From: Octopus sinensis
Taxonomy: Eukaryota
Assembly: GCF_006345805.1 (NCBI RefSeq)
Contig: NC_043011.1
Location: 17,744,464 to 17,808,463 of the forward strand
Length of the DNA: 64,000 bases
Reading direction: 5' to 3'
This document shows positions 1 through 64,000 of this stretch, one piece after another. The stretch's first letter is position 1; every line of letters starts with the position of its first letter. Below the pieces are notes generated by a model. That model did no database searches. It was not told where the DNA came from and worked only from the letters and a program-made list of their open reading frames with translations. The translations under genes and the position numbers were made by a program.

Positions 1-377
1 TATATATATATATACATACATACATACATACATACATCTACACACACACAGACACACATATATGTGCCTTGCTCGCTTACGTTCTGGTGTTTGCTAAATT
101 TCCTTGAGAACACTCCTTTCTTAGTGGAAAGACCATAGCGGATCTTCTAGCAAAATGGATGATGACTTACAGGTAATCCCTCTTATATGTGTATATATCT
201 TGTAGGAATATAAAAATATACAAGGAGCAAATATTCTGAAGAATCAGTATACATCACGTGACAGAATTATGAGTTGAAAAAAAAGTGGATTTTTTTTTAA
301 GTGGAAGAGAAATGCCTTTGTTTAATATAGATTAATATCATTTTATAAATATATATATATTATGTGGATGTCGTGAA

Positions 378-1460
378 ATCCAACCGGTTTTCGCTATTTA
401 AATTAGCTTTTCATGTGGCATTGTACTGTAATCAATTCTCGTGACAGAGAGGTCTCGTCAGTTTGGATGTTTAAAAAATAAGAATCACTCTAAAGAGTGA
501 ACCAAGGGAAGCAACGGGTGGCAAGGGGGGCAACTGGCTCCTTTGTATAATTTTGAAAATGGTGAAACTTGTATATTGAGGTGCTGTCTGTAGTTTTGTA
601 TGAATAGGTTTTCCTTGTTTAGACGTTCTTGTACTGTGATTGAACTTTTGTTTTGGTGCAATGGGAAGATATGAAAATTCGGCGTTTTATTACTTGTGCA
701 TGTGTCAATATGTCCGCTCAGTGCTATCTACCTGTATTCAGGGAAACAAATATGTTCTTTATACAGCGTGACTCTGCGTCTCAAAGTAAGGCTCGTTTGG
801 ACCACATAATTGTGACCACAACCTGAGCAGGTTAGGACATAGATAAGGTTCTGGGAAGCACATGTGAAGTTGGTCTCAATTGAAAATTTCTGTCCTTGCT
901 GGAATGTGAATTCCGAGCCTTCAATTAGGTATGGGCATGTACCACAATTAGGTCGTCTGAATTTTTAACTGTTGGTATCGTATAGTTTTGTTAGGAGTCT
1001 CTTGAGGGATTTGTCTTGTATTTTGCATTTTAGTAGTTTGTGTGCATTTAGGATGCTGTTCATTTTCGGGTCTTGAGTGTGCAGAGGGAGATTTTGTATA
1101 ATTGTGCTGTATGCTTCGTTGTTTCTGGGGTTCTTGGTTGATATGTATGGGAGTGATTTAAGGTGAGGTGTGGTGTTTTGTTTTGTTGTCCTCGATATCT
1201 TTTTGCCCAATTTCTTGGCACGTTTAATTCCATGTTCTATAAGTGTAGGTGGGTATTGGCGTTCAATGAGTGTTATTTTGAGTTCTTGTTGGCGAAGTTC
1301 CCGAGTGGTTGTGTCAGATGCGATTGAACTTTGCTAGAATGAATGGGATATTTATTTTGGTGTGTTTTGGATAGCATAAACTGAAAAGGAGATACTCTTT
1401 TGAGTATGTTGCTTTATAGTAAACGTCGGTTGCAATTTGGTTGATGGAACATATCTTACG
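378..1460 (-). mobile_element. Penelope-like element, 3' part: RT thumb, linker and GIY-YIG endonuclease (decayed), ending in a hammerhead-like motif
   Basis: Minus-strand translation gives NQIATDVYYKATYSKEYLLFSLCYPKHTKINIPF (thumb), then RRPNCGTCPYL...FTCASQNLIYVLTCSGCGHNYVVQTSLTLRRR...RLNKENLFIQ, the Cys-rich plus GIY-YIG layout of Penelope elements. Contains stops and frameshifts. Confidence 0.85.
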
Positions 1461-1464
1461 GGAG

Positions 1465-2925
1465 AAACCCAAAATAATCAATTTATATAAGAAAACTTTC
1501 TCCACAACAAAAATCCATATTTTAGCTAAATGTTTAAAATTTACACCCGCTCCACGTAGACCCAACGCCAATGAAATTAAAGATAATATTGCAGAATTCT
1601 GTTGATAACATCGATTGACAGAAGCACTAACCAACTACAACAATGATTGCGAATCACTAGTGAGAAACAAAAGTAATTATCTACCACCCAAAGGAAGGAA
1701 TAAAACACTAGACGACTTCTGCAACTGTATCCAGAATTTTCCTTACACTATCATGCAAACATTGTACGTAACTTCAACAACATACAATGGATGAACCTAC
1801 CACAGCTAAAAAGCGACAGACCTGACAATCAAAGAAGCAGACAAAGGTAGTGTTGTAATAGTGACGGACACAGAATACTATAAAAACCTAGCATTGTTCA
1901 TACAAGAAAATTACTCCCTTTTTGCAAATTATACACAGCAAAATACTTTTAAAATCTTGCAACTTTAATATTCAAACAGGGAAAAGGCCTAACAGAAAAT
2001 CTAAAAAGACTGCATCACAAATTTCAAATGCAAACCAAGACTTTTCTATGGCATCCCCAAAATCCACAAGAGTCAAATAATTACTTACGCCTGCAAATCA
2101 AATCCAGGACCACATATAAATATCCCAACACCAGAAGACATAAAATTAAGACCTATTATTGCTGGCTCAGCCTGTGAAATACACCACCTAGGCCACTTTC
2201 TGGACATACTATTGAAACCTTTCCTCAGATACATTAAAAGTTTCATTAGAGACGATCTGGACATGCTAGAGCATCTACCAAAAACCACCAACGAAGAAGC
2301 TTTATTAGTCTCCTTCAATGTCATCAACCTCTACACTAAACTTCCACATGACTAAGGAATAGAGGCAATAAAATTCTGGTTAGAAAAATACCTCGACGTT
2401 CTCTCGGACCGCATAAACCAGACTTTTGTCATTGAATCACTGACGTCCATCCTATAAAAGAGTTACTTCTTATTCGAAAAAACATAGTACCGCCAAAAAT
2501 GTGGTATTACGATGGGAACGAAAGCTGCGCTTATCCTTTCGAACCTAATAATGGGTTTCTTTGAATCTACCTTATATGAACTTTTACATCAAAAATGTGG
2601 CACCTCATTCCACCAGTATAGAAGAGAAAACTGGAAAAGGTACATAGACGATTATTTTATCATCTGGAACGAACCCTATGATAAACTCCTGGATTTCAAA
2701 TCCACATTGAACAATATAATCCCCAAAATCCAATTTACAATAGAATACAGCAAGGAACAGCTTCCATTTCTGGACATTTTAAAAATCAAAATGTCCAACA
2801 ACCAAATTGCAACCGACGTTTTCTACAAACCAATAGAAACAAAACAGTATCTGATTTTCAATTTATGCCATCCTAAACACGCCAAAATCACATTCAATCT
2901 AACAAAAAGGATCTGTAGCAGGTTT
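1465..2925 (+). mobile_element. Penelope-like element, N-terminal region and reverse transcriptase (pseudogenised)
   Basis: KIINL...LAKCLKFTPAP, IKEADKGSVVI, FYGIPKIHK, RPIIAG, LLVSFNVINLYT, GITMGTKAA, KRYIDDYFIIW, IQFTIEYSKEQLPFLDI, TDVFYKP...CHPKH. Multiple stops and frameshifts. Confidence 0.9.
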
Positions 2926-2970
2926 TTTTTTGAGGCTCAAGACTTTTCATAAAATTATCGTATATATATA

Positions 2971-3152
2971 TTTCTAATATCGAGATATATACATGCATAC
3001 ACACAGATAGACGGACCTAAACGCACGCGCGCGTGCTGTGTTTCTGCCAGAGAGACTTGTCTATCTGAACGCCCACTTTCTCCATCTTAGCGATTTTCAA
3101 GCTGTGCTTATCTTCAAGTAGTCATTCAAAATATCACATCATTTAATGGCTA
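2971..3152. repeat. Copy 1 of a ~182-bp direct duplication (copy 2 at 5511-5692)
   Basis: Both copies run tttctaatatcgagatatatacatgcatac...catcatttaatggcta, ~95% identical by eye, offset 2540 bp. Confidence 0.9.
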
Positions 3153-3225
3153 TATATACAATGTTTGTGTGCGAAAGAGAGAGAAAGCGAGAGAGAGAGA
3201 GGGTGACATTGTGTCTGTGTTTTTT

Positions 3226-3346
3226 CCCCACCACTGTTTGACAATCCATGTTGTTTACGTCCACGCAAATTCCCGGTTCGGAAAAACATCAGAGAACATA
3301 CGCATCGGGTTTATAAGAAGGTACTGGTTTGTATTCATGCGGCCAT
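3226..3346 (+). mobile_element. Degenerate 3' half of SINE family B
   Basis: ccccaccactgtttgacaatcc...cggttcggaaaa...atgcggcca resembles the reverse complement of the family B tail at 21950-22150. Confidence 0.4.
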
Positions 3347-3536
3347 ACTTCTTCAAGTACCACAGAGTCGCCTCGATGTTATGAGTAAATCCACTAAAAG
3401 CTATAAATAAAATAGCATATCCATGTATCTGACTATTTACTTATTCAACTACCTACCTACTTATATGTATGTATATATATATATATATATGCATGTATTC
3501 ATACATACATGTATATATATGTATATATATATATGC

Positions 3537-3589
<53 letters not shown>

Positions 3590-3798
3590 ATAAATATTAG
3601 GGAATAAATCCAAATTTACAGGGAAAAAATCAGATTTATGATTAATCGATTTTATAGTAAAATATTATAAAATATTATTCGAGACAAAACCACTATTTTG
3701 CAAAACAAACAAGGAAAGACTTAATCGATACATTAATCAATTAAGTCTTTCCTTGTTTGTTTTGCAAAATAGTGGTTTTGTCTCGAATAATATTTTAT

Positions 3799-3799
<1 letters not shown>
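3590..3799. mobile_element. Terminal-repeat fragment (probable Penelope pLTR) with a perfect 60-bp inverted repeat, embedded in (TA)n
   Basis: Arms 3666-3725 and 3740-3799 are exact reverse complements with a 14-nt loop. The same terminus occurs at 47775-47830 next to a hammerhead and at 27598-27668. Confidence 0.75.
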
Positions 3800-3831
<32 letters not shown>

Positions 3832-4899
3832 CTTAAATATATATATATACACACATATATACATTTATATATGTGTGTATATATAAATATATGTGCATGT
3901 ATTTATAAAATTATCAACCAATCTATTTGTCTCTCCTTATGTGTTTGTGTACGTCCTATGTGTTTATGCATACGTTTGTACACCTTCATATGCACTAGTA
4001 AGAAGATCTCATATATGCTTATATGCTTGTATATATACCTGCACACACGTACCTACTGTATATATACCCATATCTACAGTAACCTGTAAGTAGGTAAATA
4101 AATATTAGCCTTCACAAGTTAGCTAAACTATTCTAAAATTATTTAAATTCTGTCTGTCAAGAAGCTTTTCAAAATTCGCAAGATGATACCCGCGTCTACC
4201 GTATTGATGTGTATCGACTGAACTTTATAAAGAAAGCAAATATTTAATATCCGGTCATTTTAGTGAAAGCAACCAATGAAATGTAACCTGATTTGCACAG
4301 ACTGACGATTTATATATGTTTAATAGTAAATCGATTCTGTACAAGTAAATATCTCATAGACGGTATTTTGTAGGACATAAATATGGTAAAGGGCAAATAA
4401 ATTCATTAAAGTTTAGATTAGGATTCTTTTCACTCTTCAGTCTAGCTTTTGGTGACATCTTCTGATTAAGACGATAGAACACAATGGAAGCATTCTACTG
4501 AAACTTTCTTCATAAAGGAATTGGATATTTTATTGAAAGCAAACCCCCCGGGAACGTTAAGTGGTTAAAGTCATACTAGTGTAACTGATGTTATTTTGAA
4601 ATTTCAAAAACATTATCGATGAAGATGTTTCATTATCGGTACAAAAGACAAATGACAATATATTGAATATTGGAAATCAATGTTCGATTTCAAAAGCAAA
4701 ATCCTCCAGAGATGTCTAATTATACTGAATATATATATATATGGTATTATTAATTTTATACATAGGGGCATTCATGATTCACCTAATTTTGATCAAAAGT
4801 CTTACAGCAGTTCCTTTATAGGTCTTATATATTTATACATTTATGTATAAATTTATTAGTTCGTCCGTCGTTGTCGGCGATGGTGAAGGATTTCCATCG

Positions 4900-5290
4900 G
4901 AGAATAGTCCAGGGAACGGTGAGACCTTGTTGTGCTAGGTGATTTTAGAAGATATTAAGGTTGAAGCAGTTTAGCAATTTGGGATGACCTTTGTAAACCA
5001 TCCAAGTTTCCGAGGCGTACCATAGCGTAGGCAGTACATCTGCTTGGTAAACATTGGCGACCATCCTAAACAACTTGGCGACCATCCTAAATCCTATCCT
5101 ATAACACTGATTAACGTAGCCTTCCGTATGCTAAGCGTGACTTGGTGCGCTGAATATTCCGACTTCATCGTCCAGGTCCACTGATCTGGATGTTGTGCTG
5201 GCGAGGTATATGAACATATCAACGACTTTCAGGACCTCCCCTTCCAAAGTGTTAGTTCTATACACATCTCCTCCGGGACGGGTTGTTTTC
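4900..5290 (-). mobile_element. RTE-clade LINE RT C-terminal fragment
   Basis: LKVVDMFIYLASTTSRSVDLDDEV and VYQADVLPTLWYASETWMVYK match the RTE motifs FxYLGS and LLYGSETW. Confidence 0.75.
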
Positions 5291-5510
5291 TGAGTAACTT
5301 TTATAATATAAACCTAGAGTACAACGATTGCACGTCTCTATACTTATATTATAGAATGGCATGTCTAAATTATTCTAAAGTAGTGTAACATTTAAGGCTA
5401 TATTTGCTTGCAATTTTTAAATAAGTTCAGCGACTAGTTTGAGAATCTCTCGAGGACTACTGATTCATTCACTAAAGCTGGTATATCGAAATATAACAAC
5501 GTAACACCTA

Positions 5511-5692
5511 TTTCTAATATCGAGATATATACATGCATACAGACAGAAAGACGGACCGAAACATGCGCGCGCGTGCTGTGTTTCTGCCAGAGGGACTTGT
5601 CTGTCTGAACGCCCACTTTCTCCATCTTAGCGATTTTCAAGCTGTGCTTATCTTCAAGTAGTCATTCAAAATATCACATCATTTAATGGCTA
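5511..5692. repeat. Copy 2 of the ~182-bp direct duplication
   Basis: See 2971-3152. Confidence 0.9.
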
Positions 5693-6264
5693 AAAGAGAT
5701 GAAGCTATTATAGAGATTTTACATGTTACTTCATGAATATACACAAACATCAAAATACATACGTATATATATTTGCCGTCTCAAATAATAGCGTTCGTAA
5801 ACATTTTTTATCTCGTTTGGCTTAACAGCCCTTCTTGTTTGTGTTACTGTTATTCTCCGTGTCCTGTACTTTACTGTTTATATTTTGTACTGTCGTTACT
5901 GTCCTGTTTTTGTTACCATTTTTACCCCTCCGCCAAAAAAATCTCAAATTTTATTTAATTTGATTTTCGCGGAAAGGAAATTTTCATTGAAGTCACGTAT
6001 CGCCTTGACCTTCGAAACGTGGAGTAGATGAATCTAAGGCGACTGAAGAAGGGGAATTTTCCTTGTTTTGTATGTCCTGTACTCTATTTTTTCATTGTTT
6101 AAAAAATGGTCCATTTCCTTCGTTTTGTGTTTATGTTTTCGTTTCTCATTGTGTTCGGCGTTTATTTGGTGTCCTGTACCCATATATGCATGTATATATA
6201 CATGTAGAGGTAGGTACGTACATATATGTATGTATATATGCATATGTTTTATTTATTTATTAAT

Positions 6265-6296
<32 letters not shown>

Positions 6297-6307
6297 ATAT
6301 ATATTAT

Positions 6308-6349
<42 letters not shown>

Positions 6350-6411
6350 TATATGTATACATTTATATATGTGTGTGTGTGTGCATGAATTTATATACAT
6401 ACATACATATA

Positions 6412-9400
6412 TATGGTGGCTGTCTATTTCTTATGCTGAGTGTGATCACCTCCTCTACCTACACCTTAGAACCATCATGGCATCTGATGTGGCTTTTAAA
6501 TCAGACTATGTTCTGAAAATACACCCACAGAGATTGCACATCCGATTTGGACTTCAAGAGCTGCATATCCGTTCTGATCTTTGTGGATCTTAAAATGTGT
6601 TTCGAGGTTTCCGTTGGATTTGCAAACCTTATAGCATACACTGCATTGAAAGGTATGCACAGACATAGAGGCAGAATATTCGGTGGAGTTTCGTTTTGCA
6701 TGGGTTCACAAATGGGATTTGAGCCCAGCAAAAGAAAGGTATGGTCTCTCACAAACTGTGCACACAAAAACCTCATCGTCATTCACATTCTCGATCATAA
6801 CATTCCTCATAGGATCTATTTTGAGTCAGTCTTACATGCATTATCCTGGCCTCTTCAAATGCGTTCACTCCACTCCGCACAGTTGTTCACCATCCAAATC
6901 AATCTGAAGCAAAAGTTTGTATGTCTTCTGGATCCATTCAAAGTGACTTCATAGTAATCTTTATACCGTCCTTAAACTTATTTTTAGCTTTACGCCGATA
7001 GCGTTTCCCTCTGCAAGCTCACCATAAAACAGCTGTTTCAGCATGGCTTCATACACCGTTCAAACAATATGGCCACAAATCTCATTTGGTTCCTCAAATT
7101 CATAGCTTTAATTGAGGTGATCCCTGCAGATGCAAGGACATCTGCGTTTGGAGTAAAAGAACTCCATTTAATATTAAAAATGCGATGATGGCATTTTTGT
7201 TTGAATAGTGCTAACAATTTAAAATGCTTTTCATAGCAAGTCCATGTTTCACAAGAATACAACAGGGATGGTAAGACAAATCATTTGTAAAGAGCCAGCT
7301 TTGTATTCTTATTTATATGTTGCTGGCACCAAGTGCGTGACTCCAAGCTACCAAATACTTTTGCTGCCCTTTGAATTCGCAGATCTATTTCTTTATCAAG
7401 ATTTCCATCATTTTGTACAGAGCTTCCAAGGTAGATAAACGAATTGACAACCGCTAAAAACATACACATAACGAAATGTTTGCGGGGTTACAAACAGCTC
7501 CACACGTAGGTTGATACATTACAACTGCTTTCAAGTTGATGGTCAAGCGAAACTCATTACAAGCTGAGTCAAATGCAGATACAAGAGATTGCAGACCAGG
7601 TTGAGAATGACTGACAAGATCGCAATCGTTATCATATAAAAGCTCCCTAATGAGTGAAGTATAAACCTTCGTTTTGAATTTCAGTCCGGTCAAATTAAAA
7701 ACATTCCGCGTTGTTCGATATTTTATGTAAATACCGTCCTCGGAGTTTTGATAAGAATCTCACAGCACAGCAGTAAATAATATTGCCAAGAGGGTGGGTG
7801 CATGAACGTCTCCTTGCTTTACTCCATTTTCCACGGCAAAAGATTCAGAAAGCCTACCAACAAAATAAATTCTAGCTTTCATATCTTGCTGCAATGCTCT
7901 GATCATGTTTACAAATTTTTCTGCGCAACTTATTTTTCTTAGAATTAGCCACAGAGTATTTCGATTAACAGTATCGAATGCTTTGCTCAAATCAAGAAAG
8001 TAATGGTATAGAGCCATATTCAGTTCAATGCACTTTCTTGGAATTGACTGATAATAACGATGCAAGAGGAACGAAAACCACACTGAGACTCAGACACTAT
8101 ATTTGGAATTATGAAGGTATTTAAACGTTCTAACAAAATGCGGGCAAATACCTTTCCGACCATGGACAAATGCGAAATCCCACGAAAATTATCAGACAGA
8201 TGCTTTGGTACCGATTTATACAAGGAGACTAAAACGGCATCAATCCAGTTTTGAGGCACTTTCTTACCTTTCCAACAGTGAGAAATTAATATATTTAAGC
8301 GTTCAAACATTTTGTCACCCACTTATTTCAAGACTTCTGCACAGATTCCATCAAAATCTGGAGACTTATTGTTATTCAGCTCATTCTCAGCTAAATAAAC
8401 TGTCATTTAGAGTTGGTTCAAATGTCATATCTTCTATAACTGGCAGATGCTCGATTTTGTCTATCGTCCTCTTGTCAGTGGATAATGGTTTATTCAAAAG
8501 TGCAGAAAAATGTTCAACCCAGCGTTGTCAGTCAGAAACAAACGTCCATTTGTTGCTTTCAATGGAGCTATTGAAGTAGATTTTAGGCCATATACCTCCT
8601 TAACATAAGTGTACATACCATTGGTATCATTCCTATCAGCTGCTTCTTGTGCCCCCTTTTGCTCTGTTATTCTACCATTTCTATTAATTTTCCTTAGAGC
8701 AGTCGGCACTTTCCCTTTCAGCTTTCTGTAAGCTTCGTTTGAGTTGGGGTTCAAGGTCTGAGAAAGGAGTGTATTGCCTAAGTATTATTTTTCTAAAAGT
8801 AGATCATGTATTTCTGCTGATCTATTTGAGAACCAGTCACTGGATTTAGGTTATTTAAATCCACTGACGAACTTGTAGCCTGAAATTATTTTGTTTTGAA
8901 AAATTCCCATAGATTGTTTGGGTCAAGATTAATACTTTCTATAGTATCGTGGTGTCTTTAAAAGTTGCTTGATAATTTAAAGACTGCAACATTAAACTTT
9001 TTGGGTACCTTAGTACAGCACCAGACTATCGATCTGTAGGCATTATTGAAAACTCTATTTTCCCACGCACTAGATGATAGTCAGTCCAGCTCTCTGCCCC
9101 TATCATGGCCCGAACGCTAGAAACGTCTTTCATATCACGTTTTCTGATCAGAATATGGTCTGAGATGCCAGTGCTTAGATCTTGGGTGCATACAGGTGGT
9201 TTTATATTTATTTTTCTATTTAAACAGAGTGTTGGGGACCATCAGATTATTCTCAGTACAAAACGGGAAATGCGCTACTCCATTTTTATTACATTTTCCA
9301 ATCCTTAAAACAAGCCATGAAACATAGTTCTTTCCAACTATTGCATTGAAATGTCCTAATATGATCATCTAGCCAGAAATTGGTACTTCCTTCAATAATT

Positions 9401-10190
9401 GCACTAGATCACCATCAAACTTTCCTACAGTTTCATTAGAATGGGAAATATATTGTTGGTGCATAAATACTGTTACGAAACCTACCTCTTGTCAGTTTAA
9501 TACGGCATGACATGATCCGTTCAGATATATCACTTGGAAGGTCTGCAATGGAGGATACTAATGTACTCTTGAGAGCAAACCCGACACCAGGTTCTCTAAG
9601 CTGATTCTTAGAGGTCGGCCTCTCCAAAAATAGTATATCCATAAGTAAGTTCATTTACTTGACTCTCACCGGAAAGACGAGTTTTAGAGAGCGCAACTGT
9701 ATCAAGGGAATGTTTCTTAAGCGCACATACAATAAGTACAGTACGCCTTTCTGATCACTTGTTGAAATCATCATCAAGAAGTGTGCGCACATTCCAACAG
9801 TCAAAACTCAAAATATGTTTATTTTTACTTTTTCTTGAAGATAGTTTGATCACAGTGATAGGAGGACGACCGGGCTCAGGCTGTGATACAATGGGACACA
9901 GTCCGATGATTTTACCAAGATTTGATGTTTCTGTGCAGATAAATAATTTTCAGTGTGTGTAGGTTGCACAGCACTACCCCGCCTCTTGGGAAAAGAAGAC
10001 TTCGATACAACCAGGAACTTCCGTGACCTCAGGTTTTATTTCGGAGATTTCCTTTTCCTAGGTAGATTAGCAACCAAGGATAAAGAGCTTCTACCTGACC
10101 AGGAGGTACGCAAGCCCATTCCAGATAACAAACCGACACTCAAACACTCTATTAAGTGATCAAATATCACACCAGTGACCGACGCATACT
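6412..10190 (-). mobile_element. Near full-length decayed RTE-clade LINE: APE endonuclease, RT and three C-terminal C2H2 zinc fingers
   Basis: APE: CWNVRTLLD, VGFAL...SIYAPT, AESWTDYHLV. RT: NFRGISHLS, SESQCGFRS, FLDLSKAFDTVNR, GVKQGDVHAP, ELLYDNDCDL, FIYLGS, YSCETW. Zinc fingers at 6477-6770. The 3' end abuts a (TA)n-type microsatellite. Many stops and frameshifts. Confidence 0.92.
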
Positions 10191-10529
10191 AGTTCATTAA
10201 TACATAAGAAAATAAAAGCAAGTACGATATGTGATTTGCAAATGTAAATAAGAATTAAATATAAATAATATTGATACGAGTATAAACAAGTAAAAGATGT
10301 GCAATAAGTATAAATAATTATGTATATAAAAGTAAAAATATACATATATATACATATAAAAATGGTTCGATTTGTGACTAAGAATTAAAGAAGAATCATA
10401 TATAAATAACATATATAAATAATATATATAAATATAAAAAGTAAATTATATGCAATTAAAAAATATAAAGTAAGATTTAAATACCAATGATATATATATA
10501 TATATATATATATATTTACAGATATTTTG

Positions 10530-10715
10530 TTGGATAGGCGTCGACTGTTCAGGAGTTCCTCTGTCCTTTCACGGGTCATATTTTTCATCCTGCAGGGTGT
10601 CCAGCAACGCCCTCCTTACCAAGCAAGCCTGGTGGGGTTGCCAGTTTAGTCGCCGACGACCCGACCACGCGACAGGTTGTACAGGATTACATGTTACCAG
10701 TAGCTCTCTAGTTCG
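10530..10715. mobile_element. GC/CpG-rich island between (TA)n runs, probably a LINE 5'-UTR fragment
   Basis: Sharp compositional contrast with microsatellite flanks on both sides. No protein motif; family not identified. Confidence 0.3.
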
Positions 10716-11952
10716 ACGTGACATAAATGAATATATATATACATATATACTTACACACACACACAGACATATATATACATACGAGGAGTGTATATAAGAA
10801 TTATAATGAGTGATTATCTCATCACTGTATCACTTCCCTACATGTTGACCGGTTTGATCATCAAAATTTTAATGTAAGACGCACGTTAATATTGCAATCT
10901 TCAATAGTCGTTTTTCCCTTTTCTAACGTTAGTAGTGTTATAGACGTTTGAGACAGTTCTTGGTGTTAGATTATAAAACACACACAGACACGCACTCAAA
11001 CATTCATTTATACAGATATTTACAAATATACACATGAAAATGCTATGATAAAAATATGACTTCAAGTTAGCTGTATTTTTAAATATTTCCGAATCAAACT
11101 GGCCAAACAATCTTTGGTATGCCCGTATAATTAAGACTTCATTTCCACAGACAGAATGAATATTTTGCCGCTTCCATTGCTTAAGAGCCAATTTTAAATT
11201 ATTTCAGTATCAGTAGCTAATATGATTTTGATCTAAACTTTTTTTAAAAGATTAAAACGAATTTAAACATAACGTTATAAATTAATAATCAAAGAAATAA
11301 AAGACAAAATTTAGATGTTAATACTTCTATTTCTATAAGTATGGTAAAAGTACCCTCAATATATTAATATCAAAAATTTGACAGAACTTTCTTTCCAGCC
11401 TCATATATATAATCTAGAACAAATTATTTATTATTCGGTATATATTATTCATTTAGTTACATTAGCAAATGAGGAAATAAGAAAATAAAATGAATGAAAT
11501 TAAGAAAAACTGAAAATAATGTTATAAATTCATTCTTATTTCATAAATCTATTGGCTCCAACTTAAAAACAAATAAAAGGAATTAATTGGTGGGGCCTTA
11601 ATTGACTCTATGTTTTCATATTACAGACTATTTCTTTATTTACTAGCATCAGTAACGTTACATTACATTTCTAATTTTATTCAAATCGTTAGTTTTAATT
11701 CATTGCGAAACTATGAAATATTTCAATCGCTGAAATAAAGCTGGAAGATATAAAGTGTTATTTGATGAGTTGAGATTGTCTTGGTATGAGAGTTTGTGAG
11801 TGGTACGTTATAAGTAAAAATTAAAATTAGATAACATTAAATGCTAGTTGCTGTTTACATGTGCTAGGTGTGTCAGGGTGTGTAGGGTTTCGATTTTGAT
11901 TGTTGAGTAAGTAGTTGGTGATTAGAGAAAAATAATCATAAGAGTTAAATGT

Positions 11953-12535
11953 TTTTTCTACTCTAGGCACAAGGTCCGAAATTTTAGAGGAGGATTCCAG
12001 TCGATTAGATCGACCCCAGTACGCAACTGGTACTTAAATTATCGACCTACTAAGGATGAAAGGCAAAGTCGACCTCGGCGAAATTTGAACTCAGAACGTA
12101 AAACCAGACGAAATACTTATTTCTTTACTACCCACAAGGGGTTAAACACAGAAGGGACAAGCTAGGACAGACAAACGGATTAAATCGATTACATCGATTC
12201 CAGTGCGTAACTGGTACTTATTTAATCGACCCCGAAAGGACGAAGGGCAAAGTCGACCTCGGCGGAATTTGAACTCAGAACGTAGCGGCAGACGAAATAC
12301 CTATTTCTTTATTACCCACAGAGGGGCTAAACACAGAGGGGACAAACAAGGACATACATAGGTATTAAGTCGCTTACATCGACCCCAGTGCGTAACTGGT
12401 ACTTATTTAATCGACCCCAAAAGGACGGAAGGCATAGTTGACCTCGGCGGAATTTGAATTCAGAACGTAGCGGCAGACGAAATACTGCTAAGCATTTCGC
12501 CCAGCGCGCTGACGTTTCTGCCAGCTCGCCGCCTT
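11953..12535 (-). mobile_element. SINE family A, head-to-tail trimer (one full head, two headless units)
   Basis: Three repeats of the core gtcgacctcggcggaatttgaactcagaacgta. The tRNA-like head aggcggcgagctggcagaa is present once, at the 12535 end. Confidence 0.88.
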
Positions 12536-13152
12536 CTTATATGAGTTAAATGTTTCAATCATTGAACATATTCTCATACGTGTGTAAAATTTTGCAAAGC
12601 GTGGTATTTTCTATTTTATATTAATGGTATATTGAAGCAGATAGATAGCAATTTTTAGCGCGCTACATAAAATGATTAGCGACATTTCATTCGGTTCTTT
12701 ACATTCTGGGTTCAAATGTCACTGCGAACAAATTTGCATTTCCTTATTTGAGGGCGTAAAACAGGTTGTAGTTGAGTAATGGATCTCCTTAAAATTACTG
12801 ATCATGTGCCAAAATCAGAACACATGTTAAGGATTAAACTGGTCGATTTTAAATTCCAAAATGTGTTTGACTGTCAAATATCTACGGTTAATATCTAATT
12901 TCTAAATGCCAGTTTATTAAATATTGCTTTAAATAGATTGGTCATTGATTCTTTGTTTTATTAACTGTGGGGCATTAATGAACACACTGGCGTCTCAGTT
13001 TTGTTATTAATGTATGCTGTAATTATTTTTATAATTATAGTCTCGCGTAACACGGCTGCAACACTGTGTTTAGTTTAAATTGATTAGAGCTCCCTTGTAT
13101 TTTGCAATGGTAAAAATAATAGAATACAAGATATTAATTTTACATTGAGTGA

Positions 13153-13528
13153 TTAGCACACCGGAGGAAATGTATAGCGGTATTTCGTCTGCCGCTAGGT
13201 TCTGAGTTCCAAATCCGCGGAGGTCGACTTTGCCTTTCATCCTTTCGGGGTCGAGCAAATAAGTTACGCGCTGGGGTCGATATAATCGACTTAATTCGTT
13301 TTTCTGTCCTTGTTTGTTCCCTCTGTGTTTAGCCCCTTGTGGGTAGTAAAGAAATAGCTATTTCGTCTGCTGTTACGTTCTGAGTTCGAATACCACCGGG
13401 GTCGAATTTGCTTGTCATCCTTTCGAAATAGAGAAATTAAGTAACGTTGAAACAGTGGGGTTGGTGTAATCGACTTACACACTCCCCTATAATTTCAAGC
13501 CCTCTGCTGATAGTAGAAAGGAATATTA
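13153..13528 (+). mobile_element. SINE family A, dimer
   Basis: gttctgagttc B-box-like core twice; junction aaagaaatag/ctatttcgtc at ~13357. Confidence 0.8.
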
Positions 13529-13534
13529 CGTTGA

Positions 13535-13973
13535 GCAAAAAGCTAATTGAATTTTTCTATAGGAGTGAAACGTATAAGCATGAATTTTATAGGAACGATT
13601 ACTTGAAATTGACACGGCATATTGTGTTAACTGATGCGCCCATTCCTTATTAGTTAGGGTTAGGGTTAGGGGTGAGGGAAGGGTATCTTTTTTTTTCGCA
13701 AATGTAAATAAACCCAATCTGTTTCTGAGGGACATATTCATACAGCACGGTATGTTTTGACTGCAAATGGACGTATTTGATTGGTTAAAAGCTCGATTTG
13801 ATTGCGGAAAAGCTCGATTTTAAAGTGGAAATATGTTACAACATATAGAATTGTCTCAATAAAGCCAAGAAAAAATGATGTTTTATAAACACATTCTACC
13901 AGTATACGAAGTTTAAAAGTGTTTAGTTAACTAGAAATTGTGTTGAAAACTGCCGTTCAAAAGGAAAAGATCC
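13535..13973 (-). mobile_element. MITE copy (same family as 32513-32932), left TIR lost, with internal (TTAGGG)-like run
   Basis: Ends gaaaactgccgttcaaaaggaaaagatcc and aligns in reverse to 32513-32932. ttagggttagggttagggg at ~13654-13672. Confidence 0.8.
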
Positions 13974-14049
13974 GCCCAAGGATTTAAGTATTGATTTAAA
14001 ATTTTGGCAGGACATCAATTTCGAGAAAGGAGATTTGTCTATTATTTGG

Positions 14050-14205
14050 CCCCCAGGACTCAACTGGAATTTATTTCATTGACTCCCGAAATGACGAAGT
14101 GCAAAATCGCCCTTGGAGGAATTTGAACTCAGAACATAAAGACGGTTGAAATACAGCTAAACATTTTGTTCGGCCTGCTTAACGATTCTGCTAGCTCACT
14201 GCTTT
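14050..14205 (-). mobile_element. SINE family A, degenerate
   Basis: ggaggaatttgaactcagaac...aacgattctgctagctca. Confidence 0.7.
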
Positions 14206-16159
14206 AAAGGATTTAGATATTAAGAATGCGAACGGATCGATTTCAGTGTTTAAAAACTGTACATTTGAAAATTGTGTATATATACAACAGACTTGTAGCT
14301 AAGAATCGAAACCTCGTTTCTATTTCTCTTGGAATTTACAATCAAGATTTATTTCAGTTTTCAGATATTTCCGCCATATTAGGCGAGGCAGGATATCAAT
14401 CAAGACAAACCCATTCAATTACCAATGACCTACATCGGTTTCAGGGCTAGTAAATAGATGAGAAACAAACTTTAAAAAAATAAATTCTCTTTCATTGTGT
14501 CATTGCAAACGACTCACATCTGTAATCAGATATTTAATTTTCAAACATACACACATGGAAATATACAGAGAAACATACATACAGACACATCCCCAATTCT
14601 TGGCAATTATATATTGTACTCGCTTGCTCCATACTTACAAGCACCTGGTTTAAAAGAAAATAAATACTAAGGCCAAGTCATTGGATTACAAATTCAATGA
14701 CTAAAAAATGCAATACTAATTAGTGTTGCTTTCTCTGAATGAAACAAGTAAAGGAAACAAAAATGACGCATATGCAGATATGTATAACCAATGGGAAGAA
14801 ATGCACTCAGTGCGTGTGTTAGTTATTGAACAGCCTGTAATAAATATATCTTAACATAAAACAACCATACTTAAGATGATACAAGAAAACAAATGCCTAA
14901 AATAAATATAGAAAGTATGGAGAATGAGTAACATCTGATTTCTAGTTATATTCTCCCCCTACCTGTTTGAAATCATCACATTGCAAGTATTGTCTCATCA
15001 TTTTGTATTGCTACATTTTATTAGGGGCCCCGCCTCCTATTCAATAATCATGAACGAAATATCTAGGTTAATTGCAGAAGTGTACAGATGACAGTGAATA
15101 TCTTACACACAAGATCCTAGCTTGAACAGGCACATTATTTTTTAATGTAATTGTATGTCTCATTATTTCTGAAGCAAATTAAATCACAATGATGTCTTAG
15201 TAGCAGGCCTTAATGAATTTGATCATATTTCCAGCCAGATGTAAATATATATAATCGAGTGCGTGATTTTGAATGCTTCATACAAACACACAAACACACG
15301 CACACTCACGCGCACGCAAAGACACACAAACAAACACACTTACACAGACACACAGAAAATGCACGCACACATATACACTTACATGGCTTACTGGTCACAT
15401 TTCTAAGAGTATGTTTCTAAGCTAGTGTTACAGCGTGACTGCATTCGAGAAATCCTTCATATTTTCATAAATACCCAATCATACGACGCTTCAAAATTTG
15501 TTTACAAAATATTCTCACATTCCAGAAGCTACTATTTAGCATTGTAAAAAAGACAGTACCGGTTGTCAGGGGTCTTTTAGATTCATGGTATAGAGCTCTG
15601 AGCTGTATTTTGTGAGGTCCATGTTTCGACTCTCTGTAGAGATTTGTTGGCCAGAATTTTCCCTGTTTTCTGATAATAATTGTATCAACAGGTGTCTTTC
15701 GACTGAGAACGATTCAAATTGAGCGAGCGTGTATGGAGTGAAAGCCTAAAGGCAGGAACACAAGACGCAGGCCATTCGGGCATTTTATAAGTGATGGGCG
15801 TTCAACAACCCTCACTACTCCGTCGTTGACAGAAAGTTTTAAAAAAGCAGCTAGTAGAAGGGATATATAGAGAGAAAGGGACAGAAAAAATAGATATAAG
15901 GAAAAGAAAAAGATCATCTGGGTTGGGAAGAAAGCTGTTTAACACATGTTCTGTATAATTCATTCATATTGAAAGGGAGAATATGAGGACTGCTTAAGTG
16001 CGGGTGGAGACACGAGAGCGAGGTAGGTAGCTATTGAACATCAGGGAAAATGGTAGAGGGGATGAATAGGGCAGTCGCATAACCCACCAGAGAAGGTGCC
16101 TACTGTAACGTTCATCACTGCTCACTTGTACATTTAAGATTTAACCAGAGACAGAAGGA

Positions 16160-16460
16160 GAAGCGTTAATCTGAATATAGCAAAAAATTAGCTTACTGTT
16201 TGAAGTGGTCTGCGAAAATGTGTTCTCGGTTGAAGAATTTTACGATGTCAACAAGTAATCTTCAAAATTATAGAATAAAGTGAAAGAGGGAAGGAGGGAG
16301 AGATGGAGCGTTTGAAGTTAATCTGAATCTAACGAAAAACTAGTTTACTGTTTGAATTGGTCTGTGAATGTGTGATTTCGGCTGAAGAATTTTACGATTT
16401 GAACAAATAAGTAATCTTCAAAAGTAGTGAATAAAGTGAGAGAGGGAGAGAGAAAGAGAC
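16160..16460. repeat. Tandem duplication of a ~150-bp unit (2 diverged copies)
   Basis: ttaatctgaat...tactgtttgaa...gaagaattttacgat...aagtaatcttcaaaa...gaataaagtga repeated. Confidence 0.75.
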
Positions 16461-16544
16461 CGAAAGACATAAAGAGTGGTAGTAAAAAGTTAGATAGATA
16501 GAGAGAGAGAGAGAGAAGGAAAGAGAGAGAGACCAACTATATGA

Positions 16545-16985
16545 AGTGTAGAATAGACAACACTACAGATAGCGACAAATGTAGAATGTTTGGTAAGAGG
16601 GGTAAAACGGTATGGTATATCGTTAGAGAATGCCCAAAATTGGTACAACGCGAATCGAATACAAAATACGCCATGAAAATGTGGCAAGGATGTAGATCAA
16701 TGTGAAAGAAGAAGAAAAAAAACTATGAGGATTTGCAGTGGGAAGTACGATGGTTGTAGTCAATGAAGAGAGTAGACGTGATACCAATAGTATTGATGCA
16801 TTTGGTTGTATCAACACTCAACTGCCAATATGACTGAAAAAGAACGGTGCAAGTGTGAAGGTAGAAGACCTACAAAAATCAGCATTGCTTGGAACTGCAT
16901 GAATTCTTCGCAGGCTTCTTGAAGCATGACCATTAAAAAGTGTCACCTTAGTCTGCTGGCTGTGAACAGCTAACACATGCGCTCA
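16545..16985 (+). mobile_element. R4/Dong-clade LINE 3' fragment (CCHC knuckle and RLE C-terminus, internally deleted)
   Basis: RIDNTTDSDKCRM...TVWYIVRECPKLVQRE...RHENVAR; KRVDVIPIV...LQKSALLGTA*ILRRLLEA*. Confidence 0.8.
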
Positions 16986-17156
16986 TAGGAATAATTACGC
17001 TGATAATTTTAGCCTGCATATCAAGACAAAAGGGCCCTTGCTACACTTGGAGTTCGGAGGACGCCAGGTACTAAGGCAGCTAAAATAAAGTTATAGTGAA
17101 AGGAAACCAGAAATGATGATGATGTTGATGATGATGATGATGATAATAATAATAAC

Positions 17157-17214
<58 letters not shown>

Positions 17215-17299
17215 TAATAATGATAATAATAATAATATTTAGTAATAATAAAACAATAATAATAATAACAATAATAATAATAACAATAATGAAGCTATG

Positions 17300-17820
17300 C
17301 AAACACTATGGAATAGCAACAGAAAATAGATGGTATTGGCACACCCCAGGAAACATCACAGAAAACCAGAAAGCAACCATACTCTGGGACATGCCAATAC
17401 ACAGACAGAGAGAAATAAAGGCCAATAGGCCAGATATAGTTGTCAGAGATAATGCTTTCTAATTGATGTTTCAATACCAATAGATGACAACGATTTTCTA
17501 AAAGAAATGGAGAAACTTTCAAAATGCAAAGACCTAGAAATAGAGGTAACTCGAATGTGGAATATAAAAGCAGAAACAATTCCTATCATAGTAGGCGCAT
17601 TAGGTATGATAAAAAAATATTCTGACAAATGCATAACAAAAGCACCAGGACTTACAAACACATATAACATACAGAAAATTGCACTACTGGGCACTGCACA
17701 CATTCTACGCAAACCACTTTCAATACAGTAACCATAAGTGCATCACAACAAACCACAGCACATACCCAAGGCAGACAGAGCTGTGCTCGGTAGTGAAGTG
17801 AAAGCACAATATAATAATAA
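17300..17820 (+). mobile_element. R4/Dong-clade LINE 3' end (restriction-like endonuclease) flanked by (AAT)n
   Basis: ATILWDMPIH...KANRPDIVV...CFLIDVSIP...KEMEKLSKCKDLEIEVTRMW...IPIIVGALG...QKIALLGTAHILRK; 3' UTR followed by (AAT)n. Confidence 0.9.
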
Positions 17821-17869
17821 AACTACTGACTAATAATAATAATAACAACAACAACAACAACAATAATAA

Positions 17870-18212
17870 TCAAGTGGCAGCTCTGGGAAGATCACCTGGT
17901 ACGAGAAAACTCCATAAAGTGTCACCGAAAATGAGAATTTTAAAATCCTGTGGAATGCAATGATCTAGTATGATCACCCGTCCAGCCACATGATAATGGA
18001 CATGGCATGCCCTGGTAACAACAGGATCAATGTGAACGAAGAAGTGGGAAATGAGATGGCAGCGATCAATGAAGCGAGTAGACGTGATACCAATAGTAAT
18101 TGATGCACTTGGAAGTAACAGCACTCAATTACCAACATGGCTGAAAAAGATTGTTACAAGTGTGGAACTGCCTCGGTGGTGCAGTGAAAGCACGTGATAA
18201 AATAAGAAAATG
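17870..18212 (+). mobile_element. R4/Dong-clade 3' fragment, chimeric or deleted
   Basis: WYEKTP*SVTENENFKILWNAMI...KRVDVIPIVIDALGS; tail gtgaaagcacg is shared with the 17300 copy; (AAT)n on both sides. Confidence 0.7.
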
Positions 18213-18306
<94 letters not shown>

Positions 18307-18310
<4 letters not shown>

Positions 18311-18488
18311 GCATTCACTAGTACAACACTAAGTACAAAACCAAATATATAGCACCCTAGGCATAACACCAACATGATCTTCCAACTTGTTGTCTCTTGA
18401 GGTCTCTGGGTGAGACTTGGAGCCAACTTATACAAATGCAAATCAAAAGTCAAACATAGAATAATAATAATAATAATGATAATATAAC

Positions 18489-18522
<34 letters not shown>

Positions 18523-18712
18523 TAATAATAAGGTTTTTAAGGCATTCACTAGTACAACACTAAGTACAAAACCACAAAACCAAATATATGGCACCAAGGC
18601 ATAACACCAACTTGAACTTCCAACTTGTTGTTTCTTGAGGTCTCTGGGTGAGACTTGGAGCCAACTCGTAAAAATGTAAAGCAAAAAGTCAAACGTAAAA
18701 CAATAATATTAA
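18307..18712 (+). mobile_element. Two copies of a ~150-185 bp LINE 3'-UTR-like segment separated by (AAT)n
   Basis: gcattcactagtacaacactaagtacaaaacc...gaggtctctgggtgagacttggagccaac...aaagtcaaac at 18307-18460 and 18540-18712, each followed by an AAT-type tail. Confidence 0.65.
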
Positions 18713-18715
18713 TAA

Positions 18716-19655
18716 ATGGAAAACATATATCTCGTTGCAAACAAGAAGCTATGGATCATAGGGCTAAAGGCAGAGAGTGAACGATTTATCTTGCCTGGTC
18801 AAGATCAGAGCTTACTGACCCGGAACCATCAAGCAAATGTGACGAAAAATGGTGGAGAGCCAAAGTGTCAATACTGCATGGATTTCAATGGGATTGAAAC
18901 AGTGGACCACCTAATCTCTGGATGTCAGGTTGTAAAACTTGCAGAGTACAACTCAGGATATGACAGAGTTGGCCAATATGTACATTGGATAATGAGTCGG
19001 CATTATAAAATAAAAAACTACTGACAAATGGTAGAAGCACCACACTGGATCTGTAATTGAGAGAGAAAATATAACGATTCTTTGGGATTTTGTAGTATGT
19101 ACAGTCCGGACCATCAATGCAAACAAACCAGATATTGTTATGAAAGACGATCACAATAACATATGTCTATTGACTGACATGAGCAAAACCTGTAATCATA
19201 ATATCTCGGCAAAAGAATTTGATAAGTTCAGAAAATACAAAGACTTGTTAATCGAAATCGGAAAGATGTGGCATCTCAAGACGGTAATAATACCAGTGGT
19301 TGTATGAGCACTTGGAATGATATAAAAGGAACTGAAAGTTTTTAAAGAATGATTCCAGGCTTACCATCAACGCAAGAGGTGCAGAAGATTGTCTTAACTG
19401 GTACGTCACACGTACTGAGAATATCATTATCTCTGAATTTTCTTTCCTTTCTTCCCATTTATTTTGTTTGTTTACATTTTTATTTTTGCCATTTTCTGCC
19501 TGTGTTTCTTCCCATTTTCCTGTATCAAACAACTGTGTAAATGAAGAATGGGGTGTGTTTCATTTAATGGCATACCAATGTATACAGTGCGTTTCTCTGC
19601 CGTAGGTGTCAGGAAGACACTCGGCAAGAAAACGAACCAGCACTGAAAGAAGATA
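18716..19655 (+). mobile_element. R4/Dong-clade LINE 3' portion (CCHC, RLE, 3' UTR)
   Basis: GLKAESERFILPGQDQSLLTRN...PKCQYC...ETVDHLISGC...YDRVGQYVHW; ILWDF...NKPDIV...FDKFRKYKDL..EIGKMW...VQKIVLTGTSHVLR. Confidence 0.9.
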
Positions 19656-19744
19656 ATAATAATAATGACAACAACAACAACAACAACAACAAAAACAACA
19701 TCCATCCATGAATTTATTTATTTATTAATTTTTAAATACATATT

Positions 19745-19865
19745 TTGTCTGTGAATTTACGTGTGTAATCTGGGAATACATACAATGAGGTTCTCTGCCC
19801 TAGGTGTATGGAAAAAACTCGGCGAGAAACGGAAGAAAATTTGAAGAAAGAAGAAAAAACATGAT
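19745..19865 (+). mobile_element. Additional 3'-UTR copy of the 18716 R4/Dong family, followed by (AAT)n
   Basis: tacaatgaggttctctgccctaggtgt...actcggcgagaaacgg parallels 19580-19645. Confidence 0.7.
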
Positions 19866-19936
19866 GATAATAATAATAATATAATAATAATAATAATATA
19901 ATAATAATAATAATAATGATAATAATAATAATAATG

Positions 19937-20003
<67 letters not shown>

Positions 20004-21949
20004 TGACATTACTTTCAGCATTTCTATACATAGTATAGGCTGTTAACATAATTTGATATTAAATTTTGCTAAACAACAGACGTTATACGGTAAGTGGATT
20101 GGCTCTCCTTAAAAAAAAATATAATCTTTATGAACACTGAATCTCACACACCTGTTTATAAACCTTCTCTCTATATACATAAGATTATGAACAATGCTAA
20201 ACGTTTTTCAAAATAGAAGAGATCATGCATTAATAGCCATTGATACTGATAAATACACTAAGTGCTGCTAAGTTTGTGAAGTACACTTATGAGATTATTG
20301 GAGAAACATTCTCATTTCTTTCTTAGTACATATCTTTGTTGAAGCTATTAAGCAATAATTTGGAAATTGCTATACACAAACGTTCAGATAAAACCTTGTT
20401 TGAAACACCTCTGATGAACTGCTTCACTTGATGAATATTCACCTCCAAAATAATTTAATATTTTAAGGAGCATACCGAACCGTGCAAACCAACTCTATAT
20501 ATCAAATTGTAGAAAACCAGCATAATGCAACATTATATTAAGTGATAAAAAATTAAAACTCATTAACATACACACTACATCTACTGGGCAATGGATAAGA
20601 AATATAAGAAACATAGAGCATATTGGTTTGCCATGCTGATATGAAATACCGGACAGGTTAAAGAGTATCCTGCAAAAGTGGTATATTAACACTATTATAA
20701 ATCGACAGGGAGTTGGACGAGCCACTAGAAGGAAAATAGCTTGCGCTATTTGTGTCGACAGTTCTTTTTTTTCTCTCATAATTTGAAAACTTAGAATACA
20801 GAGAGCGGTTGAAATCAACATTTACGTTTCATCATTCTGTTTTCAATAAATTATTAGTAGTAAATTCCCTTCTGTCCCATACTCTCGTTTCTTCCTTCCT
20901 TCTTTCTTTTTCTGTTTGTCTTTCTTTCATTCTCATCCACTCTTGAAGAAATTGGTTGTATTTTGTCAAAGAGTGAGTTGAACTCCTCACTAAAATCACG
21001 TGGAAGGATCATGATGTCGACTTTACGATTCCAACTCCAATCTGAATGTTCCAAAAATCAATGATATTTCAACTTGAAAAGAAAAAGACCATTCGAGTGT
21101 CCTCGCATACATTTACATTCAATCATGTCTAAACTTTTTTGCACTCTGTCAAGTTTTGGTTTTGTAGAAGAAACTTCTACTTCATATATTGTTACTTCAA
21201 CCTTATATGGCTGATTGAGCTAGCATAAGTTTCGATCTGTTCCTTGTGCAACCCAGTTAAGAAATTCACATTTAGTAAAAATTGTGTTAATATGCATATG
21301 GCCAGAGATTAAAATGGCAAAGTAGGTTGTAAGAAATGTAAGTTGTAAGAAATGACAGCTATGTGAGATCAAATGTGTCATGAGTAAGAAATCCCAAGAG
21401 CTAAATAAGGTCATGAAAAATATACACGATCAGACAAAGAATGAGGATTATAATACAAATGATAATTGTTCATCAGACATTGTAATACCCATACAAAATT
21501 AAATTAAACAATTAAATTTTTAAAAAATACCTGGCTGTATAAGATGATGAAATGTAATAAAAGAAAACAAAAAGGACTCATACAAATCTTAAATGTTGTA
21601 GGGATATGCTCCTTAGATGATTGATGAAGATGCTATGCCGACAGAATGATGGTCTTGATGTTCCCGGAGAGGCCAAGAGAACCAGAATATTTTTCAAGTA
21701 CAAGAGAAGAGAATAATCTAAGTTCCTTTGGTAAATGAAAAGAGAAAATTTGAGGGATTTTTGACAAGAAAAGCTGAGGTAATGAAAAATAGAAGATGCT
21801 CGGTGGCCTTACCAGATATCTATATAAATAGCAGCCAAATAAAATGCGAGCATATGTTAGAGAGGATGCCTGTGGAGCTTCATATCCCACTGAAGACTGT
21901 GGGCATGGCACATGTAAGAGAAGTTAGTTAACCTCAATTGATCGATTCG

Positions 21950-22331
21950 GTTTACTCTTACTCTCTTTTACTCTTTTACTTGTTTCAGTCATTTGACTGT
22001 GACCATGCTGGAGCACCGCCTTTAGTCGAGCAACTCGACCCCCAGGACTTATTCTTTGTAAGCCCAGTGCTTACTCTATCGGTCTCTTTTGCTGAACCGC
22101 TGAGTGACGGGGACATAAACACACCAGCATCGGTTGTCAAGCAAACATACACGCACACACATATATATATACATATATACGACGGGATTATTTCATTTTC
22201 CGTCTACCAAATCCACTCACAAGGCTTTGGTAGGCCCGAGGCTATAGTAGAAGACACTTGCCCAAGATGCCACGCACTGGGACTGAAGCTGGAACCATGT
22301 GGTTAGTAAGCAAGCTACTACCACACAGCCA
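21950..22331 (-). mobile_element. SINE family B, full-length
   Basis: Reverse complement has a tRNA-like head (ggctgtgtggtagtagcttg...ccacatggttccagcttcagtccc), core gggcaagtgtcttctactatagcc and an (aagagta)n tail. Confidence 0.88.
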
Positions 22332-23699
22332 GATTTTTTTATATCAATACTGAAGCAGTAATAGAATTTTCATTGTTCCTATTGTGCCATTTTTATATCT
22401 ATGTTTATTTAAAATGTTCTTATCTGTATGCTCTTAGAGTTTCCGGGGATATCGTAGGATACCTCTGAGATATGATATGTTGAAGGAATATATATCTTAG
22501 AAGCAACTGACATCAAATTTACAAATTTAGATTTCAGATTTTAAAGTAATCAGGCGCTGGCCATATTCAATTATCCCAAGTAATATAGTTAAGGTATATT
22601 CATATAAAACCCTTCTGCATATCATTAGAACATTTGGAATAAAAACACCCATTACACACAAATGTCTCATTGCTAATTTCTATGGTATAACCAGCAATTC
22701 AGCAGCAAATTTAAAGCAAAAACAGCCAAAAATTTATAACATTTAAATTCCCTAATTGTCTTTTGAAAACTTATCAAAAATATTAGTAGAATAATATTTA
22801 TTTTGTTAAATTCATCAACGCACTTTCTACTGTATCTCACTGTATAACACGAGCTTTGTTCTGTGTAGTAACTGTCATTTCCTATTTGTTTATCCTTAAA
22901 AAGCATGAAAAAGGGTTAATATTTCTTTCAAACCCCAAAAGAATCCCACTCAACTCATACCTGTAATGCTCCCACACTGCTCCTGTCCAAGATCAGAGAT
23001 ACACATATTGTCTGCGACTAACAGACGTGTTCAAGTCGTAAAGGTCAAGCAACTGACAAGCAAATATGTAGTATTGGGCAGAAAATTTGCTATAACCGTA
23101 TTTCTACTTCAGCAATTCGGTGCTGAATCTGTTTGAAATGTAATGGAAAATAAGTCAGTCTCAAAACCTTGTTGTCCAGTTCACCAAAGGGAATAGTACT
23201 CATTTCTTTTGATTTCTAAATAGAAGCAAATAGTAAATAACACTTTCTGACCAAAGGCCAAAAATGTAAATGAAACTTTTGTTACACGGTGTAATATCAT
23301 TAAAATCTTATTAGGTTATTTCGTAAACCAAACTATTCTAATTGCTTATGACTTGGTATTGTTACGAAATTTCTCTTTTTAAAGGAATAATTTTATTACA
23401 TTCTTCTCTTTGATATTTTTGAACCTAAAGAGATGGTTGAAATAGTCATGCTTGAATTTATCTTAACAGTATTTCCTTTCTCTACTAACAATGCATAAAG
23501 TGTATCAAATATAATTGCGGTTGTATTATTTATAGAACGATCATATTTATTTATTTCTAACATCTGTAAATTAATTGATGCCATTTGCAGATGCAAATAT
23601 AATAGGAACCTCATGCCAATTATATAATGCTGAAGCGATTACATATATTGTGGTAACCACATGCACAAGAAACACACCCTGAGGTAATCCGGAAATATT

Positions 23700-23850
23700 A
23701 TTTAATTACGGAAAGGTCAATATAAACAAGATATTTCAGTGAAGCATTTTCCTGGGAAGCATATGGAAAAGAGGTACGCAACACAATTGTGCAGTTATAT
23801 CTGGTCATTGAAAGAATATTGCGTAGATTTGAAACATCTCGTAGCATATC
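23700..23850 (+). mobile_element. Highly decayed Penelope-type GIY-YIG C-terminal fragment
   Basis: TERSI*TRY...KRYATQLCSYIWSLKEYCVDFETS resembles the TE..FKTRY...T.LS.YIW.LK pattern. Confidence 0.45.
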
Positions 23851-26800
23851 TTCAATAATCAAACTTCATTTTGAGGAATGTGCTTGAAAGCATTCATGTG
23901 TCTACTAATTGTTCGAGTGTTAAGACATCGAACATTTACAAAACGTTTACATTTTTTCACCGAAATCTAGAATTTCATATATATATATAATTATGCTGGC
24001 ATATATGTGCGATTCCCTATGAATTAATTTATAATTGTATGCGTTAATAATTTATTGGCTCTCATTACTAAACTAATTTTAGTACTACATTCTGAAGCTT
24101 ATTTATCAGGGGCGTTTTCTCTCTCTGTTACCAATCTATTCCCACTTTCATTTCTGTTTTCTTGCTGTTCTTTCTAGTTTCCAGTTTACTTTTGCTCGCT
24201 CTCTTTTCTCATCCTATTACTGTTTTCTTTTATATATTCTTTTTGTTTGAATTCGCTTGCCGAGGCTCTATAATCATCTTACTTTCATACAGCAACACTT
24301 TTACATAACTTAAAATGTTTGATCATCCTTAGATTAGCTATGTTGTTACTGAGATATAAATCATAAAGTTCAAAATGTATCTTTCTACGCCATCACAGCA
24401 CTGTACAAGCTCACACATAGTATATCCTTGCGTGTGTGTATGCACTTGTGTGTGCACATTTATGTTTGCTTGTTAATCTTTTGTTAAAGCATATCGTTGT
24501 AAAATCTTTTCCAAACTCACTTAATCTTATTTAAGTTCCCTTTATTTGATATTTTCACTGCAAAAAATAAAGTACACCTGACACTGGTTCTTTGGAAATA
24601 TGCAGTTCGTAACAATGTTTTTCAATGAATGGAAGATACCATAAAATTCTTATGTTGCAAATTTAAAAATTGCTGATATATTTTGCCTTCGCTTGATATA
24701 GAATAAAAAGCAAATGTTACGATTTCAAAAGTTAAGCCATTTTTATTTTACATATTGAAAGTAGAAATAGAATATAATTTAATGAATTATTAACTTTATT
24801 TTGGCTTCTGGAAGGTAATTATTAAGAAAGAATTAAGACGTTAAGGTCATTAATTGATGGTAGAATCTCATAAAGAGATGCCATACAAAATTGTTATAAA
24901 AACAAACCACAACTCAAGGAATTCTAAGAACTAAGTGAAGATTTCTTAGTATGTTGTGAGGCCTCCTTGTTTTCTCATTTATTTTTTGCTCGTTATCATA
25001 AATTAATAAAGTTCACTTAATATTGCTGTTCGGCAATATTTGCAAATTAATTTCATTGAAACTTATTTGTGGTCATGTATGTCAACTCTTTCCTTATTAA
25101 TTGCAAAAACTAATCAAGCAGATTTCTTATTGCTATGTGTGTGGCATAGTATATTTCTTTGTTAAGACAAATCTGCGTATCAAACGATGGCAGAAAACTA
25201 CCATTTCAAATTTAACCAAAGTAAACCAGAAATGTAACAAACACATAGTTGTTAAACGACCAACTGTAAACTAATATTTGTATACTAGGATAATGAGTAC
25301 AGTCTGAAATTAAGTTTAATAAACTTGATTATCAATTCAGTTTCTATGATTTCATTATATTTGGAAGCAAGCAACTTCTGAAATCTGACTTTTATTTTCG
25401 ACAGATATATGCATTAAAAAAAATAACGTTCACAAGATTTGCTATGTCTAGTTGAATTCCGGGTGAAGGTCTTCAAAAGTGCTATGGTAAGAGATAGATA
25501 AACTAAAATGCTTGAAAAGTGTTCATTCTTTGCCTTACCTTCTACGTTTTCCCTCACCTTCCTATGTGACAATAAATATTCATATAATCTTCTAAAGGAA
25601 ATTGAATTTAATTAGATTGCCTTCGCAGAAAAGACTGTCGCTTTGATAACGTTTCCCCACCACACCTAATTTTGGTAAATTATTTCTTCATTAAATGTGG
25701 GTAAATTCTTAAAGGTATGGGTATTTCAGAGTGTAGGGGCAGATTTTTTAAGTCTGATATTAAGAATCACTAACAAGTACGAAGTTTATAGCTTAGAGAA
25801 GATAATTTCGTTGTAAAACATCAAATCTGAGAACGGTTAGGGGCAAACTGTAGGGGATTTAAGAGATCGGGAAATATATGCCTGTGGGAATCTCTCTAAT
25901 TTTTTGACTATTATGTAAAATAGTAAAAATGATGTAACAAAATCGTGTTTGATAAGGATATGTGAAATAAAAGTATAGAATTGGATTGTAAGGCGATGAA
26001 GTATAAAAGCTTTGTAGTATGTAGTCCAAAAGTAAAGTGTTTCCTATTCCTGTACTGAGACCGTAAGCTTATACTATGAATTGTAGCTATTGTTCTCTTA
26101 ATTGTGGTACTCACAGGGAGAAAATATGTTTTCATCTGGAACTAGTTTGACACAGAAGTATCATTCATGACGATATAACCTCATATTTTAAAATAAACTT
26201 GCAAACCAGTGACGTCCACATCCAGTCGGAAACACCAGATGAACTTAAAAGATATCACTGAAACAGCTTCTGCAATTCCACACTCTAGAAATAACATGCA
26301 TATATCATCCAGAGTACAAGCTGGCAGATAAAAATAGTAGCAGCATGTTCACCAATTTAGAACTTAGTAAACTATTTCCTTCCCAAATAACACAAGACTA
26401 TATGCTTACGGGTGGAAAAATAAATGGACACGAGACCAATGGCAACAGAGGTAATAATGGAAACAAAGTTAAAACAAAGAAACAAAGGGAAATCAAAGTA
26501 ATTTGATGATACATTTGCCATTTTAGTGAAGCGTAGGTGTTGCTATTGCAAGTGAAATTGATGCATAAGAATGTTTTATATTTTTCTAAGATACAGAGAT
26601 AATGTCATATAGAAGCCAGGATAAAAGATATTTATTTATCTTCGCCTAACATATCCCGCATAAAGGACATTCTAATTTCTTTGCAAAATACTTTAAAGGT
26701 TGCATATTTCATGATCTATAAAATACATTTGGAGTTCAAAATTGGCTGAAAACTATGTCCGCTCCTCCCGACTTATCGGTGAAATGGCGTGTCTATTTAG

Positions 26801-27129
26801 GGAACTCTTCCTCAGAAGAGTCGACGTCAGATGAACTTATGCTTGAGCATATCATTTTGACACACACACAAAAATTTCCTCCTTCAAACAAGGGGAAAAA
26901 AGTTAACAGTTCTGCCACAATACAATAAGAAAAGTGTTTCAAAAACGCGATAACAGCAAAAGTTGAACAATACAAATCGAACAATAATAGCAAGTTGCAC
27001 TAAAAAAAATCTAAAAATTGCGTCCTTATGTGAAGTATATAAAATTAAACTGTGGATGTGGGGGTATGGTTACCTACTACGTACATTTCCTATTTAGTAC
27101 TGCGAATGTTTCATTTATGATGACATACT

Positions 27130-27440
27130 CATGAAGGTTGGATTATTTGGGTGCTTGCATAAAATGCAGATGTCATGTTGACCGAGGTTGCCTACATGTT
27201 GGTACTTGGCATATTGGTAGAGTATGGAGGGCTTTTTTGTCGTCATATTGTCTCAAATATTCAGTTAGCCTTTCCGCAATTCTCCTAGATGTCTTCTCTA
27301 TGCATGTCTGTTCATGTCTTTACAAGCACCTTCTATGCATCTGATGCTGTAGACCACATTTCTAGTTCTACATTTAACGCCAGGGTTAATCCTACATACC
27401 ATGCAGTTATCATTGGTGCATATGGTATTCTCAAAGAGTA
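27130..27440 (-). mobile_element. Penelope-type GIY-YIG endonuclease fragment
   Basis: ICTNDNCMVC...KCRTRNVVYSIRCIEGACKD, then in another frame IEKTSRRIAERLTEY. Confidence 0.7.
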
Positions 27441-27597
27441 TACACACATACACAAGCAAACACACATACACAAGCAAACACACACACGTAAAAGCACACA
27501 AACACGGACGTACAAAAACAAAAACATATGAATATGCAGAATAATACATACATATATATATATATATATACATACGTATATATATATATATATATAT

Positions 27598-27661
27598 GTA
27601 ATAAATATTAGGGAATAAATCCAAACTTGATTTGCCTAATAGTGGTTTTGTCTCTAATTTA

Positions 27662-27668
<7 letters not shown>
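27598..27668. mobile_element. Collapsed fragment of the same terminal-repeat family as 3590-3799, in (TA)n
   Basis: ataaatattagggaataaatccaaa joined to aatagtggttttgtctc; both motifs are shared with 3590-3799. Confidence 0.75.
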
Positions 27669-27700
<32 letters not shown>

Positions 27701-29039
27701 GCACACACACATGCATACACACACTTACATGCATGCTTGCATTCATTCATACATACATACATACATACATACATACATACATACATACATACATACATAC
27801 ATACATGTATGTGCACACACACACACATTGACTAACACGCATGCGCAGAAGCAAACAAAATGAGCGCAGCTCGGATTTCGAAGTGAAATCTTCCATTCTA
27901 TCCATCATTCAGCAACCATCTCTCAACGAGAATATAAGCTCATAATATCAGGTATATGCGCAATCGAATACAAGTCTATATACTTATTCAAATGAACCTT
28001 TCACAAATTTCTGAAATATCACAAATTTCAGTTATTTTTGGTTTAACTTCTCAGTGCTATCAGCTTTCCTACTGTTACCCCACTCTCCCACTTGCGCTAA
28101 CTCCCCCTCTTCTCTTGGTAGTTCCACTTTCTTTCCCTTATTTTCTGTCCCCTTCTAGATCGTGTTCTTTTCTTGCTATTTCTTGACAGTCTCTCTCTTT
28201 TCAAATCTCCTTTTCTTTCTCTCTCCCCCTCTCTCTCTCGCTCCCCATTTACTCTTCCTCTCGGGTCTCAATCAGTTTAACATAAATAATCTCCGAAACT
28301 TTAACTAAAACACAGCAACTGTCATCTCGAAATATCAAAAAGAGACTTTACAAAGTACTAGTGAACCGATTCCATGAATTCTATGACTAATATATATCTT
28401 CACCAAAAGAGGTCGAACGTGATAGAAAAAACAAGCTGTGGCTGACAGGATACGCAGCAGAACAATTAAAGCAACTATTCAGCATTGTATGTCCTTGAAT
28501 ACTAAATTAATCTTAAAGCCCGTATAGAAATCTAGGCAATTTTGTTTTCACAGTTTACATCGAGAGAGAAGAATAACATCCATAAAACATCCTTATTTTT
28601 CTCAAGATTAGAATGCCTTGTACTATACAACACTGTCAGTTTTAAGACGGTATATCGTGGCTTCCAAACATTTTGTTATTGCTTCTGCTCTGAGTGTATA
28701 GCGGGCCAATCTAGTAAGTGTGATTGCCTGCATCAGCTAAATAAGACTATACGTCTTCTGCAGTGGAACTAATTGCCTACGAAGTTCACTTCGCAAGTAA
28801 ACTGATTTAGGTTTCATCCCAAGAGTAAAGTTCTGCTACCATTTTTTATCTTAGTACAGTCTTTTTGGACAAAAGCTATGAGATTATCCATCTGAAGGCT
28901 CACTTCTCTTTTGAGGCTGTAGAATAAATGGTGACTTTTCAATACCTTTAACAGCCCACGATTATGCAAACGCTGGAGTCAGTTAACCAGCTTGAGGATA
29001 AATTTATTTTTTCTCCACCAGTCTTAGGTACCTCAAAAT

Positions 29040-29055
29040 AATAATGATAATAATG

Positions 29056-29125
<70 letters not shown>

Positions 29126-29145
29126 TAATAATAATAATAATAATG
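29040..29145. repeat. (AAT)n microsatellite
   Basis: Direct reading. Confidence 0.95.
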
Positions 29146-30807
29146 AAATGGCAAGAGAAAAAGAAACAGATAGGATGGTTTGACTATACTTTCTTTAGCT
29201 TCGAAAACGATTTCAATTGAAACGCCGTTCATTATAACTCTGTTCTATGTAGACTGAGTTGGATAATATCAGCATCAAATAGTGTTATATGTTTGTACAG
29301 GAAGCAGCATCATTCAGTTACATAGCGAGTCGTGTCCACAGACCAGTGAAATAATATGAAGCAGGCATCTAATTAGATGAACTCAATTGACTGTACAACA
29401 TACTCGCTAAAATGCTTACGTCACGGAATATCCAAAAATCCTATTATATACCCGTCGGTTATATTTGTATTATCCTGTTCAAGCCTTGAACATGATAATA
29501 CAAATATTAATACAGAATTCAGCTGCCTATTTCTGCACTGCTGATGAACTTGGGAGCGTCATCCCTTAATATAGCATCATTGTCAGTATGAATGTTGTTG
29601 GGGGCTAAACAGTTTTTCTGCAGGTACGTGATAACACCACAATGACAAATGTTGTCGATTTTCAAAAGAAGGGGCTACCAGTTACTTCTGAAATTTTTTT
29701 TGAATACTCAGATATAAGTTTACCTGAAAAAGAAAACAATGCAATTATTAAGGTTTGAAATGAAAACATTCAAGATTTCACAGCACTACTCCTTCATAGT
29801 TAGCCTATGAAGCCTTCATAGCCCTCCCTCGTAGGCAAGAAGAGGCAACATAATCTATTCGGCAATGAAGTACAGTAACAAATACAAATCTTAAAGCATT
29901 TGTAATCAAACACAAATCCCAATTATTATAGTTTAAATGTTATAGTTATTATAGTTACTATAGTATAAAGTATAGTACAAAAATAAAATATTAAAAATAC
30001 ATAATATATTTTTTTCGTCTCTGAGGCATAATTTCTCAGGGAGGATACGGCAGTCTGATCCTCGAACACATTTGTTTCCTGCGACCATACTTTCGAACGC
30101 TTGGACACCAGAATTATTTAAAAGGAGTTCCTTCTAATTTGAAAAATGAGATTAAAATGAGAAATAACTACAACTTGCAGAAATAAAAATTATATATATA
30201 ACACATCCCTTCTTTCTAAAATTACATATGTCTTGTACCAATAGAAGTGCGTTTAAGTTACTTATCCTTTAAATAAATTGTTGAACATACTTTAAGCGCA
30301 GGATATTTTTGAAATAAAAATTTAATAGTTGTTGAGTTTCAAAGTATGTTAAAATTGTTTTGAAATTCATAAGTAGAATGAATCTACAACTGTTGAGACA
30401 AGCTACATCAAACCCAGTATATGTGTCGTGTATATAAATTCTTAGTGCTTCCGGATTTTCCTTCAATTCAATATTTTTTGTGCAATATTTAAAGAACCGT
30501 TTCATTTTATTAAAACGTAACTGATGTGTAAAAGAATTTTCTGCTTCATTAAATTAAAAGTGTAACATCAATAGAATATATTTATTGAAGCAAAATGATA
30601 CGCTAATCAATGATATATTAAATATATTTCATAAGTGATAACACAGGAACAGGAAAAAAGTATTTTTATTCTGCAAAAAGGAAACAACATTTTCTTCAAT
30701 GTTGCTATGTTAGAACATACATACTGTTATAATTTCAGACACTCTTGCTGTCGCACTGTATACCTCTATACATAGATATGTATCAGCTACTCCTCTCCAA
30801 CAACACA

Positions 30808-30839
<32 letters not shown>

Positions 30840-30947
30840 ATACACACATTTTTTTACTGTATTTGCCCTACTGATGTTGTCATCGGTTTCAATTCTGTCA
30901 AAAATTCATCAGTCCTTGTCACTGTATATATATATATTATATATATA

Positions 30948-31023
<76 letters not shown>

Positions 31024-31252
31024 AAAAAAGTCAAGATTGAAAATGCTAAACTAATTTTATAAAAAACATTTCAGTACCGGTTTCAGTCATTGAGAGTTTT
31101 TCAACTGTAACAATTAAATGATTAAATTTAGAAAAAATTAACAAGAAAGTTTTTTAAAAGAATATTTGTATAGTGTTCAAAATACAAGTGACATTTTCCT
31201 TCTGTCTACCTGTCTCTGTCTCTCTTGTTTACTCTTGTGGGTTCGAGGTCGC

Positions 31253-31318
<66 letters not shown>

Positions 31319-31424
31319 ATATTGTGTCCTTACCATGGCATTTACACCTTTTTGAACGTACACAAACGACATATATATGTGTGTGTGTGACGAGATACAT
31401 ATTTATGTATATACATGTCTATAC

Positions 31425-31635
31425 TCCAATATCAAAAAGCATGAAAAATAATCAAGAATCCTTGTCCTCTACCGGATCAATCCCAAAACCTAATCAATTT
31501 GTGCCAGTAATGGGGCCAAACATTCCTGAAAGCTTCATCCGAATCTATCCAGCGGTTCTTGAGATATCTTGCGTACGGACAAACAAACAAACGTGACTGA
31601 AAACAATTCCTCCAGCTTGGCGAAGGCGGACGTAA
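31425..31635 (+). mobile_element. Non-autonomous rolling-circle (HINE/Helentron-like) element end
   Basis: (ACAA)n run followed by a degenerate terminal hairpin cctccagcttggcgaaggcggacg; layout matches HINE/DINE-1-type ends. Class is inferred. Confidence 0.35.
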
Positions 31636-32512
31636 GAATATACATCTACTCAATGTTATTTGAGTCTGGATTTCAAAACCATTGCCTTTCTCGTCTATAT
31701 TCAGTTACTGTTATTTTTGCGCATGTACAGACTGTTCTGAAACGGGTTTTATATGTTACTCTTTAGTTCACATAGGTAACGTTAACATTACTTCTATTAA
31801 CTGAAGTATTCTTTAACTTTTTTTTATTTACAGTTCAGAATTATTAAAGTATATGCACATCATAGAATAGTGTTTCTATAACAAGATAGTTCTATCGAAT
31901 TTTATAACAAGATCGTCATATCGAAACAACATCGTCCTATTGAGAAGTGCTATGATTTCGACAGCGTAATCTTACATGTTTCTTTAGTTTGTTTTCATGC
32001 ATTTTTCAGAAACTATTCCTTAGCATTCAAATACCTAATTTGCTCCTGAGAATTTTGCCACATGCATCTTTTTCCTTATCCATCTATCAAGAGACAGGGT
32101 TCAAAATCTGCAGCACCTGAGACAACTTTAATTTTTCTTTTAATATCACGTACGAGTATCAAGATGTCAATTTTCACAGAGATTGAAGGAAAGGTGTTCG
32201 TGCATTGTAGCATGGCGTGTTTCACGGTGAACGTCGTCTATTGTCTTGGAGACACGTACAGATTTCATTCCATAAGGTAAACAAGAATATCTTAGTTGAC
32301 ATTGCATACAGATTCAATATACTTTGCTATAGGCTTCTTGGAACACGAAGTAACACTTCGTAGATATTCATTCCCACTAGAATTAATATCTTACTCTCAA
32401 ATGCGTCGCACTCACAGCTTTCCCATTATTCAACGTCCGACATATCACCGTTTGATACAGATGTAGATATCGAACAAACTCTTATCATTAATAGAGCATT
32501 AGCAAGCTGGTT

Positions 32513-32932
32513 GGATCTTTTCAGTTTGAACGGCAGTTTTTAACATAATTTCTAGGTATCTAAAACATTTTAAACGTCGTATACTGGTAGAATGTGTTTA
32601 TAAAACATCTTTTTCTCTTGGCTTTATTGAGAAAATTCTATAGTTTTTAAGATATTTGCTGGTTTTTTTTCTTCAATTTCTGCAATTTCAACCAATCAGT
32701 GACGTGTACTGAGGTAAAAAAAAAACATTCTGTGTCGTATGAATATGTCCCTCGTATAAGAAACAGATTGGGTTTATTTACATTTGTGAAGAAAAAAAGA
32801 TACCCTTCCCTGACTAACCCTAACCCTAAAACAGATTGAAATGCAATAGATCGATACTAGGGTCATAATTATGGGTGACAATTTCATATGACGCCGCTAG
32901 AAAAAAAAATGCCTTTAAAACCGAAAAGATCC
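32513..32932 (+). mobile_element. Complete MITE with ~28-bp TIRs starting GGATCTTTTC and an 8-bp TSD (Merlin- or hAT-like)
   Basis: TIRs ggatcttttcagtttgaacggcag and aaaccgaaaagatcc; TSD agctggtt at 32505-32512 and 32933-32940; internal ctaaccctaaccctaa. Confidence 0.9.
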
Positions 32933-33933
32933 AGCTGGTTTTTCAAGCTAAATGTTGGTTGCAGTAATTTCATGAATGAAAGCAAGAGCCTGAAATGTGT
33001 TGTAAAATGCTGAAGGGACACACATACAAAATAAATGCGATCGCTTATGATATTTAAATGAAAGCAAAAACGATGTTTTTGTAGTGATAGAGTTTCGGTT
33101 AGATACTACCATAGAAACCAATCTCTATCTTGCCTTGGTTGTTCACGGAATTTAAAGCTGACTGAACACAATGACAGTCGAACCAGATGACAGCAAACGC
33201 GTGTGTAATTAGCGTAAGATACTTATGTTAAACAATAAACTTTACAAATAGTTAAATTCTCCTCTAGCGGAAACTAAATTGAAACAATGATGAATAGAAA
33301 TACGTTAGTTATTGGCAAACACTTATTGATATCAATGGCAGAACAGAGGTCATTTCACAATACTGAAGATCTATATTTTCAAGCTACAGAAATGAAATAA
33401 GATACGCTTCTATATTCATACTATGTTTTTACCGAATATCTAATTCTAGGAACCGAAAAGAAATTTTCTCCGCTTAACTGCACATTTCTTTATCGAACAG
33501 TACCTGGGAGATTTGATCTTACCCTCTTCCATACCTCCCCACCAAACATAACAGTTGATGTAGAATATTTATCATTTAATAACTGCTTGAATCAGAGACA
33601 TCTAAATAATTCTCGGTTTCATGTTGAAATGACCGATTGTAGTATGCAATTGTACACACAAGACGTGTTAGTATGATATTCACCAGCAATTCTACACACA
33701 ACCATAATTTCTGCATTTTTAGGTGCAAGCAACAAACATATTTATTTCTATGTACATAAGTTCACATATACAAGTTTGCTCCAGTTATTTTCCTATAAAT
33801 ATGTGCCTGACAGAATGTTTGTATCTTTCTACTGTAATGAGTTAACCATATACATCTACACATACCCACTCGCGCGCACACTCACACACACATACGTACA
33901 CATTTGTCATTATTAATGTCATTGTTATAAAGT

Positions 33934-34167
33934 AAAGCCGGCGAGCTGGCTGCAACGTTAGCACGCCGGGCGAAGTGCTTAGCGGTATTTCGTCTGCCGT
34001 TACGTTCTGTGTTCAAATTCCGCCGAAGTCGACTTTGCCTTTCATCCTTTCGGGGTCGATAAATTAAGTACCAGTTACGCACTGGGATCGATGTCATCGA
34101 CTTAATCCATTTGTCTGTCCTTGTTTGTACCCTCTATGTTTAGCCCCTTGTGGGCAATAAAGAAATA
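33934..34167 (+). mobile_element. SINE family A, full-length
   Basis: Head aaagccggcgagctggc, B-box-like gttcaaattcc, tail gccccttgtgggcaataaagaaat. Confidence 0.9.
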
Positions 34168-34181
34168 ATATCCACTTTTTT

Positions 34182-34414
34182 AAAGGCGGCGAGCTGGCAG
34201 AATCGTTAGCACGTCGGGCGAAATGCTTAGCAATATTTCGTCTGCCGCTACGTTCTGAGTTCAAATTCCGCCCGGGTCGACTTTGCCTTTCATCCTTTCG
34301 GAGTCGATAAATTAAGTACCAGTTACGCACTGAGGTCGATGTAATCGACTTAATCCGTTTGTCTGTCCTTGTTTGTCCCCTCTGTGTTTAGCCCCTTGTG
34401 GGCAGTAAAGAAAT
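34182..34414 (+). mobile_element. SINE family A, full-length
   Basis: Same head, core and tail as 33934-34167. Confidence 0.9.
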
Positions 34415-34499
34415 ACATATACATCTACACCACCTACCCAAACGCGCGCGCCCACACTCACACATACATTTGTCATTAGTAATGTCATTATTATAAAGG

Positions 34500-34704
34500 A
34501 AAGCCGGCGAGCTGGGAGAAACGTCAGCACGCTGGCCGAAATGCTTACAGTAATTCGCCTGCCACTACGTCCCGAGTTCAAATTTCGACGTTGTCATTTA
34601 TCCTTTTGGAGTTGTGAAATAAGTACTAGATACGCACTGGGGTTGATGCTATCGACTATCGTCCCCCACCCAAATTTTCAAGGCCTTGTACCTAGAGTAG
34701 AAAT
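34500..34704 (+). mobile_element. SINE family A, alternative-tail subfamily
   Basis: Same head; tail aattttcaaggccttgtacctagagtagaaat. Confidence 0.8.
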
Positions 34705-34709
34705 AATAA

Positions 34710-35600
34710 TAATTATTATTATTTATATGAAAACTCACAGCTTATTTTACAGGGTATATTTGAAAGTGTCAGCTGTATTTGTTTCATGTACTTCTCAAGT
34801 TTGTTACTCACCAGTTATTCGTACTACTACCACCATTTTCAGCGACCACAACGGATTAACATCCCGTGCTAACCTGTCATATCTATCGATTACCCTTCCT
34901 TATCGCGTATCCTGTTCACGGCTTGGCATGCTATATCTATGATTCAGCATAGTTTGCTTTCTTTTTCAATTAACACCATGAATCATAAAATCCCTGAGGA
35001 TCTTTGCATTATCATTTTCGATGATTCCTTCGAGTTTATGTTCGTAACAATTTTTTCTCTGTCAAGTCCATACTTGCTGGAAAGTGTCCAATGAACAATC
35101 CTTGCTATATTGTCATGACGTTTCTTATATTCCTACTGGGTTAGTGGCGTATATTGACTGGAAATTTCAACAATTTTCCCCACAGATTCTGCACTCGTCA
35201 CATTCTGATGTGTTGTGTATTCTGTATTTGATGTAATTCGTTCTTAGTGCTTGCTCATGCGCAACACAGATTAGGGCACCCATTTCCGGTTTTCAATCAC
35301 TTTTAGTCATCCATAGCCATCATTTTTTTCTCTGTCTGTCTTATCTTCAACAACCATATGAAATTGTCCAAAAACACTAATTCTCTGGCATTTTTCACAT
35401 ACTATACTATGTTGTTTTCTTCTGCTCTAATACTGCGTTCGCATCCAATTATTCCTCTCCCCCACTTTTTCTTTATACATGCATTCTGGCTGTGTCACTT
35501 TTTGGGTGGAGTATCCCGTGTGTAGTCAGTAACTTCTTGTCTTTCTGTCTAAGTAAGCTATTTAGTTCCTCCATACGATTACCTCTGCTCCATATCTAAG
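34710..35600 (-). mobile_element. R4/Dong-clade LINE 3' portion, decayed
   Basis: ALICVAHEQALRTNYIKYRIHNTSECDECRICGEN...YKKRHDNIARIVHWTLSSKYGLDRE...GIIENDNAKIL; CWIIDIAC; ends at an (AAT)-like run. Confidence 0.85.
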
Positions 35601-35916
35601 GGGTGAAACCGCTCAGGTTTTCATAGCTCCAATCTTATTCCGTCTATATCCGTGGGGAAAATTGTTGAAATTTCCAGTCAATATCGACTTAAGGATTAGT
35701 TTCAGTCTTAAATATTTCTGTTATTTCATTTTGTGATTGGACAAAGTAATGGAGACATCTAGAAGCATGGCATCATAATTTTGAAATATCTATAAGACCG
35801 TCAAAAGCTGGTTTTTTCATGTTTTTTTTAATTTATTATTAATGTTGCTTAATATATTTTCCTACAATGTCTGTTTCATTTGAGATATCATCAGTAGGTA
35901 ATTAAAATTCATTAAA

Positions 35917-36032
35917 ATGACACACCTTTTGGACGTTCAAAGATGTCAAGTTGTTGGTGATCGTATGGCAGACGCTAGCGTAACGAAAACAGCCGAAATG
36001 TTTGGTGTATCAAGAAGTAGTGTTTCACAATT
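35917..36032 (+). mobile_element. Tc1-like transposase N-terminal HTH fragment
   Basis: MTHLLDVQRCQVVGDRMADASVTKTAEMFGVSRSSVSQL. Confidence 0.65.
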
Positions 36033-36282
36033 AATATTCGCAGTTGGTTATATGAAGTGAAACACAAAACTGAGATGGCAGCAGAAAAATATAAGTTCAA
36101 GTAAAATGTATGCACATAGAAAGGCAGGCGCATGTGTAAACGTACGATTTTACTCCTACATGCCCGTATGCATCTAAATGTTCGTGAATGGAAGTATAAT
36201 TATAGAGACGTCTTACAAAAATGCTCAACAATACCTGCTCAGCGGTGCACACACACGATTACAATCGCATATGTCTACGAGT

Positions 36283-36465
36283 ATAATTGGGCTGCATATG
36301 TGCGCTGATCTGTGGTAAGAAGCTTGCTTCCAAACTATATCATTCTGAGTTCAATCCTACTGCGTATTATCTTGGGCAAGTGTCGTCTACTATAGGGTCG
36401 GGCCGACCAAAGCCTTCTGAGTTGATTTGGTTGAAGGAAACTGTAAACCCGTCGTATATCTAGAT
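36283..36465 (+). mobile_element. SINE family B, 5' part, followed by (GATA)n at ~36487-36552
   Basis: tgtggtaagaagcttgcttcc...gagttcaatcc...gggcaagtgtcgtctactatag. Confidence 0.8.
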
Positions 36466-36483
36466 AGATAAATATATATATAT

Positions 36484-36551
<68 letters not shown>

Positions 36552-36589
36552 TTTGAAAAGAATTGTGGAAAACGAATCTGACATTGCGA

Positions 36590-36696
36590 AACTGCTAGCA
36601 GTTAGTCCAAGAACGTATGTTATATATCTGCATAAGCTTGGGTATTATGGACGAGCAACTAGAAGAAAACCTCTCCTTCAGGCAATTAATATCAAA
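36590..36696 (+). mobile_element. Tc1-like transposase second fragment
   Basis: LAVSPRTYVIYLHKLGYYGRATRRKPLL matches the Tc1 VS..T....L...G..GR...RKPLL motif. Confidence 0.65.
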
Positions 36697-36749
36697 TAAA
36701 AGATTTTGGAATTAAAAGTGTCTATTTACTTCGTCCATGTCTGTATACG

Positions 36750-36966
36750 AGAGTCTTTCAGTTTCATTGTACCAAACCCACTCACAAGACTTTGATCGAC
36801 CTAAGGCTATAATATGTATAATATATATATATATATATACACATACAAATCCACTCACAAGGTTTTGGTCAGTCCGAAGATACAGTAGAAGTCACTTGCC
36901 CTAGGTTTCATACGGTGGGACTGAGCACGGAAACATTTGATTAGGAGGCAACCTACTTACCACATA
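36750..36966 (-). mobile_element. SINE family B fragments (two partial cores)
   Basis: ccactcacaag...ttggtc twice; agaagtcacttgccctagg...ggtgggactgag. Confidence 0.7.
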
Positions 36967-37466
36967 GTAATACGAGATCGAAACGATGGAAGACCATCGT
37001 TGACGACTCCCGTTAAAATGAAACTCTTCAGTCCAGTGTTCTAGATGCGCTGCGCTCATGGGGCGGTTGCCTTGCCTAGCAGTATTGAACATTGTGCTTT
37101 TTTGTAGCAATAAATGGTTTAACTGCTATATCTAAAACCATATGTGCTCGTAGCACATGCAGTCTCTATTAGTGACGACTAATTTGCCGTTGAAACTATT
37201 GCAAATATACATCCCTATTAATATTACGTTTCAGTATAGGGAACCAGAAATTACCCGTCGGAAATTACAGTGTAAGTTGGCATACACACACATACACACA
37301 CACACACACGCTCACACACTCACACGCTCACACACACACGTACATATATATATATATAATATATACATCTATATATATATATATATATATATACGCGCAT
37401 GTACGTACATTCATTCATGCATAAAGATAAATAAATGCACACCTCTCTCTCCCTCTCTCCCTCACA

Positions 37467-37546
<80 letters not shown>

Positions 37547-38321
37547 TATGCATGTATGTCCAAATATACTCATCAAGGAGGCAGAGCGTGAGCGAATTAA
37601 AAAGACACGCCGTACAAATATTTTTTTCAAGATATAATCATCAAAAATGCGGGTGATATTGAAACGGAACCGAATGCTCAATCATACACATTTTGCCATT
37701 AATATATAATAAAAAGATACAGCAGCATGTTAGGCGAAATATACGGTGATTAGTGGAGCGATATATCACATAAAGTTGTCGTCAAGATATGAAAGGAAAG
37801 TAAAGCATAAAAATAATAGTCGCAAGTATTGGCATATATAGATAAGTTTGCACAGGAGAAATGCATACGACGAAAATTAAACAAAACATTACTGCAAATA
37901 ATGTGAAGCAACATATTCTTCTTAATGTTCTTAACAACAAAATATACAACTTGAATGCCAATGTTACTAAAACATGGATTTTATGATTTTGAAAATATTG
38001 GGCTGATGCAAAAGTAATCAAACAGTCATAAAGATAAAATATAGCGATCCGAAAGCGAGATTACATTTATTGAAATAAAAAAATTACCACTGTGCGTAAT
38101 GCACAATTTTAATTTACTACAGCAAATATATGCAACCGTCTGGGAGATGTTTACAGTTATAACTCTGTATAATACTTTCTGTAGGTTATTTATAAAACTG
38201 AATATTTCTACTGTAATAAGAAAATGTATCATACGCAAGTAACTCTTATATATATGTATAAAATCAAAATAGGCAACAAGGATATGCAGAGGTAATGCAG
38301 TACGATCGTTTCATGCAACTC

Positions 38322-38586
38322 CATTTCATTGAACAATGCAATCATTGCATCCGTTTAAAAGCTAGAGCAATCTTCAGCTGAACAAAGACATAGAATTTAA
38401 TTTAATTAGAACAGATGGACTCATTAGTATAATTATACCTAAAATCTCCAAGAAGTTGGGGATTTTAGGTATAATTATACTAATGTGTCCACATGTTCTA
38501 CTTAAATTAATTTCTATGTCTTTGTGCAGCTGACGATTGTTCTACATTTCATACTGATGTAATGATTCCTTTGTTCAAATAAATGA
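38322..38586. repeat. Foldback palindrome, ~130-bp arms, 4-nt loop (38452-38455)
   Basis: Inner ~89 bp are ~90% complementary by manual count: ...cattagtataattatacctaaaatctccaa GAAG ttggggattttaggtataattatactaatg... Confidence 0.9.
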
Positions 38587-38727
38587 ATATCCTTCTTGCT
38601 TATTTTGATTTTAATCACCATACTTTGAAATTGTATGGATAATACCGTACTAAATTATGGTGCCGCAACTTAAGTACCATATTCATCTGCATTTAAATTT
38701 TTGCTGAACTCATCTACCATACCCAAA

Positions 38728-38798
<71 letters not shown>

Positions 38799-39546
38799 CG
38801 TGCGTATGTATATTTATGTATATATGCATGTATAATTGTGATGTTATTATTATTATTATTATCATCTATAATATTAATACACTAACATTATGCTTTTGTA
38901 CGTACCTGTTATGTGCGTCACACTTACTTTAGAGAAGTGGCAAAGCGAGTGAGAAGAGAACACAGAGGAAGTAAGAGAGAGAGAGTGAGAGAGAGAGTGG
39001 GTGGTGAAGGCGTTTGTTTTGTGTTTTTAAATGTTTCAGAAAGGAAGTGAGAAAGAGTGAAAGAGAGTGGAACAGACAGGGTGTGGTGACGACGTCCGTG
39101 TTGTCTTTTTAAATGTTTCAGAGAGAACGTAATAGAGAAAGAGAGTCAGGGAGAGAAAGTGTGAGAGAGAATGAGAGAGAGTGAAAGAGAGAGAGTGGTG
39201 ACGCCGTTTCTCGCAAGAGAAGTAGATACATAGATACATATACACATTGTTAAATCAAAAGCGGGAGAGAACAGGGACAGAATGGAAGAGAAAGAGAAAG
39301 AGAGAATCTGTGAGAGACAGCAGATAGATAAACCCAAAGAATAGTTCATACAAAGATACATACACACATCAAATATTGGATGTCAATTTCACTATTCATT
39401 ACCACACGAGGATAAAATTAACTCACAGATGGCTGAGTACCTCACAGACATGCATAACTTTAGCGTAGTTCTCAGGCAGTTTCAGCCTGGCAGAGAATAT
39501 GACAAAGCTGGACCCTTTGAATTACAGGTACAACCCGATATATATG

Positions 39547-39633
<87 letters not shown>

Positions 39634-39635
<2 letters not shown>

Positions 39636-39776
39636 TTTATTTAAAGCAGCAGAAAATTCAACAAAACCTGTTACTCTGAGTTTCCCGTTGCCGTTTAAAT
39701 AAAGCATATTACTCTACCACTGGTATTTGAGTACTCTTTTTTCCACCTTGTTTCACATTTATGTGTTTACTCCGGT
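39634..39776 (-). mobile_element. Probable Penelope terminal-repeat fragment with a truncated hammerhead, between (TA)n runs
   Basis: 11-bp inverted repeat ctttatttaaa/tttaaataaag; minus strand reads cg-gcaa-cg GGAAA ctcagag UA acagg. Confidence 0.45.
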
Positions 39777-40479
39777 ATATATATATATGCAGAGAGAGAG
39801 AGAGAGAGAGAGATATGCGAGAGGAGTGTGGTATTTTTATTGTGTTATGAAGCAAATATTGGATACCGTATCCTATACAAAAACTGTCTAATACATTCAT
39901 ATATGATTTTCAATTCAAACACTAAATGATTTTGGACATTTACTGCTTTAATAGTAAGGGAAAACTGAGAGAGAATGAGAGAGAGAGGGATGAAGACTTC
40001 GTTGTGGGCTATCTGAGACTTACTGTCTGTCTGCCTCTCTCTCTCTAGGTATGTGTTTGCGTATGTGTGTGCATGACTGTGCGTTTTGCTGTTTTTGAAT
40101 TCTTTTTGTACGACTGACGTTAAACTGCTATTAAATGCCCGACCTCACTCACAAACACACACACACACACATTTATTTTACCCATTTCAACTGCCACATT
40201 ACACTAAAAAATTTAAATTTTCAATTTTCTTTCATTGGAATACAACGTTGTGTTTTTTCTTTCTGGTTCATTTCTTGATGTGTGTAAGCAAACAAAAACT
40301 AAAGGAACACACAGAGACATATATGCATGAATGTATTTGAGTGTGCGTATAGTTTAGGTTAGTCAAAACATGTTTGCGATAATAAGGGTCGCATGGTGGA
40401 AATAAACACTAATACGTTCGCATATGTTGTTCAGTTGAAACACAGTGTATTGTTTTGGAGATTTATTGATTTAATAACA

Positions 40480-41620
40480 AGTTTTGAAATATGGATTATT
40501 GCATGAGAGATGCAGCACGTGAGCTTAAGCGTAGAAGGGGAGGACGATTGCGCGAGGAACAACAGGAGGAAATAAGGAACACAAATCTCGTGAGGACAAG
40601 ACACAAAAGAAACGAAATAAATCAAGAGGAGACGGAGAGTATCCTACGGGATATGAGGGAAATAAATCATCAAAGGATGGAACAAATGAACCAAGACCAA
40701 AAGGAAGTGTATTTTCAAAATAAGAGAGAAAGAGATCAACAGATTCGAGAACACATAAGCCAAGAGCAAAGGCAGCTGTACTTAGCAAATATAAATAACA
40801 GAGCTCAATAAAGAAGGAAACATATGGACGAAAACGAAAGGCGGAATTACCTTCAAGATATGAGAAACAGGGTTCAAGAAAGAAGGAAGAATATGGTAGA
40901 AGCTAAAACATAGAATTATCTTATGACAGACAGAGCTCAAATAACAAGACAGAAGGTAATAAAAGAACAACAAAATTCTCAATTTACGGTTGCTGGGATG
41001 AACGTAGTATACCTGCACTGTCATGCAAGTAGATTTCCACTGAAAACACTTAATTGTTACCATAATGGTAAGGTTTCCTTGCCGAACCTACAAGAATGTC
41101 CTGACCAGTTGAAACATCTTTTGGAGAATAGTGACATTGAAGGAATGAACTTTAGGCAGAACATCAGACACTATTATACAATGTCTTCATTCGCCTCATT
41201 TGGAGCCAATGTTTCATTTCCTCCTGATCGTGGCCCATACTGTTTCTGCTTCCGAGGACGAGTCTATCATCACGCAAGCAACTTAAAGCCTGAAAATAAT
41301 GAACCTAGCAGGTATACTCAACGTTATATAGTTGATTCTAAAGAAGCCTTACAAACAAGAAGTGAAGTGCCTGAAAATATTAATTGCTTGCATTCAGCAA
41401 TGGAAAAGATTTCTTCAGTCATGCTGAATAATCCATATACTGCAGCATATTGAAATAGGTGCACTGTTGAACAAGAAGAAGAAAGAGCAGCCAGAGAAAA
41501 AGTTAATCCGGGGAAAGTAACTACGCATGTCATATCAGGCCCAGATGCCAGGAGACAGAATAAACCAGTTAATATTGAAATTGCAACGGTATTTTTAGTT
41601 ATATAAACACGCATCACCAC
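40480..41620 (+). pseudogene. Helitron RepHel N-terminal remnant
   Basis: GMNVVYLHCHASRF...NGKVSLPNL...LKHLL...FRQNIRHY...FASFGAN...GPYCF...VYH...YIVDS.EA...NNPY..AY, then D.RR.NKP...EIATVF: the conserved region upstream of the Helitron Rep domain. Stops are present; Rep and helicase are absent. Confidence 0.85.
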
Positions 41621-41904
41621 CACACCAGTCGTTCCAGCATTATACATCCACATTACACATCAACATTACACCTTTAAAATCGGGGAACAAGTTAGGGGCC
41701 CGCTAGATCTCTCTCGGCATATTAGCAAAACACAAAATCGCACCAGCCAGCATCACCACTACCTCCAAGCCAATCATATATATGTATGTATATATGTGTG
41801 TATGTATGTATGTATGTATGTGTGTGTGTGTGTGTATGAATGTATGTATGTATTTATGTATGTATGTTTGTTTGTCTGTCTGTCTGTCCCACCACCACCA
41901 CCAC

Positions 41905-42095
41905 CACCACCACCACCATTACTTGACAACCGATGTTGGCGAGTTTGCCTCCCTGTAATTTAGCTCTTCTGCAGAAGAGACTGATTGAATAAGAACCAGT
42001 CTTACAGGGAATAAGTCCAGGAGTCAATTTCTTCGAGTAAGTGTGGTGCACCGGCATGGCCACATCAAATGACTGAAACAAGTAAAAGAATACAA
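41905..42095 (+). mobile_element. SINE family B, 3' half
   Basis: ttgacaaccgatg...aataagtcc...gcatggcc...aaatgactgaaacaagtaaaagaat. Confidence 0.75.
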
Positions 42096-42272
42096 GAATT
42101 CCAGAACAATATTCTGTACCACTAAACCAAGATGGTTCTTTGAATATGTACAATGTATTTTAAGGTTAAATAGTAATTCCATTTACGTTTGTGTAACTGC
42201 GATATATTTGTTGGATTATATAGCCATTGGTGTTACATTACTTTCTATAATCTGTAACTGTCACAATATACT

Positions 42273-42430
42273 TTTCTAGGCCTGAAACTTTTTGTGGGGA
42301 GGGGCCAGCTGATCCGATCGATCCCAGTATACAAAGGGTACTGACTTTATCGACGGAAGGCATGGCAGAAAGGAGGAAAGGCAAAGTCGACCTCGGCAGA
42401 ATTTGAACTCAGAACCTAAAGACAGACGGT
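42273..42430 (-). mobile_element. SINE family A, partial
   Basis: aaaggcaaagtcgacctcggcagaatttgaactcagaac. Confidence 0.75.
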
Positions 42431-42504
42431 CATAATATACAAACATTTCTCATGGATTCAGTACACTGTTTCCAGATGCTTCTTTTCCGTGAATTTTTCA
42501 CGCG

Positions 42505-42615
42505 TCCAGCTAGTTATTATTATTATTATTATTGTTATTATTATTATTATTATTGTTGTTGTTGTTGTTGTTGTTGTTGCTGCTGTTGCTGTTGTTGTTA
42601 TTATTATTATTATTG
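42505..42615. repeat. Compound (TAT)n/(TGT)n microsatellite
   Basis: Direct reading. Confidence 0.95.
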
Positions 42616-45234
42616 GTATTATTTTTATGATTATATAAAGAAGAAATTGTGTACATAGTAAGAAAGTATAAAGCTTGTGTAGATACAAAAACGTTAGACA
42701 TCCCAAGATTTTCATAAGTATTTGGGTAAGTAATCATATGATAAGGCGTACGTGTCTGTGTATAGACGTGCAACACCCATCCTCTGTGTGTGCACATTTA
42801 GTTCGAAATTTATGATGAAGTTTTACAGCTATGACATTCTGAACACTCAGCTAAATAGCTGGCCATTTAAAGCAGTTGCTCTTAACCTTCTCATTACTGG
42901 GCAACGTACGAGAGCTAATGTTCAAAGTTAATTATTTATCCTGCAAAGCAATCAGAATACGTTATTACAATGGAGCCGAATAAACCTCAAATCCATCCAT
43001 CATCGTTCAGGGCGAGGCAGAAATTGCCTTGTCAAACAAATAGAAGAGTTATCGGTATTTTGGGAAAACTGATGTATGAGATTGCAAGGAACGTCGTTAT
43101 ACAATCTTGGAAGAATTTTCCTAAATATTTAACAATAGACTGTAAATTAATAATGCTTTTAGCGACGGGTGAATCCTTAATTTCTCTTCCTCCTGATCGT
43201 AGTCGACGTCGTCAACGTCATCGTCCTGGGGTTGACTATACTTGGATTCGGGGTTGCTTTTTCCATAATCTATTGAGAATAATTATTTGCTATATTTTCG
43301 TGGGGCCGGGTATTATTGATCTGTACTTTGTGTTTAGTTCTATGAAGTATTTAATATATGCAAAAATCTGACTAAGATCATTCTAACCATGATCACCTTA
43401 TCACATATATAATGTGTTTTACTTTTGTCATTTTTCATGGAGAACAGTGTTAACTTCTAGATATAATCGGCTGTCATTTCAAAGAGCGTGATCAACCCTA
43501 AAGCGGTTAAATATTTTGCTGCGATGTATTTATGTATTAAGCTTATGCTTGCTAAAGGCTTTCCAGATTTCAGTTTAAAACTTTTTTATTGCTCAAATCA
43601 ACCAAGTTGTTGATGTTGTAATGTTTTTATACAAGTGGATGGAATTGAAGTCGGCAGATACATTAGCAATGACGCAGACTCTAGTACCTCACCTGTTCTC
43701 GTCTCGCTTAGCAACCATTAATGGTTTAATGAATTACAACATGAAATGCTGCTCCTTTACAAATATAGTCTTGCATACTATCTTTGAACCATATTTTTAA
43801 TTTATACATATATTATGACAGTCAAACTGTCTTGCGCTTGAAACGTGTTTGCACAAACATAACCACACTTTTGTAAACAAGCGCAAATATTTCATAAACT
43901 TATGAACAATTCTAGTTCATATGCTCACATTCTTTCGCATGCTTAATTTTTCACACTTGGAATCTTATCTCTCAACCTCCCACTTATATATAATGCGCAT
44001 ACTTTTTGTATTACAAGCAAAACGTCAAATGTGTAACTTAACTTTATTTGATGACCTTACTGCTAAAATTTTAGTTGCTGGATTCTATAATTTTCTGTAA
44101 ACATCTTGCTACTTGTGACAGGAAATCCGACAAAGTAAATCATGTAAAGGCAGCAACAGATGAACAACTTTTCAAGAGAGCGTAAATTATATTAGGAGAA
44201 GGAAGATAAGATGAAAGCTGATAGTCTTACACTGAGAAATTTGCATTTCTTTGCGGAAGAGATAGAGACGTGCACAGTCTTTTCGGCTCCACTATAATTA
44301 ACTTAAGACATTTACTATTTGGTTTCATGCACTTGTCAACACTCAACACATATTGAAAAAGTAAGATCCCTCGTACAAATATATGCACGCATACAAAAGG
44401 CCATATACATGGAAAACAGCATATAAACTCAAGCATATTTATAAACACACTAGCATAAAAAAATGTAAACATGCATTCCCATATGCATGTCGTTTTCTTG
44501 TTTCACACTCATGACACTTATTTCATGTTTGTGTCTCTTATACTTAACAACATGTAATATTTACAAAATGTAGCATCAGAGTTTCCTCTTACTAAAATAC
44601 AATATTCTAGATTACATTTTCGATGCAAAACTTTCTGTAAACAAAATCCTTTAGACAATTATTCCAATAAACGAAATTAAACAAGGAGTGTGGAAAAGGC
44701 CTAATTGCAATGCCAGCAATAAAAATAAATACGTAAACTAAATACTCTGTTGTGAAGTAAACAAGAGGGTAGTGAAATGCTAATTAATTATTCTATTCAT
44801 GATGTCCTCCACCACACAACATAAACTGTAAAAACAGGACTAGCATATTAAAAAATAATTTTAAAAATCACCGCGTAACGTGAAAATGTTATGCATTTGT
44901 AGTCATGAATTTGTATAAATCATGTAAATCGAAGGGGAAAATAGTATAAATATAAAATATGATCTTAGAAACTTTTATGTCGTAGGTTCGGCGTTTAGCA
45001 CGTCAAAAACCCATAGGTTGTGCTTTTACGACACAAGAGTAGAATATACTTATTAAATCTAAGGACTAAAAGAGGATTTTCTGGTAATGTAGATATTGGA
45101 ATATCCTTAGTTTAGCTATAGCTTGGTTTATTAATTTGGATGAGTATTTTTATTTTTTAAGGAACAAATTAAGTTATGCAAGTCATCTTTTTCGTTTGTT
45201 TGTATTCGAAACTATTGTGCATATCTGTCTTGCC

Positions 45235-46700
45235 ATATTAAATGGTATGTTTCATTTTGTATACAAAGGATGGTAAGATCTGAAATCTAAATATTGGTGC
45301 GTGCTCGCGTTTTTATAATCGATGTCAGTTGTAATAATTTATTTTCTTAGATTATTAAAATATCTAGGAAAGAGTTCCATTTCATTCATTCCCATAGTGC
45401 ATTGGATTGATCTATGAATGCTGCTTATCATTTCGAGAAATTTTGTAAGGTCCTCCTTACTTTTGTTCCAGAATATAAATCATTCATCCAAGAAACTTTC
45501 CAGTTTCCCTCTAAGTATGACTGGATGTTTTGGACAAAGGAAATGCTAGATAAAGAATAGATTTTTCTTCCAAATTTATCATTACTAGTGTCGCAAACGC
45601 CGGTGCCACTTTCATGCCCATTGCGGTTTCCTTGTATTTGTAAGAAACATTCAATGTAAAAAAAAGAAGTAGTTGTCTTCTAGTACTAGTATGAACTCCT
45701 TCGAGAATCCCTCTTGAATTTTTTGGGTGTGTTTGTTTATCCGGAATACTACTGCTTCTCGTCTAAGGTATGGGGGGCATTAATGCAGAGGCTAATCTAC
45801 ATCAAAGCTGACTAAAATAGTTTCTTTGTTTATTCTTTTTGAAACATTGTTTAAGAAGTCCATATCGTCTTTTTTTTCTTAACGTTTACTATTTCGTAGG
45901 TAGCTTTTTTCTATAAGGTTTCTCATTTTGGAGTTTTTTAAGAGTATTGGTAGGTTTGTTGTATATCGTGGAAAATGTTGGTTATTCTAGTGTTGTGTGT
46001 ATTAACGAATGGAATAATATGTCACTTCATTTTAGTTTTGGAATCCTTATTTCTGTAATGTCTAATTTCATCACTTTGAAGATTCAATTATTTATTAGTT
46101 TCATGGAGTAATTTTGTTCTTGTAAGATGATTTTGAGTTCAGCAATTCAAATTTCGCGTACTTGTAGGTCAATTACCAGGGTGCACATGCATCATTCCAT
46201 AATGTATGGGATGTTCATTTTGATGTGCGTCTGGGGGCGGGGGGAAGCGTAGCAATATTGGTATGTGTCCGTTTTGTTTTTATAAAATATGTCTGTTTTA
46301 ACAGTGGAGTTGTGTATTTTGATGTTAATGTCAAGGAATAGTAGTCAACTGAAGCTAGTTTCTGTCGTGAATTTGATAGATGGATGCAGTGTGTTGAGGA
46401 TGGTGTGAAATGTTTGCAGGTTTTCTTCTAGTCCATCCCAAACAAGGAAGCAGTCATCAAGGTAGCGCTTTCACTTTTGCACAAGGTTTTCCTTGAAGTA
46501 GTGATCAATGATTTTTTCCTACTTCCTCGTAAAGTTCACCTTCTAGATAACCCATGATGGATATGAAGGTACAAATATCACACTCATAGTTGTACCTTTT
46601 ATTTGTAGATATTTTTTCTTCAATGATAAACTCCTTGATAATACTCCAGAAACGAGTGCTTTTCGATGGGTAAAATATTCCCGTTAAAAACTTGAGCGAA
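45235..46700 (-). mobile_element. Two head-to-tail decayed Penelope RT segments
   Basis: 46690-45880: YLQIKGT...KRYLDDCFLVWDG...LHPSIKFTTE...LFLDINI...TDIFYK. 45870-45235: TILVSFDV...EDNYFFF...TAMGMKVAPAFATLVM...FLDE...THQYLDFRSYHP. Confidence 0.8.
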
Positions 46701-47289
46701 AATAATATACTATATATAATATATGAATCTAAGCACTTAACGCTCCTTCAACTGCTCTGCCTTAGTAGCAAAGAGTGTGATAAACTGACATCATATCTTT
46801 GTTACAACACATGTAAGAACAAATTTCAATTTAAATCTTGCTTATTAATGCAACGTATCTACAAGTATACGCAGCCATGATTTTTCTAAAATATTCTAGA
46901 ATTTTCCTTACATCTCAAAGAAATTTAAGAAAGTTTTTTAAAGAAACATTAGAAAACAACTAATTACAAATTGTAAGTCATGACAAAGGGAAAGCGAAGA
47001 ACAGGAAGTAGATTTTTCCATTTCATTTTCTTGTGTTTTAGTATTAATTTTATGTAATTATATTTAAATTAATCAATAAGGATGCCACCATAGTGCGAAA
47101 TGACGACAAAGAACAAAGCACCTCAACCTTATGAAAAAGAGGAAAATTATAATCAATAATGAAGAATGCGTATAAAAATCATTCATATATATCTAATATA
47201 TAATGCATTATATGCGTTTGTATGTGTGGCTGACTGCATAAATACATGCATTCATACATACACATTCACACACACATAAGCATATATAT

Positions 47290-47367
47290 ACATGCATACA
47301 TACATACATATATACACACACACACATATATATATATACATATATACATATATATATATATACATAC

Positions 47368-47398
<31 letters not shown>

Positions 47399-47419
47399 CA
47401 TACATATATATAGTATATG

Positions 47420-47476
<57 letters not shown>

Positions 47477-47479
47477 TAT

Positions 47480-47522
<43 letters not shown>

Positions 47523-47750
47523 ATATATATATGTATATATGTATATATATAATATATATGTATATATATATATTATATATGTATGTATATATATATGTAT
47601 ATATATATATATATGTATATATATTATATATATATATATACATATATATATATTATGTGTATATATATATATTATATATATATTTATATATTATATATAT
47701 GATATATATATGTATATATGTATATATATATATGTATATATGTATATATA

Positions 47751-47775
<25 letters not shown>
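47290..47775. repeat. Long interrupted (TA)n array
   Basis: Direct reading; further arrays at 47936-48315 and 50345-50860. Confidence 0.95.
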
Positions 47776-47781
<6 letters not shown>

Positions 47782-47935
47782 ATTAGAGACAAAACCACTA
47801 TTTTGCAAAACAAACAAGGAAAAGACTTAATCAATACATAAAATTTTAATAAATAGTCAGAAAAAACCGCCACTACAATTGTTTCTTGTCTTGATCGACA
47901 ATCTTCAGGTGGACTTCCAATAAGTCAGTTCAAAT
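47775..47935 (-). mobile_element. Solo terminal repeat (probable Penelope pLTR) carrying a hammerhead ribozyme, inside (TA)n
   Basis: Shares its terminus with 3666-3799 and contains the motif at 47870-47912. Confidence 0.75.
47870..47912 (-). ncRNA. Minimal type I hammerhead ribozyme
   Basis: Minus strand: ccac CUGAAGA uuguc gaucaa gacaa GAA ACAAUUGU A gugg. Stem I 4 bp, stem II 5 bp, palindromic stem III, GUA cleavage triplet. Confidence 0.85.
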
Positions 47936-47979
47936 TATGTATATATATATATATATGTATATATATATGTATGTATATA

Positions 47980-48067
<88 letters not shown>

Positions 48068-48132
48068 TATATTATATATATATGTATATATATTATATTA
48101 TATATATATATATAATATATATATATATATAT

Positions 48133-48170
<38 letters not shown>

Positions 48171-48211
48171 ATAATATATATATATATATAATATATTATA
48201 TATTATGTATG

Positions 48212-48274
<63 letters not shown>

Positions 48275-48315
48275 ATATATATATGTATATATATGTTATA
48301 TATATTATATATATA

Positions 48316-48689
48316 ACGGGAAGCTTTATGAATAAACAAAAGACGAAGGCAGGTGAAAACAAACGAACAATTGTATTAGTATGGCGCTCAGGAAATATAA
48401 ATAAAACAAGTCTTTAACGTTTCGAGCCTACGCTCTTCAACAGAACGATACACAGAGGGAGAAAAACACAGAAAGAAGGAGAGAAAAAAAATGCGTGCAG
48501 TAGCTAACGAATCAACATGGCGATCTGATTTCGGCCAGAGGTCAAAGATCAAACATGAGACGCGAGAGCGAAAAAAGGGGAGATAATAGGGTTGATAAAA
48601 GGGTTGAGGGACCAGCTAAAAGTGCGTGGGAGGGGTCTGGATGTGTGTATGTATAGGGTTGGTGTATGTATTAGTATGTATAAGGGTGT

Positions 48690-48720
<31 letters not shown>

Positions 48721-50347
48721 AGAGAGTATTAGTGCGTAAGATTGGTCTGGACGTGCGTATGTATGGGGTTGGTGTATGTATTAGTATGTATTAGTATGTA
48801 TTAGTACATATTGGTATGTATAGGTGTGTGTGTGTGTGTGTGAGAGTATAAGTGCCTATGCGGGGTCTGGACGTGTGTATGTATAGGGTTGGTGTAAGTA
48901 TTAGTATGTACTAGTATGTATTAGTACGTATTAGTATGTATTAGTTGGTGTGTGTATTAGTATGGCACATCATATGTGATGTGATGTGTAAAGTCATGTG
49001 GTGTAGTGAGAGAAGAGGGGGATGGGGAGAAGAGGGAGAGGGGGAGAAGAGGGGGAGGGGAGAATAGGGGGAGGGGGAGAAGAGGGGAGGAGAGAAGGGG
49101 AGGGGAAGAAGAGGGGAGGAGAAGGGGGAGAAGGAGAGGGTGGGGGGAAGGAAGGGGATGAGGGGGATGAAGGAGGAAAGAGGGAGAGGGGGGAGAGAGA
49201 GAAGGGGAGAGAGGGAGTGAGGGAGCAGAGGGAAGGGGAAGAGGGAGGGAGAAAGAGGGAAGAAGGGAAGGGGAGTAGGGGTGGGTGAAAGGATGAAGGA
49301 CTGAAGAAGTAGGGGTCGGGGGGGAGAAAGGATAGGTGAGGAGGGGGGTGATGTTAGATGAGGGGGGGGGAGAGTTGAGACCAAATGGCGTATAAGAGCG
49401 AAGAGAGAAGATTAATTCCTGTTCACGGCGCAAACGGGAATCCGGATGGCCTCTGTGTAAGGACAAACCGAACACAGATAGGTGTTGCAAGGAGTGACCG
49501 GTGGAGCGGAAATGGCGTGAGACCGGTGTGTCGTTCGCAAGGTGGATGTCACGAAGGTGTTCCGCGAACCGGTCAGCCAAGCGGCGTCCCGTTGTCCGAT
49601 GTACAAGGAATTGCAGAGAGAGCAAGGGATGCAATAGATAATATTGCTGGAGGTGCAGGTGAAGGAGTGGATGATGCGATAGGGTCGATGGTGGGTGCTA
49701 GTGAGGCGGGGGTGGTGTTGGAGAGGTAAGGGCAAGTGCGGCAACGTGGGCGGGAGCAGGGGAACGAGCCGGGTTGGGAGGTAGGGTCAGGGAAGGAGCT
49801 ATGGACCAAAAGGTCTCGAAGGTTGTGGGCTCGTTTGAAAGAGGGGAGGGGTCGGTTAGGGAAGAGGTGTGAAGTGGACGGGTCGGACTGGAGATGACGG
49901 AAAGCTCGAAGAATGGTGCGTTGGAGACGTAGGGTCGTGGGGTGGTAAGTGAGGGGAAAAGGGAGGCGGAGAGACTACAGGGCGGGTTCGGGGAGAGAGA
50001 GCAGATACACGGTCCACGGACCATGCTCTGGCAAGGGCGGTGTGGATAGTGGTGAGGGGGTATCCACGTAGGGTGAAGTGGTGAGCCATACGTTGAGACT
50101 GAGTCTCAAAGTCATGGTCGTCACTACAGAGCCTACGTAGACGGAGGAATTGGGAATAGGGGATGGAAAGCTTGGTGTGTTCTGGGTGGGAGGAAGAGAA
50201 GTTGAGGTATGAGTGTGAGTCTGTGTGTTTGTAGTGAATGGAGGTGGTAAGAGTGGAGTGAAGAATGCTAACCGAAATGTCGAGGAAGGAGACAGAGGTG
50301 TTGGAGATAGTGGAAGTGAAGTGGAGGGCTGGATGGAAATATTGGAC
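48316..50347 (-). mobile_element. 5'-truncated Penelope-like element (RT thumb, GIY-YIG, long 3' region), flanked by (TA)n on both sides
   Basis: [23 protein letters not shown]...[40 protein letters not shown]...LRGYP; CSRPRCRTCPY; FTCTSSNIIYCIPCSLCNSLYIGQ/TGRRLADRFAEH...RREQELIFSL...PFGLN. Few frameshifts. Confidence 0.93.
48411..48448 (-). ncRNA. Hammerhead-like motif with variant core CUGUUGA
   Basis: ucguu CUGUUGA a gagc guag gcuc GAA ACGU U aaaga. Confidence 0.6.
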
Positions 50348-50380
<33 letters not shown>

Positions 50381-50406
50381 ATATATATATATATATATAT
50401 GTTATA

Positions 50407-50437
<31 letters not shown>

Positions 50438-50444
50438 GCATGTA

Positions 50445-50475
<31 letters not shown>

Positions 50476-50510
50476 ATATATATATATAATATATATATAT
50501 ATATATGTAT

Positions 50511-50588
<78 letters not shown>

Positions 50589-50607
50589 ATATATGTATAT
50601 ATATATA

Positions 50608-50658
<51 letters not shown>

Positions 50659-50660
50659 TG

Positions 50661-50816
<156 letters not shown>

Positions 50817-51224
50817 TATATATTGTTATATTTTTATGTACATTTATAAATTGCAGGTTTGATGTACGCTGCAAAATTACATAGAGAGAAAAAAATTTTC
50901 AAATAGACAACATGGATGTAAACACATCAGTGTCATTCACCAGACGTCAGTTTAGTAGACAATAGAATTCATGTATTTCTGCGTCGTTACACTTCATCAA
51001 CTACATACTTGAAACCATCGATCATGCCGACTAAGTGCTGGTTACTCATTGCATTGAAATAGCAAATACTATATTTTCTGACGTGTGGATTCCTTTCTCA
51101 CACTCAGACGTACGTACGCGCGCACATACACACACACAGACATAAACGCACGCGTGCACACATTCGCGCGCGCGCGCACAAAATCACACTCTCACAAACA
51201 CATATATTCTTTTAATCTTTTCTT

Positions 51225-51355
51225 TATGTCAGTCATTTGACTTAGTACTTGTTCTACCTATCCCTCTTTGCCTAACCGCTAAGTTAGGAGACATACACAC
51301 ACTAGCAACGGCTTTCACACGATGGCTGGGGGGGGGAAGGTACATACATACATTA

Positions 51356-51400
<45 letters not shown>

Positions 51401-51440
51401 CATATATACGACGGCCTTCTTTCAGTTTTTGTCTACCAAG
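51225..51440 (-). mobile_element. SINE family B, deleted and degenerate
   Basis: tcagtcatttgac...accgctaagtt...ctttcagtttttgtctaccaa. Confidence 0.65.
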
Positions 51441-52335
51441 AAGTCATCGAGAATAGGATCAGCGCTGCCTATACTGCTTTCGTAAGGCAATCAAAATGAG
51501 TCTTGTGAAACCATGACCTCCTCATTTAAAGGAAAGTTACGGCATTCCGAGCTGTCATGTCTTCCACACTCCTTTACGGCTGTGAGACATTGTTATTGTA
51601 ACGATGGGACTTGAAGAAAATAGAACCTACGCAGCAGCACCGATTAACCTAATGATGAGAATTCGTCGGAGCGACTACACTCCGGATTGACCAGCAGCGA
51701 AGTCGCTGAGTCACAACACTGCTTCCACTAGTCAGTATACGTCATAGGTGGAGGCGCAATGACCCAGTGGTTAGGGCAGCGGACTCGCGTTCGTAGGATC
51801 GCGGTTTCGATTCCCAGACCGGGCGTTGTGAGTGTTTATTGAGCGAAAACACCTAAAAGCTCCACGAGGCTCCGGCAGGGGATGGTGGTGATCTCTGCTG
51901 TACTCTTTCACCACAACTTTTTCTCACTCTTACTTCCTGTTTCTGTTGTACCCGTATTTCAAAGGGCTGGCCTTGTCACTCTCTGTGTCACGCTGAATAT
52001 CCCCGAGAACTACGTTAAGGGTACACGTGTCTGTGGAGTGATCAGCCACTTGCACGTTAATTTCACGTGCAGGCTGTTCCGTTGATCGGATCAACCGGAA
52101 CCCTCGTCGTCGTAACCGACGGAGTGCTTCCAGTCCCAGTCCATACGTCATAGATATACCTCAAATGCGCCTCCTCCGTCATATCCTCTCTTCAGATTTG
52201 CCCGCAGACACCAGACCGTCAAGAATCCTCAAATTCCGTTTCCTTCCACGCTGATCTATTGCCCCAAAATGCCTAGGAGATAATCGCCAAGACAGCCCGA
52301 ATTGGTGGCATGTGATCGTCGAGGTAATAGTAATC
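51440..52335 (+). mobile_element. RTE-clade LINE 3' fragment interrupted by a SINE
   Basis: IENRISAAYTAF...FRAVMSSTLLYGCET...DLKKIE; after the SINE, PQMRLLRHILSSDLP..TRPS...DSPNWWHVIVE. Confidence 0.75.
51750..52142 (+). mobile_element. SINE family C (tRNA-derived), full-length with an 11-bp TSD
   Basis: A-box tgacccagtgg, B-box gtttcgattcc; TSD atacgtcatag at 51737-51747 and 52143-52153. Confidence 0.92.
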
Positions 52336-52663
52336 GACACGCGTCGTGTGTTGCTGAAAGTTTTTTGATTGCGGCTGTATGTGTCCGAGTGTATATTTAA
52401 GTGATACTTATAACCCATATAACTACAGTTTACCATGTTGAAGCTTCTGTTTATACATCTGCACCATTCAACAAACATATATAGATTTACGTAGTAATAA
52501 GATACCTGCTTATATGCATCACATTTATAACAATCAAACATATACATTCAAACGGACTTACATGTGCACCTGTCTACCTTGACACAGCATAAACGTACAA
52601 ACAACTTCGTAAATAAACTGTCAGTGAGGGCCTACACCACATGATCCATACATACATTCGACT

Positions 52664-52988
52664 GGAGGTGCAATGGCCCAGTGGTTAGGACAGCGGACTC
52701 GCGGTCGTAGGATCGCGGTTTCGATTCCCAGACCGGGCGTTGTGAGTGGTCCCTGCTGTACTCTTTCACCACAACTTTCTCTTACTTCCTGTTTCTGTTG
52801 TACCTGTATTTCAAAGGGCCGGCCTTGTCACTCACTTGTGTCACGCTGAATATCCCCGAGAACTACGTTAAGGGTACACGTATCTGTGGAGTGCTCAGCC
52901 ACTTACACGATAATTTTACGAGCAGGATGTTCCGTTGATCGGATCAACCGGAACCCTCGTCGTCATAACCAACGGAGTGCTTCCATCC
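52664..52988 (+). mobile_element. SINE family C with a ~55-bp internal deletion and an 11-bp TSD
   Basis: Same head and tail as 51750; TSD acatacattcg at 52650-52660 and 52989-52999. Confidence 0.9.
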
Positions 52989-53097
52989 ACATACATTCGG
53001 CAATATTTTTGTAAGTGGACTTTGTGACACTGAGTTTGCGGTGTCATTCATCCGACTAGCGACACTCTCAAAGTGATCTAGTAAAATTATATGCATA

Positions 53098-53140
53098 AAA
53101 TTGATGTGAAAGAGTACCACAGGGATCACCACCACCCTCT
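53098..53140 (-). mobile_element. Short SINE family C fragment at the satellite's left edge
   Basis: Reverse complement ggtggtggtgatccctgtggtactctttcac matches 51885-51915. Confidence 0.7.
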
Positions 53141-56100
53141 GGACGAAAACGAGGCTCTGGAACAAAAACGAGGCGATGGAACAAAAACGAGGCTTTGGAA
53201 CGAAAACGACGCTCTGGAACGAAAACGAGGCTCTGGAACGAAAACGAGGCTCTGGAACGAAAACGTACTCTGGAACGAAAACGAGGCTGTGGAACGGAAA
53301 CGAGACTCTAGAACGAAAACGAGGCTCTGGAACGAAAACGAGGCTCTGGGACGAAAACGAGGCTTTGGAACAATAACGAGGCTTTGGAACGAAAACAAGA
53401 CGTTGGAGCAAAAACGACGCTCTGGAACGAAAACGAGGCTTCGGAACGAAAACGAGGCTTTGGAATGAAAACGAGGCTTCGGAAGAAAACGAAGATTCGG
53501 AACGAAAACGAGGCTTCGGACCGACAACGAGGCTTCGAAACGAAAACGAGGCTTTGGAACGAAAACGAGGCGTTAGACGAAAACGAGGCTGTGGAACGAA
53601 AACGAGGCGTTAGACGAAAACGAGGCTCTGGAACGAAAACAAGGCTGTGGAACGAAAACGAGGCTCTGGAAGGAAAACGAGGCTTTGTAACGAAAACGAC
53701 GCTCTGGAACGAAAACGAGGCTCTGGAACGAAAACGACGCTATGGAACGAAAACGAGGCTCTGGAACGAAAACGAAGCTGTGGAACGAAAACGAGGCTCT
53801 GGAACGAATACGAGGCTCTTGAACGAATACGAGGCTCTGGAACGAAAACGAAGCTCTGGAACGAAAACGAGGCTCTGGAACGAACACGACACGCTCTCTG
53901 AAACGAAACAAGGCTCTGGAACGATAACGAGGCTCTGGAGCGAAAACGACGCTCTGGAACGAAAACGAGGCTCTGGAACGAAAACGAGGCTGTGGAACGA
54001 AAACGAGGCTCTGGAACGAATACGAGGCTCTGGAACGAAAACGAGGCTCTGGAATGAAAACGAGGCTTTGGAACGAAAACGAGACGTTGGAGCAAAAACG
54101 ACGCTCTGGAACGAATACGAGGCTCTGGAACGAAAACGAGGCTCTGGAACGAAAACGAGGCTCTAGAACGAAAACGAGGCTCTGGAACGAAAACGAGGCT
54201 CTGGGACGAAAACGAAGCTTTGGAACAATAACGAGGCTTTGGAACGAAAACAAGACGTTGAAGCAAAAACGACGCTCTGGAATGAAAACGAGGCTTCGGA
54301 ACGAAAACGAGGCTTCGGAATGGAAACGAGCCTTCGGAAAGAAAACGAAGATTCGGAATGAAAACGAGGCTTCGGACCGACAACGAGGCTTCGAAACGAA
54401 ATCGAGGCTTTGGAACGAAAACGAGGCTTAGACGAAAACGAGCTGTGGAACGAAAACGAGGCTCTGGAACGAAACCCAGGCTGTGGAACGAAAACGAGGC
54501 TCTGGAACGAAAACGAGGCTTTGTAACGAAAACGACGATCTGGAACGAAAACGAGGCTCTGGAACGAAAACGACGCTATGGAACGAAAACGCTCTGGCGA
54601 GGCTACTGGAACGAAAACGAACCGGTGTGGAACAACGAACAGGCTCTGGAACGAATACGAGGCTCTGAACGAATACGAGGCTCTGGACGAAAACGAGGCT
54701 CTGGAACGAAAACGAGGCTCTGGAACGAACCACGACCTCTGAAACGAAAACAAGGCTCTGGAACGATAACGAGGCTCTGGAGCGAAAACGAGGCTCTGGA
54801 ACGAAAACGAGGCTCTGGAACGAAAACAAGGCTGTGGAACGAAAACGAGGCTCTGGAACGAATACGAGGCTCTGGAACGAAAACGAGGCTCTGGAATGAA
54901 AACGAGGCTTTGGAACGAAAACGAGACGTTGGAGCAAAAACGACGCTCTGGAACGAATACGAGGCTCTGGAACGAAAACGAGGCTCTGGAACGAAAACGA
55001 GGCTCTGGAACGAAAACGAGGCTCTGGGACGAAAACGAAGCTTTGGAACAATAACGAGGCTTTGGAACGAAAACAAGACGTTGAAGCAAAAACGACGCTC
55101 TGGAATGAAAACGAGGCTTCGGAACGAAAACGAGGCTTCGGAATGGAAACGAGCCTTCGGAAAGAAAACGAAGATTCGGAATGAAAACGAGGCTTCGGAC
55201 CGACAACGAGGCTTCGAAACGAAATCGAGGCTTTGGAACGAAAACGAGGCGTTAGACGAAAACGAGGCTGTGGAACGAAAACGAGGCTCTGGAACGAAAA
55301 CAAGGCTGTGGAACGAAAACGAGGCTCTGGAACGAAAACGAGGCTTTGTAACGAAAACGACGATCTGGAACGAAAACGAGGCTCTGGAACGAAAACGACG
55401 CTATGGAACGAAAACGAGGCTCTGGAACGAAAACGAAGCTGTGGAACGAAAACGAGGCTCTGGAACGAATACGAGGCTCTTGAACGAATACGAGGCTCTG
55501 GAACGAAAACGAGGCTCTAAACGAAAACGAGGCTCTGGAACGAACACGACGCTCTGAAACGAAAACAAGGCTCTGGAACGAAAACGAGGCTCTGGAGCGA
55601 AAACGAGGCTCTGGAACGAAAACGAGGCTCTGGAACGAAAACGAGGCTGTGGAACGAAAACGAGGCTCTGGAACGAATACGAGGCTCTGGAACGAAAACG
55701 AGGCTCTGGAATGAAAGCGAGTCTTTGGAACGAAAACGAGACGTTGGAGCAGAACGAACACGAGGCTCTGGAACGAAAGCGAGGCTCTGGAACGAAAACG
55801 AGGCTGTGGAACGAAAACGAGGCTCTGGAACGAAAGCGAAGCTTTGGAACGAAAACGAGTCCTTGGAACGAAAACAAGACGTCGGATCAAAAACGACGCT
55901 CTGAATGGAAAACGAGGCGTCGCTTCGAACAAACGAACGACTTCGGAAAGGAACGGCTTCGGAAAGAAAACGAATTCAACGGATCGGAAAACGAGGCTTC
56001 GCGGAAAAACGAGGCTTCGGACGAAAACGAGCCGTTTGGAACGAAAACGAGGCGTTAGACGAAAAGAGGCTGTGGAACGAAAACGAGGCTCTGGACGAAA

Positions 56101-59100
56101 ACGAGGCTTTGGAACGAAAACGAGGCTCTTGAACGAAAACGAGGCTCTGGAACGAAAACGACGCTCTGGAACGAAACGAGGCTCTGGAACGAAAACGAAG
56201 CTGTGGAAAGAAAACGAGGCTCTGGAACGAATACGAGGCTCTTCAACGAATACGAGGCTGTGGAACGAAAACGAGGCCCTGGAACAAAAACGAGGCTCTG
56301 GAACGAACACGACGCTCTGAAACGAAAACAAGGCTCTGGAACGATAAAAGAGCTCTGGAGCGAAAACGAGGCTCTGAAACGTAAACAAGGCTCTGGAACG
56401 AATACGAGGCTCTTCAACGAATACGAGGCTCTGGAACGATAACGAGGATCTGGAGCGAAAACGAGGCTCTGGAACGAAAACGAGGCTCTGGAACGAAAAC
56501 GTGGCTGTAACGAAAACGAGGCTCTGGAACGAATACGAGGCTCTGGAACGAAAACGAGGCTCTGGAATGAAAACGAGACTTTGGAACGAAAACGAGACGT
56601 TGGAGCAAAAACGACGCTCTGGAACGAATACGAGGCTCTGGAACGAAAACGAGGCTCTGGAACGAAAACGAGGCTCTGGAAGGAAAACGAGTCTCTGGGA
56701 CGAAAACGAAGCTTTGGAACAATAACGAGGCTTTGGAACGAAAACAAGACGTTGAAGCAAAAACGACGCTCTGGAATGAAAACGAGGCTTCGGAACGAAA
56801 ACGAGGCTTCGGAATGGAAACGAGCCTTCGGAAAGAAAACGAAGATTCGGAACGAAAACGAGGCTTCGGACCGACAACGAGGCTTCGAAACGAAATCGAG
56901 GCTTTGGAACGAAAACGAGGCGTTAGACGAAAACGAGGCTGTGAAACGAAAACGAGGCTCGGGAACGAAAACAAGGCTGTGGAACGAAAACGAGGCTCTG
57001 GAACGAAAACGAGGCTTTGTAACGAAAACGACGCTCTGGAACGAAAACGAGGCTCTGGAACGAAAACGACGCTATGGAACGAAAACTAGGCTCTGGAACG
57101 AAAACGAAGCTGTGGAACGAAAACGAGGCTCTGGAACGAATACGAGGCTCTTGAACGAATACGAGGCTCTGGAACGAAAACGAGGCTCTGGAACGAAAAC
57201 GAGGCTCTGGAACGAACACGACGCTCTGAAACGAAAACAAGGCTCTGGAACGATAACGAGGCTCTGGAGCGAAAACGAGGCTCTGGAACGAAAACGAGGC
57301 TCTGGAACGAAAACGAGGCTGTGGAACGAAAACGAGGCTCTGGAACGAATACGAGGCTCTGGAACGAAAACGAGGCTCTGGAATGAAAACGAGGCTTTGG
57401 AACGAAAACGAGACGTTGGAGCAAAAACGACGCTCTGGAACGAATACGAGGCTCTGGAACGAAAACGAGGCTCTGGAACGAAAACGAGGCTCTGGAACGA
57501 AAACGAGGCTCTGGGACGAAAACGAAGCTTTGGAACATTAACGAGGCTTTGGAACGAAAACAAGACGTTGGATCAAAAACGACGTTCTGGAATGGAAACG
57601 AGGCTTCGGAACGAAAACGAGGCTTCGGAATGGAAACGAGCCTTCGGAAAGAAAACGAAGATTGGGAACGAAAACGAGGCTTCGGAACGACCCGCACGAC
57701 GAGGCTTCGAAACGAAATCGAGGCTTTGGAACGAAAACGAGGCGTTAGACGAAACGAGGCTGTGAAACGAAAACGAGGCTCGGGAACGAAAACAAGGCTG
57801 TGGAACGAAAACGACGAGTGGAACGAAAACGAGGCTTTGTAACGAAAACGACGCTCTGGAACGAAAACGAGGCTCGGAACGAAAACGACGCTATGGAACG
57901 AAAACTAGGCTCTGGAACGAAAACGAAGCTGTGGAACGAAAACGCTGGCTCTGGAACGAATACGAGGCTCTTGAACGAATACGAGGCTCTGGAACGAAAA
58001 CGAGGCTCTGGAACGAAAACGAGGCTCTGGAACGAACACGACGCTCTGAAACGTAAACGAGGCTCTGGAACGAATACGAGGCTCTACAACGAATACGAGG
58101 CTCTGGAACGATAACGAGGATCTGGAGCGAAAACGAGGCTCTGGAACGAAAACGAGGCTCTGGAACGAAAACGAGGCTGTGGAACGAAAACGAGGCACTG
58201 GAACGAATACGAGGCTCTGGAACGAAAACGAGGCTCTGGAATGAAAACGAGGCTTTGGAACGAAAACGAGACGTTGGAGCAAAAACGACGCTCTGGAACG
58301 AATACGAGGCTCTGGAACGAAAACGAGGCTCTGGAACGAAAACGAGGCTCTGGAAGGAAAACGAGTCTCTGGGACGAAAACGAAGCTTTGGGACGAAAAC
58401 GAAGCTTTGGAACAATAACGAGGCTTTGGAACGAAAACAAGACGTTGAAGCAAAAACGACGCTCTGGAATGAAAACGAGGCTTCGGAACGAAAACGAGGC
58501 TTCGGAATGGAAACGAGCCTTCGGAAAGAAAACGAAGATTCGGAATGAAAACGAGGCTTCGGACCGACAACGAGGCTTCGAAACGAAATCGAGGCTTTGG
58601 AACGAAAACGAGGCGTTAGACGAAAACGAGGCTGTGGAACGAAAACGAGGCTCTGGAACGAAAACAAGGCTGTGGAACGAAAACGAGGCTCTGGAACGAA
58701 AACGAGGCTATGTAACGAAAACGACGCTCTGGAACGAAAACGAGGCTCTGGAACGAAAACGACGCTATGGAACGAAAACGAGGCTCTGGAACGAAAACGA
58801 AGCTGTGGAACGAAAACGAGGCTCTGGAACGAATACGAGGCTCTTGAACGAATACGAGGCTCTGGAACGAAAACGAGGCTCTGGAACGAAAACGAGGCTC
58901 TGGAACGAACACGACGCTCTGAAACGAAAACAAGGCTCTGGAACGATAACGAGGCTCTGGAGCGAAAACGAGGCTCTGGAACGAAAACGAGGCTCTGGAA
59001 CGAAAACGAGGCTGTGGAACGAAAACGAGGCTCTGGAACGAATACGAGGCTCTGGAACGAAAACGAGGCTCTGGAATGAAAACGAGGCTTTGGAACGAAA

Positions 59101-62100
59101 ACGAGACGTTGGAGCAAAAACGACGCTCTGGACGAATACGAGCTCTGGAACGAAAACGAGCTCTGGAACGAAAACGAGGCTCTGGAACGAAACGAGGCTC
59201 TGGGACGAAAACGAAGCTTTGGAACAATAACGAGGCTTTGGAACGAAAACAAGACGTTGGATCAAAAACGACGCTCTTGAATGAAAACGAGGCTTCGGAA
59301 CGAAAACGAGGCTTCGGAATGGAAACGAGCCTTCGGAAAGAAAACGAAGATTCGGAACGAAAACGAGGCTTCGGACCGACAACGAGGCTTCGAAACGAAA
59401 TCGAGGCTTTGGAACGAAAACGAGGCGTTAGACGAAAACGAGGCTGTGGAACGAAAACGAGGCTCTGGAACGAAAACGAGGCTTTGGAACGAAAACGAGG
59501 CTCTTGAACGAAAACGAGGCTCTGGAACGAAAACGACGCTCTGGAACGAAAACGAGGCTCTGGAACGAAAACGAAGCTGTGGAAAGAAAACGAGGCTCTG
59601 GAACGAATACGAGGCTCTTCAACGAATACGAGGCTGTGGAACGAAAACGAGGCCCTGGAACAAAAACGAGGCTCTGGAACGAACACGACGCTCTGAAACG
59701 AAAACAAGGCTCTGGAACGATAACGAGGCTCTGGAGCGAAAACGAGGCTCTGAAACGTAAACGAGGCTCTGGAACGAATACGAGGCTCTTCAACGAATAC
59801 GAGGCTGTGGAGCAAAAACGACGCTCTGGAACGAAAAGAGGCTCTGGAACGAAAACGACGCTCTGGAACGAACACGACGCTCTGAAACGAAAACAAGGCT
59901 CTGGAACGAAAACGAGGCTCTGGAACGTAAACGAGGCTCTGGAACGAAAGCGTGGTTCTGCAACGAAAACGAGGCTCCAGAACGAAAACGAGGCTCTGGA
60001 ACGGAAACGAGGCTGTGGAACGAAAACGAGGCTCTGGAACGAATACGACGTTCTCGAACGAATACGAGGCTCTGGAGCGAAAACGACGCTCTGGAACGAA
60101 AACGAGGCTCTGGAATGAAAACGAGGCTTTGGAACGAAAACGAGACGTTGGAGCAAAAACGACGCTCTGGAACGAATACGAGGCTCTGGAACGAAAACGA
60201 GGCTCTGGAACGAAAACGAGGCTCTGGAACGAAAACGAGGCTCTGGGACGAAAACGAAGCTTTGGAACATTAACGAGGCTTTGGAACGAAAACAAGACGT
60301 TGGATCAAAAACGACGCTCTGGAATGAAAACGAGGCTTCGGAACGAAAACGAGTCTTCGGAATGGAAACGAGCCTTCGGAAAGAAAACGAAGATTCGGAA
60401 CGAAAACGAGGCTTCGGACCGACAACGAGGCTTCGAAACGAAATCGAGGCTTTGGAACGAAAACGAGGCGTTAGACGAAAACGAGGCTGTGGAACGAAAA
60501 CGAGGCTCTGGAACGAAAACGAGGCTTTGGAACGAAAACGAGGCTCTTCAATGAAAACGAGGCTCTGGAACGAAAACGACGCTCTGGAACGAAAACGAGG
60601 CTCTGGAACGAAAACGAAGCTGTGGAAAGAAAACGAGGCTCTGGAACGAATACGAGGCTCTTCAACGAATACGAGGCTGTGGAACGAAAACGAGGCCCTG
60701 GAACAAAAACGAGGCTCTGGAACGAACACGACGCTCTGAAACAAAAACAAGGCTCTGGAACGATAACGAGGCTCTGGAGCGAAAACGAGGCTCTGAAACG
60801 TAAACGAGGCTCTGGAACGAATACGAGGCTCTACAACGAATACGAGGCTCTGGAACGATAACGAGGATCTGGAGCGAAAACGAGGCTCTGGAACGAAAAC
60901 GAGGCTCTGGAACGAAAACGAGGATGTGGAACGAAAATGAGGCTCTGGAACGAATACGAGGCTCTGGAATGAAAACGAGGCTTTGGAACGAAAACGAGAC
61001 GTTGGAGCAAAAACGACGCTCTGGAACGAATACGAGGCTCTGGAACGAAAACGAGGCTCTGGAACGAAAACGAGGCTCTGGAAGGAAAACGAGTCTCTGG
61101 GACGAAAACGAGCTTTGGGACGAAAACGAAGCTTTGGAACAATAACGAGGCTTTGGAACGAAAACAAGACGTTGAAGCAAAAACGACGCTCTGGAATGAA
61201 AACGAGGCTTCGGAACGAAAACGAGGCTTCGGAATGGAAACGAGCCTTCGGAAGAAAACGAAGATTCGGAATGAAAACGAGGCTTCGGACCGACAACGAG
61301 GCTTCGAAACGAAATCGAGGCTTTGGAACGAAAACGAGGCGTTAGACGAAAACGAGGCTGTGGAACGAAAACGAGGCTCTGGAACGAAAACAAGGCTGTG
61401 GAACGAAAACGAGGCTCTGGAACGAAAACGAGGCTTTGTAACGAAAACGACGCTCTGGAACGAAAACGAGGCTCTGGAACGAAAACGACGCTATGGAACG
61501 AAAACGAGGCTCTGGAACGAAAACGAAGCTGTGGAACGAAAACGAGGCTCTGGAACGAATACGAGGCTCTTGAACGAATACGAGGCTCTGGAACGAAAAC
61601 GAGGCTCTGGAACGAAAACGAGGCTCTGGAACGAACGAACACGCTCTGAAACGAAAACAAGGCTCTGGAACGATAACGAGGCTCTGGAGCGAAAACGAGG
61701 CTCTGGAACGAAAACGAGGCTCTGGAACGAAAACGAGGCTGTGGAACGAAAACGAGGCTCTGGAACGAATACGAGGCTCTGGAACGAAAACGAGGCTCTG
61801 GAATGAAAACGAGGCTTTGGAACGAAAACGAGACGTTGGAGCAAAAACGACGCTCTGGAACGAATACGAGGCTCTGGAACGAAAACGAGGCTCTGGAACG
61901 AAAACGAGGCTCTGGAACGAAAACGAGGCTCTGGGACGAAAACGAAGCTTTGGAACAATAACGAGGCTTTGGAACGAAAACAAGACGTTGGATCAAAAAC
62001 GACGCTCTTGAATGAAAACGAGGCTTCGGAACGAAAACGAGGCTTCGGAATGGAAACGAGCCTTCGGAAAGAAAACGAAGATTCGGAACGAAAACGAGGC

Positions 62101-62625
62101 TTCGGACCGACAACGAGGCTTCCAAACGAAATCGAGGCTTTGGAACGAAAACGAGGCGTTAGACGAAAACGAGGCTGTGGAACGAAAACGAGGCTCTGAA
62201 ACGAAAACGAGGCTTTGGAACGAAAACGAGGCTCTTGAACGAAAACGAGGCTCTGGAACGAAAACGACGCTCTGGAACGAAAACGAGGCTCTGGAACGAA
62301 AACGAAGCTGTGGAAAGAAAACGAGGCTCTGGAACGAATACGAGGCTCTTCTTCAACGAATACGAGGCTGTGGAACGAAAACGAGGCCCTGAACAAAAAC
62401 GAGGCTCTGGAACGAACACGAAGCTCTGAAACGAAAACAAGGCTCTGGAACGATAACGAGGCTCTGGAGCGAAAACGAGGCTCTGAAACGTAAACGAGGC
62501 TCTGGAACGAATACGAGGCTCTTCAACGAATACGAGGCTGTGGAGCAAAAACGACGCTCTGGAACGAAAAGAGGCTCTGGAACGAAAACGACGCTCTGGA
62601 ACGTAAACGAGGCTCTGGAACGAAA
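53137..62625. repeat. ~9.5-kb tandem satellite, 19-bp monomer GGAACGAAAACGAGGCTCT (~500 copies) with higher-order repeats
   Basis: Monomer read directly. The variant marker gaagattcgg recurs at 53491, 54347, 55170, ~55972, 56841, 57657, 58534, 59346, 60389, 61260 and 62077. Confidence 0.97.
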
Positions 62626-62735
62626 GGTCGGGCCCAGGCCAGACTCCCCGAGGATCGCCGCCAAGTACCGATGGTCGACACTATCAAATGCCTTAGACTG
62701 GTCTAAATGTAGCAGAACCCCCCCCCCCTGCGCCA
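62626..62735 (-). mobile_element. Tx1/L1-clade RT fragment abutting the satellite
   Basis: GAGGGVLLHLDQSKAFDSVDHRYLAAILGESGLGPTFR (LDxxKAFDxVxH RT motif). Confidence 0.75.
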
Positions 62736-62742
62736 GAAAAAC

Positions 62743-62913
62743 GGATTAAGTTGAATATATCGACTCCAGTGCGTAACTGGTACTTATTTAATCGACCCCG
62801 AAAAGATGAAAGGCGAAGTCGACCTCGGCGGAATTTGAACTCAGAACGTAACGGCAGATGAAATACGGCTACGCATTCCGCCCGGCGTACTAACGTTTCT
62901 GCCAGCTCGTGCC
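62743..62913 (-). mobile_element. SINE family A
   Basis: gtcgacctcggcggaatttgaactcagaacgtaacggcag...ttctgccagctcg. Confidence 0.85.
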
Positions 62914-64000
62914 TTTTATTTTCATGCATATTGTGCTGTTTTTATTTTCTGTTTTCAAAGAGAAACTCTTTGGAGTGCGTTCCTACTTTTTAACATGAAA
63001 ATAAAAGGGGAAACTCATTCCGTGTTAAAGCAATCCTAGAATGTATTACTTGTGTAAAGCGAAGGGTTAATGTCTTTTTAAAAATTGTATACACGATATG
63101 CGATTTTCCTGTGAGTACAAGTTTAAGATATGTTACCATTCTCTATTTTATAGCAGCAATTATAACAGTACTAGAAATGAAACTGAGAGTAAATATAACA
63201 GGCAGATGCGATACGATTCCTTACAACAGAATAAACAAGCAATATAAGAAAAAATGACAGACACTTATCTGTCAACAGTTAACTACGTATGCGTGTTTAA
63301 ATCATTTATTTTGATTGTCGAATATCAGTTATTTGCAAATGCAATATATATATGATTGCTGGACACCATCTCGATACATTTCGTCTTCGCCTTTCGTATG
63401 ATTAAAACTATATATATATATACACACACACACAATCTCACTCACAAACACATGGTCATAAACAAACACACGCATATATACATATGTATCAATGTGCGCG
63501 TGTGTGTGTACTTATATATATATATATATATATATATATACTTTCATACATTCTCTCATGTCTCATTTATGAATCTTTTTCTCTGTATACACCTTCGTGT
63601 CTTCCTAACTCTTCCTAACCAATCTTTATTCATATTTTTATATCGTTTATATTACCACCATATCCATCTTTACAACACCAACGCATTTTTTCTGTCTCTT
63701 TCTTTTTCTTTCTTTCTTTCTTTCTTTTCTCTGTCACTGAATCCTTGTCAAAGTTCACATCTCATTTCGTTTTCGTTATTCCTCAGTAATCAGCTCACAA
63801 GTTTGCAGGATGAGTTTCGTTCCGTCGTGTGCTACATTAATCAGTTCTTATAACAAAAGTGAATAACATTGTTGGGGCGAATACTAGTCAGAAACTGATA
63901 GGGAATATTTGGTCGACAAACCTACTGCAATTGGCACTCGCATTTTATTCAATCTCATTGTACTAATTAGGAAAAGAAGTGAAAACTCTATTGAATAATA

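What the first reader, a model, noticed from the sequence alone, without database searches (positions are those of the whole stretch)
53137..62625. 9.5-kb satellite with three-tier organisation: 19 bp, ~0.81-0.88 kb and ~1.69 kb
The marker gaagattcgg is spaced 856, 823, ~802, ~869, 816, 877, 812, 1043, 871 and 817 bp, largely alternating short and long. The rarer variant ggccct occurs at 56275, 59651, 60694 and 62385 (spacings 3376, 1043, 1691). Ordered variant monomers inside larger units resemble centromeric higher-order repeats, but with a very short monomer. It has two CpGs per monomer in a CpG-poor, AT-rich context and a strong purine strand bias. I do not recognise the family.
Basis: partly seen in the sequence, partly recalled or inferred. 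Interest (0 to 1): 0.7.

Follow-up and report, generated by a model that had tools for sequence, protein, structure and literature searches.

The report
Octopus 19-bp satellite with higher-order repeats
A 9.5-kb non-coding block in an octopus-like genome is about 500 head-to-tail copies of a 19-base unit arranged in larger ~0.83-kb units, an ordinary kind of satellite DNA from an apparently undescribed family, with no evidence here that it is a centromere.

Summary
The array is real and sits exactly at 53137-62625. It has about 500 copies of AACGAAAACGAGGCTCTGG, all on the + strand, and none elsewhere in the window. A second tier is strongly supported. There are 11 units of 43-55 monomers (0.82-1.04 kb) that are 89-99.9% identical to each other, while monomers are only about 82% alike. 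Shuffling the monomer order never reproduces this signal. The units fall into two subtypes, A and B, in the order A A A B A A/B A B B A B.

The claimed 1.69-kb third tier is not a regular period. Identity at a lag of two units and the A/B alternation are both no better than random unit order (p about 0.3). The strongest long-range signal is a single 1.63-kb block duplicated 2.73 kb away at 99.2% identity.

The host is an octopod, because the dispersed repeats in the window match Octopus bimaculoides and O. vulgaris. The array lies in gene-poor, transposon-rich DNA between two SINE copies. It is not coding, has no Rfam match, and had no relatives in any searchable collection or paper.

The best reading is a young, homogenised minisatellite-type satellite that grows by slippage and unequal exchange. 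A centromere role, genome-wide abundance and assembly accuracy cannot be tested here.

The parts
53137..62625 (+). Whole tandem array: about 500 monomers of 19 bp, consensus AACGAAAACGAGGCTCTGG. GC 50%, purine 67%, CpG observed/expected 1.8.
   Evidence: TRF; wrap-around alignment giving 502 monomers; pattern search, 420 hits against 0 expected; composition
53137..54052 (+). HOR unit U1, type A, 49 monomers. It is the edge unit and the most diverged A copy (96.3-96.8% to the other A units).
54053..54894 (+). HOR unit U2, type A, 45 monomers. It contains a cluster of 12 small indels at 54428-54737 but only 6 substitutions relative to U3.
54895..55709 (+). HOR unit U3, type A, 43 monomers (98.8-99.4% to U5, U7 and U10).
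55710..56565 (+). HOR unit U4, type B, 45 monomers. Its first half (about 55752-56095) is degenerate, with many substitutions and small indels.
56566..57381 (+). HOR unit U5, type A, 43 monomers.
57382..58239 (+). HOR unit U6, an A/B hybrid of 45 monomers. Most of it is A-like, with a B-like tail (monomer string ...sAUaLr).
58240..59074 (+). HOR unit U7, type A, 44 monomers. It is 99.88% identical to U10.
59075..60113 (+). HOR unit U8, type B, 55 monomers (the long unit behind the 1043-bp marker spacing). It is 99.1% identical to U11.
60114..60967 (+). HOR unit U9, type B, 45 monomers.
60968..61801 (+). HOR unit U10, type A, 44 monomers.
61802..62625 (+). HOR unit U11, type B, 44 monomers. It is cut short where the array ends.
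58240..59866 (+). Source or copy of the most recent block duplication: 86 monomers, 99.2% identical to 60968-62599, offset 144 monomers (2.73 kb).
60968..62599 (+). Partner of the 58240-59866 block.
53097..53141 (-). Left junction: a ~45-bp fragment of the tRNA-like SINE, in inverted orientation, directly abutting the first monomer.
   Evidence: BLAST of the flank against the window: 82% over 45 bp, E = 9e-7; alignment A1; the same segment in an O. bimaculoides copy of the SINE
52663..52985 (+). tRNA-like SINE copy 150 bp upstream of the array. A second copy lies at 51749-52132. An O. bimaculoides copy is 93% identical to the 51749 copy.
62626..62733 (.). Right junction: 108 bp of GC-rich sequence with no other copy in the window or in the two octopus loci fetched.
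62734..62916 (-). Copy of a second SINE-like dispersed repeat. Other copies lie at about 12000-12540, 13153-13477 and 33942-34415, and in O. vulgaris locus L002.

Best explanation
This is a non-coding tandem array in an octopod genome. It is minisatellite-sized in its monomer (19 bp) and satellite-like in its organisation.

Inferred history:
- A 19-bp motif was first amplified by replication slippage.
- Its copies diverged to about 82% identity.
- A block of about 43 diverged monomers then became the unit of unequal sister-chromatid or homologue exchange and gene conversion. Whole ~0.82-kb units were copied and homogenised to 98.5-99.9%.
- Two unit subtypes arose. They share the first ~21 monomers and differ in the second half.
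- Further out-of-register exchanges produced a hybrid unit, gains and losses of whole monomers (19, 57 bp), and a recent ~1.6-kb block duplication at a 2.7-kb offset.

Shown directly: the anatomy and the identity hierarchy. Inferred from the established models of satellite evolution: the mechanism. The array most likely has no sequence-specific cellular function at this locus. It behaves as neutral or selfish repetitive DNA embedded in transposon-rich intergenic sequence.
For: - Tandem structure and coordinates.
- Identity hierarchy: monomer against monomer 82.3% on average and 84% for neighbours. Unit against unit is 89-99.9%, with A units 96.3-99.9% (98.5-99.9% without edge unit U1) and B units 94.9-99.1%.
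- HOR signal far beyond shuffled monomer order: 0.876 and 0.862 against a maximum of 0.836.
- Monomer-register alignment of units shows the same ordered variants in all 11 units, a shared first half and subtype-specific second halves.
- Differences between units include whole-monomer indels of 19 and 57 bp. One 86-monomer block is duplicated at 99.2% identity.
- The edge unit U1 is the most diverged A copy, as expected when homogenisation is weaker at array ends.
- No transposon interrupts 9.5 kb, although SINE copies lie within about 150 bp of each end. This fits a young or rapidly turned-over array.
- Not coding: 13-51 stop codons in every frame. No protein relatives for + or - strand ORFs. 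The exhaustive search gave only weak hits, 21-49% identical, to translated unrelated short repeats from fish, shark and anonymous contigs.
- No Rfam family and no tRNA.
- Octopod host: a Helitron-like ORF matches O. bimaculoides and O. vulgaris proteins, and SINE and Helitron repeats are shared with loci from both genomes.
Against: - The mechanism is inferred from pattern only. No population, read-level or cross-species data were available.
- Genome-wide copy number is unknown, so 'locus-limited and functionless' is a default rather than a result.
- The array is formally CpG-island-like (GC 50%, CpG observed/expected 1.8), and its CpG sites show no excess of transitions. This could reflect protection from methylation or binding by a factor rather than youth.
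- Clusters of 1-3 bp indels show that part of the sequence may be assembly noise, so fine details of unit lengths may be wrong.
Confidence: 0.7

Rival explanations
1. The array is a peripheral or assembly-collapsed piece of the (peri)centromeric satellite of this octopus chromosome. The HOR would reflect centromere-type homogenisation, and the family would recruit centromeric or heterochromatin proteins.
For: - HOR organisation with near-identical units.
- Gene-poor, repeat-rich surroundings with no convincing host gene in 64 kb.
- Indel-noisy patches suggest a region that is hard to assemble.
- The searched literature holds no described octopus centromere repeat to contradict this.
Against: - The array is only 9.5 kb, with ordinary non-satellite DNA on both sides (53 kb to the left, 1.4 kb to the right) and no second array in the window.
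- No CENP-B-box-like motif.
- HORs are not specific to centromeres.
- Nothing places this window on a chromosome.
Confidence: 0.1
2. The array is the internal tandem-repeat region of a transposable element, spread with it, and expanded locally. Candidates are a Helitron/Helentron-type element, as in oysters, or a SINE-derived satellite, as in a limpet.
For: - Mollusc precedents: oyster satellites sit mostly inside Helitron-superfamily elements (PMC8268682, PMC10048060), and a limpet satellite derives from a SINE (PMC11121367).
- A Helitron-like fragment lies at about 40541-41594.
- The left edge of the array abuts an inverted SINE fragment.
- The SINE contains GCGAAAAC...ACGAGGCTCCGG, which looks like a split monomer.
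Against: - The monomer-to-SINE similarity is not significant: 85 of 1000 and 349 of 1000 shuffled monomers score as well.
- The Helitron fragment is 12 kb away.
- The immediate flanks, apart from the ~45-bp SINE fragment, have no other copy in the window or in the two Helitron-bearing octopus loci, and those loci contain no 19-mer.
- No terminal structures or transposon ORFs adjoin the array.
Confidence: 0.1
3. The higher-order pattern, or the number and order of units, is an assembly artefact of a long-read assembly.
For: - Tight clusters of 1-3 bp indels with few substitutions at 54428-54737, 55752-56095 and 59132-59190 look like unpolished consensus errors.
- Units U7 and U10 differ by one substitution, so a spurious duplication of about 2.7 kb is conceivable.
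Against: - An assembler cannot invent 43 ordered variant monomers that recur in the same order in 11 units with graded divergence (89-99.9%), a hybrid unit and two subtypes.
- Simple collapse or expansion would change the copy number of units, not create the HOR.
Confidence: 0.07
4. The array is an exon, or a whole gene, for a protein with a 19-residue repeat (NENEALERKRGSGTKTRLW on the + strand).
For: The consensus monomer has no stop codon in any of the six frames, so ORFs of up to 399 aa (+) and 622 aa (-) exist.
Against: - Every frame is broken 13-51 times by stops that are fixed at set positions in the HOR.
- Indels that are not multiples of three are frequent.
- No homologue was found among 5.8 billion protein clusters or 1.84 billion representatives, beyond chance matches to other translated short repeats.
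- Both strands are equally 'open', which is a property of the repeat and not of a gene.
Confidence: 0.02

Closest known systems
Human satellites 2 and 3 and DYZ1 (very short monomers arranged in kb-scale higher-order units)
   Same: A very short basic repeat whose diverged copies form ordered, kb-scale higher-order units that are homogenised as blocks. They are non-coding and strand-asymmetric. This rests on my own knowledge of these families, with PMC4022460 and PMC11305138 as references for HSat2/3 structure.
   Different: The human families have 5-bp-derived monomers, Mb-scale arrays and a pericentromeric location. Here the monomer is 19 bp, the array is 9.5 kb, the genomic location and abundance are unknown, and there is no sequence similarity.
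Primate alpha-satellite HORs
   Same: Units are far more alike than the monomers within them (here 89-99.9% against 82%). Subtypes, hybrid units and block duplications arise from unequal exchange.
   Different: Alpha satellite has a 171-bp, nucleosome-sized monomer, 2-34 monomers per HOR, Mb-scale arrays, a CENP-B box and CENP-A binding. Here the monomer is 19 bp, there are 43-55 monomers per unit, no such box is present, and there is no evidence of centromere function.
Classical GC-rich minisatellites (VNTRs)
   Same: The unit length falls in the 10-60 bp range and the array in the kb range. It shows purine/pyrimidine strand asymmetry (67% purine) and is much richer in GC and CpG than its surroundings. 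Interspersed variant repeats are present.
   Different: Minisatellite variant repeats are usually interspersed without a strict long-period order. Here the order recurs with a period of 43-45 monomers. Hypervariability between individuals is untested.
Mollusc satellites: oyster satellitome and limpet PcH-Sat
   Same: The host phylum is the same. Arrays are short, lie outside obvious heterochromatin blocks, and are embedded among or next to transposons (PMC8268682, PMC10048060, PMC11121367).
   Different: Those families have monomers of roughly 100-200 bp or more and demonstrable transposon parentage (Helitron/Helentron, Nin-SINE). Here the monomer is 19 bp and the test for SINE parentage failed. 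I found no cephalopod satellite described in the searched literature.

Membership tests
Satellite DNA with higher-order repeat organisation | Head-to-tail tandem monomers in one orientation | tested here: met
   TRF period 19, 499.7 copies. The listed matches are all on the + strand, and no rotation occurs outside the array on either strand.
Satellite DNA with higher-order repeat organisation | Multi-monomer units much more similar to each other than the monomers within a unit | tested here: met
   Units 89-99.9% identical against monomers 82%. Monomer-order shuffles never reach the observed lag identity.
Satellite DNA with higher-order repeat organisation | A further regular tier (dimer of units, about 1.69 kb) | tested here: not met
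   Unit lag-2 identity is 95.61% against 95.26 +/- 0.68 for random unit order (p = 0.30). A/B alternation has p = 0.26.
Satellite DNA with higher-order repeat organisation | High genomic abundance, or long arrays at several loci | not testable with these tools
   No eukaryotic genome or read collection can be searched by DNA here. There were no hits in metagenome or prokaryote collections.
Functional centromeric satellite | Association with CENH3/CENP-A chromatin at the primary constriction | not testable with these tools
   This needs chromatin profiling or FISH.
Functional centromeric satellite | Long uninterrupted array (typically 100 kb to Mb) dominating the region | tested here: not met
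   The array is 9.5 kb and is bounded by SINEs and unique DNA on both sides within the window. Assembly collapse cannot be excluded.
Functional centromeric satellite | CENP-B-box-like motif (defining only for some mammalian families) | tested here: not met
   No match to TTCG....A..CGGG on either strand.
Minisatellite / VNTR | Repeat unit about 10-60 bp, array 0.5-30 kb, GC-rich with strand asymmetry | tested here: met
   19 bp unit, 9,489 bp array, GC 50% against 34.7% in the rest of the window, purine 67%.
Minisatellite / VNTR | Length and variant-order polymorphism between individuals | not testable with these tools
   Only one haplotype sequence is available.
Transposon-borne tandem repeat (Helitron/Helentron type) | Array lies between the termini of a recognisable element, and the flanks recur at other loci | tested here: inconclusive
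   The flanks 52986-53096 and 62626-62733 have no other copy in the window or in loci L001 and L002. No genome-wide search was possible.
SINE-derived satellite | Monomer homologous to a segment of the parent SINE | tested here: not met
   The best local alignment of the monomer to the SINE is matched by 8.5% (window copy) and 35% (O. bimaculoides copy) of shuffled monomers.
Protein-coding tandem repeat | One long open frame, homologues, and indels in multiples of three | tested here: not met
   13-51 stops per frame, no homologues, and frequent 1-2 bp indels.

The most novel reading that the evidence does not exclude
The 19-bp family could be the (peri)centromeric satellite of octopus chromosomes, with this 9.5-kb piece being an edge or a collapsed remnant. 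That would make it the first sequence-defined cephalopod centromere repeat, with higher-order units of about 43 monomers built from an unusually short, CpG-rich monomer that stays unmethylated.
Probability: 0.07. Interest if true: 0.6.

Novelty: new member of a known kind. Interest (0 to 1): 0.27.

Why it matters
Cephalopod tandem-repeat DNA is almost undescribed. None of the full-text searches found a cephalopod satellite catalogue or this monomer. A clean example of a short-monomer HOR gives three things:

- A probe-sized sequence (a 19-mer) for cytogenetic mapping in octopus.
- A test case for how higher-order units arise from minisatellite-sized repeats.
- A practical warning for annotators. 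The consensus has no stop codon in any frame and yields spurious ORFs of up to 622 aa. The array also shows patches that look like assembly noise.

If it proved to be abundant or centromeric it would matter considerably more. As a single 9.5-kb locus it is an ordinary, if tidy, piece of repetitive DNA.

Tried and rejected
- Simple base-lag autocorrelation failed because indels blur it beyond about 300 bp. I replaced it with a monomer-register analysis.
- Rfam and tRNA scans of the window found nothing.
- Protein-level search for relatives of the array: the word-indexed search with a + strand ORF and a - strand ORF found nothing.
- The exhaustive representative search gave 43 weak hits. The ones I inspected are translations of unrelated short tandem repeats, or singletons from fish, shark or anonymous contigs. 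I rejected them as relatives.
- Exact-ORF look-ups of three array ORFs and one Helitron-like ORF found nothing on record.
- DNA pattern scans of metagenome contigs (two patterns) and prokaryote genomes gave 0 hits.
- Literature searches for eight sub-strings of the monomer on both strands, and for the SINE sequences, returned only unrelated primers.
- Topic searches on octopus or cephalopod satellites and centromeres found nothing relevant. The 2026 O. vulgaris repeat paper does not mention satellites.
- A Pfam scan of six flanking ORFs gave no family.
- SINE origin of the monomer was attractive by eye (GCGAAAAC...ACGAGGCTCCGG in the SINE) but is not significant.
- Association with a Helitron: the two octopus loci that carry the related Helitron-like gene contain no 19-mer.
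- An intermediate tier inside the HOR: no peak at lags 3-40.
- Hairpin or other single-strand structure is weak: -8 kcal/mol per 76 nt on the + strand (z = -2.3) and none on the - strand.
- CpG decay as a methylation footprint: the transition rate at CpG sites (0.053) equals that at other sites (0.052).
- No telomeric arrays occur in the window, only isolated TTAGGG dimers.
Full report
**1. What is there**

TRF finds a single array at 53137-62625 with period 19, 499.7 copies, 83% matches and consensus CTCTGGAACGAAAACGAGG. These are exactly the coordinates in the finding. A wrap-around dynamic-programming alignment to the rotated consensus AACGAAAACGAGGCTCTGG cuts it into 502 monomers. Of these, 101 are identical to the consensus, and there are 123 distinct monomer sequences.

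The consensus with up to three mismatches occurs 420 times, against 0 expected by chance. The matches listed are all on the + strand. No rotation of the monomer occurs anywhere outside the array on either strand.

The array is 50% GC, 67% purine on the + strand, and has 10.9 CpG per 100 bp (observed/expected 1.8; 2.05 per monomer). The rest of the window is 34.7% GC with a CpG observed/expected ratio of 0.81. The context is AT-rich but only mildly CpG-depleted.

**2. The markers**

The exact string GAAGATTCGG occurs nine times. Allowing one mismatch in its whole monomer adds the copy at 57648, and a degenerate copy lies near 55963. GGCCCT is at 56275, 59651, 60694 and 62385 as stated, with one unrelated copy at 17033.

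**3. The second tier is real**

Mean identity between monomers is 82.3% over all lags and 84% for neighbours. It rises to 86.2% at a lag of 43 monomers, about 85% at lags 44-46, and 87.6% at lag 89. After shuffling the order of the same monomers 300 times, the maximum over all lags averages 83.0% (sd 0.16) and never exceeds 83.6%.

Writing each monomer variant as a letter shows the same string of about 43 ordered variants recurring eleven times. I cut the array at the recurring 'q-i-b' monomers into units U1-U11:

- Unit lengths are 43-45 monomers (815-858 bp), except U1 (49 monomers, 916 bp) and U8 (55 monomers, 1039 bp).
- Pairwise identity of aligned unit bases is 89-99.9%.
- Type A comprises U1, U2, U3, U5, U7 and U10. 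Without U1 these are 98.5-99.9% identical to each other; U1 is 96.3-96.8% identical to the rest.
- Type B comprises U4, U8, U9 and U11, which are 94.9-99.1% identical to each other.
- U6 is a hybrid. It is A-like for most of its length, with a B-like tail.
- A and B share the first ~21 monomers and differ in the second half. There B carries extra monomers, including the GGCCCT variant.

**4. The third tier is not a regular period**

Three results argue against a regular period:

- Mean unit identity at unit lags 1, 2 and 3 is 95.25, 95.61 and 95.66%. The lag-2 value is reached by 30% of random unit orders.
- The number of A/B transitions (7 of 10) is reached by 26% of random orders.
- Within the supposed dimers the A halves are 98.8-99.9% alike, but the B halves only 92.7-99.1%. 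That is not what amplification of a dimer unit would give.

The strongest long-range signal is one event. Region 58240-59866 (86 monomers) is 99.2% identical to 60968-62599, at an offset of 144 monomers, or 2.73 kb. The array is best described as two tiers plus an irregular mosaic. No intermediate tier exists inside the unit.

**5. Signs of process**

Differences between units include gains or losses of whole monomers (19 bp, 57 bp) as well as point changes. These are what slippage and out-of-register exchange produce. The leftmost unit is the most diverged A copy, and the array ends on the right in the middle of a B unit.

No transposon interrupts the 9.5 kb, although SINE copies lie within about 150 bp of each end. 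SINEs make up 11.6% of the O. vulgaris genome (PMC13282606).

CpG sites carry no more transitions than other sites: 0.053 against 0.052 per site per monomer. Some variants create new CpGs. There is therefore no footprint of methylation-driven decay.

These features fit a young or actively homogenised array. As a rough inference only, I used the calibration implied in PMC13282606 (Jukes-Cantor distance 0.065 for about 18 My). On that scale the 0.1-1.5% divergence between A units corresponds to an order of 0.2-2 My. This ignores gene conversion and the unknown species.

**6. Sequence quality**

Three patches carry many 1-3 bp indels:

- 54428-54737 has 12 small indels and 6 substitutions relative to U3.
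- About 55752-56095 has many indels together with many substitutions.
- 59132-59190 has four single-base deletions relative to both U9 and U11.

In the first and third patches substitutions are few. That pattern is typical of unpolished long-read consensus in repeats. It could also be real local degeneration. It does not affect the existence of the HOR, but exact unit lengths and the unit count need read support.

**7. Surroundings and host**

The window has no Rfam or tRNA hit and no convincing host gene. Its longer ORFs are microsatellite translations or transposon fragments, and six of them gave no Pfam family.

A Helitron-like ORF at 40923-41453 matches an uncharacterised O. bimaculoides protein (68% identity over 40% of the ORF). 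It also matches an O. vulgaris protein that UniRef labels as containing a Helitron helicase-like domain (89% over 20%).

The two genomic loci encoding those proteins come from GCA_001194135.2 and GCA_951406725.2. They share SINE and Helitron fragments with the window at 77-93% identity, but no synteny and no 19-mer. The window therefore comes from an octopod. The species cannot be fixed.

On the left, a tRNA-like SINE copy (52663-52985; a second copy lies at 51749-52132) is followed by about 110 bp of unique sequence. Then comes a ~45-bp inverted fragment of the same SINE (53097-53141) that runs directly into the first monomer. On the right, 108 bp of GC-rich unique sequence separate the array from a copy of a second SINE-like repeat at 62734-62916.

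**8. Origin from the SINE?**

The full-length SINE contains GCGAAAAC, then about 14 bases, then ACGAGGCTCCGG. By eye this looks like a split monomer, and it lies next to the segment found inverted at the array edge. In a gapped local alignment, 8.5% of shuffled monomers score as well against the window copy and 35% against the O. bimaculoides copy. I therefore do not claim this origin.

**9. Not coding, not a known RNA, no relatives found**

The consensus has no stop in any of the six frames, which is why ORFs of up to 399 aa (+) and 622 aa (-) appear. Even so, every frame has 13-51 stops at fixed HOR positions.

- Searches of 5.8 billion protein clusters with one ORF from each strand found nothing.
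- An exhaustive HMMER search of 1.84 billion representatives gave only 43 weak hits, 21-49% identical. The ones I inspected are translations of other short tandem repeats from unrelated sources.
- Exact look-ups of three array ORFs found nothing.
- Metagenome and prokaryote DNA scans found nothing.
- Full-text searches for eight sub-strings of the monomer returned only unrelated primers.
- Topic searches found no cephalopod satellite description.

Repbase and Dfam, and the octopus assemblies themselves, could not be searched by DNA. 'Undescribed' therefore means undescribed in what I could reach.

**10. Interpretation**

The anatomy is that of a satellite with higher-order repeats, built on a minisatellite-sized monomer. 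The standard explanation is slippage first, then unequal exchange and gene conversion acting on a multi-monomer register. It accounts for every feature seen:

- the identity hierarchy;
- the two subtypes and the hybrid unit;
- whole-monomer indels;
- the diverged edge unit;
- the recent block duplication.

I give this reading 0.7.

Short monomers in kb-scale higher-order units are well precedented in human satellites 2 and 3 and DYZ1 (own knowledge; PMC4022460, PMC11305138). The form is therefore not new. Short arrays outside heterochromatin and near transposons are the rule in the best-studied mollusc, the Pacific oyster (PMC8268682, PMC10048060).

The centromere reading (0.1), a transposon-borne origin (0.1), an assembly artefact affecting unit number (0.07) and a coding repeat (0.02) remain as rivals. 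The first three need the whole genome, reads or cytology to settle.

**11. Verdict**

The 'three-tier' and 'centromere-like' readings are overstated. This is a new member of a known kind: a tidy, probably young, HOR-structured 19-bp satellite in an octopus genome. It has modest interest unless genome-wide data show it to be abundant or centromeric.

Noticed in passing
window 11999-12485 and 33933-34420: The second SINE-like repeat, the family that also flanks the array at 62734-62916, is itself present as short tandem arrays: 2.6 copies of a 185-bp unit and 2.0 copies of a 248-bp unit. This may be an early step of a SINE turning into a tandem repeat.
   Followed up: partly
window 49010-49275: A purine-only GA/GGGA-rich tract of about 270 bp, with the window's strongest GC skew (0.64 in 48-50 kb). 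It lies inside or next to ORFs at 48957-49744 (-) that contain a YIGQ motif. From memory this recalls the GIY-YIG nuclease of Penelope-like elements, but the one of these ORFs that was scanned (48957-49634) gave no Pfam family.
   Followed up: no
window 47282-48315 and 50348-50823: Very long (AT)n microsatellites: about 1 kb (530 repeats, 75% matches) and about 0.48 kb (243 repeats). Many further (AT)n, (ATA)n and (CATA)n tracts occur throughout the window.
   Followed up: no
window 40541-41594: A Helitron-like fragment. The ORF 40923-41453 matches O. bimaculoides LOC128247385 and an O. vulgaris protein labelled as containing a Helitron helicase-like domain. The DNA is 85% identical over 744 bp to O. 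vulgaris locus L002. This gives the taxonomic placement of the window.
   Followed up: yes
window 51835-51887 compared with 52748: The two neighbouring copies of the tRNA-like SINE differ by a ~53-bp segment. It is present in the 51749 copy and in the O. bimaculoides copy, but absent from the copy next to the array. The 3' part of this segment, together with the SINE sequence just after it, is what is found inverted at the array's left edge. This could be coincidence or a rearrangement linked to the birth of the array.
   Followed up: partly
window 53137-62625, both strands: The 19-bp consensus is free of stop codons in all six frames. The array therefore yields dozens of overlapping spurious ORFs of up to 622 aa with 19-residue periodicity. 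This is a trap for ORF-based gene callers.
   Followed up: yes
window 13654 and 32818: Isolated interstitial TTAGGG dimers, one on each strand. There is no telomeric array in the window.
   Followed up: no
window 2512-2952: An ORF whose sequence, from memory, resembles the reverse-transcriptase region of a retroelement. It gave no Pfam family at E <= 0.01.
   Followed up: no
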